NCBI GenBank assembly: GCA_963713825.1
Contig: CAVQNG010000005.1
Span: forward strand, 320,001-384,000
From: an uncultured Acidobacteriota bacterium
Lineage (GTDB): Bacteria; Acidobacteriota; Thermoanaerobaculia; Multivoradales; JAHEKO01
DNA: 64,000 nt
Reading direction: 5' to 3'
Within the stretch, counting starts at the first letter, position 1, and each line of letters opens with the position of its first letter. The position numbers and the translations under genes are program-made. The notes under the pieces were generated by a model. The model saw only the letters and a list, made by a program, of their open reading frames with translations, was not told the origin of the DNA and ran no database searches. This document shows, piece by piece, positions 1 through 64,000 of the stretch.

Positions 1-13
1 GACCATCGCCCTG

Positions 14-3000
14 GTGGCGGTGGCGATCTGGGCCCTGATCTGGATTGTGCAGGGCGAGCGATTCGGGTCGTTCGTAGCCAGAAAAGTCGAGGATGCGGCC
101 GCGGGGTATCTCGAGCGCGAGGTGAGCATCGGCGCCCTCCGCGTCAAGTTGCTACCGCTGGGAGCGGAGATCTACGACGTTCGATTGGGCGGACCGGAGC
201 CGGACGATCCACCCTTCGCGGAGGTCGAGCAGATCCTCATCGATGCCGATATCACCGACTTTCGCCAGCCCCATCTATACCTCCACCAGGTCAAGCTCGT
301 TGGACCACGCATCTTCCTGGATTTCATCTCCAAAGGCGTCAACAACCTGCCTCGCGGCAAGAAGCGCGACAAGGAAGCTGCGCCCAGGCGACTGCCGCTG
401 AAGGTCACGGTTCGCTACCTGGCGTTGGAACGGGGATTCCTCGAGCTCCGGCAGCAACGACTCCCCATGGCGCTGACGGCGGAGTCCCTGACGGCGGAGG
501 TGTCAGGCAACCTGGAACGAGAGCTGCGAGGCACCTTGAGCGCTCCAGCGGTGTCGGTGAGCCTGCCGAAGGGTGATCCGATTGTCGGGGCCCTGAACCT
601 GGCCGTCAACCTCACCCCCGAGGGGCTGGCGCTCCAGGAAGGTCGAATCGAGGGTATCGACCTTACGGCTGCTGTCTCCGGTCATATCGGTTGGGGTGGA
701 GACCGAGAGGTCGTACTTGAACTGGAGGCCAGTGGCGACACGTCACTGTTCCGGCGCATGGGCTTTCTCAACGATCAGATCCAAGGCCCATTCGAGCTTG
801 TGGGTGGAATGGCCTGGCGCTCGGAAGCCTGGGGCTTTCGGGGGGAGCTGGATTCCCGCGAGCTGATTCTCTTGGACCGGCCGATCGGTCATGTCCACTG
901 TGTGCTGTCCGGCGATCGCAACGGGATCCAATTCGATATCGAGAGGGCCGACTACGGTAGCGGTTCCATTCGAGGAGCCGTCAACGTGGACTACCGCGGT
1001 CAGGACAAGTCTCTGGAGATCGATCTGCTACTCGATCAGGTGGAGCTCGAGACACTGCTGATGGATCAGCACATTCCGGTCAGCGGCCTTTCGGGCACCG
1101 TGTCCGGTGTCTTCGACTACCGCTTCCCGATGGGCGACGCCAATCACGGTCAGGGCTGGGGTGATTTGAAGATCACCGCCCTGAATGCCCTTGACCCCGA
1201 CGCCCTGCCAGTCGAGGGAACGGTGCCCTTGATCATCGAGAACGGCGTCATCCGGACTCGCGCCGCCCGGCTGACGACCGAAGCGCACGAGATCACCGCC
1301 ACCGGCTACTTCGACATCGCCAGCAAGGCGGGTCAGTTCGAGTATCAGATCGACACCAGCAGGCTGGCGGAGCTGCTGAAGCTATTGCCCCTGGAAGAGG
1401 CCATGGAACCTCCTCTTTGGTTGCCCACCTCTGGCCAGGGAGAGGTCGACGGAACTCTCTTCGTTGGGCCTGAAGGGCCGAGCACCCAAGTACAGCTCGC
1501 CTTGCGGAATGTGGTGGCCCCAGGATTTTCAGCCGATCAGGCTCAGGGTCGCCTGCGGGTCGGCACGTCAGGCGTCGAGGACTTGCGCATCGAGCTCCTG
1601 CGCCCGGGTGCTGGCCTGATCGTCACGGGGCGGCTGCCCTTTCCCGATCCGATGGCCGAGGCGCCGACTTCCAACTTCTCTCTGGCCATGGACGCTTCGA
1701 AGTGGCCCATGGCTCAAGTGCATCCCTGGCTACCCTTCGAGCTCGATCTGGACGGTGCGCTGACGGGTTCTGTGGTGCTGGCGGGTGACCTGGAGCACCC
1801 GACAGGTGACCTGGTGGCCCGGATCGACTCCATCTGGGTGGGAGACCTGCTCGCGGACTCACTGACGCTGGACATGGAGTTCAACCAGGACAGGGTGGTC
1901 TTTCGGCGGGCGGAGCTGACCGCGCCGGCCGGGCAGCTCGAACTGAGTGGCAGCTACGACCTGGCTGACGAGGCCGTTTCGTTGCAGATCGCCTCCAACG
2001 ACCTGGACATGACTGCAGAACCTTTGCTTTCGCTGCTACCGGTCGAAGTCGGAGGCAGCATGAGGTTGAGCGGCGTCGTTGGCGGGACTCTGGAGGAGCC
2101 GGCGGTGACGGCCGATCTGGCCTGGCGAGGGATGGCGATCGGGGATCGAGTCCTCGGAGAGGATGGCAGCGCCGATCTGCATGCCCATCTCGCCGGTGGT
2201 GATCTCACCCTCTCGGGAGATCTCCTGGGTCTCGTAACCCTGGACGGTGGTGGACAGCTGACCCGTGAGGGCCTGAGCCTTACGATCCCCGTCAGGGGTA
2301 ACGACATGCAGGGTTTGGTCAACCTCTCGGGTGCGGACGTAGTTCCGGACTGCTCGGGCGAGTTCGAAGGTGTGCTGAGTCTGGAAGCGGACTTCGGAAC
2401 GAATCAACCCTGGCGCTCGGAGCTGTCGTTGGAGCGCTTCTCGATCGAGCTGGCCGATCAGAGGTTGACGAATCTGGAGCCGGTCGTGATGCACCTGTCT
2501 GAAGAGGGCTTCCACGTGGACTCCTTCTTCATCGGCGATCCCGCCAGCGAAAGTGAGTTGTTCTTGTCAGGCGTGATGGCCCTCGACGAAGAGCGGTCCC
2601 TGGATTTGAACCTGCAGAGTTCCCTCGCGACCGAGTGGTTGGAGCTGCTGTTGCCTGAGTTGGGGCTGCGAACCGGGCGATTCGATGTCCTCGCGGCGGT
2701 CAGAGGCACGATGGACTCGCCGCGCCTCGATGGACAAGGGACCTTGACCAACGGACAGGTGATCGTGCCAGCGATCCCCCACGCTTTGGACAACATTCGC
2801 GGTCAGTTTCTCTTCTATCCCAGTCAGGTGGTGATCGACAGCTTGCAGGCCGATCTGGCTGGCGGCAAGGTGCGGGCCAGTGGCCTGCTCCTGCCTGTCT
2901 CCGATAACGGCGGCTTCGGCTATCAGCTCCAGATCTTCGCCGAGAACATCAACCTCCGCTTTCCTGAAGGCTGGCTGAGTCGTGGAGATGCAGAACTGTC

Positions 3001-3898
3001 GCTGGCGTCAACGGACGAGGGACACATCTTGCGCGGCAATGTCCGGCTCGATCGTGCCTACTACGTCCAGGACGTCAAAGTGAGCATGACCCAACTCCTG
3101 CGGGGCATCTTCGCTCGGCAGCGGGTGGAAGTCGATCGTGCCGGAGAGTTGCAGACCTCGACCCAGCTCAACATCGTCATCGACGGGCCGGGGGCTCTGC
3201 GGATTCGCAACAATCTGGCGGACATGCGAGGCGATATCGACCTCGTGGTGCGCGGTACCGTGGCCAATCCGGTGCTTTTCGGTCGGGTCGAGATCGAGCG
3301 GGGGGGCACCCTCTCCTACTCGGGCACAAAGTACACCGTCGATCAGGGTCTCGTGACGTTCGCCAATCCGTTCGCCATCGAGCCGGTCATCGACTTGGCA
3401 GCGACGGCGAGAGTCCGCGAGTACAACGTCACGATGAGTCTGTTCGGTGCGTTGGACAGTCTGAACGCGAATTTCTCGTCCGATCCACCACTCGCCGACC
3501 TCGAGGTACTGTCACTTCTGACCACAGGTGAGACCAATTGGAGGGGCACCCAGTCTTCGCAGGCCGCGGGCGAGACCGAGGCTGCGATGCGGGCCACAGG
3601 CTTGCTCTACGGACAGGCCGCGTCCTTGATCTCCGAGCGGACGAGCAATTTGTTCGGCTTCGACCGGGTGCGTCTGGAGCCACTGACAACTTCCAGCGGC
3701 GACCTCTCTTCAGCCCGCGTGACGGTAGGTAAGCAGGTCTCTAGAGATGTCTTCCTCACCTACTCCTACGACCCTTCCACCACCGAGGAGCAGGTCATCC
3801 AGGTCGAGTGGGTGTTCATGGAAGGGACGACTCTCGTCCTGACCCAGGACGGCGACGGTAGCTATTCGGCCGACGTTCGCTGGGAGCGGACCTTTTGA
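14..3898 (+). CDS. tamB: Translocation/assembly module TamB (AsmA-like) protein; the true start may lie upstream of the window
   Basis: 1294-aa beta-rich ORF with an N-terminal TM segment and a TamB/DUF490-like C-terminus (LSLLTTG...VTVGKQVSRDVFLTYS...DVRWERTF); lies directly upstream of an Omp85 gene. Confidence 0.85.
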   Translation: MAVAIWALIWIVQGERFGSFVARKVEDAAAGYLEREVSIGALRVKLLPLGAEIYDVRLGGPEPDDPPFAEVEQILIDADITDFRQPHLYLHQVKLVGPRIFLDFISKGVNNLPRGKKRDKEAAPRRLPLKVTVRYLALERGFLELRQQRLPMALTAESLTAEVSGNLERELRGTLSAPAVSVSLPKGDPIVGALNLAVNLTPEGLALQEGRIEGIDLTAAVSGHIGWGGDREVVLELEASGDTSLFRRMGFLNDQIQGPFELVGGMAWRSEAWGFRGELDSRELILLDRPIGHVHCVLSGDRNGIQFDIERADYGSGSIRGAVNVDYRGQDKSLEIDLLLDQVELETLLMDQHIPVSGLSGTVSGVFDYRFPMGDANHGQGWGDLKITALNALDPDALPVEGTVPLIIENGVIRTRAARLTTEAHEITATGYFDIASKAGQFEYQIDTSRLAELLKLLPLEEAMEPPLWLPTSGQGEVDGTLFVGPEGPSTQVQLALRNVVAPGFSADQAQGRLRVGTSGVEDLRIELLRPGAGLIVTGRLPFPDPMAEAPTSNFSLAMDASKWPMAQVHPWLPFELDLDGALTGSVVLAGDLEHPTGDLVARIDSIWVGDLLADSLTLDMEFNQDRVVFRRAELTAPAGQLELSGSYDLADEAVSLQIASNDLDMTAEPLLSLLPVEVGGSMRLSGVVGGTLEEPAVTADLAWRGMAIGDRVLGEDGSADLHAHLAGGDLTLSGDLLGLVTLDGGGQLTREGLSLTIPVRGNDMQGLVNLSGADVVPDCSGEFEGVLSLEADFGTNQPWRSELSLERFSIELADQRLTNLEPVVMHLSEEGFHVDSFFIGDPASESELFLSGVMALDEERSLDLNLQSSLATEWLELLLPELGLRTGRFDVLAAVRGTMDSPRLDGQGTLTNGQVIVPAIPHALDNIRGQFLFYPSQVVIDSLQADLAGGKVRASGLLLPVSDNGGFGYQLQIFAENINLRFPEGWLSRGDAELSLASTDEGHILRGNVRLDRAYYVQDVKVSMTQLLRGIFARQRVEVDRAGELQTSTQLNIVIDGPGALRIRNNLADMRGDIDLVVRGTVANPVLFGRVEIERGGTLSYSGTKYTVDQGLVTFANPFAIEPVIDLAATARVREYNVTMSLFGALDSLNANFSSDPPLADLEVLSLLTTGETNWRGTQSSQAAGETEAAMRATGLLYGQAASLISERTSNLFGFDRVRLEPLTTSSGDLSSARVTVGKQVSRDVFLTYSYDPSTTEEQVIQVEWVFMEGTTLVLTQDGDGSYSADVRWERTF

Positions 3899-3960
3899 GG
3901 AGCTCGTGGGTGGCCCGGCCGAGCGCAGCTGGCAACCGATCGATCGGCCGGTTCCGGGCC

Positions 3961-6786
3961 ATGAGTCTGGCGAAGTACAGATTCACGCTGCTGATCCTGG
4001 GGCTCGCAGTTGTCGGCATTCTGCGCTCCGACGCGGCCAGGGCCGAGCCGGGATTGCCCGTCAGTGCCATTGTCGTGCGAGCCGACACCGACCTCGAGGA
4101 CTTGGCGCAGCTGGTTGAGTTCCTGGCAATCGAAGTGGGCGATCCGTACTCGTTGGAGGCGGTTTCGGACAGCATTCGCAATTTACAGGCCTCGGGAAGC
4201 ACCGGGCAGATCGAGGCCTTCGCGCGAACGACTCCGGAGGGCGTCGAGGTGACCTTCGCCCTCTGGGCGAACTTCATGGTCAATTCAGTGGCGCTGGATG
4301 GGGACTTGGGCATCAAGAGACGCAATCTGATGTCAGAGGTGGAGGTTCGGCCCCGTTCTGCGTTGATCGAAAGTCAAATCCTGAGGGATTTCTACCGACT
4401 TGGTGATCGACTGGCAGTCGAGGGCTTTCTGGCGGCTCGGGTAACACCCGACGTCGAGATCGACGAGCAGCGCAAGCTTGCCGATGTGACCTACCGGATC
4501 GAGAGTGGGCCGTCCTTTACCGTTGCTGGGATCGATTTCGAAGGCGATCTCGGGCCGTTCGATCCAGGCACGCTCATGCAACCTCTGCGCTCCTCTCCTG
4601 GCAAGAAGTTCTTCAGTCGCAGACCAGCCGAAGATGCCGAGAGCCTCGAGGGCTGGCTCATCGACCAGGGGTACCGGCAAGCGATCGTCGATCCGGGCGA
4701 GGTAACGACGGACTGGGAGGCCGCCGAAGTTCACCTACGCTACCGGGTCGAGCTGGGACCCCGCTTCGAGATCGAGATCCTGGGAGGAGACTCGAGGCGG
4801 CTCCAGAAGAGAGGTCTGTTGCCGTTTCTCGAGCAGCAGCGGTTCGACGAGGCCTTGCTTCTCCAGTCGGTCGAGAGGATCCGCAGTCACTATCAACAGC
4901 AGGGTTATTACCAGGTCGAGATCAAGACGAGTCAGGAGAGGGCTGGAGACTCGATTCATGTGCGGCTGGTGATCGATCCGGGCTCGACTTTCCGGCTGGG
5001 AGAGGTGTTGCTCACCGGCAACGAGTACTTCAGCGATCGGCAGCTGACTACCCTCATGACGACCTCGCCGCGACGCGGTCTGGGATCTGGTGGTCCACTT
5101 GTGGACTCGGTGCTGGACGATGATCTCGCCAACATCGAGGCTTTCTACGCGCTCGGTGGGTACGACCAGGCCGTCGTCGGGCCAGCCGAAGTGGAGATCG
5201 AGGGTCAGGATCTCTACGTGGGTGTGCCAATCGAAGAGGGCCGTCAGCTCAGGGTGGTGGAGTTGAAGTTGGAAGGTGTCACGCAGCTACCCGAGGGGCA
5301 ACTGCTCGCAGGTTTGCCGCTGAGCGCTGGCGGACCGTTCCATCAGGCTCTTCTCAACGAGACCATGATTGCGATTCGGTCTCGATACGAGACGGAAGGG
5401 TATGAATCAACCCAGATCTCGCCGCTCTTGGAATGGAACGAGGATGGGACCCGTGTCGACGTTACGCTCCGTCTACTGGAGGGGCCCCGCAGCATTGTCG
5501 ATCGAATCATCGTTCGGGGAGCGAACAGAACCAACTCGAGAGTCGTGCGGTATGCAATGCGTCTCGAGTCGGGGGAACATTTCAACACTGGTCGATTGCT
5601 GGAGGTGCAGCGGAACCTCTACCGGCTCGGGACGTTCTCGCGGGTCGAGGTGAGACGGGCACCAGGGGTCCCTTTCAAGGGCGAGCGAGACATCCTCGTG
5701 CATCTGGAGGAAGGCAAGCGGCGCAAACTGACCTACGGTTTTGGATTCGATTCCGAAGACGGTCTGCGGGGTCTTTTCGGATACTCCATGAGCAATCTCC
5801 TGGGAAGGGCGCTGACGGCCAGAGTCGATGTCAGGGCCTCGAATCGCGACAACCTCGCCAGGGTTCTGCTGACGCAGCCCTACTTCTTCCACCTACCCTA
5901 TCCCTCGACTGTTTCTCTCTTTTACATCGAGGAGGTCAAGGACAGCTTCACGTCACGGCGCCGGGGCGGGCAGTTCGAGCTCCGACGGCAGGGGACTTTC
6001 AGCCGAGTCAATCTTTTACTCGACTATCGCCATGTGGAGGTTCTCGAGGCCGTGGAAGCTCTCGGGGATCTCGAGATCGACCGCGATCTGCAGGCGGTGC
6101 AGATTGCCAGCATCACTCCGGCTTGGAGCCTGGATCACCGCAACGACGAATTCGACCCGAGTGAGGGGTGGAACACGATTCTCCAGCTCGAATATGCGTT
6201 TCCGTTCGCCGGAGCCGAGACCGAGTTCATGAAGGCATTTGTCCAGGCGGCTGGCTACCTGGATTTTGGCTGGGCCGGTGTGCTCGCCGGCAGTTTTCGT
6301 GTCGGCGCCATCGAGCCACTGAACGAAGCGGTGATCGACACCACGCTTCCGCCCTATCTGCCTTCTCGCTACATACCCATCTCGGAGAGGTTCTTCGCGG
6401 GCGGCCGAACGACGCATCGGGCCTACAAGCGTGATCGGCTGGGCATCCCAGGAGAGACCCTCATCCTTCCGAGACCGATTCCTCTCGATCAGGAGGTAGA
6501 TGCGAGCGATTTGGTCGCGGTCGGAGGGAACGGTCTGCTGATCCTCAATTTGGACTATCGATTCCCGATCGCTGGTCCCATTGGCGGCACGCTGTTCGCC
6601 GACTTCGGAAATCTCTGGGCCGACTGGCGAAGCATCAATGTTTCGGAAGGTAAGCCGGGAATCGGCACCGGGGTGCGATACAGCTCGCCGATCGGGCCGA
6701 TTCGGGTCGAGGTCGGCTACAAGCTCGATCCATTGCCCGGCGAAGACGATTGGGTAGTTCTGTTTAGCGTCGGCAACGCCTTCTAA
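3961..6786 (+). CDS. Omp85-family (BamA/TamA) outer-membrane protein with multiple POTRA domains
   Basis: Signal peptide, repeated POTRA-like segments, ERFFAGG..HRAY motif, C-terminal SPIGPIRVEVG...FSVGNAF; start moved to ATG 3961. Confidence 0.88.
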   Translation: MSLAKYRFTLLILGLAVVGILRSDAARAEPGLPVSAIVVRADTDLEDLAQLVEFLAIEVGDPYSLEAVSDSIRNLQASGSTGQIEAFARTTPEGVEVTFALWANFMVNSVALDGDLGIKRRNLMSEVEVRPRSALIESQILRDFYRLGDRLAVEGFLAARVTPDVEIDEQRKLADVTYRIESGPSFTVAGIDFEGDLGPFDPGTLMQPLRSSPGKKFFSRRPAEDAESLEGWLIDQGYRQAIVDPGEVTTDWEAAEVHLRYRVELGPRFEIEILGGDSRRLQKRGLLPFLEQQRFDEALLLQSVERIRSHYQQQGYYQVEIKTSQERAGDSIHVRLVIDPGSTFRLGEVLLTGNEYFSDRQLTTLMTTSPRRGLGSGGPLVDSVLDDDLANIEAFYALGGYDQAVVGPAEVEIEGQDLYVGVPIEEGRQLRVVELKLEGVTQLPEGQLLAGLPLSAGGPFHQALLNETMIAIRSRYETEGYESTQISPLLEWNEDGTRVDVTLRLLEGPRSIVDRIIVRGANRTNSRVVRYAMRLESGEHFNTGRLLEVQRNLYRLGTFSRVEVRRAPGVPFKGERDILVHLEEGKRRKLTYGFGFDSEDGLRGLFGYSMSNLLGRALTARVDVRASNRDNLARVLLTQPYFFHLPYPSTVSLFYIEEVKDSFTSRRRGGQFELRRQGTFSRVNLLLDYRHVEVLEAVEALGDLEIDRDLQAVQIASITPAWSLDHRNDEFDPSEGWNTILQLEYAFPFAGAETEFMKAFVQAAGYLDFGWAGVLAGSFRVGAIEPLNEAVIDTTLPPYLPSRYIPISERFFAGGRTTHRAYKRDRLGIPGETLILPRPIPLDQEVDASDLVAVGGNGLLILNLDYRFPIAGPIGGTLFADFGNLWADWRSINVSEGKPGIGTGVRYSSPIGPIRVEVGYKLDPLPGEDDWVVLFSVGNAF

Positions 6787-6791
6787 TACCC

Positions 6792-6820
6792 TTGACCCTC
6801 GGCTGATCGATGGGTACACT
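6792..6820 (+). promoter_or_regulatory. Sigma70-type promoter of the sat-cysC operon
   Basis: TTGACC-17 nt-TACACT. Confidence 0.6.
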
Positions 6821-6976
6821 TTGCGCCACTGGAGCCCGCAAAGGGGCTCCTTTGCCGAATCCGGGCCCGACGAAACCTCCAGACCTTCAAACGCGACGCA
6901 TCGCTTGCACAGGATGGCTGTGCTTTGCCGCGAGCCCGGAACGCACCAACTTCTTAATCTTGGAGAAGGACCGATC

Positions 6977-8704
6977 ATGAATCACTTGAATAGTCCCCAC
7001 GGCGGAGAACTCGTCGATCTGCTGGCCACCGAGGAACGCCGAGAGGAGTTGAAGAAGGCCTCCCGGGACTGGGTGTCCTGGGATCTCACCCCGCGTCAGC
7101 TCTGTGATCTGGAACTGCTGATGAATGGTGGCTTCTCACCGCTCGAGAGCTTTATGGGTAGAGAGGACTTCGAGTCCGTTTGCTCGAATATGCGCCTGGC
7201 CGATGGCACTCTCTGGCCGCTGCCGATCACTCTCGATATCACCGAGGAGATCGCTGACCAGGTGGCCCCCGGCGAGCCCCTGGCTCTCAGGGACCCCGAG
7301 GGGACCATGTTGGCAGTGCTGTGGCTCGACGATCGGTGGGAGCTCGACCGGGAGTCCAAGGCCAAGGCCGTATACGGCACACTGGATCGCAAGCACCCCG
7401 GAGTGGCGCATCTTTTCGAGCGCACCAACAACATTGCCGTGGGGGGGCGCCTCGAGGGCGTGGAGCTGCCTTTCCACTACGACTTCGTGCGGCTGCGCCT
7501 GACGCCGCAACAGGTCAGGAATCGGTTCTCGAAGCTGGGCTGGAAGAAGGTCGTGGCCTTCCAGACTCGCAACCCCTTGCATCGAGCTCACTTCGAGCTG
7601 ACACTTCGCGCCGCCAGAGAACACGAAGCCAATCTACTGATTCATCCGGTCGTCGGCATGACCAAGCCCGGAGATGTCGATCACTACACCCGGGTACGCT
7701 GCTATCAGTCGGTGCTGGATCGCTATCCGACCAACACGGCCATGCTCTCGCTGTTGCCTTTGGCAATGCGCATGGGCGGGCCACGCGAGGCCCTGCTGCA
7801 CGCCATCATTCGCAAGAACTACGGCTGCACGCACTTCATCGTCGGGCGGGATCATGCCGGCCCTGGCAACGATTCGAAGGGTCAGCCTTTCTACGATCCC
7901 TACGGTGCCCAGGAGCTCATGCGTGAGCATCAGGACGAGCTGGGTATCGAGATGGTGCCGTTCAAGATGGTCGTCTATGTGGAAGACCAGGATGCCTACC
8001 AGCCGATGGACGAGGTGGCAGAAGGGGCTCGTACCCTGAGTCTGTCGGGCACCGATCTGCGGGACCGGTTGGCCAACGGACGTGAGATCCCCGAGTGGTT
8101 CACCTTCTCCGAGGTGGCCGACCAGCTCCGTCGCACTCATCCTCCGCGACACAAGCAGGGCTTCACCGTCTTCTTCACGGGCCTATCGGGGTCGGGCAAG
8201 TCGACGGTGGCCAACGTCCTGATGGTCAAGTTGCTGGAAATGGGTGGCCGTCCCGTTACCCTGCTCGATGGCGACATCGTCCGGAAGAACCTCTCCTCGG
8301 AGTTGGGCTTCTCCAAAGAGCATCGGGACCTGAACATCCAACGCATCGGCTTCGTGGCCTCCGAGATCACCAAGAACGGTGGCATCGCGATCTGTGCCCC
8401 CATCGCCCCGTACGACTCGGTTCGCCAGCAGGTGGCTGACACGGTGCGCCCAGGCGGTGGCTTTGCGCTGGTTCACGTCGCGACATCGTTGGAGATCTGT
8501 GAGCAACGGGATCGCAAGGGGCTGTATGCGAAGGCCAGAGCGGGCATCATCAAGGAGTTCACCGGCATCTCCGATCCGTACGAAGTTCCCGAGACTCCGG
8601 AAATCACGATCGATTCCGGTGTCCTGTCACCCGAAGAGGCGGCCCAGCAGATCATTCTGTATCTCGAACGGGAAGGCTACGTCGGGGCCACCACGGACGG
8701 CTAG
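6977..8704 (+). CDS. sat: Bifunctional sulfate adenylyltransferase / adenylylsulfate kinase (Sat-CysC)
   Basis: QTRNPLHRAH and VGRDHAG ATP-sulfurylase motifs; GLSGSGKST P-loop and LDGDIVR APS-kinase motifs; purine-rich RBS before ATG 6977. Confidence 0.95.
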   Translation: MNHLNSPHGGELVDLLATEERREELKKASRDWVSWDLTPRQLCDLELLMNGGFSPLESFMGREDFESVCSNMRLADGTLWPLPITLDITEEIADQVAPGEPLALRDPEGTMLAVLWLDDRWELDRESKAKAVYGTLDRKHPGVAHLFERTNNIAVGGRLEGVELPFHYDFVRLRLTPQQVRNRFSKLGWKKVVAFQTRNPLHRAHFELTLRAAREHEANLLIHPVVGMTKPGDVDHYTRVRCYQSVLDRYPTNTAMLSLLPLAMRMGGPREALLHAIIRKNYGCTHFIVGRDHAGPGNDSKGQPFYDPYGAQELMREHQDELGIEMVPFKMVVYVEDQDAYQPMDEVAEGARTLSLSGTDLRDRLANGREIPEWFTFSEVADQLRRTHPPRHKQGFTVFFTGLSGSGKSTVANVLMVKLLEMGGRPVTLLDGDIVRKNLSSELGFSKEHRDLNIQRIGFVASEITKNGGIAICAPIAPYDSVRQQVADTVRPGGGFALVHVATSLEICEQRDRKGLYAKARAGIIKEFTGISDPYEVPETPEITIDSGVLSPEEAAQQIILYLEREGYVGATTDG

Positions 8705-8725
8705 ACGAAAATAGGAACCAAGACC

Positions 8726-9514
8726 ATGAGCCGACAAGAAGATCTGGCAAGGATCGAAGAGGCGCTGCGCCTCGCCGAAAAGGTTCTCGAGCCCTTCACT
8801 CCGGGCGCCATAGCTGTCGAGCGCAAGGCCGGTGGAGATCCAGTGACGGAAGCCGACTGGCGAGTCAACGAGACCCTCTACAACGCCCTGCCCCGAGAGG
8901 GTGAGGGCTGGCTCTCCGAGGAAACCGTGGACGATCTGGAGCGCCTCGACAAGTCGCGGGTCTGGGTCGTGGATCCCTTGGACGGGACTCGGGAGTTCGT
9001 CGAAGGACTTCCCGAGTGGAGCGTTTCAGTCGGTTTGGTGGAGAACGGCCAACCTGTGGCCGGCGGGATCTTGAATCCCGCTACAGGGCAGATGGTCCTG
9101 GGGGCTCTTGGTCATGGCGTGACGCTCAACGGTGAGGAGGCGAGGGTTACCGATCGCACCGACCTGAAGGGTGCCGTGGTCATGGCGAGTCGCAGCGAAG
9201 TGCGCCGTGGAGAGTGGAAGCGTTTCGAGGACCAGGGTTTCGAGGTCAGGGCCTGTGGCTCGGTGGCCTATAAGCTGGCCATGGTGGCGGCCGGACTCGT
9301 CGATGCGACGTGGACCCTGGTTCCCAAGAATGAATGGGACGTGGTGGCTGGTGTAGCGCTGGTCAGAGCCGCGGGAGGTCACACCGAGGTGCTGGACGAA
9401 CCTCAACGTGGCTTCAATCAGAGAGTCCCTCTGATGCCCGGCCTACTGGCCTATGGTCCGACGCTCCACGAGAGCATTCAGGAAGTCATCGCTCGCACGG
9501 CCGACACGGACTAA
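8726..9514 (+). CDS. cysQ: 3'(2'),5'-bisphosphate nucleotidase CysQ (inositol monophosphatase family)
   Basis: PVTEAD, LSEE, WVVDPLDGTREF and EWDVVAG motifs; adjacent to sat-cysC. Confidence 0.88.
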   Translation: MSRQEDLARIEEALRLAEKVLEPFTPGAIAVERKAGGDPVTEADWRVNETLYNALPREGEGWLSEETVDDLERLDKSRVWVVDPLDGTREFVEGLPEWSVSVGLVENGQPVAGGILNPATGQMVLGALGHGVTLNGEEARVTDRTDLKGAVVMASRSEVRRGEWKRFEDQGFEVRACGSVAYKLAMVAAGLVDATWTLVPKNEWDVVAGVALVRAAGGHTEVLDEPQRGFNQRVPLMPGLLAYGPTLHESIQEVIARTADTD

Positions 9515-9532
9515 CTGGATCGCGTTGTCAGC

Positions 9533-10954
9533 ATGACCGCAGTCCGCCGCGGCCTTGGTGCCGCGATACTCGCTCTGATCGTCGTGTCGGTTGTGGGGTG
9601 TAGCCCAGCTCCGGAGACGGCGAAGAGCTTCGACAACGTTGTTCTGGTCACGATCGACACTTTGAGGGCCGACCACCTGGGAGCCTATGGCTATCCCCGG
9701 CCCGTATCTCCCTTTATTGATTCCCTGGCAGCCGCAGGGGTTCGCTTCGATCGGGCTATCTCTTCGAGCTCTCATACTGCCCCGTCTCACACGTCGATCT
9801 TCACGTCACAGTACCCGGCCCGCCACGGAGTTCTATTCAACGGCGTGAAGCTGCAGCCGGGCATCCCCACGCTGGCCTCCACCTTTCGAGAGGCGGGCTT
9901 CGAGACTGCTGCTTTTGTCAGCGTCAGCTTCCTTCGGGGCTCGGCTCGGGGTTTCAGCAAGCGGAGCTTCCACAGCAGGGCCGGCTTCAGGCGAGCCGAA
10001 CGCACGGTCGACGAGGCCTTGAAGTGGTTGGAGAGGCGAGATGAAGGCAAGAGACTTCTGCTCTGGATGCATCTCTTCGACGTGCACAGCTCGAATGACA
10101 AGGCTCGGCCACCGGCCGATCTGCTGGAAGTGATGAGGCAGGATTCACAACAGCGAGGTGACGAGCTCAGGCAGATACTGATCCGCGAGCAGGGAATCCC
10201 CGAGGACTTCCTGACCGAGGAAGAAGATCGCTTCGACGGTGGTGGGGCCTTGGAGCGATTCGATCGCTACGACGCGCAGATTGCCAGCGTCGATCGGGAA
10301 TTGCGCCGTTTCTTCGAGGGTATGGAGAGCTCGACTCGGGACTCCCGAACGCTGTGGGTGGTGACCGCGGACCACGGTGAAGGACTCGGAAACCACGAGT
10401 ACATCGGACATGGCAAGCTCTTGTACAGCGAGCAGATCCGGGTGCCGCTGATCCTCTACAGCGGAGACGAGCAGATTGCTCCGCGCACGATCGATCAGCA
10501 GGTGCGTCATGTCGATCTTCTCCCGACGATTGCCGAGCTTGCAGGGGTGGAGTTGGACGCCGAGACTCTCGAGCTCGAAGGGCGCTCTCTCGTAACTCTC
10601 GTCCAGGGAGCTCAGATCGGTCAGGGGGAGCCAGCTTTCGCGCAGCGTCGTCCCGCCGGCGAATCGAAGTCGAGGCTGGGCTGGTCGAAAGAGCTCGTTC
10701 TCGCAGCGGAGGCCGAGCGGTTCAAGTACATCCTCCACAGCGAAGGGGAAGACGAGCTCTACGACCTGGAGAGTGACCCGCTGGAGCTCGAGAATCTGAT
10801 CGGCACGGGCCTGCCCGCGGAAAGAGAGCTGGCTGAATGGCTGGCGCGCAAATACCAATGGATGGTGGAGCATCCCCTCTCGGAGTCTCCGGGTGGTGTC
10901 CAGATCGAGGCGGAATACGTCGAAGAGCTCAAAGCTCTCGGCTACCTGAACTAA
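9533..10954 (+). CDS. Sulfatase-like hydrolase/transferase, probable lipoprotein
   Basis: IDTLRADHL, TAPSHTSIFTSQYP, TADHGE, ELYDLESDPLE and LKALGYL motifs; lipobox VVGC. Confidence 0.85.
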   Translation: MTAVRRGLGAAILALIVVSVVGCSPAPETAKSFDNVVLVTIDTLRADHLGAYGYPRPVSPFIDSLAAAGVRFDRAISSSSHTAPSHTSIFTSQYPARHGVLFNGVKLQPGIPTLASTFREAGFETAAFVSVSFLRGSARGFSKRSFHSRAGFRRAERTVDEALKWLERRDEGKRLLLWMHLFDVHSSNDKARPPADLLEVMRQDSQQRGDELRQILIREQGIPEDFLTEEEDRFDGGGALERFDRYDAQIASVDRELRRFFEGMESSTRDSRTLWVVTADHGEGLGNHEYIGHGKLLYSEQIRVPLILYSGDEQIAPRTIDQQVRHVDLLPTIAELAGVELDAETLELEGRSLVTLVQGAQIGQGEPAFAQRRPAGESKSRLGWSKELVLAAEAERFKYILHSEGEDELYDLESDPLELENLIGTGLPAERELAEWLARKYQWMVEHPLSESPGGVQIEAEYVEELKALGYLN

Positions 10955-11103
10955 GAGCTCCAGGATTGAGCGGCGGCGGCTCAATTTCTGGGTACGGCGT
11001 TGCTACCCGGCAGAACTTCGTCTCTGGCCTTGTTCCGCTTTACCAAGAGTGGAATTCTCGCAACAGATCTTAGCCATTTGGACTAAGATCCGAGAAATTT
11101 TGC

Positions 11104-11132
11104 TTGACAGGAAATATTCTTAGCCCTACAAT
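11104..11132 (+). promoter_or_regulatory. Sigma70 promoter of groESL
   Basis: TTGACA-17 nt-TACAAT in an AT-rich intergenic region. Confidence 0.85.
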
Positions 11133-11135
11133 TTG

Positions 11136-11162
11136 TTAGCAGTCTCGGTTGACGAGTGCTAA
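11136..11162. promoter_or_regulatory. CIRCE element (HrcA operator)
   Basis: TTAGCAGTC-N9-GAGTGCTAA, one mismatch to the consensus TTAGCACTC-N9-GAGTGCTAA, just downstream of the -10 box. Confidence 0.93.
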
Positions 11163-11230
11163 TCACGTCGATCTTGAGATCTCTAAACAACTGAAAATAA
11201 AGAATTTTCTTAACTACAGGAGGTAGGTAA

Positions 11231-11524
11231 GTGTCTGTGAACATTCGACCATTGCACGATCGGGTCCTCGCCAAACGGAGCGAGGAAGGTGAGCAAGTCC
11301 GTGGCGGAATCATTATCCCGGATACGGCCAAAGAAAAGCCCCAGGAGGCCGAGATCATCGCTGTCGGCCCCGGCAAGATTCAGGAAGATGGCAAGCGCGC
11401 TCCCATGGATGTGAAGGCGGGCGACAAGGTCCTGATCGGTAAGTACTCGGGCAGCGAGATCAAGATCGACGACGAAGACTACGTGATTCTGCGTGAGGAC
11501 GAGATCCTCGCGGTCATCGGCTAG
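11231..11524 (+). CDS. groES: Co-chaperonin GroES
   Basis: IRPLHDRV...[15 protein letters not shown]...[10 protein letters not shown]; AGGAGG RBS. Confidence 0.98.
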
Positions 11525-11561
11525 TCGCGACGCGGACTTCTTAAGAATTCGCATTTTCTGA

Positions 11562-13244
<1,683 letters not shown>

Positions 13245-13269
13245 TCGCGTCTTTGGCGCTTTGTATAGT

Positions 13270-13302
13270 GGCCGGTCCCTTTGGGGGCCGGCCCTTTTTT
13301 TT
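13270..13302 (+). terminator. Rho-independent terminator after groEL
   Basis: GGCCGGTCCC-TTT-GGGGGCCGGCC hairpin followed by a T8 run. Confidence 0.85.
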
Positions 13303-13423
13303 GGCTTGAGGCGCCCGGTCGTGCCCTCTCACCCGTCCTGGGGCTTGGGGGCACTAGGGGAGTAGGGGATCGGGTGGGGGGTCCCCACTGCCTCAAAGGC
13401 AGGCCGGAGGGACGACGGACTCC

Positions 13424-14365
13424 TCAACCCCTGTTTTTGAACCAGGCTGCTGTTCGGGCGATGCCGTCCGACAGCGGTAGCGGCTCAGACACTCCGAGCT
13501 CGGATCGAAGGAGGGTGGCGTCTACGGACGATCTACGCTGCTCGCCGGGCATACCGGGGCCATGAGTCGCCTCGCGATCGCCGCCGAGAGAAGACGCGAT
13601 CTCGCGATAGAGCTCGACGACGTCTGTCTCGATACCGGTGCCGACGTTGTAGATGTGAAAACCAGGTCGACCCAGGGCGGCCACATTGGCGGCGACCACG
13701 TCGGAGACATGGATGTAGTCGCGGGTTTGCAGGCCGTCTCCATTGATGACAGGTGTCTCGCCACCCAATAGCCTGTTCATGAAAATGGCGACGACCCCCG
13801 CCTCACCGTGCGGATTCTGGCGTTCGCCATAGACGTTGGCAAAGCGCAGACACGTGACGTTCAGTCCGTACTGTACGTGAAAGTAGAAGAGATACTTCTC
13901 GGAAGCGAGCTTGGATACACCGTAGGGCGAGACCGGTCGCTCTGGATGGCCCTCAGGAGCTGGGAAGGTATCCTGCTCGCCGTAGATGGCGCCACCCGTC
14001 GAGGCGAAAATCACCTGTTCGACGCCAACGTTGGCGGCGGCCTGCAACAGGTTCAGGGCACCCAGAACGTTCACGGAGGCGTCGAAGACGGGGTCCTCCG
14101 TCGAGCGACGAACATCCATCTGGGCAGCCAGATGATAGATAGCCGAGACCTTCTCGCTGGCGATCAAGTCGGCCGCTTCGGCAGATCGGATGTCGAGCTG
14201 GTGAAGCTCCGCGGCAGTGTTGACGTTTTCTGCCCTGCCGGTCGAGAGGTCATCCAACACCAGGACCCTGTGGCCCTTTTCGACCAGAGCGTCGACGATA
14301 TGAGAGCCGATGAAGCCGGCTCCACCGGTGACCAGGACAGCAGGGCTCTCATTGGGTGAATTCAT
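13424..14365 (-). CDS. NAD-dependent epimerase/dehydratase (UDP-glucose 4-epimerase-like)
   Basis: VTGGAGFIGSH, ASTGGAIYGE, YGVSK, ANVYG and RDYIHV motifs; start set at ATG 14365. Confidence 0.9.
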   Translation of the reverse strand: MNSPNESPAVLVTGGAGFIGSHIVDALVEKGHRVLVLDDLSTGRAENVNTAAELHQLDIRSAEAADLIASEKVSAIYHLAAQMDVRRSTEDPVFDASVNVLGALNLLQAAANVGVEQVIFASTGGAIYGEQDTFPAPEGHPERPVSPYGVSKLASEKYLFYFHVQYGLNVTCLRFANVYGERQNPHGEAGVVAIFMNRLLGGETPVINGDGLQTRDYIHVSDVVAANVAALGRPGFHIYNVGTGIETDVVELYREIASSLGGDREATHGPGMPGEQRRSSVDATLLRSELGVSEPLPLSDGIARTAAWFKNRG

Positions 14366-14419
14366 GGCGACTCCGTCTGGGGAATGAGAATGCGAATAGA
14401 TGACGGTGGGCAAGGGCTC

Positions 14420-15904
14420 TCAGTGGGTGATTTCATGGCGAGACCGTCTGCGAAATGAGAACGCGAGAGCCGATGAAGCCACCGCCACCCGTGACCAGGA
14501 CAGAGACATCAGTGAAATCAGGCATGGCCATGATGGGAGTTCCTCGTGATTTGCGATCTTGGAGTCAGGCCGTTGCGATGTCAGGCCCTGCACGACGTTG
14601 GAATGGCCGCCTCGGAAGACGCCGCGGGTATCCACGATGAGCGAGGAGTTCTCCAGCACCTGGTCATAGTCGACACTACTGTGGTCGGCCACCAGGACGA
14701 CTCCATCCTGAGACGAAAGGAGCTCTTTGGTGAGGGGCCGGGAGGCGAGGTGTCTCAGGTGCCGCCAGGACCGGGTCTCCGGGACGCGTGGGATATGGGG
14801 GTCGTGATAGCTGACGTCGGCGCCCATATCGATGAGCTTGGACAGGACGACGAACGCCGGGCTTTCACGAGGATCCGCGACGTCCTTCTTATAGGCCAGG
14901 CCGAGAACCAGGATCTTGCTGTCCTTGACCGGTTTGCCCCGGTTGTTGAGAGCCTCCTGGAGCTTCTCGACAACCAGCTGTGGCATTCGCACGTTGACTT
15001 CGCCAGCCAGCTCGATGAAGCGGGTCGAGATGCCGTACTGACGAGCCTTCCAGGAGAGATAGAAGGGGTCGATCGGGATGCAGTGCCCGCCCCAGCCCGG
15101 GCCAGGGTTGAAACGCATGAAGCCGAATGGCTTGGTGGCTGCGGCATCGAGGACTTCCCAGATGTCGATGTCCATTTCGTCGTAGACGATCTTGAGCTCG
15201 TTGACCAGCGCGATGTTGACGGCGCGGAAGATATTCTCCAGCAGCTTCGAGGCCTCGGCGGTGCTGGCCGAAGAGACCCGCACAGTGTCTACGACCACCG
15301 AGTTGTAGAGGGCGACTGCCAGGTCGGTCGAGGCCTCGTCGACTCCTCCGACGACTTTCGGGATGGTCGTCGTGGCAAAGTCTGGATTCCCGGGGTCTTC
15401 CCTTTCCGGGGAGTAGGCCAGGAAGAACTCCTCTCCGCAAGTCAGACCGGAGGTCTGGAGAATGTCACGCAAGAGCTCTTCGGTAGTGCCCGGGTAGGTG
15501 GTCGATTCCAGCACCACCAGCTGGCCCGGACACATAGCCTTGGCAATCGCCTCGGCGGTGCTCACCACGTAGGTCATGTCCGGCTCTCGCTGTGAGGTCA
15601 GCGGTGTCGGCACGCAGATCAGCAGCACATCGGGCTCGCCGAGCCGCGATAAGTCGGCGGTCGAGGTCAGCCTCCCGCCACTCGAAGCTTCGGCGACAGC
15701 GGCCGATTTGATATGACTGATATAGCTCTCGCCTCGATTCAGCTGTTCGACCTTGCGGTCGTCAACGTCGAAGCCCAGCACTGGAAACCCGGCCTTGGAA
15801 AAGGCCAGAGCCAGGGGAAGTCCGACATACCCAAGACCGAGAATTCCTACCGTCGCTTGACGGCTCTCGATCTTGTCCATCAGCTGCTGGGCGGTGTCGT
15901 TCAT
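14420..15904 (-). CDS. Nucleotide-sugar dehydrogenase (UDP-GlcNAc 6-dehydrogenase, WbpA/WecC family); the natural end is probably near 14581
   Basis: GLGYVGLP, LESTTYPGTT, SPEREDPGN, GGHCIPIDP and GLAYKKDV motifs; AGGAG RBS before ATG 15904. Confidence 0.92.
   Translation of the reverse strand: MNDTAQQLMDKIESRQATVGILGLGYVGLPLALAFSKAGFPVLGFDVDDRKVEQLNRGESYISHIKSAAVAEASSGGRLTSTADLSRLGEPDVLLICVPTPLTSQREPDMTYVVSTAEAIAKAMCPGQLVVLESTTYPGTTEELLRDILQTSGLTCGEEFFLAYSPEREDPGNPDFATTTIPKVVGGVDEASTDLAVALYNSVVVDTVRVSSASTAEASKLLENIFRAVNIALVNELKIVYDEMDIDIWEVLDAAATKPFGFMRFNPGPGWGGHCIPIDPFYLSWKARQYGISTRFIELAGEVNVRMPQLVVEKLQEALNNRGKPVKDSKILVLGLAYKKDVADPRESPAFVVLSKLIDMGADVSYHDPHIPRVPETRSWRHLRHLASRPLTKELLSSQDGVVLVADHSSVDYDQVLENSSLIVDTRGVFRGGHSNVVQGLTSQRPDSKIANHEELPSWPCLISLMSLSWSRVAVASSALAFSFRRRSRHEITH
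14433..14525 (-). pseudogene. 30-codon relic of an SDR epimerase N-terminus (MPDFTDVSVLVTGGGGFIGSR...)
   Basis: Translated by hand; Rossmann GxxGxxG motif; its DNA is an imperfect copy of 14302-14340. Confidence 0.6.
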
Positions 15905-15975
15905 CGAATTCTCCTGAGCATTCATCGATTCCTGCGGATCAAAGTCTATACTCCCAAGTCAGCTCTCGAACGTCT

Positions 15976-16422
15976 ATGAAGAACGTGACTGCGATGGGCA
16001 AAGTCCTCACAAGACATGTTCCCGCACTGACCTGGGCCTTGCTGACAGCTGTGGCTCTGCTGATGCCGGGCGATCCGCTCCAAGAGGCCGGAGGTTGGTT
16101 CGATCTGCCCGAGTGGCTGGAGCTCCTGGCAGACAGGCTGGGGCATTGGCTGGGACCGTGGGCGGACAAACTCGTGCATTTCGGGTTGTTTCTGGTTTTG
16201 GCCCTGCTCGTGCGGAGGAGTTTCTACGACACCAGCCGCGATTCGGAGGGAGCGTTGAAAAGCCTGGCCGTTATTCTGCCGTACATCGTTGTCCTGGAGA
16301 TTGCCCAAATCTGGATCCCCGGGCGTGGTTGGGAGACTATGGACCTGGTAGCCGGATTCGCGGGCGCTCTGGTGGCAATGCTCCTACTCCAAGTCCACGG
16401 GACGAGTCGGATGGTGTCATAG
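15976..16422 (+). CDS. VanZ-family membrane protein
   Basis: DKLVHFGLF...LEIAQIWIPGR..E..DL motif pattern. Confidence 0.8.
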   Translation: MKNVTAMGKVLTRHVPALTWALLTAVALLMPGDPLQEAGGWFDLPEWLELLADRLGHWLGPWADKLVHFGLFLVLALLVRRSFYDTSRDSEGALKSLAVILPYIVVLEIAQIWIPGRGWETMDLVAGFAGALVAMLLLQVHGTSRMVS

Positions 16423-16532
16423 CCGCTTGCGGAAATGGGAGTGAGCCGGTTAGTCTTTGCGCCGCGTTTCGCAAGACATCGGTCGAGGCCGGCACCTGGC
16501 TCCCGCGAGCCAGAGGCACCTGGGGAAGAGTC

Positions 16533-17483
16533 ATGAAAGTCACGGACCATCTAGATCGGACTGAGAAGCCCCTGATCAGCTTCGAGATCATTCCTCCGCT
16601 GCGGGGTGGCAACGTCGTCGGCCTACTGCGCCTGATCGAGGACCTGGCCCGATACGAGCCGCCCTTCATCGACATCACCAGCCATGGTTCTCAGGTGAGC
16701 TACGAGGAGACCGACACCGGCATTCAACGCAAAGTGAAGCGGAAACGGCCGGGGACGATCGGTGTCTGCGCCCTGATCCAGAACAAGTACAACATCGACG
16801 CGGTACCACATGTTCTCTGTGTGGGATTCACCCGTGAGGAGTCGGAAGACTTCCTCATCGAGCTCAACTATCTGGGCATCGACAACGTGCTGGCGGTGCG
16901 AGGCGACGAGAATGGTTTCAGGAAGCCGCTGCAATATGGTCGTAGCGCCAACGAGTACGCTGGAGATCTGGTCAGTCAGATCGCTGCCATGAATCGTGGG
17001 CGGTATCTCGAGGAGGACATTCTGGATGCCGACCCGACGGATTTCTGCATCGGCATCGCTGGATACCCGGAGAAGCACTTCGAGGCACCCAATCTGGAAA
17101 TCGATGTGAGTCGTACAAAGGAGAAGGTGAATGCCGGCGGCGACTACATCGTGACCCAGATGTTCTTCGACAATCAGCGGTTCTTCTCGTACGTCAATGC
17201 CTGTCGCGAAGCGGGAATCGAAGTTCCCATCATCCCGGGTTTGAAGATCATCACCAACAAGACACAGCTGCGCACCCTGCCAAGCAAGTTCCACTGCGAC
17301 ATACCCTCCGAGTTCTCGAGGGAGATCGAGGCCGCAAAGCCGGAGCACGTTATGGAAGTCGGGGTCGAGTGGGCCCTGCAACAGGCCCAGGATCTTCTCG
17401 ATCATGGCGTCCCCTCGTTACACTTCTACTTGATGCAGAGCTCGAAAGCGATCAACATGGTGTTAGATCGCCTGCAGAGGTAA
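16533..17483 (+). CDS. metF: Methylenetetrahydrofolate reductase
   Basis: SFEIIPP, AVRGD, AGYPEKHFEAP, VTQMFFDN and LHFY motifs; start at ATG 16533. Confidence 0.93.
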   Translation: MKVTDHLDRTEKPLISFEIIPPLRGGNVVGLLRLIEDLARYEPPFIDITSHGSQVSYEETDTGIQRKVKRKRPGTIGVCALIQNKYNIDAVPHVLCVGFTREESEDFLIELNYLGIDNVLAVRGDENGFRKPLQYGRSANEYAGDLVSQIAAMNRGRYLEEDILDADPTDFCIGIAGYPEKHFEAPNLEIDVSRTKEKVNAGGDYIVTQMFFDNQRFFSYVNACREAGIEVPIIPGLKIITNKTQLRTLPSKFHCDIPSEFSREIEAAKPEHVMEVGVEWALQQAQDLLDHGVPSLHFYLMQSSKAINMVLDRLQR

Positions 17484-17504
17484 GAAAGGGTTGGGAACCG
17501 GGCG

Positions 17505-18728
17505 ATGGTCAAAGCGCTAGAACCAGAGGCGGCCCAGAGACTTCTGGAGTTGAAGGACCGGGCTCTCGCGTCGACGGCGGAAGGAGTGACGATCTCCGAC
17601 TGCAGCCTGCCGGGGAATCCGATCATCTATGCGAACGAGGGCTTCGAGCGCATCACGGGCTATACGGTTGCCGACGTCGTGGGGCGCAATTGTCGTTTCC
17701 TGCAAGGGGAAGACACCGATCCCGAGGCAATTGAAGAAATCCGCCGTGGTTTGCGGGAGAACCGGGAGCTGACGGTCGAGATCCTCAACTATCGCAATGA
17801 CGGAACGCCGTTCTGGAATCGCCTTTCCATCGATCCGGTTCGCGATGCAGAAGGCAGGGTCACGAACTACATTGGCATTCAGGTCGATATTACGGAGCGC
17901 AGGCTGGCGGAAGAGGCTCTGCAGCGTGCCAAGGACGATCTCGAATCGGCCAATCAGCGGATGCAGCGGAACCTACAGGCCGCGGTCCGGGTTCAGCAGG
18001 CTCTCCTGCCTTCCTCGACTCCCGATGTCCCCGGAGTAGAATTCGCCTGGCGGCTGGATCCCTGCACCGAGCTGGCTGGCGATTTTCTGAATTTCTACCG
18101 CTTGGCCGACAACCTGGCGGGCGCCTACGTTCTGGATGTCAGTGGTCACGGAGTTGCGGCTTCACTGCTCTCGGTCACCGTCAGCCGAATGCTCTCGGGT
18201 ACCTCTCGACAGTCGGTACTGTTCGATGCCGCTGGTGGGCCTGACCTACGGAACCCCGCCTCGCCGTCTCAGGTGGCGGAGAAGCTCAATGAGTTGTTTC
18301 CCTTCGATCCCCGAACGGCTCAGTTCTTCACCCTGCTATATGGCCTCGTGGATACGAGCGATCGGACCTTCCGATACGTCTCGGCCGGCCACCTGCCGCC
18401 GATTCGGGTGCCCAAGCGGGGCGAGCCAACGCAGCTCGATTCAGATGGGAAGCCAATCGGGTTGTTTCCAGACTCCGCATGGGAGGACAGGACAGCCCAG
18501 CTGGATGACGGAGATCGGGTGTATGTCTACACGGATGGCCTGGTCGAAGCGGAGAGCAGGCAGGGCGTCGAGTTTGGCGTCGACCGGTTGACCGAGCTAC
18601 TGGCATCGCTGCGAAACGAGCCGCTCGACACCGGATTGGATCGGGCGCTGCAGTCGGTGGATGCCTGGACGGGCCCGACGCCTCTCGAAGACGACGCCTC
18701 GATCCTCGCGATCGAGTTCACAGGCTGA
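17505..18728 (+). CDS. LOV-domain (PAS) sensor fused to a SpoIIE/PP2C serine phosphatase
   Basis: LOV motifs GRNCRFLQ and NYRNDGTPFWN; coiled coil; PP2C motifs AGDF, LDVSGHG, YTDGLVE and EDDAS. Confidence 0.92.
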   Translation: MVKALEPEAAQRLLELKDRALASTAEGVTISDCSLPGNPIIYANEGFERITGYTVADVVGRNCRFLQGEDTDPEAIEEIRRGLRENRELTVEILNYRNDGTPFWNRLSIDPVRDAEGRVTNYIGIQVDITERRLAEEALQRAKDDLESANQRMQRNLQAAVRVQQALLPSSTPDVPGVEFAWRLDPCTELAGDFLNFYRLADNLAGAYVLDVSGHGVAASLLSVTVSRMLSGTSRQSVLFDAAGGPDLRNPASPSQVAEKLNELFPFDPRTAQFFTLLYGLVDTSDRTFRYVSAGHLPPIRVPKRGEPTQLDSDGKPIGLFPDSAWEDRTAQLDDGDRVYVYTDGLVEAESRQGVEFGVDRLTELLASLRNEPLDTGLDRALQSVDAWTGPTPLEDDASILAIEFTG

Positions 18729-18759
18729 GAGTCGCGAGCTCTGCCAGCTCACCACTCGA

Positions 18760-18788
18760 TTGACAGGCCTTGCCGCCTCCAATAACCT
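18760..18788 (+). promoter_or_regulatory. Sigma70 promoter of metH
   Basis: TTGACA-17 nt-TAACCT, about 8 nt ahead of the riboswitch. Confidence 0.75.
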
Positions 18789-18796
18789 TTCGGCCA

Positions 18797-18896
18797 GCAT
18801 CCGGAGCGGTCCGGAGAGATCCGGACTCGGCAACCTGGGACGGACAACCAAGGTGCCATCTCGCTCCCCTGCGGCGACGTCGGTGAGCGAGGATGC
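18797..18896 (+). ncRNA. SAM-I-type (S-box) riboswitch aptamer
   Basis: P1 GCAUC/GAUGC, P3 GGCAACC...GGUGCC, P4 UCGCUC/GAGCGA; upstream of metH and followed by a terminator. Confidence 0.82.
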
Positions 18897-18947
18897 GGCC
18901 GCCCTGTCAGGTTCAAGCAGGAGGCAACCAAGTGTCCGGCAAAGGAT

Positions 18948-18986
18948 CCCGCTTTCGTGGTGCTCGCGAAGCGGGCTGTTTTTTTT
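18948..18986 (+). terminator. Riboswitch expression-platform terminator
   Basis: CCCGCTT...AAGCGGG stem followed by a T8 run, before the metH start. Confidence 0.8.
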
Positions 18987-19012
18987 GTGGCTGACATGGG
19001 AGCACATGGCCG

Positions 19013-22000
19013 ATGAATGACCTTCATTTCGACGTACCAATGCCTGAGTGCCCAGACGATCAGGAAGCGCGCACCCAGGCTCTCCTGGAGTCCCTGGAAG
19101 AACGGATTCTGGTCATGGATGGCGCTACGGGAACGGGATTGCAGGCCGAGCACCTGACAGCCGAGGATTTCGGTGGACCCGACCTCGAAGGCTGCAACGA
19201 GAATTTGTGCCTGACGCGGCCCGACGTGGTGCTGCGGCTGCATCAGCGCTATCTCGAAGCCGGCGCCGACATCGTGCAGACCAACAGCTTCGGTGGCACA
19301 CCGTTGGTACTGGCTGAGTACGACCTGGAGGCACAAGCCTACGATCTCAACAGGTTGGCGGCGGAGTTGGCCCGCGAAGCTGCCTGGCCCTTCTCGGTAC
19401 CCGCCAGGCCGCGCTTCGTGTGTGGCTCCATGGGACCGACCACCAAGGCCATTTCGGTGACGGGCGGAGTGACCTTCCAAGAGCTCATCGAGCACTATCG
19501 CGTCCAGGCCCTGGGTCTCATGGCGGGCGGGGCCGACTACCTTCTGCTCGAGACCTGCCAGGACACCCGAAACATCAAGGCGGGTCTGCTGGCCCTCGAC
19601 CAGGCGTTCAGCCAGGCGGGCTGGCGAGTGCCCGTGGCGGTGTCGGTGACGATCGAGACCACCGGGACCATGTTGGCAGGGCAGGACGCCGAGGCTCTTG
19701 CTGTCTCCCTGATGCACGCCGAGTTGTTGTACCTGGGCCTCAACTGCGCGACAGGGCCGGAGCTCATGACCGACTCGTTGAGGACCCTATCCGAGCTGGC
19801 TCGCACCCGTGTCGGCTGTGTTCCGAACGCGGGTCTGCCGGACGAGGATGGCATCTACCAGGAGTCGCCTGAGGACTTCCGGCGCATCTTCGAGCGCTTC
19901 CTCGATCACGGTTGGCTCAACATGGTGGGCGGTTGTTGTGGGACCACGAACGAGCATGTGACAGCGCTGGCGGAGCTGGTGAAAGGGGCCAAGCCGCGAG
20001 CTCTGCCTCACCATCAGCGCAGCTTCATCTCAGGGATCGAGGCGGTCGAGTTGACGATCGACAATCGGCCGCTCTTCGTCGGCGAGCGCACCAACGTGCT
20101 CGGCAGCCGCAAGTTCAAGCGCCTCATCGCCGAAGGCGAGATCGAAGCGGCGGCGGAGATCGGCCGGGGCCAGGCCCGCGCCGGGGCGCAGGCGATCGAC
20201 ATCTGCATGCAGGACCCCGACCGAGACGAGGTCACCGACATGGAACGGTTCCTGGATCAGCTCACGCGGATGGTCAAAGTGCCTCTGATGATCGACACGA
20301 CCGACGCCGAGGTCATGGAGCAGGCGCTGACCTGGTGCCAGGGGAAGGCGGTTCTCAATTCCATCAATCTGGAAGAAGGGCGGACCCGTTTCGAGCGAGT
20401 GATCCCTCTGGCCAGGCAGTATGGGGCCGCTGCCATCGTCGGGATGATCGACGAAACGGGCATGGCTGTGAGTGTGGATCGCAAGCTCGAGGTCGCCAGG
20501 CGCAGCTACCAGATCTTGACCGAGGAAATGGACTTTGCTCCCGAAGACATCTGGTTCGATGCTCTGGTCTTCCCGTGTGGCACTGGAGACGAGAACTACA
20601 TCGGCTCTGCGGCGACCACCATCGAAGGGGTGCGGCAGATCAAGTCGGAGTTTCCCCTGGCTCGCACCGTGCTGGGGATCTCCAACGTCAGCTTCGGCCT
20701 TCCGCTAGCCGGCCGTGAGGTCTTGAACGCGGTTTTTCTGTACCACAACACCCAGGCCGGTCTCGATGCCGCCCTGGTCAATACGCAACGGCTGGCCCGC
20801 TTCGCCGACATTCCCGAAGCAGAACGGCGCCTGGCCGAGTCCCTCATCTTCCTCGATCTGGGGGATGTGGCGGCCAGCGAGAAAGCAGTAGCCGAATTCG
20901 CAGAGTACTTCCGGGACCAGGATTCGAGGGTAGTTTCCACGCCCCGGGCCGAGCTGCCGCTGGACGAGCGCCTGGCACGCTCGGTGGTCGAAGGGTCCAA
21001 GGAAGGCCTGGTCGAAGACTTGGGGGTAGCACTCGAGGATCCGAGTTGGCCGCAGCCCCTGGACATCATCAACGGGCCACTCATGGTGGGTATGGCCGAG
21101 GTGGGACGTCTCTTCAACGAGAACCAGTTGATCGTCGCAGAGGTTCTGCAGAGCGCCGAAGTCATGAAGGCCGCTGTGGGCTTTCTGGAGCCCCACATGG
21201 AGCGGCAAGAGGGGACGAGCCGAGGCAAGATCCTGCTAGCGACCGTCAAAGGCGACGTCCACGACATCGGCAAGAACCTGGTCGAAATCATCCTCTCCAA
21301 CAACGGCTACGACGTGGTCAATCTCGGGATCAAGGTTCCCAGCGAGAGGATCATTCAGGCCGTGCAGGAGCACCAGCCGGATGTCTTGGGTCTGTCTGGC
21401 CTGCTGGTGAAGAGTGCCCAGATGATGGTGACTACGGCTGACGATCTGTCGGTGGTGGATATCGACGTTCCGCTGATCGTGGGTGGTGCGGCTCTCACTC
21501 GACGCTTCACCCACAAGAAGATCGCCGCCACGTATGGCGGCTTCTGCACCTACGCCAAGGACGCCATGCACGGTCTCTCTCTAGTGCAGCGAATCACCGA
21601 TCCGGGACAGCGGCCCGAGTTGGAGTCGGAAGTCAGGGAGTTGATCGCTCGAGATCGGCAGGCCGAGACTGCGCCGACGCCATTCGAAGCGATGGGGAGC
21701 ACGCGATGCTCCGCGGTTGACATCGATCTCGATCCCCCGGCGCCACCGCATCTGGACAGGATCGTGGAGGAGCTGGATCTGGACGAAGTCTGGCCCCTGG
21801 TGAACCCCCAGATGCTCTACGGCAAGCACCTGGGGCTCAAGGCCTCGGTCAAGCAGTTGGAGGCCAAGCACGACCCGAAGCTCGCCCACCTGAAAGGGGT
21901 TATTGGGGAGATTCAGGAGGTGGCGCGATCCGGCGCCATGAAGGCCCGAGCGGTCTGGCAGTTCTTGGAAGCTGCCAGCGATGGCAACCGACTGCTTCTG

Positions 22001-22507
22001 CTGGACCCCGGGACCGGCAAGGCAGTGGTGGAATGGAGTTTCCCTCGACAGCGAGGGACCGATGGCCTTGGCTTGCCCGACTACGTGATGCCGCAAGGCG
22101 ACCATGTGGCTCTCTTCGTCACTACGGCGGGTGATGGCGTAATGGAGCAGGTGGAGCAATGGAAGCAGGAAGGGGAGTTCTTGAAGAGCCACGCTCTAGC
22201 TGCCTTGGCGTTGGAGACCGCGGAAGCGGCGGCTGAGCTCGTGCACCGGAAGCTGCGGGCCGTTTGGGGCTTTTCTGATGCCCAGGAGATGACGCTCCAA
22301 GACCTCTTCGCCGGTCGCTACCGAGGGAAGCGCTACAGTTTCGGCTACCCTGCCTGTCCCGACCTGTCGATGCAGCGAGAGCTCTTCTCGACCCTGCGAC
22401 CAGAGGAGATCGGGGTGCGACTCACGGAAGGCGACATGATGGAGCCCGAGGCCAGTGTCTCGGCCCTGGTCTTCCATCATCCGCAAGCGCGCTATTTCGG
22501 AGTCTAG
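19013..22507 (+). CDS. metH: Cobalamin-dependent methionine synthase
   Basis: MDGATGT, GGCCGTT, GERTN, DVHDIGKN (B12-binding) and RYSFGYPACPDL motifs. Confidence 0.97.
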   Translation: MNDLHFDVPMPECPDDQEARTQALLESLEERILVMDGATGTGLQAEHLTAEDFGGPDLEGCNENLCLTRPDVVLRLHQRYLEAGADIVQTNSFGGTPLVLAEYDLEAQAYDLNRLAAELAREAAWPFSVPARPRFVCGSMGPTTKAISVTGGVTFQELIEHYRVQALGLMAGGADYLLLETCQDTRNIKAGLLALDQAFSQAGWRVPVAVSVTIETTGTMLAGQDAEALAVSLMHAELLYLGLNCATGPELMTDSLRTLSELARTRVGCVPNAGLPDEDGIYQESPEDFRRIFERFLDHGWLNMVGGCCGTTNEHVTALAELVKGAKPRALPHHQRSFISGIEAVELTIDNRPLFVGERTNVLGSRKFKRLIAEGEIEAAAEIGRGQARAGAQAIDICMQDPDRDEVTDMERFLDQLTRMVKVPLMIDTTDAEVMEQALTWCQGKAVLNSINLEEGRTRFERVIPLARQYGAAAIVGMIDETGMAVSVDRKLEVARRSYQILTEEMDFAPEDIWFDALVFPCGTGDENYIGSAATTIEGVRQIKSEFPLARTVLGISNVSFGLPLAGREVLNAVFLYHNTQAGLDAALVNTQRLARFADIPEAERRLAESLIFLDLGDVAASEKAVAEFAEYFRDQDSRVVSTPRAELPLDERLARSVVEGSKEGLVEDLGVALEDPSWPQPLDIINGPLMVGMAEVGRLFNENQLIVAEVLQSAEVMKAAVGFLEPHMERQEGTSRGKILLATVKGDVHDIGKNLVEIILSNNGYDVVNLGIKVPSERIIQAVQEHQPDVLGLSGLLVKSAQMMVTTADDLSVVDIDVPLIVGGAALTRRFTHKKIAATYGGFCTYAKDAMHGLSLVQRITDPGQRPELESEVRELIARDRQAETAPTPFEAMGSTRCSAVDIDLDPPAPPHLDRIVEELDLDEVWPLVNPQMLYGKHLGLKASVKQLEAKHDPKLAHLKGVIGEIQEVARSGAMKARAVWQFLEAASDGNRLLLLDPGTGKAVVEWSFPRQRGTDGLGLPDYVMPQGDHVALFVTTAGDGVMEQVEQWKQEGEFLKSHALAALALETAEAAAELVHRKLRAVWGFSDAQEMTLQDLFAGRYRGKRYSFGYPACPDLSMQRELFSTLRPEEIGVRLTEGDMMEPEASVSALVFHHPQARYFGV

Positions 22508-22534
22508 GCCTGACGAGGTAGGCTTGCCCTCGCG

Positions 22535-23287
22535 ATGCGGTTCATCGATCTACACTGCCATCTGCTGCCGGGTATCGACGACGGGTCGAGCTCCATCGTG
22601 GAGACCGTCGAGATGCTGCGGATCGCGCATCAGCGAGGAACGCGAGGCATCGTGGCAACGCCTCACGTCTTCCAGCCGATGTTCGCTACCCGCAGCCAGG
22701 TCGCCTTGTGTGGCTCCTTCTCTCGCATGACGGAAGAGCTGACAGACATGGCCTCCTACTCGGATCACTCGTTCTTGGAGGAGATCGAGGTTCACCTGGG
22801 CTCGGAGAACCTCGTCACTCCGGAGTTTCTGCAGGCGCTGGAGGAGAGCAAGGTCCTGACCTTGGGCGGCAGTCGCTACCTTCTGGTGGAGTTTCCTCTC
22901 TTCATGCCGTTTCCGCTGATCGTCTCGGCTGTGAATCAGATTCTCGAACGAGAGATGATTCCTGTACTCGCGCACGTAGAGCGCTATGAGGCCTTTCATG
23001 AGGAACTGGAGCGGTTGGACGACCTGAGGAACAGAGGATGTGTGATTCAGGTCAATGCCGAGGCCTTCGGCAATGGACACTCGAACGAGAGGTCCGAGCT
23101 GGCTCTAGCACTGGCCAAGAGCGGGCTCGTGGACGTCATCGCGTCCGACGGTCACGATCTCAAGGTCCGTCCACCTGATTTGAGCGGGGCCTTCGAGCGA
23201 CTTTCGAAGGAGTTCCCCGAGGCCACCGTCAACCAGTGGATGTCGGAGAATCCGGCCCGAATTCTGGGCGATCAGGATTTAGCCTGA
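22535..23287 (+). CDS. CpsB/CapC PHP-family tyrosine phosphatase (copy 1)
   Basis: DLHCHLLPGIDDG, ATPH, AHVERY and ASDGH motifs. Confidence 0.9.
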   Translation: MRFIDLHCHLLPGIDDGSSSIVETVEMLRIAHQRGTRGIVATPHVFQPMFATRSQVALCGSFSRMTEELTDMASYSDHSFLEEIEVHLGSENLVTPEFLQALEESKVLTLGGSRYLLVEFPLFMPFPLIVSAVNQILEREMIPVLAHVERYEAFHEELERLDDLRNRGCVIQVNAEAFGNGHSNERSELALALAKSGLVDVIASDGHDLKVRPPDLSGAFERLSKEFPEATVNQWMSENPARILGDQDLA

Positions 23288-23371
23288 AGGTCACTACTCG
23301 GCCTAGGGGAGGGTCTTGACCCCGCCCGAGGCACTCGCATTCGAGTACCGTCAAACCGTTTGGAGGATTTC

Positions 23372-24106
23372 TTAGGGCGTAGTCGGACTGGCCGACTTCT
23401 CGTCGTCGTCGTCGATCAGCAGATACAAGCCGGCTGCCGCGCCGACGCCCGCGCCGACCTTCCACCAGATTGCGGCGGGCGGTCTACAGTCACAGGTCAG
23501 ATCGAGAGGGTTGCGATCCTTGCAGGCGAGGTAGGCCGTCTTGCCGACATAGGTCGGTGCCACACTCGCCGCCACTTCGAGAAGCTGCCAAGCGCAGTCA
23601 GCCTCTTTGCGGTTCGGCCCGGTGCAGGCCTGCCAGAGTTCTGCGCTCCAATCCTGGAGCTCGCAGAGGCGCTCGGTATCCTCAGCCGAAGCCGACTCCG
23701 AGACGCGTGCTCCCTCCTGGATCTGGCCCTCCTGATCGAGCTGTAGAGCGTTGCTGGCGGTCAGGAACGCAACCTCTCCGGAGCCATCGGTATAGGCCAC
23801 GCTGCCGGAGCGCACGTCCAGGCGAACATCGGCACCGACGCTTGCCACCACGGCATCGGTCTTCTCGGAGAAAGCCAGGACGCGGCCATTGCTCAGATGC
23901 ACGATGGCAGGCGTCACACCGGTCTCCACCCGTGCCGGGCTCAGCAGGGTCGTACCGGAAGGAACACGGACCCCATCTACCTTGGCTCCGGCGGTCGCCG
24001 TCTGGCCAATTGCGATCGCTGCCACGCCAGGTGAGGCGAACAGGACGATAGCTCCGGCGAGTGCCAGTAGCCGCCCGGAGAATCCTGGAAGTCCTTTGTT
24101 GATCAC
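23372..24106 (-). CDS. Hypothetical exported protein: FecR-like beta region, six-Cys domain and C-terminal membrane anchor
   Basis: Signal peptide; hydrophobic Gly/Ala helix followed by DDDDEKSASPTTP; fills the gap divergent from wzc. Confidence 0.65.
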   Translation of the reverse strand: MINKGLPGFSGRLLALAGAIVLFASPGVAAIAIGQTATAGAKVDGVRVPSGTTLLSPARVETGVTPAIVHLSNGRVLAFSEKTDAVVASVGADVRLDVRSGSVAYTDGSGEVAFLTASNALQLDQEGQIQEGARVSESASAEDTERLCELQDWSAELWQACTGPNRKEADCAWQLLEVAASVAPTYVGKTAYLACKDRNPLDLTCDCRPPAAIWWKVGAGVGAAAGLYLLIDDDDEKSASPTTP

Positions 24107-24285
24107 TATTTACAAGTCTCCCTCCAGCCCAGTGTAAACCAGTCCAGGCCGGTATCGCAATGCACTTTTCGACAGGCTCTTTGCAGCCCCAATAGCGACG
24201 CGCTTCACACTGGACCGGCAGACCCTCTGGTACACTAAGCACTCAATTCAAGGGGCTTAACGCCCCCATTTTTCTGTCCCCTGGC

Positions 24286-26628
24286 ATGGCAGATCGACCT
24301 GACCCGACACCTGGCTCCAATCTACCTCTACCTTTTCAGGTCGGAGGAGGACTTCCTGCTCTCCGACAGGTGCCGCCGGCCTTCTATCCGGAGGAAGAGG
24401 AGGGGCTATCCCTTCAGCACTATCTGCACGTCCTCCTACGCCGAAAGTGGTTCCTGGCAGCTGTAGCCTTCACGATCGTCGTTCTGGCTGCCCTGCAAGT
24501 TTTCACCACGACGCCCATGTATCGGGCCACAGCTCGACTCCAGGTCGACCCGGAAGGCGACAAGATCGTCCCATTTCAGGAAGTCGCCGGGTCCGAGCTG
24601 GCTGGTGGCTGGTTCATTGAAAACTACATGTGGACCCAGACGGAGAATCTGCAGTCCCAAAGCCTGGCCCTGCGTGTTGTGGACAAGCTCGATCTGGCCG
24701 ACGATCCGGCCTTCAACACCAAGGTCCACCCCGGCGCTCTGGTGTCGCTCAAGAACGGACTCGCCAAGCTGGTGGGTGCTCCTTTCGGGATTGGCAGAGA
24801 GGCGTCGAGCGTCGAGCCCACCCCGGAAGTGAGGGACGCTGCGGCGGCTGCCAGGCTGACAGGCTCCGTCTCGGCTCAGCCGGTCCGCAATACCCGCTTG
24901 ATAGAGGTGAGCTACATTTCACCGGATCCCGAGCTTTCCGCCAGAGTCGTCAACGTCCTCACCGAAGAGTTTATCGAGCAGAACCTCCAGGGCAAGTTCG
25001 ACGCTACGAATCGCGCGAGCGAGTTTCTTCGCAAGCAGCTCGAGGAGCTGCAGATTCAGGTGGAGAAGACCGAACGGGAGCTACTGGACTACGCCAAACG
25101 CAACAACATAGTCAATCTCTCCGAGCGCGAGACCATCGCTCGTAAGCGCCTGGCCGATCTTTCTGATCAGCTCACAGAGACAGAGACTGGGCTGATCGCG
25201 GACCAGTCCCGCTACGAGGCTTCTCAATCGGCTACCCTGCAGGCCTTTCCTGAAGGCCTGAAGAATGACGCCATCTACCGCCTCGAGCAGCGCCTGTCCG
25301 AGGCCAAGAGCCGGCTGGCGGGCTTTTCCAGTCGCTACGGCCCCGAGTGGCCCGCAGTCAAGGAGACCCGCCTGGAGATCGCCGAGTTGGAGCAGCAGCT
25401 ACAGGCCGAGAAGCGCCAGGCCCTGACTTCCGCCCAACAGGACTACGAGCTGTCTCGCGACCGGCACAGCAAGCTCGAAGAGGCAGTGGAGAAGCAGCGT
25501 TTCTTGGTTGACGATCTCAACGAGAGCTCCATTCAGTACAACATCCTCGATCGCGAGGTGAACTCTAACAAAGAGCTGTACCAGGGCCTGCTGCAGCGCC
25601 TCAAGGAGGCAGGCGTGGCAGCCGGCCTGCGCTCCAGCAACATCCGAATCGCCGATGCGGCCGAACCTCCCAGCAGCCGTTCGACTCCTAGAAGAGGTAG
25701 GACGCTGGCCCTGGCCCTGATTCTGGGCTTGTTTCTGGGCACGGGCCTGGTCCTTCTGCTGGAGGTTCTGGACAACACCCTCAAGACACCCGACGACGTT
25801 ACTCAATATCTGGGCCTGCCCGCCCTTGGCACCGTACCCAGCCTGGCTGATTCCGCAAAAGGGCTGGATCGAGGGACTTGGCCGCTTCCGGAACGGGAAG
25901 TCACGGGATACCCTCGCTTGATCTATGACGAAGGCAAGCTACCCCACGCCAGGGCCTTGGAGGCCTATCGATCCCTGCGAACGGCTCTCCTGCTCTCCCA
26001 TTCCGGCAAGCCGCCGCAGACCATTCTCGTCACGTCCGCCTTGCCTGGCGAGGGGAAGAGCACGACCGCGGCCAATACGGCTATAGCGTTGGCACAGACG
26101 GGAGCGCGCACTCTCATCGTCGATCTCGACATGCGGAAGCCTTCGCTGGGTGAAGCTTTCGGGATCAATGCCGAGCAGGGGATGAGCACGTTCCTGTCCG
26201 GCATGTCCGACCTCTCCTCCCAGATTCGCGAGACCGGGTTACCGAACCTCATGATGGTTCCGGCCGGGCCCAGGGCACCGAATCCGGCGGAACTGATCGG
26301 CTCCAAGCGAATGGCAACCGGCATGCAGCTCATGCGGGAGTATTTCACCTACGTGGTGATCGATTCGCCGCCGGTTCTCGAGCTCAGCGATGGCATGGTC
26401 GTCTCCCAGTATGTGGATGGGGTCATCCTGGTGGCGCGAGGCGGCAAGACTCCGCGCAAGGCAGTGCAAAGGGCCAGTGACCAGCTCTTGCAGATCGGCG
26501 CCAAGCTCCTGGGCGTGCTGGTGAACAACGTGCGCCCCGGGCAGAGTGGTTACGGCTACTACGGCTCCATGGGCAGCTACTACGAGCGCTACTACAGCGA
26601 GTCCGACTCCAACCAGCGCACGGCTTGA
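24286..26628 (+). CDS. wzc: Polysaccharide co-polymerase / tyrosine autokinase (Wzc/GumC)
   Basis: Two TM segments flanking a coiled coil; Walker A GEGKST; IDSPP; Tyr-rich tail GYGYYGSMGSYYERYY. Confidence 0.95.
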   Translation: MADRPDPTPGSNLPLPFQVGGGLPALRQVPPAFYPEEEEGLSLQHYLHVLLRRKWFLAAVAFTIVVLAALQVFTTTPMYRATARLQVDPEGDKIVPFQEVAGSELAGGWFIENYMWTQTENLQSQSLALRVVDKLDLADDPAFNTKVHPGALVSLKNGLAKLVGAPFGIGREASSVEPTPEVRDAAAAARLTGSVSAQPVRNTRLIEVSYISPDPELSARVVNVLTEEFIEQNLQGKFDATNRASEFLRKQLEELQIQVEKTERELLDYAKRNNIVNLSERETIARKRLADLSDQLTETETGLIADQSRYEASQSATLQAFPEGLKNDAIYRLEQRLSEAKSRLAGFSSRYGPEWPAVKETRLEIAELEQQLQAEKRQALTSAQQDYELSRDRHSKLEEAVEKQRFLVDDLNESSIQYNILDREVNSNKELYQGLLQRLKEAGVAAGLRSSNIRIADAAEPPSSRSTPRRGRTLALALILGLFLGTGLVLLLEVLDNTLKTPDDVTQYLGLPALGTVPSLADSAKGLDRGTWPLPEREVTGYPRLIYDEGKLPHARALEAYRSLRTALLLSHSGKPPQTILVTSALPGEGKSTTAANTAIALAQTGARTLIVDLDMRKPSLGEAFGINAEQGMSTFLSGMSDLSSQIRETGLPNLMMVPAGPRAPNPAELIGSKRMATGMQLMREYFTYVVIDSPPVLELSDGMVVSQYVDGVILVARGGKTPRKAVQRASDQLLQIGAKLLGVLVNNVRPGQSGYGYYGSMGSYYERYYSESDSNQRTA

Positions 26629-26653
26629 ATACTCGAGAAAGACGCGGCAAGTG

Positions 26654-27973
26654 ATGCCTGAGACGGCTCGCCGAGGTTGGGTCACGGCCTTGGTTGCGCT
26701 TGTCTTCGGCCTCGTACTGGCATGGGGGATGCTCCGCTTCGGTGGTGCTGAGACGGCCATCCTCTACCGGATCTTCCTTCTCCTTCTAGTCCCAGGGACG
26801 CTGGCAGTCGTCGGATTGCCGATGCGGCGCTTGGCCTCACCTCGCTTCGTTCTGGTTCTTGTCGTTGGGCTGCTATTGCTTGGCGGGGTTGCACTGAAAC
26901 CGAACCTCGAGGGACGCGGATATGTTCATCTGACGGTGGGCTGGCTGGCCTTGTTTCTGACTCTCAGAGTCGGGCTGGGAAACCGCTCACTGATTCGGTT
27001 TATGGCCTATGTGTTGATACTGCTTGGTGCAGTGGAGGCCCTCTACGGGCTAGCGCAAGCCATAGGTGGAGTGGACTTCATTGGCAGCTACTACCGCGGG
27101 TCGGGCCGCATTGCCACCGGCACCCTGATCAATCAGAACCACTTCGCGGGAATGCTCAACATGACTCTGCCCCTGGGCCTCGGGATCCTGTTTTCGAGGT
27201 ATGCCAGCCGCCGTAGGCGCGACGAGCCCCGCTCCGAGTCGTTGGCGGTGATTTGGATCGTGATCCTGGCCAGCTCCTTGATGGGACTCGCGGTGCTGCT
27301 CTCTCAATCCCGCGGGGGTACGATCAGCCTCATTGCCACCTTGCTGTTTTTGACGTGTCTGTTGGGCTTCGGCCGTAAGCTCTCCCGGGGAAGAAACCTC
27401 TCGGGCATGGTCGCCTGGGTCCTCCTGGCCACCATCCTGGGGCTCGGCCTGGTGGTAGGGGTCGATGCGCTGTTGGATCGATTCGGCCGCCTGGATCAGG
27501 ATCTCGAACGGTTCACCATCTACAGCGACACACTGGAGATGATCGGGGATGAACCCGTCACTGGGGTCGGCCCTGGAATGTACCGCTGGAGGTTTCGACC
27601 CTACCAAACGGTGGATGTGGCCCGACTCTACGATCATGCCCACAACGACTATCTCGAGAGCGCCGCGGAGTGGGGAGTTCCTTTGGCTCTTCTGGTTTGG
27701 GGATTCGTTCTCTGGCGTTTCAGCCGCACAGTGACGGTGTTTTTGACGTCGAGAGACTCCGAGCGACGGGGCCTCGCATTGGGCTGCTCGGCGGCCATCT
27801 TCTCGATCCTGACCCATAGTCTGGTCGATTTCACTCTGCAGATCCCCGCCCTTCTCATGCTCTTCTGCACGATCCTCGGTCTGGCCTGGTGTCTGGACGT
27901 CAGGCGGCGGCGAAACGATCCGATCTCCGCCGACGGAGTCGTGGCCATCGAGTCGCGGAGGGTCGTTCGATGA
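26654..27973 (+). CDS. O-antigen ligase (Wzy_C) family membrane protein
   Basis: Multi-TM protein with GTLINQNHFAG, SQSRGG, GVGPG and HAHNDYLE motifs. Confidence 0.88.
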   Translation: MPETARRGWVTALVALVFGLVLAWGMLRFGGAETAILYRIFLLLLVPGTLAVVGLPMRRLASPRFVLVLVVGLLLLGGVALKPNLEGRGYVHLTVGWLALFLTLRVGLGNRSLIRFMAYVLILLGAVEALYGLAQAIGGVDFIGSYYRGSGRIATGTLINQNHFAGMLNMTLPLGLGILFSRYASRRRRDEPRSESLAVIWIVILASSLMGLAVLLSQSRGGTISLIATLLFLTCLLGFGRKLSRGRNLSGMVAWVLLATILGLGLVVGVDALLDRFGRLDQDLERFTIYSDTLEMIGDEPVTGVGPGMYRWRFRPYQTVDVARLYDHAHNDYLESAAEWGVPLALLVWGFVLWRFSRTVTVFLTSRDSERRGLALGCSAAIFSILTHSLVDFTLQIPALLMLFCTILGLAWCLDVRRRRNDPISADGVVAIESRRVVR

Positions 27974-29295
27974 CGGTCCAGTCCAAAACCCAGCAGGGAG
28001 GTTTTGGCGATGCTCCTGTCGGGCTGGCGCTGCGAGTGCTGCTCCTGATCGGGATGGCACTGTCGGGGTGGCAGGTGCTGAAATGGGCCCAGGCCCTCGA
28101 TTTGGCCATACCCCGAAATGGGGTAACAGGATTGGAGCAGGCCCTGGAGCGGGACCCGAACTACTCGAGGGCGCAGTACCTCTTGGGAATGGTGCGGCGA
28201 GATATTCCGGGATTCGAGGATCTGGACACCTCCCTGCAACACTTCGCCCAAGCCGTTGGTCTCAACCCTTACAGCTGGCGGTACCGCCAAGAGCAATCCC
28301 GTGTGTTGGAGTTGGCCGGTAGCATAGCAAAGGCCGAAGATGCACTGGTAGAAGCGATTCGGCTCAACCCTCGAAGCGGCGCGTACCGCTGGCGTTTAGC
28401 CAACTTTCACCTTCGCCAAGGCTCCCAGCACGACGCCGTGCGCGAGATTGGCGCCGCAATCTACCTGGATCCGAGCCTCCAGCCTCCGGCTCTCTCCATG
28501 CTTCTCAAGCTGGGCCTCGACCTGGCTTCGATCGACGAGATCTGGCCAACTGATCGAATGGCCCGACTCCGCTTGCTGCGCGGCCTTTGCTCATTGTCTG
28601 TCGCTCCGTCGTTCGACGTTGGAACGGGTTCGGCTGCCGCCGACGGACTCTGGACCGATCTCCTGGCCGTCGAGCCTCCGATCTCGATGAACGACGGCCG
28701 GTTCTTCCCGCAATTCCTATTGACGATCGACCAACCCGCGGCGGCCCGAGAGGCCTGGATCGACCTCGCCAGTCGAAACGGACTTCTCGATTCCAAATTC
28801 AACTCAGGCCAAAACTCAATCTGGAATGGTGACTTCGAGCTTCCGCTGCAGGGCAGGCCTCTCGGTTGGGTGCTGGGCCGATCCGAACACTTCAAGGCGA
28901 ACCCGGTACAGGTTGAAGGTATCGATTCAGGCACGGCAATGAGGATCGAGTTCTTGGGCACAGAGAACCTCAACTTTGCGGGGTTGAGTCAGGATTTCGT
29001 GATCGAGCCAGGGACGAAGTACCAGCTCACCGGTCACCTGCGAACCGAAGAGATCAGCACCGACGAGGGATTGTTCCTGGAAGTCGTCGGGAAGACGAGC
29101 CATCGAGTGCTGCTGAGCACGGATCCAGTTCGGGGTACCGAAGACTGGAGAGAGGAGTCAGGCACCCTTGAGGTGGGGGGCGAATGGGAGGTGCTGATGA
29201 TTCGCTTGCGAAGGCGACCCAGTCGAATGCTCGATGGCAAGATTCGTGGCAAGATATGGCTCGACAAGGTCAGTCTGGAGCCAGTCGGTCCGTGA
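27970..29295 (+). CDS. TPR protein with a C-terminal carbohydrate-binding-like domain
   Basis: N-terminal TM; TPR helices (ALERDP, AIRLNP); NSIWNGDFE...IWLDKVSL CBM4/9-like end; ATGA overlap with the upstream gene. Confidence 0.75.
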   Translation: MTVQSKTQQGGFGDAPVGLALRVLLLIGMALSGWQVLKWAQALDLAIPRNGVTGLEQALERDPNYSRAQYLLGMVRRDIPGFEDLDTSLQHFAQAVGLNPYSWRYRQEQSRVLELAGSIAKAEDALVEAIRLNPRSGAYRWRLANFHLRQGSQHDAVREIGAAIYLDPSLQPPALSMLLKLGLDLASIDEIWPTDRMARLRLLRGLCSLSVAPSFDVGTGSAAADGLWTDLLAVEPPISMNDGRFFPQFLLTIDQPAAAREAWIDLASRNGLLDSKFNSGQNSIWNGDFELPLQGRPLGWVLGRSEHFKANPVQVEGIDSGTAMRIEFLGTENLNFAGLSQDFVIEPGTKYQLTGHLRTEEISTDEGLFLEVVGKTSHRVLLSTDPVRGTEDWREESGTLEVGGEWEVLMIRLRRRPSRMLDGKIRGKIWLDKVSLEPVGP

Positions 29296-29305
29296 GCCAG
29301 GTCCA

Positions 29306-29665
29306 ATGAGCCAGGTCCTAGTACACAAGTGTCCTGCCTGCCGGGTGAAAACGGAGTCCGTACGGATTCCGCCGCGGGGTTTCATCCAGACCTTCGTCCT
29401 GCTGCGTTTCGGCTTCTTTCCTTATCGATGCTTGGCTTGCGGCGCTCGCTATGTCCGCCTGCGGCGCTCGACCCTCGACCTGGATTTGGAAGGACCGGAG
29501 GCTCCTCTCAAGCCGACACCTCTGGTCGCGAAGCAGTTCCTTTCGACGCGTGATCATCAGCAGTTCCAGGACTTGGTCGGAGAGATCAAGAAGGCGGAGA
29601 AATGGGCCGGTTTGGAGCCCACAGAAGGTGAGGACCAGGAAGACGGCAAGGACGCGAAAGAGTGA
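29306..29665 (+). CDS. Hypothetical zinc-ribbon protein
   Basis: CPAC...YRCLACG; in operon position. Confidence 0.6.
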   Translation: MSQVLVHKCPACRVKTESVRIPPRGFIQTFVLLRFGFFPYRCLACGARYVRLRRSTLDLDLEGPEAPLKPTPLVAKQFLSTRDHQQFQDLVGEIKKAEKWAGLEPTEGEDQEDGKDAKE

Positions 29666-30339
29666 GATCTCCGGCCGTTCGTTGGGCCGCTGCCTCTCTT
29701 GTAGTGTTGACTTGGCTAGGGGCTGCTACTACAGGCGCAGCGGTGGAGCGTGGAACACTCGCGATTCAATCGAAACCCAACGTCGAGGTGCGTTGGGAAG
29801 GTGTCCTCTTGGGTACCACCGATCTGTCCGGCCAGATGTCGATCGGCAACATTCCCCCGGGAACCTACACCCTCACCTTCACTTCCCCGGGCTTCACCAC
29901 CCGAGTCGATTCTGTCGAAGTTTCCCCAGGACTCCAGGAATTGGATGCTTCCCTGAGTGCGACAACAGAGCAGACCCTGGATCCGGTGCCTGCCCCCGAG
30001 GTTCCAGAGTCCGATGTAGGGGAGGGGCTTGTCCCCTCCCTCGGCGTGGAGTCATCCACCCTCATCCTCCTCGTAGTGGTGGCCATTCTCGTTCTCACCG
30101 CCTTCCTGCTTGCCGACCGTCACTCGCGCCGTCGACAAACCGCTGCCAAGCCTCAGGGTCCTCGGATCGTCGTCCAGGGGACCTCCACACCGCCAAGGAA
30201 GCTGCCGACGTTCTACGATGACCTCAAGACCCGGGAGACCGACCTCGAGAAGCTCCGTGATGTCGGCTCTGGCCGATCCCAACGGCAGGTTATCGACGTA
30301 GAGGTCGCAGATCACGGTCCAGTGGAGGACGACCGGTGA
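29662..30339 (+). CDS. PEGA/carboxypeptidase-regulatory-like domain membrane protein
   Basis: Signal peptide, GTLAIQS..LGTT..IPPGTYTLTFTSPGF, one TM; GTGA overlap. Confidence 0.7.
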   Translation: MRSPAVRWAAASLVVLTWLGAATTGAAVERGTLAIQSKPNVEVRWEGVLLGTTDLSGQMSIGNIPPGTYTLTFTSPGFTTRVDSVEVSPGLQELDASLSATTEQTLDPVPAPEVPESDVGEGLVPSLGVESSTLILLVVVAILVLTAFLLADRHSRRRQTAAKPQGPRIVVQGTSTPPRKLPTFYDDLKTRETDLEKLRDVGSGRSQRQVIDVEVADHGPVEDDR

Positions 30340-31334
30340 GCACTGGTTCGGCCCTACTCCTGGTCGCGGTCATCGTCAGCGCAGAGAATGGAGCGGCCCG
30401 AATCGACCAGGGCTCTTCCCATGGGCTCGAGCCAGGCGACCAGGGCCAGGTCTTTTATGCTCTGATCGTAGACGGCCGAGCCCAGAGGATCGATGCAGGC
30501 TCGGCCAGAGTGCTCGATACCAACGAAAGTACTGCCTCTGTCCAGGCAGCACCCGGGACCGAGCTCCGCCCCGGCTACGAGATTGAATTCAAGCTGCCCA
30601 CGTCTCGTACAAAGGCCCCACCGGCTGATCTAGGGGAGGGGCCTGCCCCCTCCCTCGACCCTGATGCGGATATCGCCCCTGCTCCCTCACCCGTTGATTT
30701 GCCCCCACCCTTGCCTATTGTCACGGCCGAAACCGCGCCTACCATTGAAGCGGCCGGACCTGTGCCGGCCGGGGTGCGTTCGCCCGAGCCCGATGCGATT
30801 TCGGCTCCCGCTCCCTCGCCCCCAACACGTACCACGGTCCTGATCCCCGCTGGCAGCTACTCGATCGGTCGCGATCTCCTGACCGCCGAATTTCACAACC
30901 AGACTCCGAGGTTCGAATTCGAAACAAGAGCAATCACGATCGATCGGCGACCGGTCACGGTCGAGCAGTACCTGGCTGCCGAAAACTCTCCTATTGGCGA
31001 ACAGATCCCGACCGATCCAGTCCGGGCAGTCACGTGGCTCGAAGCCGAGTCTTACTGTCACTCCGTAGGAGGGCGGCTTCCCTCCGAGCTCGAGTGGGAG
31101 ATCGCTGTTCAGCTGCCCGACGTCGAAAGCCCATCGGGTTTGCTGGAGTGGACAGAGTCCTGGTATTCGCCCTATCCGGGCAACGTTCGCCAAGAAGAGC
31201 AGTACGGCACGACCTACCGCGTTCTGCGTGGCGGCCCATCGGGAGCCACCTTCGACCCTCATGCGCGACGCTTCATGGCTCCTGATCAACGCAACTCTAG
31301 TGTCGGCTTCCGCTGCGCTAGCGCTGATGGGTAG
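30336..31334 (+). CDS. FGE-sulfatase (SUMF1/EgtB/PvdO) domain protein with a Pro-rich linker
   Basis: VTWLEAESYC..GGRLPSELEWE, EWT, VLRGG and GFRCA motifs. Confidence 0.8.
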   Translation: MSTGSALLLVAVIVSAENGAARIDQGSSHGLEPGDQGQVFYALIVDGRAQRIDAGSARVLDTNESTASVQAAPGTELRPGYEIEFKLPTSRTKAPPADLGEGPAPSLDPDADIAPAPSPVDLPPPLPIVTAETAPTIEAAGPVPAGVRSPEPDAISAPAPSPPTRTTVLIPAGSYSIGRDLLTAEFHNQTPRFEFETRAITIDRRPVTVEQYLAAENSPIGEQIPTDPVRAVTWLEAESYCHSVGGRLPSELEWEIAVQLPDVESPSGLLEWTESWYSPYPGNVRQEEQYGTTYRVLRGGPSGATFDPHARRFMAPDQRNSSVGFRCASADG

Positions 31335-31353
31335 ATGTAGGCTACCGATAGCC

Positions 31354-32115
31354 ATGCGCTTCGTCGATCTGCACTGTCACCTCCTCCCAGGTCTGGACGA
31401 TGGAGCCGCTTCGCTTCAGGACAGCGTGGACATACTCCGGTTTGCCTATCAGCGGCGGACCCGGGGGGTCGTGGCCACACCGCATTCCTTTCAGCCAATG
31501 TTCACGACGCCCGGCCCGGTCGAGCTGCATGACGCCTTTGCTCGGCTGATGAATGACCTGCGCCAGCTCTCCCAGGAGGCCGAGACGTCGTTTCTGACGG
31601 AGATGGCAATCTACCTCGGCTCGGAGAATCTGGTTTCCCCCGAGTTCCTGGAAGCTCTCGCGAACCGAGAGGTCCTGCCCGTCAATGGGAGCCGCTACCT
31701 GATGGTGGAGTTCCCTCCTTTTCTCGCCTATTCTCTTGTCGAGTCGGCCATCGAGAAGATTCTGGCCGCGGAGCTGGTACCTCTCCTGGCCCACGTCGAA
31801 CGCTATGGGTTCTTTCATCGGCGACCGGGGAGAGTGGGCAACCTGAGGCAGAAGGGCTGCGTGATCCAAGTGAATGCCGAAATTCTCGAAGAGGGCAGGC
31901 TGGGAGATGGCTCGAGACTCGCGCTGTCCCTGGCCAGGCGCGGGCATCTGGACGTCATCGCATCGGATGGTCACGACGTCGGGGCCCGTCCTCCCGACAT
32001 GCAGGGCGCCTTCGAACGGCTATCCAAGGGATTCTCCGAGGAGAGTCTCCACACCTGGATGTGGGAGAATCCGGTTCGGATCCTGGGCAATCGGGACCTG
32101 GTTTCGGCTGTTTGA
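31354..32115 (+). CDS. CpsB/CapC PHP-family tyrosine phosphatase (copy 2)
   Basis: DLHCHLLPGLDDG, ATPH, AHVERY and ASDGH motifs; start at ATG 31354. Confidence 0.9.
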   Translation: MRFVDLHCHLLPGLDDGAASLQDSVDILRFAYQRRTRGVVATPHSFQPMFTTPGPVELHDAFARLMNDLRQLSQEAETSFLTEMAIYLGSENLVSPEFLEALANREVLPVNGSRYLMVEFPPFLAYSLVESAIEKILAAELVPLLAHVERYGFFHRRPGRVGNLRQKGCVIQVNAEILEEGRLGDGSRLALSLARRGHLDVIASDGHDVGARPPDMQGAFERLSKGFSEESLHTWMWENPVRILGNRDLVSAV

Positions 32116-33462
32116 ATGCAGGCTTGGAAGGGGGGGAGGCTGAGCGGCATGAAACAGGTAGGACCCAAAAGTAGACTTGGGGAGTGGTGCAAGCGATGCC
32201 TGGGAGTCGTAGGAGCTCTCTTCCTCTGCCAACTCCTGTTCCAGCCAACCGCGTCGGCTCAGTTCACTCAGTACACGCCACCTGGCACCTTCAATGAGAG
32301 CCGGGAAAGCACTGATCTCGTTCTCCAGCGCAACATCGACGAGGCCCGTTGGAAGGCAGGCCGCGTTCTGCTGGATCCTTGGTTTGGCGTGAGAGATATC
32401 GGTTACGTCAGTAACGTTCAAGGCACGGGCGTCTCCGACTACACCGCCACCGCGGGAATCGGCATCCGAGGATGGCTGCCGCTCGGCTCGGAATTCACCC
32501 TCGCTGCCCACTTTCTTCCAGAGTATGTCTGGTGGAAGGACCTCACGAGCCGGAACCGATGGAACGGTCGCTACGGCGTCGGGCTCTTCGGCAATCTTGG
32601 ACGAACCGGCCTGGAGCTGTCGGCTACACGCGTTGATGATGCGACCTTCTTCAGCCGGGAGTTCGAGGACCGGGTCAACAACCGAGTCGACGAAGTCCTG
32701 GCCAAAGTCGAGGTCGATCTGGGACGTAGCTTCAGGCTGTTCACGAGTGGAACCGTACGGTCGATCAACTACCTGCCCGATGACGAGGATGATGTCATCG
32801 GGTTGAGCGCAGTCGATCGCGATGAGGGGATCTTCCGTCTTGGAGTCGGCTTCACCCTGCCGCGGGGCTTCGAGGTCGGTGTCGGGATCGAGGCCTCTGA
32901 TGTCAGCTTCGATCCAGGACCTAGTGATTTTTCCAACTCGGGCCTCTCACCGCTGATCCTGGCACGCTACGAGGGGTCGTCTCTCAGCTTCGACGCGGAT
33001 ATGGCATTTCGCTCGTTGGACCCGGAAGGCAGTGGCTCCCGATTCGTCGAGTACGATGGCACTACGGGTCACCTTCAGCTGGGGTGGCGAACCATGGGTC
33101 GTTTGCAGCTCCAGCTGTTCGGCGGTAGGGACCTCGTGTATTCCTTCTCAGACCTCTGGGCCTATTTCGAGGACTCTTCGATCGGCGTCGGCTTGCGGGG
33201 AGGATTGAGCTCCTGGGCCAACGCTCGTGTCTTCGTGGAAACCGGCGACAACGAGTACACACCCATCGAATCGAGTGGCCCTTACCGCGCCGATGACTAC
33301 TCGGCCTGGGGCGGAGACATCGATTTGAAGTTCGACCGGGTGAGGGTCTACTTGCAGGTCAGCCGAACCAGCTATGACTCGAACTTCCCCGGAGGGGACC
33401 GAGACTTGACCATTTGGAGCTCCTCGATCGGACTTGGCTTCGGCAGTGGCCTGTCGTGGTGA
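32116..33462 (+). CDS. Outer-membrane beta-barrel protein of the polysaccharide export system
   Basis: Signal peptide (ASA-Q), alternating beta strands, C-terminal Trp; directly upstream of wza; start uncertain (32116 or 32148). Confidence 0.72.
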   Translation: MQAWKGGRLSGMKQVGPKSRLGEWCKRCLGVVGALFLCQLLFQPTASAQFTQYTPPGTFNESRESTDLVLQRNIDEARWKAGRVLLDPWFGVRDIGYVSNVQGTGVSDYTATAGIGIRGWLPLGSEFTLAAHFLPEYVWWKDLTSRNRWNGRYGVGLFGNLGRTGLELSATRVDDATFFSREFEDRVNNRVDEVLAKVEVDLGRSFRLFTSGTVRSINYLPDDEDDVIGLSAVDRDEGIFRLGVGFTLPRGFEVGVGIEASDVSFDPGPSDFSNSGLSPLILARYEGSSLSFDADMAFRSLDPEGSGSRFVEYDGTTGHLQLGWRTMGRLQLQLFGGRDLVYSFSDLWAYFEDSSIGVGLRGGLSSWANARVFVETGDNEYTPIESSGPYRADDYSAWGGDIDLKFDRVRVYLQVSRTSYDSNFPGGDRDLTIWSSSIGLGFGSGLSW

Positions 33463-33511
33463 TCGACTTCGCAAGATTCCCGAGCATCAGTTGGGTAGAC
33501 TTCCCTTGATC

Positions 33512-34387
33512 ATGAAGATTCGAAAGCTCGATATCTCTTGTTGGACGCTCCTGCTGGGGGCGGTCTTGGTATTGACGGCTGTGAGCTCCATTGCTCAAAC
33601 GGGCGCGACGCCGGCCGCGGATTCGAGCGTCATTATTGGCCCCGGGGATCTACTCGAAGTATCTGTGCTCGGCATCGAGGAGTTGAGCCGACGTGTGCAG
33701 GTCCTTGGTGATGGTTCCATCACCTTGCCCCCGCTCGGAAACTTCGTCGTTGCCGGCCAAACAGTTCAGCAGCTGGAGGCTACTGTGGCCAAGATGTTGG
33801 CCGACAATCGCCTGGTCAACGATCCTCAGGTCTCCATTTTCGTGGCCGAGTCGGTCGGCGGTGGAGTGTCGGTCCAAGGGGCGGTGCTCAAACCCGGCAG
33901 GTACAACCTCGTAGGCAGCAATACCCTGATCGAGGTCGTCGGTCAGGCCGGTGGTCTGGCCCACGACGCGGGCGGCCGCATCCTGGTTATGCGTGGGAGT
34001 CCCGAAATGGGCCAAGAGACCCTCGAGATCGATGTAGAGAGGCTCATGGAGGCAGGCGATGTGACGGCCAACATCAGCCTGCGCCCTGGCGACATTGTGG
34101 TAGTGCCGCGAGGTCGCAAGCTGCGGGTTTACGTCACCGGTGCTGTGAAGAGGCCTGGTGCAGTCGAGTACTCGAGTACGGAAGGGATCACGGTGCTCCA
34201 GGCAATCACCGCTGCCGGTGGCCCCACCGAACGCGCCAACCTCAAGAAAGTCACTATCAACCGCCGCCTCTCCGATGGCACGGAAGACCGCCTCCAGGTC
34301 AACGTCAAGAAGATCCAGAACGGCAAGGAGCCGGACCTACTGCTGGACCGCAACGACACGGTAGTGGTGGGGGAGTGGTTGCTTTGA
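33512..34387 (+). CDS. wza: Polysaccharide export protein (Wza/OPX, Poly_export plus SLBB domains)
   Basis: IGPGDLLEVSV, DGSITLP, VQGAVLKPG and VTGAVKRPG motifs. Confidence 0.9.
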   Translation: MKIRKLDISCWTLLLGAVLVLTAVSSIAQTGATPAADSSVIIGPGDLLEVSVLGIEELSRRVQVLGDGSITLPPLGNFVVAGQTVQQLEATVAKMLADNRLVNDPQVSIFVAESVGGGVSVQGAVLKPGRYNLVGSNTLIEVVGQAGGLAHDAGGRILVMRGSPEMGQETLEIDVERLMEAGDVTANISLRPGDIVVVPRGRKLRVYVTGAVKRPGAVEYSSTEGITVLQAITAAGGPTERANLKKVTINRRLSDGTEDRLQVNVKKIQNGKEPDLLLDRNDTVVVGEWLL

Positions 34388-34552
34388 TGAAGGAGAGCAG
34401 TCTATTGGTGCCGTTCTCGATCCACTGTGTGGTGGGAGCGTCAGAAGATCTGCAAATTCCTCGAAGTCGTGAGTCTCCGGATTGGCTGCACATCTGGTCC
34501 CTGAGCTTGGCGCTAAAGCGCAGCAAATTGCATTCCTAGCTCAGGATAGGCA

Positions 34553-35896
34553 TTGTCCTGGATTCCCCATCTGCTTCGAACGGGCCCCAGCCAGGGCACC
34601 GTAGTCCGTGAAGTCACAACAGCATCGTTGACGCTGCTGTCAGTCCGAAGTCTAGGTCTGGCTCTGGGCTTAGTAGCCAACATCCTACTGGCGCGTTTGT
34701 TGGGCGTAGAGGAATACGGAGTTTGGGCTGTCATCATGGCAACCATTGCCTTACTCGTGATTCCTGCTTCGGTTGGACTTCCCACTCTCCTTGTAAGAGA
34801 GGTGGCGATGGCTCGTGCCAGGGATGACTGGTCAACTCTGCTGGGTGTCTACAAGTGGTCTTTGCGAGTGGCACTGGCCACCTCGCTAGCCATCGGATTA
34901 GTGTGGGGAGGTATCGCTCTTCTACTACCAATCCGTCAGGTTCTGTCTCCGCTTCTCATTGCTGCTGTGGCGTTGATGATTCCGCTTCGCTCCTTGGCGG
35001 TCGTGCAATCAGGATATCTCCGTGGGCTCAACCATGTATCCTTGTCCGCTCTACCCGAATTCACAGGGGACCGCCTTGTTTTAGTGGGCTTTCTTACCTT
35101 TGTCTACCTGTATTTGCCGGACCGGTTTTCATTGTCTACGGCGATCTGGATTCAGGTTGGAGCGGCTGCACTAACCCTGTCCTTGTTGATCGGCCTTGGG
35201 TATCGCCTAGTGCCGGCCTTATCTAGAATTGCTAAGAGCGCGAGTCAGCGATCCTCCTGGAGAAAGTCGGCATTGACATTGGCCGCGACGCAGGGTCTCT
35301 TCGAACTTCAGGCTCAGATAGACAAACTGATGATTGGCGGATTGTCCAGTCCTGGTCAGGTGGGTCTATATTCGAGTGCGCAGCGATGGGCAAGCCTCTT
35401 GGGTTTCTTGATGGTCACAGTTAATCTGGTGCTGGGACCGGTGTTCGCTGACCTACTGGCTAGAGAAGATCGGAAGGGTGCCGAACAGTTGGCGCGGAAA
35501 GCGGTACTGATTGTCTTCGCTCTTGGGTTCGTGGGGGCGATATTTTTCTGGTTGTGGGGTGAGAATTTGTTGGGTCTCTTCGGAGCGGATTTCATCGTTG
35601 GAGATAGCGCGCTCAGGTTGCTTTTGGTGGGTCAGTTGGTGAATCTAGGCGCTGGAGCCGTCGGCACAATTTTGGTCATGGCCAAAAGGGAGACTATCGT
35701 CACTGCCGCAGTGGGCATCTCTACTATCGTCAACATGCTGTTGAACCTAGCACTCGTTCGACGGTTTGGAGCGAATGGTGCCGCAATGGCCACTTCTATC
35801 AGCACGATTTCTTGGAACCTGATTCTCTTGTGGGCGGTTCGTCGGTTTCTCGGGATCAATCCCTCCATCTTTGGAGGTGCTCTATGCCGGGCGTGA
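34553..35896 (+). CDS. wzx: Oligosaccharide flippase
   Basis: About 12 TM segments; LARLLGVEEYG, IDKLMIG..VGLYS and GANGAAMAT motifs. Confidence 0.88.
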   Translation: MSWIPHLLRTGPSQGTVVREVTTASLTLLSVRSLGLALGLVANILLARLLGVEEYGVWAVIMATIALLVIPASVGLPTLLVREVAMARARDDWSTLLGVYKWSLRVALATSLAIGLVWGGIALLLPIRQVLSPLLIAAVALMIPLRSLAVVQSGYLRGLNHVSLSALPEFTGDRLVLVGFLTFVYLYLPDRFSLSTAIWIQVGAAALTLSLLIGLGYRLVPALSRIAKSASQRSSWRKSALTLAATQGLFELQAQIDKLMIGGLSSPGQVGLYSSAQRWASLLGFLMVTVNLVLGPVFADLLAREDRKGAEQLARKAVLIVFALGFVGAIFFWLWGENLLGLFGADFIVGDSALRLLLVGQLVNLGAGAVGTILVMAKRETIVTAAVGISTIVNMLLNLALVRRFGANGAAMATSISTISWNLILLWAVRRFLGINPSIFGGALCRA

Positions 35897-36827
35897 ACTC
35901 TCTGTCCGATTTGAATCTCTTTCTTGTCGGCGCGCCGAAATGTGGTACTACCGCTATGTTCGATTTCCTCGGGGACAACATCCCGAGATTTTCTTTCCTC
36001 AGGTGAAGGAACTCCACTTTTTCGGTTTGGATCTGGAGATAGGTCCACCTGCCGCAAATTTCTCGACTAAGCCTCGGTCAGAAGAAGAGATTGCTCGGTA
36101 CTTGAGCTTCTTCGAAAGCGCGGCAAATGAGCCTGTACGGGGCGAGGGTTCGGTTTTCTATCTCTTTTCTCGCACGGCGGCTTCTGAAATCGCAAGTGCC
36201 TGTCCTAGCGCCCGGATCTTGATAATGCTCCGAAATCCAATAGACGTTGTGTGCTCTCTTCACAGCCAGTATTTGTTCGACGGGAACGAGTCTGACAAGC
36301 GCCTGGACGAGGCCCGGGGCCTGGCCGCAGACCGCTTGAAGGGTGGGAGCATTCCGCCAGGTTCTCATTTTCCTGCTGGCCTTCAATACCTAGATGTGGT
36401 CGACTTCCATACTAGAGTGGAGCGCTACATAGAGGAGTTCGGGAGAGAGAGAGTGTATGTGATACTCCTTGAGGAGTTCTCTGCAGACAATCGAACCGAA
36501 TACGAGCGAGTTCTCAGGTTCTTGGAAGTTGGAACCACGGAGATGCCCTCTTTTCGCAAGGTCAATCGGAACAAGTACGCTCGAAGTAGGATACTGAGAG
36601 ATGTCCTAAAACGTCCTCCGGCCTCATTCAAGGTGGCGGGAAGGCTACTCCCGAGAAGACTCCGCACCGAGATTAGGAAGAACCTGCTCTCTTTGAATCG
36701 AGTCGAGTCAGAACGGCTGCCTGTTGGCGGCCAGCTGCGGGAGCGTTTGATTTCCGAACTTGAACCTGGACTTGATGCTCTGGGTGAACTGCTCGAGGTG
36801 GATGTCAGATCTGTATGGGCCATCTAA
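35893..36827 (+). CDS. PAPS-dependent sulfotransferase, split by a frameshift at GGGG 35971-35974
   Basis: 5'-PSB motif VGAPKCGTT in one frame joins QHPEIF..KELHFF and the 3'-PB motif LRNPID..SLHS in another frame. Confidence 0.85.
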
Positions 36828-37774
36828 GTCTCATCTCAGACTGCCCATTGTGTTCCGCGCAGGACAGCGAGGTGGTTGAGGAGATTTCCGTCAGCCAGAT
36901 TGCCTTGCTGTACGGCCGCTTGATTCCTGGGTATCACCTGGAAGGGACATTCAGCTCAGAGAAAATCACTCTAGCTACATGCAATCAGTGTGGCCTTGGC
37001 TACTTCACTCCGGCCCCGGAGCCCCCGACCCACCTTTACGAGGAACTCTCAAAACTCCCGTGGTACTACCGGGGTGAAAAGCCTGAGTTTGACTTCGCCC
37101 GGAGGTTTGTAAAGCCTGGCAACACAGTACTAGATGTTGGTTGTGGGGGCGCTGCGTTTGCCCAGTACCTGGCGGGGGGAAAGTACGTAGGAATAGATGA
37201 GAATCCTGACGCCGTTCGTCGCGCACGGGAGAGAGGTGCAGAAGTAGAGCAATCATCGTTGGAGGAGTTCTCAGGCCTTGGGTATTCCAACTTCGACGTA
37301 GTTTGTGCATTCCAGGTGCTGGAGCACGTGCTCTCGCCAAGCAAGTTCCTCGATCAGCTAGTTGGATGGACCAAGGTTGGAGGTGTCATCGTCATATCCG
37401 TCCCTGCTGCAGACTCGTTCGTGTCGCTGGAAGTCAATGAGCCTCTTAACCTCCCACCTCACCATCTGACATGGTGGTTTGATCGAGCCCTGAACTATGT
37501 TGCCGAGATCGAAGGTCTGGATCTGATTTGGCTTCATCATGAGAGCTTGTCTGAACAGTTTCGGGCCCGGTACTCGAGGTGCCTGGTGAACGAAGTGCTG
37601 ACGAGGGCCCACTTGAGAGAGCGTAGGATTGTTGACTCCTCTCAGCTGGGCGCTGTCGCCTTGCGCTTGTCTTCCCTGCTGGGGAGACTCGTGGAAATCG
37701 GACTGAAGAATCCCAGGTTGTCTCCTCGGGGACATTCAGTGACGGCTGTGTTTCAGAAGCCTCTACTGCCATGA
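36815..37774 (+). CDS. Class I SAM-dependent methyltransferase with a Zn-binding N-terminus
   Basis: CPLC...CNQC, VLDVGCGG, FQVLEHV and PPHHL motifs. Confidence 0.88.
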   Translation: MGHLSLISDCPLCSAQDSEVVEEISVSQIALLYGRLIPGYHLEGTFSSEKITLATCNQCGLGYFTPAPEPPTHLYEELSKLPWYYRGEKPEFDFARRFVKPGNTVLDVGCGGAAFAQYLAGGKYVGIDENPDAVRRARERGAEVEQSSLEEFSGLGYSNFDVVCAFQVLEHVLSPSKFLDQLVGWTKVGGVIVISVPAADSFVSLEVNEPLNLPPHHLTWWFDRALNYVAEIEGLDLIWLHHESLSEQFRARYSRCLVNEVLTRAHLRERRIVDSSQLGAVALRLSSLLGRLVEIGLKNPRLSPRGHSVTAVFQKPLLP

Positions 37775-39028
37775 GGGTCGCGCTGGTCAGCTCATTCGAT
37801 CGGCGGGGCGGGGCGGGGATAGCTGCCCACAGATTGCATTTGGGATTAAGGGCGTCCGGAATCGAGAGTCAGATGATCGTTCAGTTTCGCGATTCGGATG
37901 ACCCTTCCGTCGTTGGTCCTGTGAACAAACTGGAGAGGATGTACCAGAACGTCGGCGAAGCTGTGGATCGAGTGCCACTTGCATTGTATCGACAGAAGTC
38001 CCGGAGTCTTTCTGTCTGCAATGGCTCCCAGGCAGTGGGCGTAAGCGGATCGAGCGGAGCAAGCCTGAGATCGTCAATCTGCACTCGTTTGGAGGCGGAT
38101 TCTTGAGTTTGGGAAGCGTGGCTCGGGTTGGGGTTCCGATCGTATGGACCATGCACGACAAGTGGTGCCTTTCCGGAGGTTGCCACTTCTCCGGCACGTG
38201 TAGGGCTTATTCTGAATGTTGTGGGCGCTGTCCAATCCTCGGGAGTAGATTCTCTTGGGATCTCTCACGATGGGTTTGGAAGAGAAAGAAGCACCTCTAT
38301 TCAAGAAAACTCATCTGCTTTGTGACCCCGAGCCAGTGGTTGGGCTCAAGAGGCTCGACAGAGTTCTCTATTGGGAGGTGCCCGAGTTGAGGTTATTCCG
38401 AACGGGATCGACCTCGATCGGTTCTGTCCGGTCGAGAAACGCGCTGCCCGTGAGGTACTTGGATTGGACCCGGATTCGCCCGTAGTCCTTTTCGGTGCGG
38501 AATCTGCGGCGGTCGACGATCGCAAAGGGCACCAGTTCCTGTCGCCGACACTTGCTTCGCTGGGAGCTCTGAACCTACCGAGGCCGGTGAAGTTGCTTGT
38601 TTTCGATGCCGGTTTCGATTCGAAGGCAATGTAGAACAACCTTATGAAGTGAAATTTCTGGCCGCCTCGAAGACGATCTAGCCTTGAAGATCGCCTACTC
38701 TGCCGCAGATGTGTTTCTTTGCCCCTCGACGGAGGACAATCTGCCAAACACCGTTGTCGAGGCGATGGCCTGCGGGACCCCAACAGTTGCATTCTCTGTC
38801 GGTGGACTTCCAGAGCTTATCGATCAGGGGAGAACAGGCTATTTGGCGGAACCTTTTGATGTGCAAGATTTGGCAAAGGGTATATTGGATGTTCTTCTCA
38901 ATCCTGAGTTTGCACGCGAGGCGCGAGCAAAGGCGGTTCGTGAGTTCGATGCCAGCCTCCAGGCCAGCCGATACGATGCTCTCTTTCAGGAGTTAATTGC
39001 CAGTAGTAGTCGATCGAGCAGTGGCTGA
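37771..39028 (+). pseudogene. GT4 glycosyltransferase (WcaC-like) broken by about four frameshifts (pseudogene or assembly error)
   Basis: Consecutive fragments GGAGIAAHRLH / VWTMHDKWCLSGGCH / IPNGID..RKG / EDNLPNTVVEAMACGTP in shifting frames. Confidence 0.85.
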
Positions 39029-39252
39029 GCGAAGATCCCAGAAATCGATCTTCGACTCTCCTCTCGGTGAGTTATGGGATCTGGCTCCCAGTACAGAGGA
39101 CATTCGGTCACCCCGGTGGAGAACGCGCGCTCTAGTCTCGTACATTGATCAATGGCGGAGACCAGAGAAGGGACTTGTCCGACGGTGCGAGAGTCCGCTA
39201 CTTGACTTATCCAAGGTCGGTACGGCGCACCCAGTATGGAGCCGAATCTGAA

Positions 39253-40302
39253 ATGAACAAGATTAGCCTTCAGCGGTCGCTCCCGGACGACAGACCGTTG
39301 GGAGTTGGAATTGTCATTCTGAACTGGAACGGCTGGTCAGACACTATCGACCTCCTGAACAGTCTCGAAGAGGTCGACTACCAACCGCTGTCTGTTGTGG
39401 TTATCGACAATGCTTCGTCAGACGAATCTGTGAAGCGAATTGAAGAGTGGATGAGGCAAAGCCAGTCTCCCTACCGTGTTCTTCAGACTCCCAGAGACCT
39501 TCAGGAAGGGGCCTTGGAAAACACTGCATCGAAAATGGGGAGTCTTGGACCGGGTTTCAATCTCGTCTGTTCGCACACGAACCTGGGTTTTTGTCGCGGT
39601 AATAACCTCGGCATGGAGTTGGCTTTTCAGAGCGGCACAGACATTGCCGTCGTTCTCAACAATGACACCCTCGTATCCAAGGGGTTTCTTGCACCGATGG
39701 TAGACGTGGTCGAGAACAATCCAGATGTAGGAGTTGTTGGGGGAGTAATCACCTACTGCTCGGATCCGAATATCATTTGGTACGCTGGTGGAAAATTCAA
39801 CAGATTCCTAACCGCTCACAGGCTCGGAAACGGAGAACCTCTGTCGTCTCTAAAGGCGACAGGCCCGTTCGATACTGAGTGGATCAGCGGTTGCATGACC
39901 CTGATCCCCGCTTGGGTCTACGAGAAGACCAAGGGTTTTTCAGAGGAGTACTTCATCTGGAGCGAGGAGTGGGACCACTCTCTTCGTGTATCTCAGGCAG
40001 GCTATCGGCTGGTGGTTGTACCGGCTGCGAGGATCTGCCACAAGATCGGAAAGTCACTTGGGGTCATGAAGCCACTCAACTACTACTACGGTATCCGGAA
40101 CGGACTCCTGTTTCAGCGCAAGTTCCTCCCGTACTATCTCTGGTATCCATATTTTGGCTACTACCTTGTGAACAGAGCGGTTCGCTATCTCCAACTTGCG
40201 CTTGTAGGCCGGGCAGACCTGGCGGTTGCTGGATTTGCGGCGATCCGCGATTTCATTCTCGGCAGGAGTGGGATGTGGCGGGCACAAAAGCGAGACTCCT
40301 AG
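39253..40302 (+). CDS. GT2 glycosyltransferase
   Basis: VILNWNG, IDNASSD, NLGFCRGNN, LNNDT and SGC motifs. Confidence 0.9.
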   Translation: MNKISLQRSLPDDRPLGVGIVILNWNGWSDTIDLLNSLEEVDYQPLSVVVIDNASSDESVKRIEEWMRQSQSPYRVLQTPRDLQEGALENTASKMGSLGPGFNLVCSHTNLGFCRGNNLGMELAFQSGTDIAVVLNNDTLVSKGFLAPMVDVVENNPDVGVVGGVITYCSDPNIIWYAGGKFNRFLTAHRLGNGEPLSSLKATGPFDTEWISGCMTLIPAWVYEKTKGFSEEYFIWSEEWDHSLRVSQAGYRLVVVPAARICHKIGKSLGVMKPLNYYYGIRNGLLFQRKFLPYYLWYPYFGYYLVNRAVRYLQLALVGRADLAVAGFAAIRDFILGRSGMWRAQKRDS

Positions 40303-40391
40303 GCTTTGGAAGAGATGCGTCTGCAACATATTGCTGAATCCAGAGGATCGAAAGAGCGATTGCAGGCGTCTCATCTGACGGGGGGTCCTCA

Positions 40392-41627
40392 TTGAGACGT
40401 GCCCCCTGGCTGCTATTGCCGTTTCTGTTTCTTCCTAATCTGGTGCCAGTACAAGGAACAGGCTTTGGAGATCTGGAGTTCTCGGATCTTCTGATTGGGC
40501 CGTATCTTGCACTGGTGCTGTGGCTGTTTGTGAAAAGACGCACCGGCCGACGCAGGAGTTCGAGCCCATTGGCAGGTGTACTGCCATTCGCTCTCTTCTT
40601 CTTAGCGTGGGCATTTCTCTCGACCATTACTGCTGGATTGAGGTATGGGTTCGAAGTGCTGCTTCCCGTGCAGTTCGGTCTTCTCAAACTCCTGAAGTTC
40701 TCGGTCTATGGTGTGGCCGCGTGGCTTACGGTTGGCCTAGTGAGCAATGGTCGTGATTTGACTAGATTTCTCTGGGCGATCGCAGTAGGCGCACTCGTGA
40801 TGGCAGCATCCATGAGTCTGTCAGCTCCAGGGTCGAGTGATTCTTCAATCGGCGGACTGTTCGAGTACAAGTCAGAGAACGCGGCGAGTGTGGGGCTAGC
40901 CATTCTGATCATGTTCCTTGGGGCGGCTTTCGCCGCTAACTGGGGATCCCGAAAGTGGCGGTCTGCAGCGCCGTGGGTGCTGGTTGCGGTGTTCCTGGGG
41001 TTCGCCTTCTCAGAAGGTCGCGGTGGCTGGCTGGCTGCTGCCATGGGATTGCTATGGGTCCTGTATCGCAAGGGAATGAAGCTTCGATCATGGGCAATTG
41101 TCGGGGTGGTGATAGTGGTCGGAGTTGTCGTGTATCAGAAGGTGCCAACGTTTCAAGAAGAAATGGACCGGACATTGAACCCGGCCCCCGAGTATCTTCA
41201 CCAGTATGAAGTAGGGATGATGGGAGTAGACGAAGGTGGGCGCTTTTCCTATTGGCGCCGCGAAGGAAGCAAGATACTCGATGCGCCGCTCCTTGGGCGT
41301 GGCTTCTTCAACAGGTTCCCAGGTTCCGGTCTCAATTGGACCGGAAGTCACAATTTCTGGCTTCAGATGTTTCTCGAAACCGGAGTCGTCGGCGGCCTCG
41401 TTGTGCTAACGATTTTTTGGCTCTTCTGGACACAGTCGGGCAAGTACTCGCTGCTACCCAGCGAGGCGGCGCTGGTCGCGGGATTTGTTGGAGGGATGGG
41501 AGGTGAGTACTTTTACGGCGGGATGCCCTTGTTTTCGCTAATCGTGGTCCTTGCCCCACTTGGACTCCTGACATCTGAAAGAGCCTCACGAGTAATGACT
41601 GCCCAGTGGCCGGGAGTAGGCGGCTAA
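40392..41627 (+). CDS. O-antigen polymerase/ligase-family membrane protein (probable Wzy)
   Basis: Multi-TM protein with SEGRGG, PLLGRG and SHNFWLQMFLETG motifs; sits among glycosyltransferases. Confidence 0.78.
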   Translation: MRRAPWLLLPFLFLPNLVPVQGTGFGDLEFSDLLIGPYLALVLWLFVKRRTGRRRSSSPLAGVLPFALFFLAWAFLSTITAGLRYGFEVLLPVQFGLLKLLKFSVYGVAAWLTVGLVSNGRDLTRFLWAIAVGALVMAASMSLSAPGSSDSSIGGLFEYKSENAASVGLAILIMFLGAAFAANWGSRKWRSAAPWVLVAVFLGFAFSEGRGGWLAAAMGLLWVLYRKGMKLRSWAIVGVVIVVGVVVYQKVPTFQEEMDRTLNPAPEYLHQYEVGMMGVDEGGRFSYWRREGSKILDAPLLGRGFFNRFPGSGLNWTGSHNFWLQMFLETGVVGGLVVLTIFWLFWTQSGKYSLLPSEAALVAGFVGGMGGEYFYGGMPLFSLIVVLAPLGLLTSERASRVMTAQWPGVGG

Positions 41628-41631
41628 GATC

Positions 41632-42534
41632 GTGTCCCCCAAGCCCCTTGTCTCTGTATTGATGCCTTCGCACAACTCGCGGGCCACGCTGCCGATGGCC
41701 CTGGCATCACTGGCCTCTCAGACCGTTCTGGATTGGGAGTGCATTCTTGTTGACGACGGATCGAGCGACGATTCCGGAATGCTAGTTCGGAGATTTGATG
41801 ATCAAAGGTTGAGACCTTTCCGGTTGCATGAGAACCAAGGTCGTCCGATAGCCAGGGAAATCGCCCTCGGCAAGGCAAGGGGTAAGTACTTGTGCATGTT
41901 GGATGCTGACGACTGGTACTACCCAAGAAAGCTAGAAGAGCAGTTGGAGGTTCTGGAATCAAATCCAGATCTGTCTCTCCTGGGAACTGGCATGGCCATC
42001 GTTGACTCGGGTATGGAGCTCTTGGCAATTCGAGCGGGAATGCATGACCAGAAAGGCGATTCTGAAGTTGGTCGGACATTTCTGCGGCTTGGACGCCCCC
42101 CAATATCGCATGCCACAGCGATGATCCGATGTTCTGAGATCACTCAGGCTCATTTCGATCCACAGTTCGAGGTGGCGGAGGATGTCGATTTTCTTCTTCA
42201 AGTCCTATGGGGGAGGCAATTCAGTGAGCTGCCAGAACCTCTTTACGCCTATGAGGAACCAGACGCGGCCAATGTGGATGAAATGAGACTCGCTCTTCGA
42301 AGTTTGCAGGGAGTCTTCTGGAAGCATAGAAATCTGGGTCCGTCGAGAGCCTTTCGTGAAATCGCTGTGGCCTGGTGCAAGAGCCTGATCTATTCGGTAG
42401 TGGTGCCACTTGGTCTCGGAGATCGAATTGTTCGCCGGCGATCGACTCGACCGAAAAGTAAGGAGAAGGAAGACTTCTACCGGGCGCGTGCCGAAGTTCG
42501 GCAGCTTGCGCAAGGGATGTTTGAGACAGGCTAG
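41632..42534 (+). CDS. GT2 glycosyltransferase
   Basis: VSVLMP, VDDGSSD, LDADD and AED motifs. Confidence 0.9.
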   Translation: MSPKPLVSVLMPSHNSRATLPMALASLASQTVLDWECILVDDGSSDDSGMLVRRFDDQRLRPFRLHENQGRPIAREIALGKARGKYLCMLDADDWYYPRKLEEQLEVLESNPDLSLLGTGMAIVDSGMELLAIRAGMHDQKGDSEVGRTFLRLGRPPISHATAMIRCSEITQAHFDPQFEVAEDVDFLLQVLWGRQFSELPEPLYAYEEPDAANVDEMRLALRSLQGVFWKHRNLGPSRAFREIAVAWCKSLIYSVVVPLGLGDRIVRRRSTRPKSKEKEDFYRARAEVRQLAQGMFETG

Positions 42535-42591
42535 ACACGAGGTGGAGCCGGACCACCAGGCTTGGGAAAATCGTGACTTCTCGACACCGGA

Positions 42592-43779
42592 TCAGCGTCC
42601 AGGAAGTTTTTTGGCCAATCGCAGGTACTCTTCAACTACGGCGTTGTTCACTTTTCGGGAGTCAAACTTGGCGATGGCCCGCTCCTGAGCTCGAGCACCC
42701 AGGCGGAGTCGTAGCTCTGGTTGGTCGATGAGCCTTTGAAGTGCTGCAGCTAGCGCACCGGTTGTTCTGGGGGGCACCAAGAGGCCGGTTACATCGTTCA
42801 CCACAGCGTCGGAAAGGCCGGTGATTTCAGTCGCGACAGTCGGCAATCCCATGGCAGCAGCTTCTATCACGGCGGTCCCAAACCCCTCTCTGTAGCTGGG
42901 TAGACAGAGAATGTCAGATGCGCCCAGATATCGCTCGGGACTAGGTGAGAACCCGGTGCAGTGTATGCGGATGTGGCCTTCGATAGTCGACAGTGTGCTT
43001 GGTGGCAGGGGATCCAAGGCAGGCTCCAGTGGCCCTACAAGGAGCAAGTGCAAGAGACGATGGCCCTCCGCTAGTCCCTGAAACGCTTCCACGAGTTCAA
43101 CCAGTCCCTTGTCGCGGGTCAGACGGCCGACGAAGACAATTAGGAGCGCTTCCTGAGAGATGCCGAGTTCTTCTCGGACTTGCCTTCGAGAGTCCTCTCT
43201 ACTGCCGGAAGAGCCGAAGCGCTGCAGATTGACCCCGCTGATTGACCCCTGTGCCAAAACAGAAATCTTCCTGGGCTTCACAACGCCGTCATTTATAAGG
43301 AAGTCTCTTTGAGATGAACTGTCGGCATAGGTTTGTGTCGATAGAGACCCAATGAGACGATCGCAGCCCTTCAGCCCTAGCCTGGCTACTCCCGATAGAG
43401 TTTGCCAGCGTTGCCCTGTGAAAGTGTGGAGGCGGATTGGGATCCTGGAAAACACTCCGGCCAATGCAGAGAGCAGACCCGCTTTGGGTGTTGATGAATG
43501 AACAATGTCGAAGTGTCCGTCTCTCAAGACTCGCGTCAGCCTGGCAAGTGACCTGATGTCTTTGACTGGAGCAGGTTCTCGATTCATGGGGACCGAGCAG
43601 AACGGCACGTTTAGTTCTGACGCCACGCGAGATAGCCCCTTCCCATCGCCTGACACAAGAGTGACTTCAATCCCACTGTCTCGAATCGCGGCTACTTGGT
43701 CTAGAAGCAACGCCCTGAATGTGAAAGGCGAGCTGGCTACTCTTGCCAGGCGCAAAGGTCTGATCGCGTTTTGGTTCAT
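42592..43779 (-). CDS. GT4 glycosyltransferase (CapM/PglA-like)
   Basis: HSSTPKAG, FVGRLTRDKG and PSYREGFGTAVIEA motifs. Confidence 0.9.
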   Translation of the reverse strand: MNQNAIRPLRLARVASSPFTFRALLLDQVAAIRDSGIEVTLVSGDGKGLSRVASELNVPFCSVPMNREPAPVKDIRSLARLTRVLRDGHFDIVHSSTPKAGLLSALAGVFSRIPIRLHTFTGQRWQTLSGVARLGLKGCDRLIGSLSTQTYADSSSQRDFLINDGVVKPRKISVLAQGSISGVNLQRFGSSGSREDSRRQVREELGISQEALLIVFVGRLTRDKGLVELVEAFQGLAEGHRLLHLLLVGPLEPALDPLPPSTLSTIEGHIRIHCTGFSPSPERYLGASDILCLPSYREGFGTAVIEAAAMGLPTVATEITGLSDAVVNDVTGLLVPPRTTGALAAALQRLIDQPELRLRLGARAQERAIAKFDSRKVNNAVVEEYLRLAKKLPGR

Positions 43780-44037
43780 CGTAGAAGGCTGGGATCAGAC
43801 TTGCTTTCGGTCACATTTGCTACCAGCTGGTTGGAGTCTTGTCGAGGTGAGGTAGTAGAGTCGTGTTTCGAACGTTCTAGTGAGAGTATCAACTGCCGAC
43901 TCGAGTCAGATTGATTGACAATTGAGTCTCGATCGTACTCTAGCCTGGATCGGTCTTCTTCTCGATCCGTTACTCTCTTGAAGGGGTTTCGTGCCACTAG
44001 ATCAGCATCGGGAGTGTGATATCGGGAGCTCAGTGAC

Positions 44038-44664
44038 GTGAATTCCAGAGGTTTGTACGTGAGACTGGGAAAGAGGGCTTTGGACTTGAGTCTGACGTTG
44101 TTGGCGGCCCCTATTTGGATTCCTCTAGTAGTCATTCTGAGTGTCCTGATTCGGCTGACTCTCGGTTCACCGGTCTTCTTCCGGCAAATGCGGCCAGGTT
44201 TCCGGGGCGGCAAGTTCGAGATTCTCAAATTGCGGACAATGAAGGAGAGTCCTGACGTAGACGGAGAAATGATCGCGGATCAGAATCGAATGACTCGGTT
44301 TGGGAGATTGTTGCGAGGCACCTCTCTTGACGAGCTTCCTGAGCTGATCAATGTCCTGAAAGGTGAGATGAGCCTGGTAGGGCCAAGGCCTTTGCTGATG
44401 CAGTATCTAGACCGCTATACCACACGGCAGGCGCGGCGCCATGAGGTCCTCGCGGGAATCACGGGTTGGGCGCAAGTCAATGGTCGTAACGCGATAACTT
44501 GGGAAGAGAAGTTCGAGTTCGACATTTGGTACGTTGACAATATGAGCCTCTGGCTGGATCTGAAGATTCTCGGGATGACGGTCTGGAAGGTTCTGAAGGG
44601 AGAAGGGTTGAGCGCGGCGGGACACGCCACGATGCCAGAGTTCATGGGGACCCCTGATGAGTGA
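44038..44664 (+). CDS. Initiating phosphoglycosyl transferase (PglC/EpsL-like)
   Basis: KRALDL, SLDELPEL, MSLVGPRP and GITGWAQVNGRN motifs. Confidence 0.92.
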   Translation: MNSRGLYVRLGKRALDLSLTLLAAPIWIPLVVILSVLIRLTLGSPVFFRQMRPGFRGGKFEILKLRTMKESPDVDGEMIADQNRMTRFGRLLRGTSLDELPELINVLKGEMSLVGPRPLLMQYLDRYTTRQARRHEVLAGITGWAQVNGRNAITWEEKFEFDIWYVDNMSLWLDLKILGMTVWKVLKGEGLSAAGHATMPEFMGTPDE

Positions 44665-45280
44665 GTCGGTAGTAGTTATCGGAGCGGGTGGGCATGCGAA
44701 GGTTGTCCTGGCAACCCTGGAGGCACTGGGGACTGAGGTGACCGGGATCTTCGACGACAGCGCGGATCTTTGGGGAACGCAGCTTCTGGGCCACGAAGTC
44801 AAAGGCCCGGTCCAAGAGGCGCAGAGCTACGGGGCGCCGGGCATTCTGGCCATTGGCTCGAACCGCCAGCGGCAGAAACTTGCGGAGGAGCTGTCGCTCG
44901 AGTGGGTGTCAGCCATCCACCCCTCCGCTTTGGTCCACGAAACTGTGGAGGTTGGGCCTGGCTCCGTCATCTTCGCTGGAGCGATAGTCCAGCCCGAGAC
45001 GGTCATTGGTGATCACGTCATCGTCAATACGGGCGCGAGGATCGACCACGACTGCCGGATCGGCTCGTTCGCGCATATTGCTCCAGGAGCGTCCTTGGCT
45101 GGGACGGTGGCGATCGGCCAGGGAGCCCTAATGGGTATTGGGAGTTGCGCGATTCCCGGAGTGACAATCGGCGATTGGTCTGTCGTAGGGGCAGGCGCTG
45201 CCGCTGTAAGTGACCTCGATTCGCAGGTCACTGCCACCGGAGTACCCGCGAAGTCGGCTGCGGGAGACCTCTCTTCATGA
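44657..45280 (+). CDS. Sugar N-acetyltransferase (PglD/NeuD/EpsM-like)
   Basis: GAGGHAKV, hexapeptide repeats, IDHDC and GVPA motifs. Confidence 0.9.
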   Translation: MSESVVVIGAGGHAKVVLATLEALGTEVTGIFDDSADLWGTQLLGHEVKGPVQEAQSYGAPGILAIGSNRQRQKLAEELSLEWVSAIHPSALVHETVEVGPGSVIFAGAIVQPETVIGDHVIVNTGARIDHDCRIGSFAHIAPGASLAGTVAIGQGALMGIGSCAIPGVTIGDWSVVGAGAAAVSDLDSQVTATGVPAKSAAGDLSS

Positions 45281-46401
45281 GCCGGGTCTTTCTTTCACCA
45301 CCTCACTTGGGTGAGTCCGAGTTGGAACTCGTCAAGGGTGTTTTTGCGAGCAACTGGATTGCTCCAGTAGGTCCTGACGTGGAGGCCTTCGAGCGGGAGT
45401 TCGCGGAGACGGTAGGCGTGGGCAGTGCTGCGGCACTGTCCTCGGGAACGGCGGCGCTGCACCTCGCGCTGAAGCTCCTCGGTGTCGGGACAGGAGATCT
45501 GGTGATCTGCTCGAATCTGACCTTTGCCGCCACTGCCTTCGCAATTCACTACGTCGGGGCAGAGCCGGTATTCGTGGATTGCGACTCTTCGACTTGGAAC
45601 ATGGATCCCGGCCTTCTTGGCGAGGCTTTGGAGACCCTGGCTGGTGAGGGGACGCTTCCCAAGGCTGCGATCGTCGTGGACCTCTACGGTCAGAGTGCTG
45701 ATTGGGAGCCGATTCAGGAAGCCTGCGCCAGATTCGGTGTTCCGATTGTCGAAGATGCCGCGGAAGCTCTGGGCGCCACTTATGGAGACACTCCTCTGGG
45801 TCGTTTCGGCCAATTCGGTGTCTTCTCATTCAACGGCAACAAGATCATCACGACATCGGGTGGTGGGATGTTGGTGTCCGACGATAAGTCGGCCATCGTG
45901 AAGGCTCGCAAGTTGGCCAGCCAGGCGAGGGAGGATGCGCCACACTACGAGCACACGGAGATCGGCTACAACTACCGATTGTCCAATGTCCTGGCGGCCA
46001 TCGGGCGAGGCCAACTTCGAGTACTGGAAGACCGAGTGGCTGCGCGTCGGCGGATTTTCGACTGGTATCAGGAATTTCTTGGAGATCTGCCCGGGGTGCG
46101 ATTCATGCCCGAAGCAGAGTATGGGCGAAGCACTCGGTGGCTCACCTGCCTGACCGTCGATCCTCGCGACTTTGGGGCCGCCCGGGAGGAGATTCGCTTG
46201 GCTCTCGAGATCGACGACATCGAAGCTCGTCCCGTATGGAAGCCGATGCACATGCAACCGGTCTTTCAAGGAGCTCGAATCTTCGGCGGGTCTGTTGCGG
46301 AAGAGCTCTTTGAAAAAGGGCTTTGTCTACCGTCGGGGTCAGCGATGACGAAAAGCGAAGTTGAGCGTGTCTCGAAAATCGTCCGCGGTTGCAGTGTCTA
46401 A
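45277..46401 (+). CDS. DegT-family PLP aminotransferase (PglE/EpsN-like)
   Basis: FLSPPH, SSGTAALHLAL, EDAAEALG and SFNGNKIITTSGGG motifs. Confidence 0.92.
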   Translation: MSRVFLSPPHLGESELELVKGVFASNWIAPVGPDVEAFEREFAETVGVGSAAALSSGTAALHLALKLLGVGTGDLVICSNLTFAATAFAIHYVGAEPVFVDCDSSTWNMDPGLLGEALETLAGEGTLPKAAIVVDLYGQSADWEPIQEACARFGVPIVEDAAEALGATYGDTPLGRFGQFGVFSFNGNKIITTSGGGMLVSDDKSAIVKARKLASQAREDAPHYEHTEIGYNYRLSNVLAAIGRGQLRVLEDRVAARRRIFDWYQEFLGDLPGVRFMPEAEYGRSTRWLTCLTVDPRDFGAAREEIRLALEIDDIEARPVWKPMHMQPVFQGARIFGGSVAEELFEKGLCLPSGSAMTKSEVERVSKIVRGCSV

Positions 46402-46419
46402 CTGAGGGCCCGGCAATCG

Positions 46420-47631
46420 GTGCGGCAAGGACTCCGCTTCTCCCCACCTTCAATTGATGTACCCGCGGAAGTCGATTGGCTTCTTCTACGGGCTCTTGGG
46501 CGTGAGTTCACTGCCTGGGATGAAACGGGGACTCTCGATCCCAAGGGACTTTCCGAACTTGCGGGGGCAGTCGGACTACTTGGCCGAGTACGAGCTCGTT
46601 GGCCTCGTGAGAAGCTGGTTCCCGAGCTGGGTGCCGGCTTGTTGGAAGAGGCAGACAGGGCTATTCACCGGATTGCGGCGAACGAGCTGCTTCAAGAAAG
46701 GGTGTCCTCACAGATTGCCGGCATGGCCAGCGAAGAGGGAGAACCCTCCATCTTCCTGAAAGGCCTGGCGCTCCGATTGGGAGGCCATTCGATTGCGGGA
46801 GCTCGCCAAGCAAGTGACATCGATGTGTTGGTACCGCGTGACGCTGCCGAGTCTCTGTCTCGGACTCTCATCCAGGAGGGGAGCACCAAGCTCGAAATCC
46901 AGCCGCAAGAGCATCACCTTCCGCCGTTGGACCATCCGCTGGGAGCGGTAGTGGAGATTCATGTGGACCTTCGAGGGGTCAATCTGGAGGGGAGAGGAGC
47001 AGCCACAGCCGAAGAGTGCATCAGCTCAGGCCAATGCCGAGCTCTCGAAGGGTGGCCCGAGGGGACCTACATTCCGGATTCGAGCCTTTTGATGGCCCAC
47101 CTACTTGTACATGGCCTCGGACAACACGGTTTCTCACCGGGGGCATACCCATTGATACAACTCTTGGCTGACCTGCAGGATTTGGGCTTCACCGGCGAGC
47201 AGGGTGAGCGATTCATGGAGGAAGGTCTCCTCTGGATCCAGAATGAAGTCTCTCAAGAGGAAGTGGCAGGGACCAGAGATCTGTTGCGCCAGCTGGAAGA
47301 GGGCGAGAGGGCTTCCGAGATCGTGGTTAGGGACGTTGCCGCCGCCTTGATTCTCAAGCACATGTTGGCTGGATCGATGGATGCCGAGTATCGACAGTCT
47401 CTGAAGCTCTCTGCTGTTACCCGACCTTCGATCGCGCGTCCGGGTCTGACGGGTCTTCTTCGCAACATGAGTAGTGCGATCTTCTTGACGAGAGGTCAGA
47501 TCGACGTGATCTACGGACAGCCACAGACCGAGGTTGGCTATCTCGCTAGAAGGCTGTGGCGCCCCTTCGATCTCGTGGGCCGAACCCTCAAGACCTTGCA
47601 GGCCAAGAAGAAGCTTCGATTCCGCGAATAG
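46420..47631 (+). CDS. Nucleotidyltransferase family protein (NTP_transf_5-like)
   Basis: FLKGLAL...R..SDIDVLV...VEIH..L...HLLVH pattern. Confidence 0.8.
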   Translation: MRQGLRFSPPSIDVPAEVDWLLLRALGREFTAWDETGTLDPKGLSELAGAVGLLGRVRARWPREKLVPELGAGLLEEADRAIHRIAANELLQERVSSQIAGMASEEGEPSIFLKGLALRLGGHSIAGARQASDIDVLVPRDAAESLSRTLIQEGSTKLEIQPQEHHLPPLDHPLGAVVEIHVDLRGVNLEGRGAATAEECISSGQCRALEGWPEGTYIPDSSLLMAHLLVHGLGQHGFSPGAYPLIQLLADLQDLGFTGEQGERFMEEGLLWIQNEVSQEEVAGTRDLLRQLEEGERASEIVVRDVAAALILKHMLAGSMDAEYRQSLKLSAVTRPSIARPGLTGLLRNMSSAIFLTRGQIDVIYGQPQTEVGYLARRLWRPFDLVGRTLKTLQAKKKLRFRE

Positions 47632-47679
47632 GTGGGGGAGATCGACCCTCTGCTGTAGTAGGGTTCCAGGGACCGTGCC

Positions 47680-49614
47680 ATGAACGAATCGAACGGTGAG
47701 ACGCCCCGATCGCAGCCATCCTCGCCCTTGATCGGTGAGGAGCAGGGGCGTCGGAATCAGTTTTGGTCGCGTTTCTTCTCTCGCCAGGCCCAGTTCGTCC
47801 TCGACATCTCTGTCCTTTGCATAGCCTTCGTCATCGCCTATCTGCTGCGGTTCGAGTTTCAGCTCGACACTTCCCAACTGCAGCGACTGCTGGCCCAGCT
47901 GCCGCTGGTGGTGCTAATTCAGATTGGTGCACTGGTTCTGGCCGGTGTCTACAGCTTCATCTGGCGCTACGTTGGATTGGCCGAGATGGCTTCGTTCGTG
48001 AGAGCGGCCCTCTGGTCGGGATTGATTCTCTTGGTCGGGCGGTTGGCCTTGCCATCGTCTCTCCAGATCTGGCGAGTACCTCTTTCCATCATCCTGATGA
48101 GCACGTTCTTCGGATTTGCCGGAGTCGTGACGATTCGGGTGCTCCGTCGGATCCTCTTCGAGCGCTTCGAGCAGAAACGTCGACCGGTGGAGCCGTACAA
48201 GCGCAAACAGATCTTGATGGTCGGTGCTGGCAGAGCAGGTGTTCTGGCAGCCCGCGAGATTCGCGGCCGGGGCGATATGGATGTGTGGATCAAGGGTTTC
48301 GTCGACGATGATCCACGTAAGCAGGGGGCTGTCATCCAAGGCAAGAAGGTCCTTGGGACGACGGACGATCTCCCTGAAATATGCCGATCCACGGACATCG
48401 ACCACGTCATCATCACGATTGCCCAGATCTCCAGAGAGGAGCTACGGAGGATCGTGGCGATCTGTGAGGAGATTCCCCTCAGGACTCGCATCATCCCGGG
48501 GCTCTACGAGATTCTCGAAGGGCGAGTCGGGATCACGAGATTTCGGGACATCGAGATCGAAGATCTCCTGGGCCGGGCAACCGTGCAACTGGAGCAGGAA
48601 GCGGTAGAACCGTTCATCAAGAACAAGACGGTGCTGGTGACCGGGGCGGGAGGCTCGATCGGAGCCGAGCTGTCGAAGCAGATCGCCCGGTTCGGACCCG
48701 CCAACCTCATTCTCCTGGAGCGAGCGGAGTTCGCTCTGTTTCAGATCGATCGGGAGCTCTCCATTGATTGGCCCCAGCTGAGCATTCAGCCCGTGGTGGC
48801 AGACATCTGTGACCGCAATCGGGTACGACAGATCTTCGACCGTTGGAAGCCTGAAGTGGTCTTCCATGCTGCCGCTCACAAACATGTTCCACTGACCGAA
48901 TCCAATCCTTGCGAGGCGGTGAAATCCAACACCCTGGGGACATGGATCGTGGGCGAGGTCGCGGGAGAGTTCGGCTGCGAGGCAATGGTTGTGGTGTCCA
49001 CGGACAAAGCCGTCCGTCCGACGTCGGTAATGGGAGCGACGAAGAGAGTCGCAGAGCTTGCGGTGCAAGAGCTCGACGCGCGCAATGGCACTCGTTATGT
49101 GGCTGTGCGCTTCGGCAATGTGCTGGGTTCTACGGGGTCGGTCATTCCGATCTTTCGCGAGCAGATCGAGGCGGGTGGGCCGGTGACCGTGACGCATCCC
49201 GAGATGGTGCGCTACTTCATGACCATCCCGGAGGCGGCTCAGCTGGTGTTGCAGGCTGGCGCGATGGGTGAGGGAGGCGAGATCTTCATCCTCGATATGG
49301 GAGAGCCCGTGCGAATCCTCGACCTGGCCCGGGACATGATCACGCTCAATGGCCTGGTGCCGGACGAGGACATCGAGATCGAGATCACGGGAATGCGGCC
49401 GGGTGAGAAGCTCTTCGAGGAGCTTCAGACCGACGCCGAGTCGATCGCCAAGACGCGGCATCCGAAGATCTTCATCGGGAACATCAACTCCTATCCTTCG
49501 GAGCAGATCCTTGGAGCGCTGGACCGGCTGCGTGACTTGTCTGCGGGCGGCGAAGAGGCTGAAGTTCGATCGTTCCTGAACGAGTTTCTGTCCGAGGCGA
49601 AGCTCACCATCTAG
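47680..49614 (+). CDS. Membrane-bound UDP-GlcNAc 4,6-dehydratase (PglF/CapD/EpsC-like)
   Basis: Four N-terminal TMs; EDLLGR, TGAGGSIG, HAAAHKHVP, STDKAV, MGATK and RFGNVLGS motifs. Confidence 0.93.
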   Translation: MNESNGETPRSQPSSPLIGEEQGRRNQFWSRFFSRQAQFVLDISVLCIAFVIAYLLRFEFQLDTSQLQRLLAQLPLVVLIQIGALVLAGVYSFIWRYVGLAEMASFVRAALWSGLILLVGRLALPSSLQIWRVPLSIILMSTFFGFAGVVTIRVLRRILFERFEQKRRPVEPYKRKQILMVGAGRAGVLAAREIRGRGDMDVWIKGFVDDDPRKQGAVIQGKKVLGTTDDLPEICRSTDIDHVIITIAQISREELRRIVAICEEIPLRTRIIPGLYEILEGRVGITRFRDIEIEDLLGRATVQLEQEAVEPFIKNKTVLVTGAGGSIGAELSKQIARFGPANLILLERAEFALFQIDRELSIDWPQLSIQPVVADICDRNRVRQIFDRWKPEVVFHAAAHKHVPLTESNPCEAVKSNTLGTWIVGEVAGEFGCEAMVVVSTDKAVRPTSVMGATKRVAELAVQELDARNGTRYVAVRFGNVLGSTGSVIPIFREQIEAGGPVTVTHPEMVRYFMTIPEAAQLVLQAGAMGEGGEIFILDMGEPVRILDLARDMITLNGLVPDEDIEIEITGMRPGEKLFEELQTDAESIAKTRHPKIFIGNINSYPSEQILGALDRLRDLSAGGEEAEVRSFLNEFLSEAKLTI

Positions 49615-49637
49615 TTCGCAAGGTCGAGTCCCCCAAC

Positions 49638-50066
49638 CTATTTCGATAGCAGGGGCAGGAAGCGCTCCCCGATGGCCTCCGGCTCGTTCATGGGCTTGCC
49701 GGTCAGCTCGAGCCAGGCGTGGGCCTCCAAATCGCCCCCCTGTTTCTGGACGCCGATCTTGAGCTCAGCCTCGACGCCGCGCTTGCGGAGCATTCTTTGC
49801 CGTGTCAGTGAGCGCTCGAGGCACTGCATGCGCCACAAATGATTGTTGGCTGCCGCATCGACGCACCAAGCGAGGCGAGAGTAGTCCTCTCGAGTCGCTT
49901 CCTCTGTCTGTGGTGTCTCGATGACAGGTACCCGAGCCCACGTCTCGACGGCAGGGAACGGTCGTGTTCGCAGCGCCACGCGGAACCCCAGCAGGAGTAT
50001 CCAGGCTTCCACCAGCCAGCGTCTCTCAGCCCAGGTCAGACCAAGGATCTGCTCAGTCTTGCTCAT
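49638..50066 (-). CDS. Lasso peptide B2 leader peptidase (transglutaminase-like)
   Basis: CLERSL...L.IGV...AHAWLE Cys/His motif; overlaps the PqqD gene. Confidence 0.9.
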   Translation of the reverse strand: MSKTEQILGLTWAERRWLVEAWILLLGFRVALRTRPFPAVETWARVPVIETPQTEEATREDYSRLAWCVDAAANNHLWRMQCLERSLTRQRMLRKRGVEAELKIGVQKQGGDLEAHAWLELTGKPMNEPEAIGERFLPLLSK

Positions 50067-50325
50067 GCACGATCTCGAGGAGGCCCTGGTCGCAGAGCTC
50101 CTGCGTCAGTGATTGGAGGTCTCGCTGGAGTCGAGCACCGTCTACCTCGAACTCGTCCAGGAGGTCGAAGGCGGCTTGTTCCAGCGTCCCGTGCTTTTCC
50201 AGGGCCAGCCACATGCGTGTGCCGACGTCGTCGAGGCCAAAATAGAAGCCGGTGGAGAGGTTCAGAAGAACAGTCTCGTTCTCCAACTCTCGAAAGACGA
50301 CCTGTTCTGGTACTTTGACTCGCAC
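50053..50325 (-). CDS. PqqD-family RiPP recognition element (lasso B1)
   Basis: VLLNL..G.YFGLDDVGTRMW..L...EFEVD...DL...L...GLL; GGAGA RBS. Confidence 0.92.
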   Translation of the reverse strand: MRVKVPEQVVFRELENETVLLNLSTGFYFGLDDVGTRMWLALEKHGTLEQAAFDLLDEFEVDGARLQRDLQSLTQELCDQGLLEIVHEQD

Positions 50326-50421
50326 TGCATTCTCCGTGATCGGGTGGCGGCTTCCCGGGTAGGATAGCAGCGCATGCTGACAACATGCGGAGGACTATCG
50401 ACAGTACCGAGGTTTTGAATC

Positions 50422-51240
50422 GTGACGACAGAAGGCAAGAAGAAGGAAGTGGGAACGTGGTGGGTATCCGGCTTGCGTGTCGCTAGCGATCGCCCGCTGA
50501 TCGAAGTCGAACCGAGCAGTGACCAAGACGTGGATCTGCAAGTGCTGTTTCGGGCTGATCCGGGGAGCGAGGTCGATGTCGGAGTGCTTTCCTCGGCCGA
50601 CAGCTCAGGCGACTGGTTCAAGTTGATGGATAAGGACGCAGCGCTGGCGTGGATCCGCGCTGACGGGCGATTGGCCCTGGTCGCGGAGGGCGAGGCGTTG
50701 GTCCGCGGTTTCGATGCATTGGTTCGACGGGTCGTGCCTTTCGCAGCTGCTTTGCAGGACCGGGTTGTACTCCACGCCTCGTCGGTCCTTGCTGATGACG
50801 GTGTGCATGCGTTTATCGGTGCCAGTGGCGCTGGCAAGTCGAGCCTCGCGGAGTGCCTGGGCGATCAGGGGTTCCCCGTTCTGTCGGATGATCTGTTGCT
50901 GTGCCTACCGACCGATACCGGGATCGTGATCCCGCGCCCAGGGCAGGATGAAGACGACGAGTCGGGGCCCGCACTCGCCGCCGTCTATTTCGTCGAGCGT
51001 GAGGTGGCGCTCGACAAGATCGATCTCCAGGAGATGGCTGAGGAGGAGTGTTTCAAAGGTCTGCTGCAGCACGGTTTCGGAGAGTTGAGTGTTCCGAAGA
51101 TCTGGGCAGCCCAGTTCGAGCTCTACTCGATCATCTCGGAGCAGTGCAAAGCCTACCGGCTGCGGCTCCCCGATTCTCTGGGACGGCTCGCAGAGTCCGC
51201 TGAGACCTTGGCTCGAGGCTGGAGCCCGGTCCAAGATTGA
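50422..51240 (+). CDS. HPr-kinase-related kinase
   Basis: LHASSV, P-loop GASGAGKSSL and LSDD motifs. Confidence 0.82.
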   Translation: MTTEGKKKEVGTWWVSGLRVASDRPLIEVEPSSDQDVDLQVLFRADPGSEVDVGVLSSADSSGDWFKLMDKDAALAWIRADGRLALVAEGEALVRGFDALVRRVVPFAAALQDRVVLHASSVLADDGVHAFIGASGAGKSSLAECLGDQGFPVLSDDLLLCLPTDTGIVIPRPGQDEDDESGPALAAVYFVEREVALDKIDLQEMAEEECFKGLLQHGFGELSVPKIWAAQFELYSIISEQCKAYRLRLPDSLGRLAESAETLARGWSPVQD

Positions 51241-51262
51241 CCCCTTCGCCAACCCAGCCGAC

Positions 51263-53203
51263 ATGAGTGGCATCGCCGGAATCGTGCATTGGGATGGTCG
51301 CCCAGTGGCGGATGGCGATCTCGGACGCATGCTGGGGGCGATCCGCCACCGCGGGCCCGATGGCCTGGTAGGAGAGGTCACAGAGTCGGTGGCGCTCGGA
51401 CAGGCGAGGCTCGCAATGCGGGCTGAGGAGCGAGAGCACACCCAGCCGGTGTGGCTGCCAGACCGCTCTTGCGCCATCGTGGCGGACGCCAGGCTCTACA
51501 ACCGGGAAGAGCTTCTGAGCGATATGGCTGGCGCGAATCGGATCGCCGGCCCGGCTTCGGATGCTGCGCTTCTTCTCGCGGGTTACGAGCGCTGGGGCGT
51601 CGAGGTGCTTCAGCGCCTCAATGGTGACTTCGCTTTCGCCATCTGGGACTCGTCGAAACAGCAGATCTTCGCGGCTCGGGATCCGTTCGGAGCCAAGCCA
51701 TTCGTATTCTGGTCCGGCAGCGACACGTTTCGATTCGGTTCCGAGCCGAAGCAGCTCCTGATCTTCCCCGAAGTGCCGGTTGAGCCCGAGAGTCAGACCG
51801 TCGTCGAGCATCTTCTGGACTTGCCAAAGGCTCGGGAGCTGACCTTCTTCCGTGGGGTGCATCGGCTGCGGGCCGCGCACTTCCTGGTGGCTTCTGCCGA
51901 CGGCATCGCCCAGCGCACCTATTGGCACCCAGAGAGCCTCGGTCTTCTCGAGCTGTCTTCAGAGGAAGAGGCCTTCGATCGCTTTCGCGCTTTGTTCAAG
52001 CAGTCCATCGCAAGTCGACTCGGGACCGACGGGTCTGTCGGTGCGCAGCTGAGCGGAGGTTTGGACTCCTCATCGGTGGCTGCCATGGCGGCGGAGATCT
52101 ACGGCGACGCAGGCGAGGATCTGCCCCAGCTGGAGACCATTTCGGAAACCTATGCGAGTTTTCCCTGCGACGAGACTCCTTACATCGAAACGATGGCCGA
52201 GTGGCTTCCTTTTCCCTCTCGTCGGATCGATTGCTCGGAATTCGATTTCGCCTCGTCGATCGAGACGGAGGTCTGGAATGAAGATGGGCCGACCGCAGAG
52301 CTGACCCCGGACCGGACCCGGAGCAACTCCGAGGTGTTGTCGAGTTTCGATGCGCGGATCCTGATGACCGGGTATGGAGGGGATGAGCTGACCTGGGATC
52401 CGGAATGGGCTCCCGACCTGCTGAAGCAGGGTCGGGTGCTGTCGGCCTTGGAGCAGTCCTGGCAGCTGAGCCGTTTACCGGAAGAGGATGCCTTGCCGTC
52501 GATCCTCAAGAGGGCGATCGTGCAATCAATACCCGAGAGCCTGAGGGCGTCCTTGGCAGCGATACGTCCGCGAAGGACCCTGGAGTGGCCCGTTCACCTG
52601 CAGCCTGATCTGCTTCGCCCTATCGGAGATGTCGAAGAGCCCCTCGAGTCGAGGAACACGTCCTTCTCGTCTGCCCAGCGAACCGTCCTCCGATGGCTCA
52701 CCGACCCTCTGCTGTATTGGAATCTGGAACGGCTCGAACAGCGGTACGCGTTCTGGGGCGTGGAGATGAGGCATCCCTTCTTCGACAGAGGATTGGCCGA
52801 GTTGGTTCTGACCACTCCGTTCGAACGTAGGGTCGCTCCGCCCAGCAGGCGCAAGGCGCTGCTGCAAGAGGCTATGCAAGGGATCCTGCCGCCAGAGATT
52901 CTCCGGCGGCGCAGTCAGGTCGTGTTCGACTCCTACTTCCAGGAGGCCTGGCGGCAGTGGCAGCCACGTTTGAGGGCAGTGATCCACTCCTCAGATGCAT
53001 GGCTCTCTGAGCCCTATACTGATCGAGAGACAGTCCTCTCGTGGCTGGAATCACCGGCCCGGGATGAGACGATGCCGATGCGGGTGCTGTCGCAGGTCTG
53101 GGCAGCCTTGGGTCTGGAGGTTTGGCTCAGGGGCCTTGGTCGCTACTCGGCTGCGGAGTATGATGATGCATCGCAATCGCTGGGAGATGAAGACCATGCC
53201 TGA
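51263..53203 (+). CDS. Lasso cyclase (asparagine synthetase-like isopeptide bond-forming enzyme)
   Basis: MSGIAG start (Ser replaces the glutaminase Cys); LSGGLDSS, TGYGGDEL and RHPFFD motifs; flanked by B1/B2 and the precursor. Confidence 0.88.
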   Translation: MSGIAGIVHWDGRPVADGDLGRMLGAIRHRGPDGLVGEVTESVALGQARLAMRAEEREHTQPVWLPDRSCAIVADARLYNREELLSDMAGANRIAGPASDAALLLAGYERWGVEVLQRLNGDFAFAIWDSSKQQIFAARDPFGAKPFVFWSGSDTFRFGSEPKQLLIFPEVPVEPESQTVVEHLLDLPKARELTFFRGVHRLRAAHFLVASADGIAQRTYWHPESLGLLELSSEEEAFDRFRALFKQSIASRLGTDGSVGAQLSGGLDSSSVAAMAAEIYGDAGEDLPQLETISETYASFPCDETPYIETMAEWLPFPSRRIDCSEFDFASSIETEVWNEDGPTAELTPDRTRSNSEVLSSFDARILMTGYGGDELTWDPEWAPDLLKQGRVLSALEQSWQLSRLPEEDALPSILKRAIVQSIPESLRASLAAIRPRRTLEWPVHLQPDLLRPIGDVEEPLESRNTSFSSAQRTVLRWLTDPLLYWNLERLEQRYAFWGVEMRHPFFDRGLAELVLTTPFERRVAPPSRRKALLQEAMQGILPPEILRRRSQVVFDSYFQEAWRQWQPRLRAVIHSSDAWLSEPYTDRETVLSWLESPARDETMPMRVLSQVWAALGLEVWLRGLGRYSAAEYDDASQSLGDEDHA

Positions 53204-53357
53204 CAACTATCGCGACCCGAAAAGAAACCAAAGCGGCTCGAAGACTCGCAAACCCTACAACAAGCCCGAGCTGAAGAAGCACGGCCACATGGCCGACGTC
53301 ACCCAGAAGAGCGGTAACAACTTCGACAATAGCCAACAGTGGCAGTCGAAGAAGTAG
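53196..53357 (+). CDS. Lasso peptide precursor, 53 aa: leader ...KPYNKPELKKHGHMADVTQ, core KSGNNFDNSQQWQSKK
   Basis: YxxPxLxxxGxxxxxT leader signature; overlaps the cyclase stop; GGAG upstream; double TAG stop. Confidence 0.85.
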   Translation: MPDNYRDPKRNQSGSKTRKPYNKPELKKHGHMADVTQKSGNNFDNSQQWQSKK

Positions 53358-53379
53358 TAGGTCTCTCGCCGCTTGGCGC

Positions 53380-54198
53380 ATGCCTCGCACGCCCCTTACA
53401 GCACGACTCTTCTGCTTTTCCGATGGCGTTTTCCGCCAGGTCAATTCTGCGATCTTGGCCCTTTATCAGGGCTTCTGGTTGGGTTGGATGGGATCGAAGT
53501 CCCTGAACGAAGCGACTCGCCTCTACTACGCGGGACGATCGAAGTACCTGGACTCCGAGTACAACACCTCAGGCTTGAAGGACTGGGAGGCTCGTATCGC
53601 GGATCGCTACTTCAGCGACTGTCGGACCTTGCTCGTCGGTGCTGTTGGTGGCGGGAGAGAAGCGGTGGCTCTGGCCGAGAGAGGAAAGGCTGTTACGGCC
53701 TTCGAATGCTCCGCAGAACTGGCCCAGAGTGCCCGTGATGTGCTTTCCAGAGAGGGACTGATTGCCGAGGTGATGACGGTGGCCCCCAGCGAGGTGCCAA
53801 GTCTCGACACCTGTTTCGATGGAGCTGTGGTGGGCCTGGGTGGCTACATGCACATCCCGGGCAAGGCCGTCAGAGTGCGCTTCCTCCAGGATCTTCGAGA
53901 TCGGGTCGAGTCTGGAGCGCCGCTGCTACTCTCCTTCTTCACCCGCACTCCCGACTCTCGGTTCTTCCTCTGGAGCCGAAGGGTGGCCCGTTTCATTCGC
54001 CGACTTCGATTCAGCCGGGAGGAGGTGGATCTGGGGGACGCGGTGGACAGGTCCTTCGACCATCACTTCACGCAGGAAGAGATTGCCGCTGAGCTGGCCG
54101 CCGCCGGCTTCGAGCTGGTCGACTACGGCGAGGACCCGATAGGCCATGCCGTGGGCCTGGCTACACGTGTGATTCCTCGAACTGCTCCTCTTCGGTAG
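53380..54198 (+). CDS. Class I SAM-dependent methyltransferase-like protein
   Basis: [11 protein letters not shown] (degenerate motif I), AFEC, FDGAV..Y.HIP; starts 22 nt after the precursor. Confidence 0.72.
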
Positions 54199-55447
54199 AG
54201 CCCTGGATGGCCGATAGAACGTCGCTCTGGGTGATGAGAGTGGTGATCAGGTCGAAGTAGCCGGCCCCCACTTCACGCTGGTGCTTGGTGGCGGTGTAGC
54301 CGCTGGTTTCGGCTGCGAACTCCTGCTCCTGGAGCTCCACGTAGGCCGCCATCTGCCGTGCCTTGTAGCCCTTGGCCAGCTCGAACATGACGTAGTTCAA
54401 GGAGTGGAAACCGGCCAGGGTGATGAACTGGAAGCGGTAGCCCATTGTCGCCAACGCGCGCTGGAACTTGGCGATGGTCGCATCGTCCAGGTTCTTTTTC
54501 CAGTTGAAGGAGGGTGAGCAGTTGTAGGCCAGGGGCTTGCCTGGGAACTTCTCGTGGATGGCGTCGGCGAACTGCTGCGCCTCGTCCAGGTCCGGATGGG
54601 CGGTCTCGCACCAGATAAGGTCGCAGTAGGGAGCGTAGGACAGGCCCCGCCCGATGGCCTGCTCCAGGCCGGCCTTGACCATGTAGAGGCCTTCGATGGT
54701 CCTCTCTTGACTGACCAGGAAGGGATGGTCGCGCTCGTCCACGTCAGAGGTGAGCAGACTGGCAGCATTGGCGTCGGTGCGGGCGATCAGCACGGTCGGC
54801 ACGCCCATGACATCGGCTGCCAGGCGAGCCGCTACCAGTTTCTCGATCGCATGGCCGGTGTGGACCAGCACCTTGCCGCCCATGTGTCCGCACTTCTTGG
54901 CGGAGGAGAGCTGATCTTCGAAGTGCACGCCCGCCGCCCCGGCCTCGATCATCGCTTTCATGAGCTCGAAGGCGTTGAGCACGCCGCCGAAGCCGGCTTC
55001 GGCATCAGCCACGATGGGCTTGAACCAATCCACGGATTCGTCGCCTTCGGAGTGGTGGATCTGATCGGCCCGCTGCAAGGTGTTGTTGATCTTGCGCACG
55101 AGGGCCGGAGCCGAATCGGCGGGGTAGAGGGACTGGTCGGGGTACATGGCCCCCGCTTCGTTGGCGTCGGCGGCGACCTGCCAGCCGGAGCAGTAGATGG
55201 CGTTCAGTCCGGCCTTGACCTGCTGCATGGCCTGATTGCCGGTCACGGCGCCCAGGGCGTTGACGAAGTCCTCCTCGTGAAGGGAGCGCCACAGTTTCTC
55301 CGCGCCGACGCGAGCCAGCGTGTACTCGATCTGCAGACTTCCCCTGAGGCGAATGACATCTTCGGCCGTGTAGGGGCGCTCGATGCCCGCCCATCGTGGG
55401 TCCTCGTTCCATTCCTTCTTCAGCTGGGCAGCTGTTGGTTGGGTCAT
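54161..55447 (-). CDS. aceA: Isocitrate lyase
   Basis: [19 protein letters not shown] and YNCSPSFNW motifs. Confidence 0.98.
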
Positions 55448-55493
55448 TTCGCTTCTCCTCTCGAAATCAGATGGCTCGCTTCCTGCAGTCCGA

Positions 55494-57179
55494 TTACTGC
55501 ACCAGATCCGAGCGCATCTTCAAGAACGGGCGGAACTCGTCTTCCGTGAAGATGGCGCAGGCGTCGTCCTTCGCCTGCCTGTAACGCCCAAGCTCCGCTT
55601 CGATGATCTCTTCGTCGAGACCGAGCATGAACTCCCGAATCTCCTCTTCGATTTTCTGCAGCTCTTCGTCGAACACGCTTTGCACGAGCTCCTCGGTGAC
55701 CTCGATCCCATCGTCGAGCCTGACGCTGTTGTGCAGCCACTGCCAGATTTGAGCTCGCGAGATCTCCAGGGTGGCCAGATCCTCCATGAGGTCGTCCCAG
55801 GCGACACAGCCGATGTCCTGATTCCAACCCTTGACGTAGGCAATGCCGACGCGCACGTTCGTGCGTACGCCCTCGAGCGTCAGCGGCGGTGTGGCCTCCG
55901 GTAGTAGCTCGGGCTGGTCGTCGATATCGGGGATCACATCGAGTTGGTTCTTCTTCGGGAAGGCCGACATGGCCGGCGCGATGAAGTAGGGGTGTGACAC
56001 CCAACAGCCGTCGTGGCCGAGGGCGAACTCGAACCGCTTGTCCTCGACGACCTTCTCGGTCTGCTCCTGGCGGCGCTCGGCGGTGCTGCCGGGTGTGAAG
56101 GCAGCCATGCCACCCATGGCGAACGCGCCGTGACGATGGCAGATCTTGATCAGCCGCTTGGCGTAGTTCTCCATCCATGGACGATTCATGGAGATCGACG
56201 CGCGATCGGCAAGAACACGATCCGGATGGCCCTTCAGCGTCTTGATATCGCTGAAGATCTTGTCCCAGCGCCCGACGTTGAGACCCGTCGCATGATCCCG
56301 AAGCTCGTAGAGGATCTCTTCCATCTGGAAGGCGGCCGGCAAGGTCTCGATCAGAAAAGTCGAACGCAGCGAGCTCTTCGGCAGCTCCATCTCTTCCTCG
56401 AGGCGGGTGAACAGCGTGTTCCACCATCGGGCTTCGAGGTAGTGCTCGACCTTCGGCACATAGTATTTGGGCGTCTTGCCCTGGGCCCTGAGCACCTTGG
56501 CGGTGTGGAAGACCGCAAGGGTCAGATCCATGATGCCACCTGCCAGGGGTTGGCCGTCGACGCGGAGGTTCGACTCTTCCAGGTGCAGGCCGCGACAGCG
56601 CACCATGAGCAGGGGCATGTCCTCGGGGTCGAGTTGGTAGATCTTCTCCGGCTCCTCACCCTGGGCTGGCTTGACGAAGCTGAGAGTACCGACGGACGCG
56701 GCTGCCAGATTCTCGACGCCCTGCAGCACATTGGCCCAGGCCGGCTTCATGGAGTCTTCGAAGTCGAGCATCGCCGCATCGGCCCGATCGCCAGTCGCGG
56801 TGCGACTGAGCATGTTGATGACCATCTTGGTGTCGTTGATCGGCCCGGTGATCTCCACCCTGCGCTGGAGCAGATCTTCGGCGAGGGGAGCTATCTTCCA
56901 ATCGCCTCGTGCGATCTGTGCGACCTCTCCCTCGAGGAATCCGGGGACGCCACCCGCATCCCAGGATTTCTGACGCTCGACCCGAGCTGCCAGCAGCTCC
57001 TGACGGGCCGGCTGCAGCTCCCGGTGCAGACGCACCAAGAGAGCGGTGACTTCTGGCACGAGAATGCGCTCCGCTTGGGGATTCCAGGCCGGCAGATTGA
57101 TCTCCAGACCCTCTGATAGGCCCTTCCAGGTTATGGTTCCCGAAGTCGCGTCGCCCTTCGCAGTTCTCACCTCGGTCAT
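55494..57179 (-). CDS. aceB: Malate synthase A
   Basis: [28 protein letters not shown] and [12 protein letters not shown] motifs; adjacent to aceA. Confidence 0.93.
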
Positions 57180-57242
57180 GCTGTGTCCTCCGATTTTGGC
57201 ACCGATCCAAGTGCCTTGACGAAGCCCTTTCGGGCTAGGAAC

Positions 57243-57271
57243 AGTCTATGGCGAAATCACACCAGTGGCAA
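57243..57271 (-). promoter_or_regulatory. Sigma70-type promoter of aceBA
   Basis: TTGCCA-17 nt-TAGACT on the minus strand. Confidence 0.6.
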
Positions 57272-57315
57272 TCGGAAGCGGGGCTGAAATCGGTCCGATT
57301 CACGTCGGTCTTCGC

Positions 57316-57344
57316 TTGACATCGGGGTATCGTGGCGCTACCCT
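57316..57344 (+). promoter_or_regulatory. Sigma70-type promoter of the tetR-RND operon
   Basis: TTGACA-17 nt-TACCCT. Confidence 0.65.
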
Positions 57345-57379
57345 ACCGAACGGTCGGAAGCTCCCGACCGTTCGGTAGG
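57342..57379. promoter_or_regulatory. Perfect 16-bp inverted repeat, probable TetR operator
   Basis: CCTACCGAACGGTCGG-aagctc-CCGACCGTTCGGTAGG, overlapping the -10 box and the RBS. Confidence 0.75.
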
Positions 57380-57385
57380 AGGTGA

Positions 57386-58012
57386 GTGTTGGTCACGGTG
57401 TCCCAAACAACGCATGAAAAGCTGCTTCTGGAGGCCACGGCGCTCTTTGCGCGTCGCGGCTACGGAGGAGCCTCCATGTCCGAGATCGCCGAGCGTGTCG
57501 GTGTGCGCAAGGCGAGTCTCTACAACTATTACGATTCGAAGGCGGATCTACTGATGGACCTTCTGGGCCGGAGTCTCGCTGCTTGGGAGATGGCGAGTCG
57601 ACCCGCACTCGAAGGGCCTGGCACTACCGAGGAGCGCCTCGGGGCCTACCTGAAGGCAGCGACGGCTTTTGCCGACCGCAACCCGCAGGCCGTGGGTATC
57701 GTACGTATGGCTGCTACCCAGGTCGGGGGCGAGTTGCGCGGCCAGGTGAACGATCTGCTGACCGAGCACGAGCAGGCTTCACGAGGCCGGGTGGTCGACT
57801 TCTTCGCTGAGGCAGTGGAGAAGGGGGAGATCGAACCGGCAGCGCCGGAAGAGCTCGCCCTCTTTCTAGCGACCTTTCTCCACGGCCTGCTGATCAGCCA
57901 GATTCTCGCCACCAGCAAAGCGCATGAATTCAAGGATCACCTTCCCCAGTTGTGGGAGTTCTTTTGGCGGGGTGTCAGCGGGAGGAAGCCCCAGATGGAG
58001 TTCGAACAATGA
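57386..58012 (+). CDS. TetR/AcrR-family transcriptional regulator
   Basis: LFARRGY..ASMSEIAERVGVRKASLYNYYDSKADL HTH; exact start uncertain. Confidence 0.93.
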   Translation: MLVTVSQTTHEKLLLEATALFARRGYGGASMSEIAERVGVRKASLYNYYDSKADLLMDLLGRSLAAWEMASRPALEGPGTTEERLGAYLKAATAFADRNPQAVGIVRMAATQVGGELRGQVNDLLTEHEQASRGRVVDFFAEAVEKGEIEPAAPEELALFLATFLHGLLISQILATSKAHEFKDHLPQLWEFFWRGVSGRKPQMEFEQ

Positions 58013-59364
58013 ATCGTTATCTCGGTGTGATGGGAATCCTCTGCCTTCTCGCCTTGCCTGTGGCGGCTGCGGAGGAGGTTCTGGATCTGGAGCGGGCCAT
58101 CGATCTCGCTCTGCAGAACAATCCGTTCCTGAAGTCGATCGAGGAGAGGCGCCACCAGGTGGAGGCAGGAGTCAGGGAAGCCTGGGCCGATGTCTATCCG
58201 CAGGTGGCATTCCGGGGCGGCTGGAATCGCTCGCGCAACCCCTCGCTGCTCAATAGCGCGGATTTCGAAGACCTGATCGAGCTGTTTCCGGACTACAGTC
58301 CTCAGCAGCAGGACCTCTACAACCTGGGGTTCGATTTGTCGCAGCCGATCTATCACGCCGGCAAGATCGGCGCCGGGATCAAGCTTGCGAAGCTGGTCGT
58401 GGAGATCACCGACGCGCAAATAGCCTCGGCTCAACTGGATGCCGGGCTGATCGCCTCGGAGACGTACTTCCGGGTTCTGGAGTCCCGTGAGGGCTTGGCG
58501 ACGATCGAGATCCAGCGACAGGCGCGACAGGAGTCGCTGGCTGTCGTCCAGACACGATACGACCTGGGAGATGCCACCGAGCTGGAGATGCTGCAGGCCA
58601 AGGCCGCTCTGGCCGAGCTCGATCCGATCATCGACCGGGCCAGAGGCGCTGTACGGGTCGCCATTATCGATCTCAAGGCGGTGCTCAACCTCGACGCCGA
58701 TCCGAACGTGCAGGAGGTCGAGGACCCGCTGCCGGCCATGCCGGAGAAGGACAGGACACTGATGTTCGCCCTCGACACCCGGCCAGAATTCGACGATCTG
58801 GAGCTTCAATTGGACGCCTACGACAAGCAGAAGAGGATCGTCAAAGCGGACCAACTACCACAGATCGACCTCAACGGGCTCTATGGGCACACGGTTCGAG
58901 TGCCGGAGAACTGGAATGATCCGCTGTACTCCGACTGGGCCGTGGCCATCGGTCTGCGATGGGAGTTCTTCAATGGCGGGCGGGTCAAATCGCAGGTGGC
59001 GGGCCTGGAGAGCCAGAAGCAGCAGGTGGCGTGGGAGTTGGAGGCGCTGTTCAATCGAGTGGAGCAGGAGGTCGAATCTGCGATCACCGAATACTCGGCA
59101 GCTTTGTCCCAGTGGGCGGCGGCTGAGATTTCCGTCCAGGCAGCCCGCGAGGCGAGTCGTGTAGCTCGGGAGAGTTACGAAGAGGGAGTGGCCCTGCAGA
59201 CCGATTGGTTGACCGCGCAGGAGCGCGAAATCTCGGCCGAGGTGGTGCGGGTGCAGTCGTATTACGGAGCCAGGACCAGCGTCGCCCGCCTTGCCAGAGC
59301 GGTCGGCTTGCAGGCGGACGAAGTCTGGCAATTTACTGGACACGATACGGGAGAGCAACCATGA
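58009..59364 (+). CDS. TolC-family outer-membrane efflux protein
   Basis: Signal peptide; LERAIDLALQNNP, YDLG...ML and YEEG...DWL motifs; ATGA overlap. Confidence 0.9.
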   Translation: MNRYLGVMGILCLLALPVAAAEEVLDLERAIDLALQNNPFLKSIEERRHQVEAGVREAWADVYPQVAFRGGWNRSRNPSLLNSADFEDLIELFPDYSPQQQDLYNLGFDLSQPIYHAGKIGAGIKLAKLVVEITDAQIASAQLDAGLIASETYFRVLESREGLATIEIQRQARQESLAVVQTRYDLGDATELEMLQAKAALAELDPIIDRARGAVRVAIIDLKAVLNLDADPNVQEVEDPLPAMPEKDRTLMFALDTRPEFDDLELQLDAYDKQKRIVKADQLPQIDLNGLYGHTVRVPENWNDPLYSDWAVAIGLRWEFFNGGRVKSQVAGLESQKQQVAWELEALFNRVEQEVESAITEYSAALSQWAAAEISVQAAREASRVARESYEEGVALQTDWLTAQEREISAEVVRVQSYYGARTSVARLARAVGLQADEVWQFTGHDTGEQP

Positions 59365-60419
59365 AGCGTTGGCACGGGAAATGGATTTTGGCCCTGTTGC
59401 CGCTGTCGGTACTGATCGCCTGTGGCGGAGGTGGTGAAGCGGATTCGTCGGAACCGGTGTTGGCGCCGGCAGAGCGGGTGGCTTATGTGAGGTCTCTCGA
59501 GGTGCAACCGGAGGAGATCACGGATCTGGCGCTTTTGAGTGCCGACCTGTTGCCCTTGCGGCGGGCGACCCTGGCGGCAGAGGTGCCCGGAAGAGTCGAA
59601 GAGCTGAGAGTCGATGTGGGGGATCGCGTCCGAACGGGCCAGATTCTGGTCAGGATCGACACTCGGGCGTTGCGTCAGCAGATCGCCGAAGCGGAAGCGC
59701 TGCATGTGCAGGCCGTGGATCGATTCGAGCGGGCAGAGCGACTCTATGAGAAGCGCTCCATCACGAAAGAGCGGCATATCGATGCCGTGGCAGGTAAGGA
59801 TGTGGCCGAGGCGCGTCTGAATTCGGCGCAGCTGGCGCTCGCCAAGTCGGAGCTCAAGGCGCCCTGGGCAGGCAGCGTGGCCGCCAAACGGGTCGAGGTC
59901 GGGGACTATGCCTCGCCGGGTCTCCCCTTGTTGGAGCTCGTAGCGGTGAATCGTTTGAAGGTGAAGGCGTCGGCGTCGGCCTCCGACGTTCCCTACCTGA
60001 GCGTCGGGGCGCCGGTGACGGTCCGTGTCGATGTCTTCCCCGGTGAGGAGTGGCAGGGCAAGGTGGTTCGACTCGGTGCCGAGCTCGACTCCGATACGCG
60101 TACGCTGGTAGTGGAAGCGGAGATCGACAACAGCGAGGGCCGGCTTCGCCCGGGCCTCTTCGGGCGGCTCGAGGTGCCACGCAGGGTGCTTCCCGGAGCT
60201 CTGCTCGTGCCGCTGGCCTCGGTGGTGGACTACGAGAGCGAGAAGATCCTCTACGTGGTCGCCGAAGGTGTCGCGCAGAGGCGGACCATCGTGCTGGGCC
60301 CGACCGTTGGGGACCGAGTAGTGATCGCCAGCGGCCTCGAGCCAGGTGACCACGTCGTCGTCGGTGGCCAGCAGCAAGTGGCCGACGGACAGACGGTGAT
60401 CGAGGCGGAGGAGGGCTGA
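59361..60419 (+). CDS. RND efflux periplasmic adaptor (lipoprotein)
   Basis: Lipobox LIAC; AEVPGRV..VDVGD, LKAPWAG, TRT and LRPG motifs. Confidence 0.92.
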   Translation: MKRWHGKWILALLPLSVLIACGGGGEADSSEPVLAPAERVAYVRSLEVQPEEITDLALLSADLLPLRRATLAAEVPGRVEELRVDVGDRVRTGQILVRIDTRALRQQIAEAEALHVQAVDRFERAERLYEKRSITKERHIDAVAGKDVAEARLNSAQLALAKSELKAPWAGSVAAKRVEVGDYASPGLPLLELVAVNRLKVKASASASDVPYLSVGAPVTVRVDVFPGEEWQGKVVRLGAELDSDTRTLVVEAEIDNSEGRLRPGLFGRLEVPRRVLPGALLVPLASVVDYESEKILYVVAEGVAQRRTIVLGPTVGDRVVIASGLEPGDHVVVGGQQQVADGQTVIEAEEG

Positions 60420-60422
60420 CAA

Positions 60423-63400
60423 GTGCGATTGACGGAGCTATCCCTAAGCAACCGGGTGACGGTCTTCTTCCTGATGGCGGCAGTCATCTTCGCCGGTCTG
60501 ACGGCCTACCGCACGCTACCGAGAGAGTCCTACCCGGACATCGAGATACCCCTGATCATCGTTTACACGATCTATCCGGGGGCGGCGCCCGGCGACGTCG
60601 AAAAGCAGGTCACCGACCAGTTGGAGCGCGAGCTCAAAGGTCTCGAGGGGATCAAGGAGATCACCTCGACATCGCAGGAGAGCGCTTCGGTCATTACGGT
60701 GGAGTACATCTCGGGCACCGATATCGACATGGCGCTGCAGAAGGTCCGCGATCGCGTCGACCTTGCCAAACCCGACCTGCCAACGGACGCGGAAGAGCCG
60801 ATCTTGCAGGAGATCAGCTTCTCGGATATTCCGATCATCCAGGTCAATCTGTCGGGTGATGTGGGGCCAGTGGTCCTCAAGGATCTGGCCGAAGATCTGC
60901 AGGACGAGCTCGAGGGCATTCGGGGTGTCTTGAAGGTCGACCTGGTGGGCGGCCTGGAGCGTGAAGTCAGGGTCGATGTGAACCCAGAGAAATTGCGGCA
61001 GTACGGGTTGGCCCTGTCCGATGTGGTCGACACCATCGGCGACGAGAACGTCTCCATTCCAGGTGGTGACATGGATCTCGGGTCGCAGTCGTTTGCAGTC
61101 CGCGTTCCTGGTGAGGTCGTCGATCCGCTGATGATCGGTGATTTCGTGATCAAGGCCAGAGGTGGTCAGCCGATCTTCGTCAACGATGTGGCAACGGTTT
61201 CCTTCGGCTTCAAGGACAGGGACTCCTTCGCCCGCATCAACGGCAGGGAGTCGGTGGCCCTCGCGGTATCGAAGCGCACCGGTGCCAACGTCATTGAAGT
61301 TGCCGATGCGGTCAAGGAGCAGGTAGCGATCTACCAAGCCCAGTGGCCGGGTGGTGTGGAGGCGACGATCCTCGGCGATCAGAGCAAGGACATCCGCCGG
61401 ATGGTCAAGGACCTGGAGAACAACATCCTCTCCGGCCTCGTTCTCGTTGTGGTGGTATTGATGTTCGCTCTGAATTTCAGGAACGCTCTCTTTGTCGGTC
61501 TGGCGATTCCGTTCTCGATGCTCCTGACCTTTCTCGCCGTGCAGATATGGGGCGAAACGCTCAACATGGTGGTCTTGTTTGCGCTCATTCTGGCAGTGGG
61601 CATGTTGGTGGACAACGCCGTTGTCGTGATCGAGAACATCTATCGCCACATGCAGGAGGGCAAGGGCCGCATGGAGGCGGCCTCCATCGCGACCAAGGAG
61701 GTCGGGTCGGCGATCTTCTTCTCCACGTTGACGACGCTGGCGGCCTTCTCGCCACTGTTCTTCTGGCCGGACATCGTCGGCGACTTCATGTGGTTCCTCC
61801 CTTTTACTGTCTGTCTGGCTCTTACGGGTTCTCTTCTCGTCGCCTTCACGGTCAACCCGACCCTGGCGGCGACCTTCATGCGGGTCAAGGAAAAGGACCG
61901 AAGGGTCGCTGGAGACGAGCCCGATTCCGGGAACGGTTGGCAGGGCGTGATCGGTGGGTTCGTCGTCAAGATGTACAAGGGTACGCTCAGTTGGGCCCTC
62001 GACCACCGGCTGGTCGTGATCCTCGGCACTGTAGGAGCCTTTGTCGGAGTCTTCTTCCTCTTTGGCGTCTTCAATCACGGAGTGGAGTTCTTCCCCGAGA
62101 CGGAGCCCACCCAGATCATTGTCGATGTGGAGATGCCCCCGGGGACGCGGATCGAAGTGACCGACACGGTCGTCCGCGAGCTGGAGCGCCGCTTGTCCGA
62201 CCTGCCCGATGTCCGGGTGATGGCGGCAGGAACTGGAGCCGGAGCCCAGAGCGAGTTCCGCGCGGGAGGCTCGGGCAGTGGCACATCCGGGCGAATCATG
62301 CTGGACCTGTTGGACCGCGGAGATCGAGAGCAGAACTCGTTCGAGACCCTCGAGCAGGCCAGGGAGCTGGTCAAAGGAGTCCCAGGTGCGGTCATCAATG
62401 TCGACCGCCCCGAGGAGGGTCCGCCGGTCGGCGATCCAGTTTCCATCGAGTTGACCGGCGAAGATTTCGAGACCCTGGGAGCGATCTCGCGGCAGATCCG
62501 CAAGGAGATCGAAGACATCCCGGGCCTGGTGTCGCTGGACGACGACTTCGACCTGGCCCGGCCCGAGCTAGTTGTGCGCCTCGACCGGACCGAGGCCTCG
62601 AGGTTGGGACTCACCACAGCCAAAGTGGCCTCGATGATGCGCACCGCGATCAACGGGACTGAAGCTTCGACCTACCGCGATGGTGACGACGACATCGACA
62701 TCACGGTGCGCTTGCAGGAACAGTCGCGTGGATCGTTGGCCGACATCGCTCGACTCACGGTGGTGACGGAAGGCGGCAGCCAGATACCCATTTCTGCGAT
62801 AGCCAATGTCGAGCAGTCCGCATCGCTCACCAGTATTCGCCACAAGGACCACAAGCGGGTCGTGACGGTCAGTGGCAAGGTCACCACCCCAACGATGGCC
62901 GAACCCGTCCGATCCGAGGCGGTGCGCCGAATCGATGCCACTCCGGATCTGCTGCCGATGGGCTATTCGATGAGCTTCGGCGGTCAGAGCCAGGACGAGG
63001 ACGAGGCCAAGGAGTTTCTGACTTCTGCCTTCCTCTACGCCGTGCTGATGGTCCTCGGTCTCATGGTGGCGAAGTTCGACTCGATCGCTCTGCCTGTCAT
63101 CGTCATCACCACGGTCATCATGTCCATGATCGGGGTACTGCTGGGGCTCATGCTCACCGGCTTGCCATTCGGCATCATCATGACCGGTCTGGGCGTGATC
63201 TCGCTGGCCGGCATCGTGGTCAACAACGCAATCGTTCTCCTCGATTACGGGGAGCAGCTGGGGGCCACCGGCCTGCCACGGCGTGAGCTCATCATGACGA
63301 CCGGCCTACGTCGTTTGCGGCCCGTGCTGTTGACGGCCATCACCACCATCCTGGGGCTCATTCCGCTGTCCACCGGCTTCGAGTTCGATTTCACCGAGTT

Positions 63401-63614
63401 CCACTTCTCCAGTGGAGGAGAGAGCAGCCAGTGGTGGAAGGGGATGGGTGTAGCGGTGATCTTCGGTCTCGCCTTCGCCACGTTCCTGACGCTGGTGGTG
63501 CTGCCCGTGCTCTACGACTTCCTCTTGCAGTTGCGAGAGCGCAAGGCCCGGAAGAAGAGACCCCAGCCCGAGCCGGTCGAGGCCATCGGCGAAGAGCGGG
63601 AACAGGTGGCCTGA
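60423..63614 (+). CDS. RND efflux permease (AcrB/AcrD/AcrF family)
   Basis: YPGAAP, GMLVDNAVVVIENI, GIVVNNAIVL and RLRPVLLT motifs. Confidence 0.95.
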   Translation: MRLTELSLSNRVTVFFLMAAVIFAGLTAYRTLPRESYPDIEIPLIIVYTIYPGAAPGDVEKQVTDQLERELKGLEGIKEITSTSQESASVITVEYISGTDIDMALQKVRDRVDLAKPDLPTDAEEPILQEISFSDIPIIQVNLSGDVGPVVLKDLAEDLQDELEGIRGVLKVDLVGGLEREVRVDVNPEKLRQYGLALSDVVDTIGDENVSIPGGDMDLGSQSFAVRVPGEVVDPLMIGDFVIKARGGQPIFVNDVATVSFGFKDRDSFARINGRESVALAVSKRTGANVIEVADAVKEQVAIYQAQWPGGVEATILGDQSKDIRRMVKDLENNILSGLVLVVVVLMFALNFRNALFVGLAIPFSMLLTFLAVQIWGETLNMVVLFALILAVGMLVDNAVVVIENIYRHMQEGKGRMEAASIATKEVGSAIFFSTLTTLAAFSPLFFWPDIVGDFMWFLPFTVCLALTGSLLVAFTVNPTLAATFMRVKEKDRRVAGDEPDSGNGWQGVIGGFVVKMYKGTLSWALDHRLVVILGTVGAFVGVFFLFGVFNHGVEFFPETEPTQIIVDVEMPPGTRIEVTDTVVRELERRLSDLPDVRVMAAGTGAGAQSEFRAGGSGSGTSGRIMLDLLDRGDREQNSFETLEQARELVKGVPGAVINVDRPEEGPPVGDPVSIELTGEDFETLGAISRQIRKEIEDIPGLVSLDDDFDLARPELVVRLDRTEASRLGLTTAKVASMMRTAINGTEASTYRDGDDDIDITVRLQEQSRGSLADIARLTVVTEGGSQIPISAIANVEQSASLTSIRHKDHKRVVTVSGKVTTPTMAEPVRSEAVRRIDATPDLLPMGYSMSFGGQSQDEDEAKEFLTSAFLYAVLMVLGLMVAKFDSIALPVIVITTVIMSMIGVLLGLMLTGLPFGIIMTGLGVISLAGIVVNNAIVLLDYGEQLGATGLPRRELIMTTGLRRLRPVLLTAITTILGLIPLSTGFEFDFTEFHFSSGGESSQWWKGMGVAVIFGLAFATFLTLVVLPVLYDFLLQLRERKARKKRPQPEPVEAIGEEREQVA

Positions 63615-63684
63615 ACCACGGCTCGATCGGTCCCGGAGGAGGGGTGGCTGTCCCCACCCCCACGAGGTACCATCGGTCCCTACC

Positions 63685-64000
63685 GTGGTGACGATCGAAC
63701 GCAGTACGAGTCGGTGGCGACGGGGGATCCTGAAGAATGGGGTCCCTGCGGCGCTGGCTCTCGGTCTCGTGGCCTGTGGTGGCCAATCCGCAGACGAGGC
63801 TTCGATCGAGCCACCGACGCAAGAAACTCCGAGCGGGCGAATCGAGCCGGTTCCCCTGGCTTCGGTCCAGGTCCTGGATACCTTCTGGAAACCTCGGATG
63901 GAGACCAATCGGCGGGTCACCATCCCACACATCCTGGAGCAGAACGAGGCGACCGGCCGGGTCGACAACTTCCGGAGGGCTGCGGGTCTCCTCGAAGGAC
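63685..64000 (+). CDS. Partial lipoprotein, glycoside hydrolase family 127-like; runs off the window end
   Basis: Translated by hand: lipobox LVAC, then PVPLASVQVLDTFWKPRMETNRRVTIPH...TGRVDNFRRAAG. Confidence 0.7.
   Translation, partial: MVTIERSTSRWRRGILKNGVPAALALGLVACGGQSADEASIEPPTQETPSGRIEPVPLASVQVLDTFWKPRMETNRRVTIPHILEQNEATGRVDNFRRAAGLLEG

Follow-up and report, generated by a model that had tools for sequence, protein, structure and literature searches.

Gene content of the lasso peptide locus

Between positions 46420 and 54198 of the window, by which we mean the whole 64,000-nucleotide stretch of DNA analysed, the genes predict an intact lasso peptide cluster of the split-B, kinase-tailored kind, with a precursor (A), B1, B2 and a cyclase (C), and we regard this explanation, taken as a whole, as probable. 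B2 and B1 lie on the minus strand, divergent from a plus-strand operon of kinase, cyclase, precursor and methyltransferase (K-C-A-MT). The elements named in an initial annotation of this DNA were all found, and found intact, by profile searches and reading of the sequence; its claim that A, B1, B2 and C form a complete lasso machinery was borne out, with the kinase and the methyltransferase in addition. The features are as follows.

44038..44664, plus strand: PglC-like phosphoglycosyl transferase, first gene of its operon (PF02397 Bac_transf, E 4.6e-61)
44657..45280, plus strand: PglD-like acetyltransferase (PF17836 PglD_N, E 9.5e-14, and hexapeptide repeats; 8-nt overlap with PglC)
45277..46401, plus strand: PglE-like aminotransferase (PF01041 DegT_DnrJ_EryC1, E 4.7e-92; 4-nt overlap with PglD)
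46420..47631, plus strand: NTP_transf_5 nucleotidyltransferase (NTase), candidate "N" tailoring enzyme (PF14907, E 3.6e-16, 59.9 bits against a cut-off of 31.2)
47680..49614, plus strand: PglF-like membrane-anchored UDP-sugar 4,6-dehydratase (PF02719 Polysacc_synt_2, E 9.1e-116)
49638..50066, minus strand: B2 leader peptidase, transglutaminase-like (NF033537 lasso_biosyn_B2, E 1.7e-25, 89.9 bits against a cut-off of 33; PF13471, E 6.3e-24)
50053..50325, minus strand: B1 RiPP recognition element (RRE), PqqD family, 90 aa, GTG start (PF05402, E 1.3e-14)
50326..50421, no strand: divergent B1-kinase intergenic region of 96 nt, presumed bidirectional promoter, read from the sequence
50422..51240, plus strand: predicted HPr-kinase-like peptide kinase (K; catalytic residues, weak profile matches)
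51263..53203, plus strand: Asn-synthetase-like lasso cyclase with Ser in place of Cys1 (PF00733, E 3.4e-41; starts MSGIAG)
53196..53357, plus strand: precursor peptide A, 53 aa (YxxPxLxxxGxxxxxT leader; position between cyclase and methyltransferase)
53380..54198, plus strand: predicted class-I SAM methyltransferase, last gene of K-C-A-MT (PF13649, E 6e-5, weak)

The Pgl operon adjoins a capsule-like Wzx/Wzy/Wzc polysaccharide locus. As had been proposed, the NTP_transf_5 gene sits within this sugar operon, in the order PglC-D-E-[NTase]-F, spaced 18 nt after PglE and 48 nt before PglF; the latter also matches TIGR03589 PseB below its cut-off (E 4.9e-53). The 23-nt gap between PglF and B2 was confirmed, the PglF TAG ending at 49614 and the B2 stop codon lying at 49638. 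The minus-strand placement of B2 and PqqD/B1 stood as well, with the reading frame of B1 corrected to the GTG-initiated frame 50053-50325, which overlaps the start of B2 by 14 nt and matches the lasso PqqD models NF033530 and NF033536 at about 4e-11, below their cut-offs. A longer ATG-initiated frame at 50063-50386 on the same strand, in another frame, gave no family match even at E<=1. A sigma-70 consensus scan of the intergenic region yielded no promoter match. The lasso genes, at 0.60-0.62 GC, match the genome level, and the sugar genes at 34-48 kb lie lower (0.54-0.59). Downstream of the lasso genes lies a TetR/OEP/HlyD/AcrB efflux set.

By sequence the kinase is weakly HPr-kinase-like. 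It matched nothing in Pfam at E<=0.01 and TIGR04352 far below the cut-off (E 1.5e-7), and its profile found HPr kinases 2qmh and 1jb1 as the best solved chains (E 6.3e-4); the catalytic residues expected from the HPr-like assignment of the initial annotation are present (H118, G133-x-x-G136-x-G138-K139-S140, D156-D157). The cyclase carries an SGGLDS motif, and its N-terminus agrees with the proposed replacement of Cys1 by Ser. Its best NCBIfam match is the lasso cyclase NF033535 (E 1.7e-103), at 347.5 bits below the cut-off of 525, which counts against the lasso reading, as does the lack of a dedicated ABC exporter or isopeptidase gene in a profile search of the window. The methyltransferase call holds on weak matches to class-I SAM methyltransferases, including one to the daptide methyltransferase NF041820. 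Its orthologs occupy the same position at four other loci (L094-L097; 36-47% identity, GGGRE motif invariant), and at a fifth, L124, the identity is 52% over the tblastn match.

The precursor and its predicted product

The divergently transcribed precursor does contain the leader motif attributed to it, with the spacing Y-17, P-14, L-12 and T-2. Residues 1-37 form the leader and residues 38-53 the predicted 16-aa core (DNA 53307-53354), with Lys1, Ser2, Gly3 and Asp7. The absence of a C-terminal Ser makes the precursor unlike that of paeninodin. The pattern K-[S/T]-G-x-[N/D]-x-D directly after the leader T/V-x is common to five precursor orthologs, those of L094-L097 among them; in the L094 precursor, which agrees in its core, Val occupies position -2 and replaces the Leu and Gly of the leader motif. 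As motif and spacing are kept in four relatives, again between cyclase and methyltransferase, the precursor is unlikely to be a chance reading frame. Lys at lasso core position 1 is unusual, and the leader cleavage site could therefore sit elsewhere.

From what is known of the families, B1 would bind the leader via the YxxPxL motif and the kinase would phosphorylate a core hydroxyl, the invariant Ser/Thr2 being the best guess since no precursor of this family ends in Ser. B2 would cleave after Thr(-2)-Gln(-1), and the Ser1 cyclase would link the Lys1 alpha-amine to Asp7 and so close a 7-membered ring in a lasso of 16 residues, for which a monoisotopic mass of 1876.88 Da is calculated; the conserved methyltransferase would add a methyl group. 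The phosphorylated or sugar-decorated lasso peptide suggested earlier is a plausible product, and the proposed tie to the surface glycan found no support.

That kinases and nucleotidyltransferases accompany lasso clusters, as the initial annotation stated, is documented (PMC8498205, PMC10368454). The bsf cluster of Bradymonas sediminis FA350 (BsfA/B1/B2/C/D/K/N), compared here by its published description, resembles the window in its split B1/B2, cyclase, HPr-like kinase and predicted nucleotidyltransferase (PMC10368454). By the same description, the catalytic residues of the window kinase have spacing identical to the motif quoted for BsfK, which phosphorylates core Ser3, not a C-terminal Ser, in a reaction that B1 speeds, and neither BsfA nor the window precursor ends in Ser (PMC10368454). 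The two differ at position -2 (Thr in the window, Ile in bsf) and in the hydroxyl residue, which is invariant at core position 2 in the window and lies at position 3 in bsf (PMC10368454). Also unlike bsf, as far as it is described there, the window has Lys as core residue 1, a conserved methyltransferase and no ABC transporter, and its NTase gene lies inside the Pgl operon with PglF between it and B2. Clusters of the paeninodin type (Zhu et al. 2016, via PMC8498205) resemble the window in pairing lasso genes with an HPr-kinase homolog, which there acts on the linear precursor, and some are described as also having a nucleotidyltransferase and a sulfotransferase; they differ in phylum, in gene order and in the C-terminal Ser that is missing from all five precursors of the window's family. 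Pseudomycoidin from Bacillus pseudomycoides (Zyubko et al. 2019, via PMC8498205) has the same tailoring pair of kinase and nucleotidyltransferase and sets the precedent for linking a sugar via phosphate. Its target is reported as a C-terminal Ser, absent in the window, and its sugar as a hexose (PMC8498205), whereas the one donor hint in the window is the surrounding diNAcBac-type pathway.

Linkage to polysaccharide genes among relatives

The whole K-C-A-MT operon was recovered from five relatives (G010, G023, G036, G362 and G429), and on gene order it is the conserved unit. In none of the five did the sequenced flanks hold Wzx/Wzy/Pgl or NTase genes, and B2 is remote from the operon in three of them, at a distance of about 420 kb in G023 and likewise far off in G036 and G010. 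Absence of linkage to polysaccharide loci elsewhere was the initial annotation's own ground for rejecting a hybrid system, and it largely applies. A genome of the same genus, G005, is collinear with window positions 19112-23274 and then 50458-51220: MetH-CpsB is followed directly by the kinase, and the 27-kb segment with the polysaccharide, NTase, PglF, B2 and B1 genes is absent. That assembly is 70% complete and its contig breaks off within the kinase gene, so the difference may reflect either loss of the segment there or gain in the window. Given these flanks and the missing segment in G005, comparison of the sequences indicates that the juxtaposition with the Wzx/Wzy/Wzc locus is lineage-specific and not a conserved peptide-glycan system.

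Role of the nucleotidyltransferase

The AF2 model of the NTase (pLDDT 89.3) has a Pol-beta-type nucleotidyltransferase core, with MenT1 and ANT(2'')-Ia as best Foldseek matches (E from 6.6e-4), and G127/R129/D133/D135 are invariant among 30 homologs. With HMMs for B1, B2 and kinase built partly from members of these same loci, a PqqD, HprK-like or B2 gene was found in 55 of 80 NTase-homolog loci, or 48 of the 59 whose downstream sequence extends 8 kb or more. A quick-search tree places the window NTase in a five-row clade (SH-aLRT 99) with L014, where the NTase adjoins cyclase, kinase, B2 and B1, and with L018 and L034, where it adjoins B1-K-B2. A predicted NTase+B1 complex, from unpaired alignments of our own, scored a model confidence of 0.69 against 0.01 for the best control; 116 of 157 solved complexes attain the mark for this score, as do 2 of 215 mismatched pairs. 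Between runs at least 38% of contacts agreed, and the partner had a pLDDT of 83 or more. From sequence and modelling, the NTase does look linked to the peptide machinery, and we consider it reasonably likely that the enzyme, whose gene lies 2 kb off in the PglC-D-E-N-F operon, acts as an additional RRE-dependent modifier of the peptide, in line with the pseudomycoidin and bsf clusters. Its sharing an operon with sugar genes and not with lasso genes counts against such a role.

That the NTase belongs instead to the polysaccharide pathway, with a sugar, a lipid-linked intermediate or a regulator as its target, and that the B2-B1/K-C-A-MT lasso cluster is its neighbour by an accident of island insertion, is possible if somewhat unlikely. 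Such a role would fit the shared PglC-F operon, the lower GC of the sugar genes, the lack of an NTase beside K-C-A-MT in the five relatives, and the presence within 10 kb of Wzc in 28, Wza and CpsB in 27 and PglC in 20 of the 80 NTase loci. Of 45 genomes in the family, moreover, 32 have NTase homologs and 6 a kinase ortholog, so the NTase family must have roles without this lasso operon. Yet a PqqD-type RRE, whose sole known role is, to our knowledge, peptide binding, accompanies the NTase family in 50 of the 80 loci, the closest relatives of the window NTase are flanked by B1, K or B2, and the predicted complex with B1 passed its controls. We somewhat favour the view that the NTase may have the RRE-bound peptide as its substrate and may be supplied by the Pgl sugar pathway. 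In its full form, in which the B1-guided enzyme uses the PglD/E/F nucleotide sugar (a diNAcBac-type UDP-sugar) on the phosphorylated peptide, this proposal remains doubtful; it would amount to pseudomycoidin-like phosphoglycosylation with a different sugar, on a free peptide and not a capsule-bound one. The modelled B1 complex again speaks for it, as does the translational packing of the NTase between PglE and PglF, and a sister species shows the same PglD-PglE-NTase-PglF order, its proteins 75-84% identical. In 8 of the 80 loci PglF occurs no more than 10 kb upstream of the NTase; four of these loci (L015, L016, L031 and L033) have PqqD 1.2-1.8 kb downstream, and in the quick tree PglF-adjacent NTases are sister rows to the window clade. 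All four, however, come from Ca. Sulfomarinibacteraceae and are not independent, and kinase, B2 and cyclase are absent within 10 kb of them. The pseudomycoidin nucleotidyltransferase is described as putting one or two hexoses on phospho-Ser (PMC8498205), while the Foldseek matches indicate a generic core whose nearest enzymes transfer NMP to hydroxyls and are silent on sugar transfer. The Pgl genes moreover have an obvious function elsewhere, since PglC begins the assembly of lipid-linked repeat units for the adjacent polysaccharide, and orthologous K-C-A-MT operons do without neighbouring sugar or NTase genes.

The initial annotation had gone further, to a possible lasso peptide tied to the cell-surface glycan and not secreted; a peptide bound covalently to the polysaccharide in this way, and not released, we judge very improbable. 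The two loci are contiguous, and a 31-kb stretch over both varies as a unit: contig C32 is a duplicate of it, and most of it is absent in G005; the missing peptide exporter would also fit. But no gene here suggests that a peptide is passed to an undecaprenyl-linked glycan, or such a glycan to a peptide, the operon stands without any glycan genes in five relatives, and literature searches combining lasso peptides with bacillosamine, PF14907 or exopolysaccharide found no precedent, no paper tying a lasso peptide to a polysaccharide locus. Many acidobacterial polysaccharide loci do carry PqqD, HprK-like, B2 and NTP_transf_5 genes, but only 8 of the 80 NTase loci have a cyclase-like match; mostly without cyclase, these embedded modules are not lasso systems. 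They recall the computational "HPr-rel-A system" of Haft (TIGR04352 HprK_rel_A, TIGR04353 PqqD_rel_X) and the SynChlorMet cassette (ScmC/D/E/F), in which an HprK-like kinase, PqqD, a B2-like protein and NTP_transf_5 come together without a cyclase. The window kinase and B1 fall far below the cut-offs of those models and, unlike those sets, the window includes a cyclase together with a bona fide lasso precursor. Similar cyclase-less sets occur in the polysaccharide loci of relatives and once more in this genome, on contig C3.

Gene content of the polysaccharide locus and the lasso cluster

The source assembly measures 5.4 Mb in 38 contigs, and within the window the polysaccharide locus spans ~22.5-49.6 kb. 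All four Pgl-type diNAcBac enzyme families are found in one of its operons, and the lasso genes lie directly beyond.

Features of the polysaccharide locus and the adjoining lasso cluster, in window coordinates
22535-23287, CpsB
24286-26628, Wzc
26546-27973, Wzy-like protein
Listed between the Wzy-like gene and the second CpsB: a TPR protein and an FGE-sulfatase-domain protein
31228-32115, second CpsB
33434-34387, Wza
34553-35896, Wzx
Listed after Wzx: a sulfotransferase-like gene, a methyltransferase, GT2/GT4 glycosyltransferases, and a second Wzy
44038-44664, PglC (PF02397), in a tight operon
44657-45280, PglD (PF17836 plus hexapeptide repeats), same tight operon
45277-46401, PglE (PF01041), same tight operon
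46420-47631, NTP_transf_5 protein (PF14907; NTase), inside the Pgl operon
47680-49614, PglF (PF02719), last gene of the Pgl operon
49638-50066, minus strand, leader peptidase B2, 23 nt past the PglF stop
50053-50325, B1, the PqqD/RRE protein, a 90-aa GTG ORF
96-nt spacer separating B2-B1 from the divergent kinase operon
50422-51240, kinase, divergent from B2-B1
51263-53203, cyclase, divergent from B2-B1
53196-53357, precursor, overlapping the cyclase stop
53380-54198, methyltransferase, operon end
After the methyltransferase, opposite strand: isocitrate lyase and malate synthase
Beyond these: a TetR/OEP/HlyD/AcrB efflux set

Sequence and profile comparisons bore out the initial annotation of a complete lasso cluster, the family assignments of precursor, B1, B2, cyclase, kinase, and methyltransferase all holding; the 23-nt gap between PglF and B2 and the placement of the NTase gene within the sugar operon were likewise as described. 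B2 matched NF033537 with 89.9 bits (cut-off 33) and PF13471 with E 6.3e-24. A PqqD gene is indeed present, B1 matching PF05402 with E 1.3e-14 (54.7 bits, cut-off 23.4) and lasso-specific NCBIfam models at ~4e-11, under their cut-offs, but its reading frame needed care: the longest minus-strand ORF (50063-50386) gave no family match at E<=1, and the PqqD protein is encoded by the 90-aa ORF in another frame. The cyclase starts with MSGIAG and thus has the noted Ser in place of the N-terminal catalytic Cys; it carries an SGGLDS motif and matched PF00733 with E 3.4e-41, its top NCBIfam match being the lasso cyclase model NF033535 (E 1.7e-103; 347.5 bits, under the 525-bit cut-off). The profile likeness of the kinase to HPr kinases is distant, these being its best solved relatives at E 6.3e-4. 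Its residues H118, G133, G136, G138, K139, S140, D156, and D157 nevertheless make up the H / GxxGxGKS / DD catalytic set, with spacing identical to that of H148, G163, G166, G168, K169, S170, D186, and D187 given for the lasso kinase BsfK in the accessible part of its description (PMC10368454). The methyltransferase weakly resembles the model for daptide methyltransferases, a similarity to be taken only as a lead. A lasso-type ABC exporter and an isopeptidase were absent from the 64-kb window, and a scan for promoter and terminator consensus sequences gave fewer sites than shuffled sequences and none at operon borders.

The polysaccharide locus has features of its own. Genes for a fused ATP sulfurylase/APS kinase, a CysQ-like phosphatase, a sulfatase, the FGE-sulfatase-domain protein, and a weak sulfotransferase match (6914-10954, 30336-31334, and 35871-36827) suggest a sulfated polysaccharide. 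At 37771-39028, pieces of a GT4 glycosyltransferase occupy separate ORFs, with the C-terminal part of Glycos_transf_1 in ORF 38684-39028 (E 2.5e-21) and a faint match to the GT4 N-domain in ORF 38371-38634; this looks like a disrupted gene. The two CpsB paralogs are 73% identical over 179 nt at their 3' ends, and short inverted matches join an unnamed minus-strand gene at 23372-24106 and the gene at 32116-33462, a pattern hinting that the left edge of the locus was partly duplicated in inverted orientation.

The precursor family and its predicted maturation

With the cut placed after Gln37, the 53-aa precursor carries Tyr at -17, Pro at -14, Leu at -12, and Thr at -2, confirming the YxxPxLxxxGxxxxxT leader. 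The predicted core of 16 residues has Lys1, Ser2, Gly3, and Asp7, the last being the putative acceptor and falling inside the lasso-typical core positions 7-9; Lys at core position 1 would be unusual among lasso peptides. The calculated mass is 1894.89 Da for the linear core and 1876.88 Da after loss of H2O. We found orthologous precursors in four relatives (L094-L097), each between the cyclase and the methyltransferase. All five precursors have K-[S/T]-G-x-[N/D]-x-D right after T/V-x, one having Val at -2. The window precursor ends with Lys-Lys, three of the orthologs with Gly, and the fourth with Pro. A C-terminal Ser, by which substrates of the paeninodin and pseudomycoidin type are defined, is thus missing from all five.

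Lasso clusters with a kinase and a nucleotidyltransferase have been published for paeninodin and pseudomycoidin (PMC8498205) and for bsf (PMC10368454), as far as the accessible parts of these papers go. The paeninodin/pseudomycoidin type has an HPr-kinase homolog with the same H / GxxGxGKS / DD residues as in the window, but its kinase targets the C-terminal Ser of the precursor. The window family resembles the Bsf case, where, according to the part of the report available, the phosphate is placed by the kinase on a hydroxyl residue close to the N terminus of the core and B1 accelerates the reaction (PMC10368454). Our best guess for the kinase target is the invariant Ser/Thr2. The window differs from the HPr-rel-A system in that its kinase reaches 30.8 bits against the TIGR04352 cut-off of 200 and B1 has no TIGR04353 match at E<=0.001. 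Lasso precursors of Acidobacteriaceae are mentioned in the accessible text of the Bsf study (PMC10368454), and Ser glycosylation appears among lasso modifications in what is accessible of a 2026 review (PMC13352647).

What the DNA itself shows is an intact cluster, with the leader motif and the acceptor Asp in the precursor, the catalytic residues in the kinase, and SGGLDS in the cyclase. Judging from the enzyme families, B1 would bind the leader, the kinase would phosphorylate the linear precursor, B2 would cleave after Thr-Gln, the cyclase would join Lys1 to Asp7, and the methyltransferase would add a methyl group. In itself, such a cluster is unremarkable for the field. The precursor family is a distinct one, defined by Lys1, Ser/Thr2, Asp7, and no C-terminal Ser, with a conserved methyltransferase and an NTase gene lodged in the sugar operon.

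Further lasso precursors were seen beside cyclase paralogs in 12 other loci (L006, L007, L008, L010, L012, L014, L036, L075, L081, L082, L084, and L086). Most of these have a Gly1 core with Asp or Glu near core position 8, the core starting with Leu in L014 and with Ala in L075. Lasso clusters are common in this clade, and their parts are often dispersed across separate loci.

Linkage to polysaccharide loci among relatives

The initial annotation proposed that the lasso cluster is fused to the polysaccharide locus and that the peptide may be tied to the surface glycan. We looked for the kinase-cyclase-precursor-methyltransferase operon in 401 genomes from the class and 45 from the family and annotated its flanks. 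The operon is a conserved unit, found in five relatives (G010, G023, G036, G362, and G429) with kinases 35-43% identical. In none of the five did the sequenced flanks contain Wzx, Wzy, Wzc, Wza, a glycosyltransferase, Pgl enzymes, or NTP_transf_5, the only possibly glycan-related neighbors being an MBOAT gene (L094) and an Acyl_transf_3 gene (L095). B1 adjoins the operon in G023 only, and B2 is unlinked to it in G023 (~420 kb off), G036, and G010, having unrelated genes as its neighbors there.

Closer relatives retain parts of the arrangement. G002, of the same genus, has B2-B1-kinase-cyclase on a 3.4-kb contig, and a sister record (L013) has PglD-PglE-NTase-PglF with 75-84% protein identity. 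In another genome of the genus, G005, the sequence is collinear with window 19112-23274 (MetH-CpsB, 80% nucleotide identity) and then continues directly with 50458-51220 (kinase, 73%); it therefore lacks the 27-kb block holding the polysaccharide locus, NTase, PglF, B2, and B1. G005 is 70% complete with the contig stopping within the kinase, and it gave no B2 or NTase matches. Three more genomes of the genus, one of them 100% complete, have no kinase ortholog. Neither a tRNA gene nor direct or inverted repeats were found flanking the 27-kb segment. A kinase-alignment scan of metagenomes gave 21 loci and is uninformative on synteny because the single close relative, L101 (99%), is a 2.8-kb contig. 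Kinase homologs of ~70% identity were also detected on longer contigs, P0097 (434 kb), P0099 (514 kb), and P0101 (48 kb).

With none of the five relatives linked and the gap in G005, homologous clusters are thus largely separate from polysaccharide loci elsewhere, the outcome that the initial annotation had named as counting against its proposal. The two loci do adjoin each other, though only in this lineage, and nothing supports the peptide being attached to the surface polysaccharide. A literature search, conducted mostly outside subscription journals and judging papers partly by title and the opening of the abstract, gave none that links a lasso peptide to a polysaccharide locus.

The assembly contains a second copy of the polysaccharide and lasso block (window 23266-54590; G000:C5:343266-374590), 99.6% identical, on the 31.3-kb contig G000:C32. 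The NTase of this copy is broken over several frames, with 5-7 in-frame TGA codons on read-through, and the contig is more likely redundant, error-prone, or a strain variant than a genuine duplication. On the left, the copy ends (23266) at the same place as the G005 synteny break (23274).

The nucleotidyltransferase and its neighborhoods

We collected 80 loci with NTase homologs (29-75% identity) from species-representative genomes, nearly all of Acidobacteriota. As a greedy longest-ORF caller picked antisense ORFs in the GC-rich DNA, we adopted our own codon log-odds picker trained on window genes, and gene calls in the loci are therefore approximate. Using tblastn with window proteins, Wzc was found in 28 of the 80 loci, Wza and CpsB in 27, and, within 10 kb, PglC in 20 and PglF in 8; a cyclase-like match was present in only 8. 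With HMMs partly derived from members of the same loci, we detected PqqD in 50, HprK-like proteins in 39, and B2-like proteins in 24; at least one of the three was found in 55/80 loci and in 48 of the 59 having at least 8 kb downstream. From these counts, the NTase family is habitually located both in polysaccharide loci and beside genes for peptide recognition, in most cases with no lasso cyclase.

A quick maximum-likelihood tree was built from 74 full-length NTases, 7 rows with frame breaks or truncation having been dropped. In this tree, the window NTase and that of L013 fell into a five-row clade (SH-aLRT 99) with L014, L018, and L034, the neighboring rows being NTases adjacent to PglF. 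L014 has the layout NTase, cyclase, precursor, kinase-like gene, B2, and B1 and adjoins isocitrate lyase and malate synthase like the window; L018 and L034 have NTase, B1, kinase, and B2. In a confident AF2 model (pLDDT 89.3), the NTase has a core of the pol-beta type of nucleotidyltransferases. The best Foldseek matches were MenT1, ANT(2'')-Ia, TM1012, and LnuA (E from 6.6e-4, TM-scores 0.5-0.7 on target), and a PDB sequence search with the NTase profile gave none at E<=1. Folded together from self-made, unpaired alignments, NTase and B1 scored 0.69 and the best control 0.01, a mark of 0.69 being reached by 116/157 solved complexes and 2/215 mismatched pairs. The runs had at least 38% of contacts in common, with partner pLDDT of at least 83, and the predicted interface includes NTase residues 82-94. 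The model supports, without showing, that the NTase binds the RRE.

The NTase gene is separated from B2 by PglF, and its link to the RRE comes from neighborhoods and fold prediction. NTase homologs are present in 32/45 family genomes, making their co-presence with the kinase (ortholog in 6/45) uninformative. These frequencies, and a homolog located far from the operon in G010, G023, and G429, argue against a specific tie of the NTase to the lasso operon. We lean toward an NTase acting on the B1-bound peptide; that the surrounding Pgl enzymes supply its donor is speculative and rather unlikely. A still longer shot is the full scheme, in which an RRE-guided NTP_transf_5 enzyme would join either a nucleotide or a nucleotide sugar of the diNAcBac pathway to the phosphorylated Lys1-type lasso peptide. 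On a wider view, the NTP_transf_5/PqqD/HprK-like/B2 modules in dozens of acidobacterial Wzc/Wza/Wzy loci would form a family of peptide-modifying systems with a functional connection to the synthesis of surface polysaccharide, and the lasso cluster would then be its sole member with an identifiable substrate peptide.

Lasso peptides are wanted as stable scaffolds and antibiotics, and to our knowledge few lasso tailoring reactions have been described. The family of the window precursor represents an uncharacterized acidobacterial type, with a kinase and a conserved methyltransferase, in which a ring is predicted between Lys1 and Asp7 and the peptide does not end in Ser. It offers a concrete route to the function of NTP_transf_5 enzymes, whose genes accompany published lasso clusters and, in the 80 fetched loci, adjoin polysaccharide genes. 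The part worth an experiment is the question connecting NTase, RRE, and sugar: an NTase drawing on the neighboring sugar pathway would mean a new lasso modification, and one that does not would show that a hybrid system cannot be deduced from proximity to a capsule locus.

A recurring layout of Thermoanaerobaculia polysaccharide loci, annotated beside CpsB-Wzc-Wza in L059 (10001-20909) and similar in loci among L020-L092, may be the more novel object. In L059, an NTase is followed by Wzy, TPR, signal-peptidase-like, and ScmC-like P-loop proteins, PqqD, and a radical-SAM/SPASM enzyme, and further on by DUF3344, PqqD, B2-like, and HprK_rel_A-like proteins and a second NTP_transf_5; no lasso cyclase or precursor was identified in this layout. 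The genome of the window itself has a second, cyclase-less module at G000:C3:1329632-1333373 (L122 7632-11373), with NTP_transf_5 (PF14907, E 4.6e-47), an HprK_rel_A-like protein (E 5.5e-22), PqqD, and a 273-aa protein without a family. Insertions were also seen: MazE/PIN toxin-antitoxin pairs lie between NTase and B2 in L081 (11252-12800) and L084 (6293-6942), L016 has a MazE gene next to PqqD (12089-12337), and an IS21-type element (IstB and transposase) separates PglF from the NTase in L043 (7840-9887).
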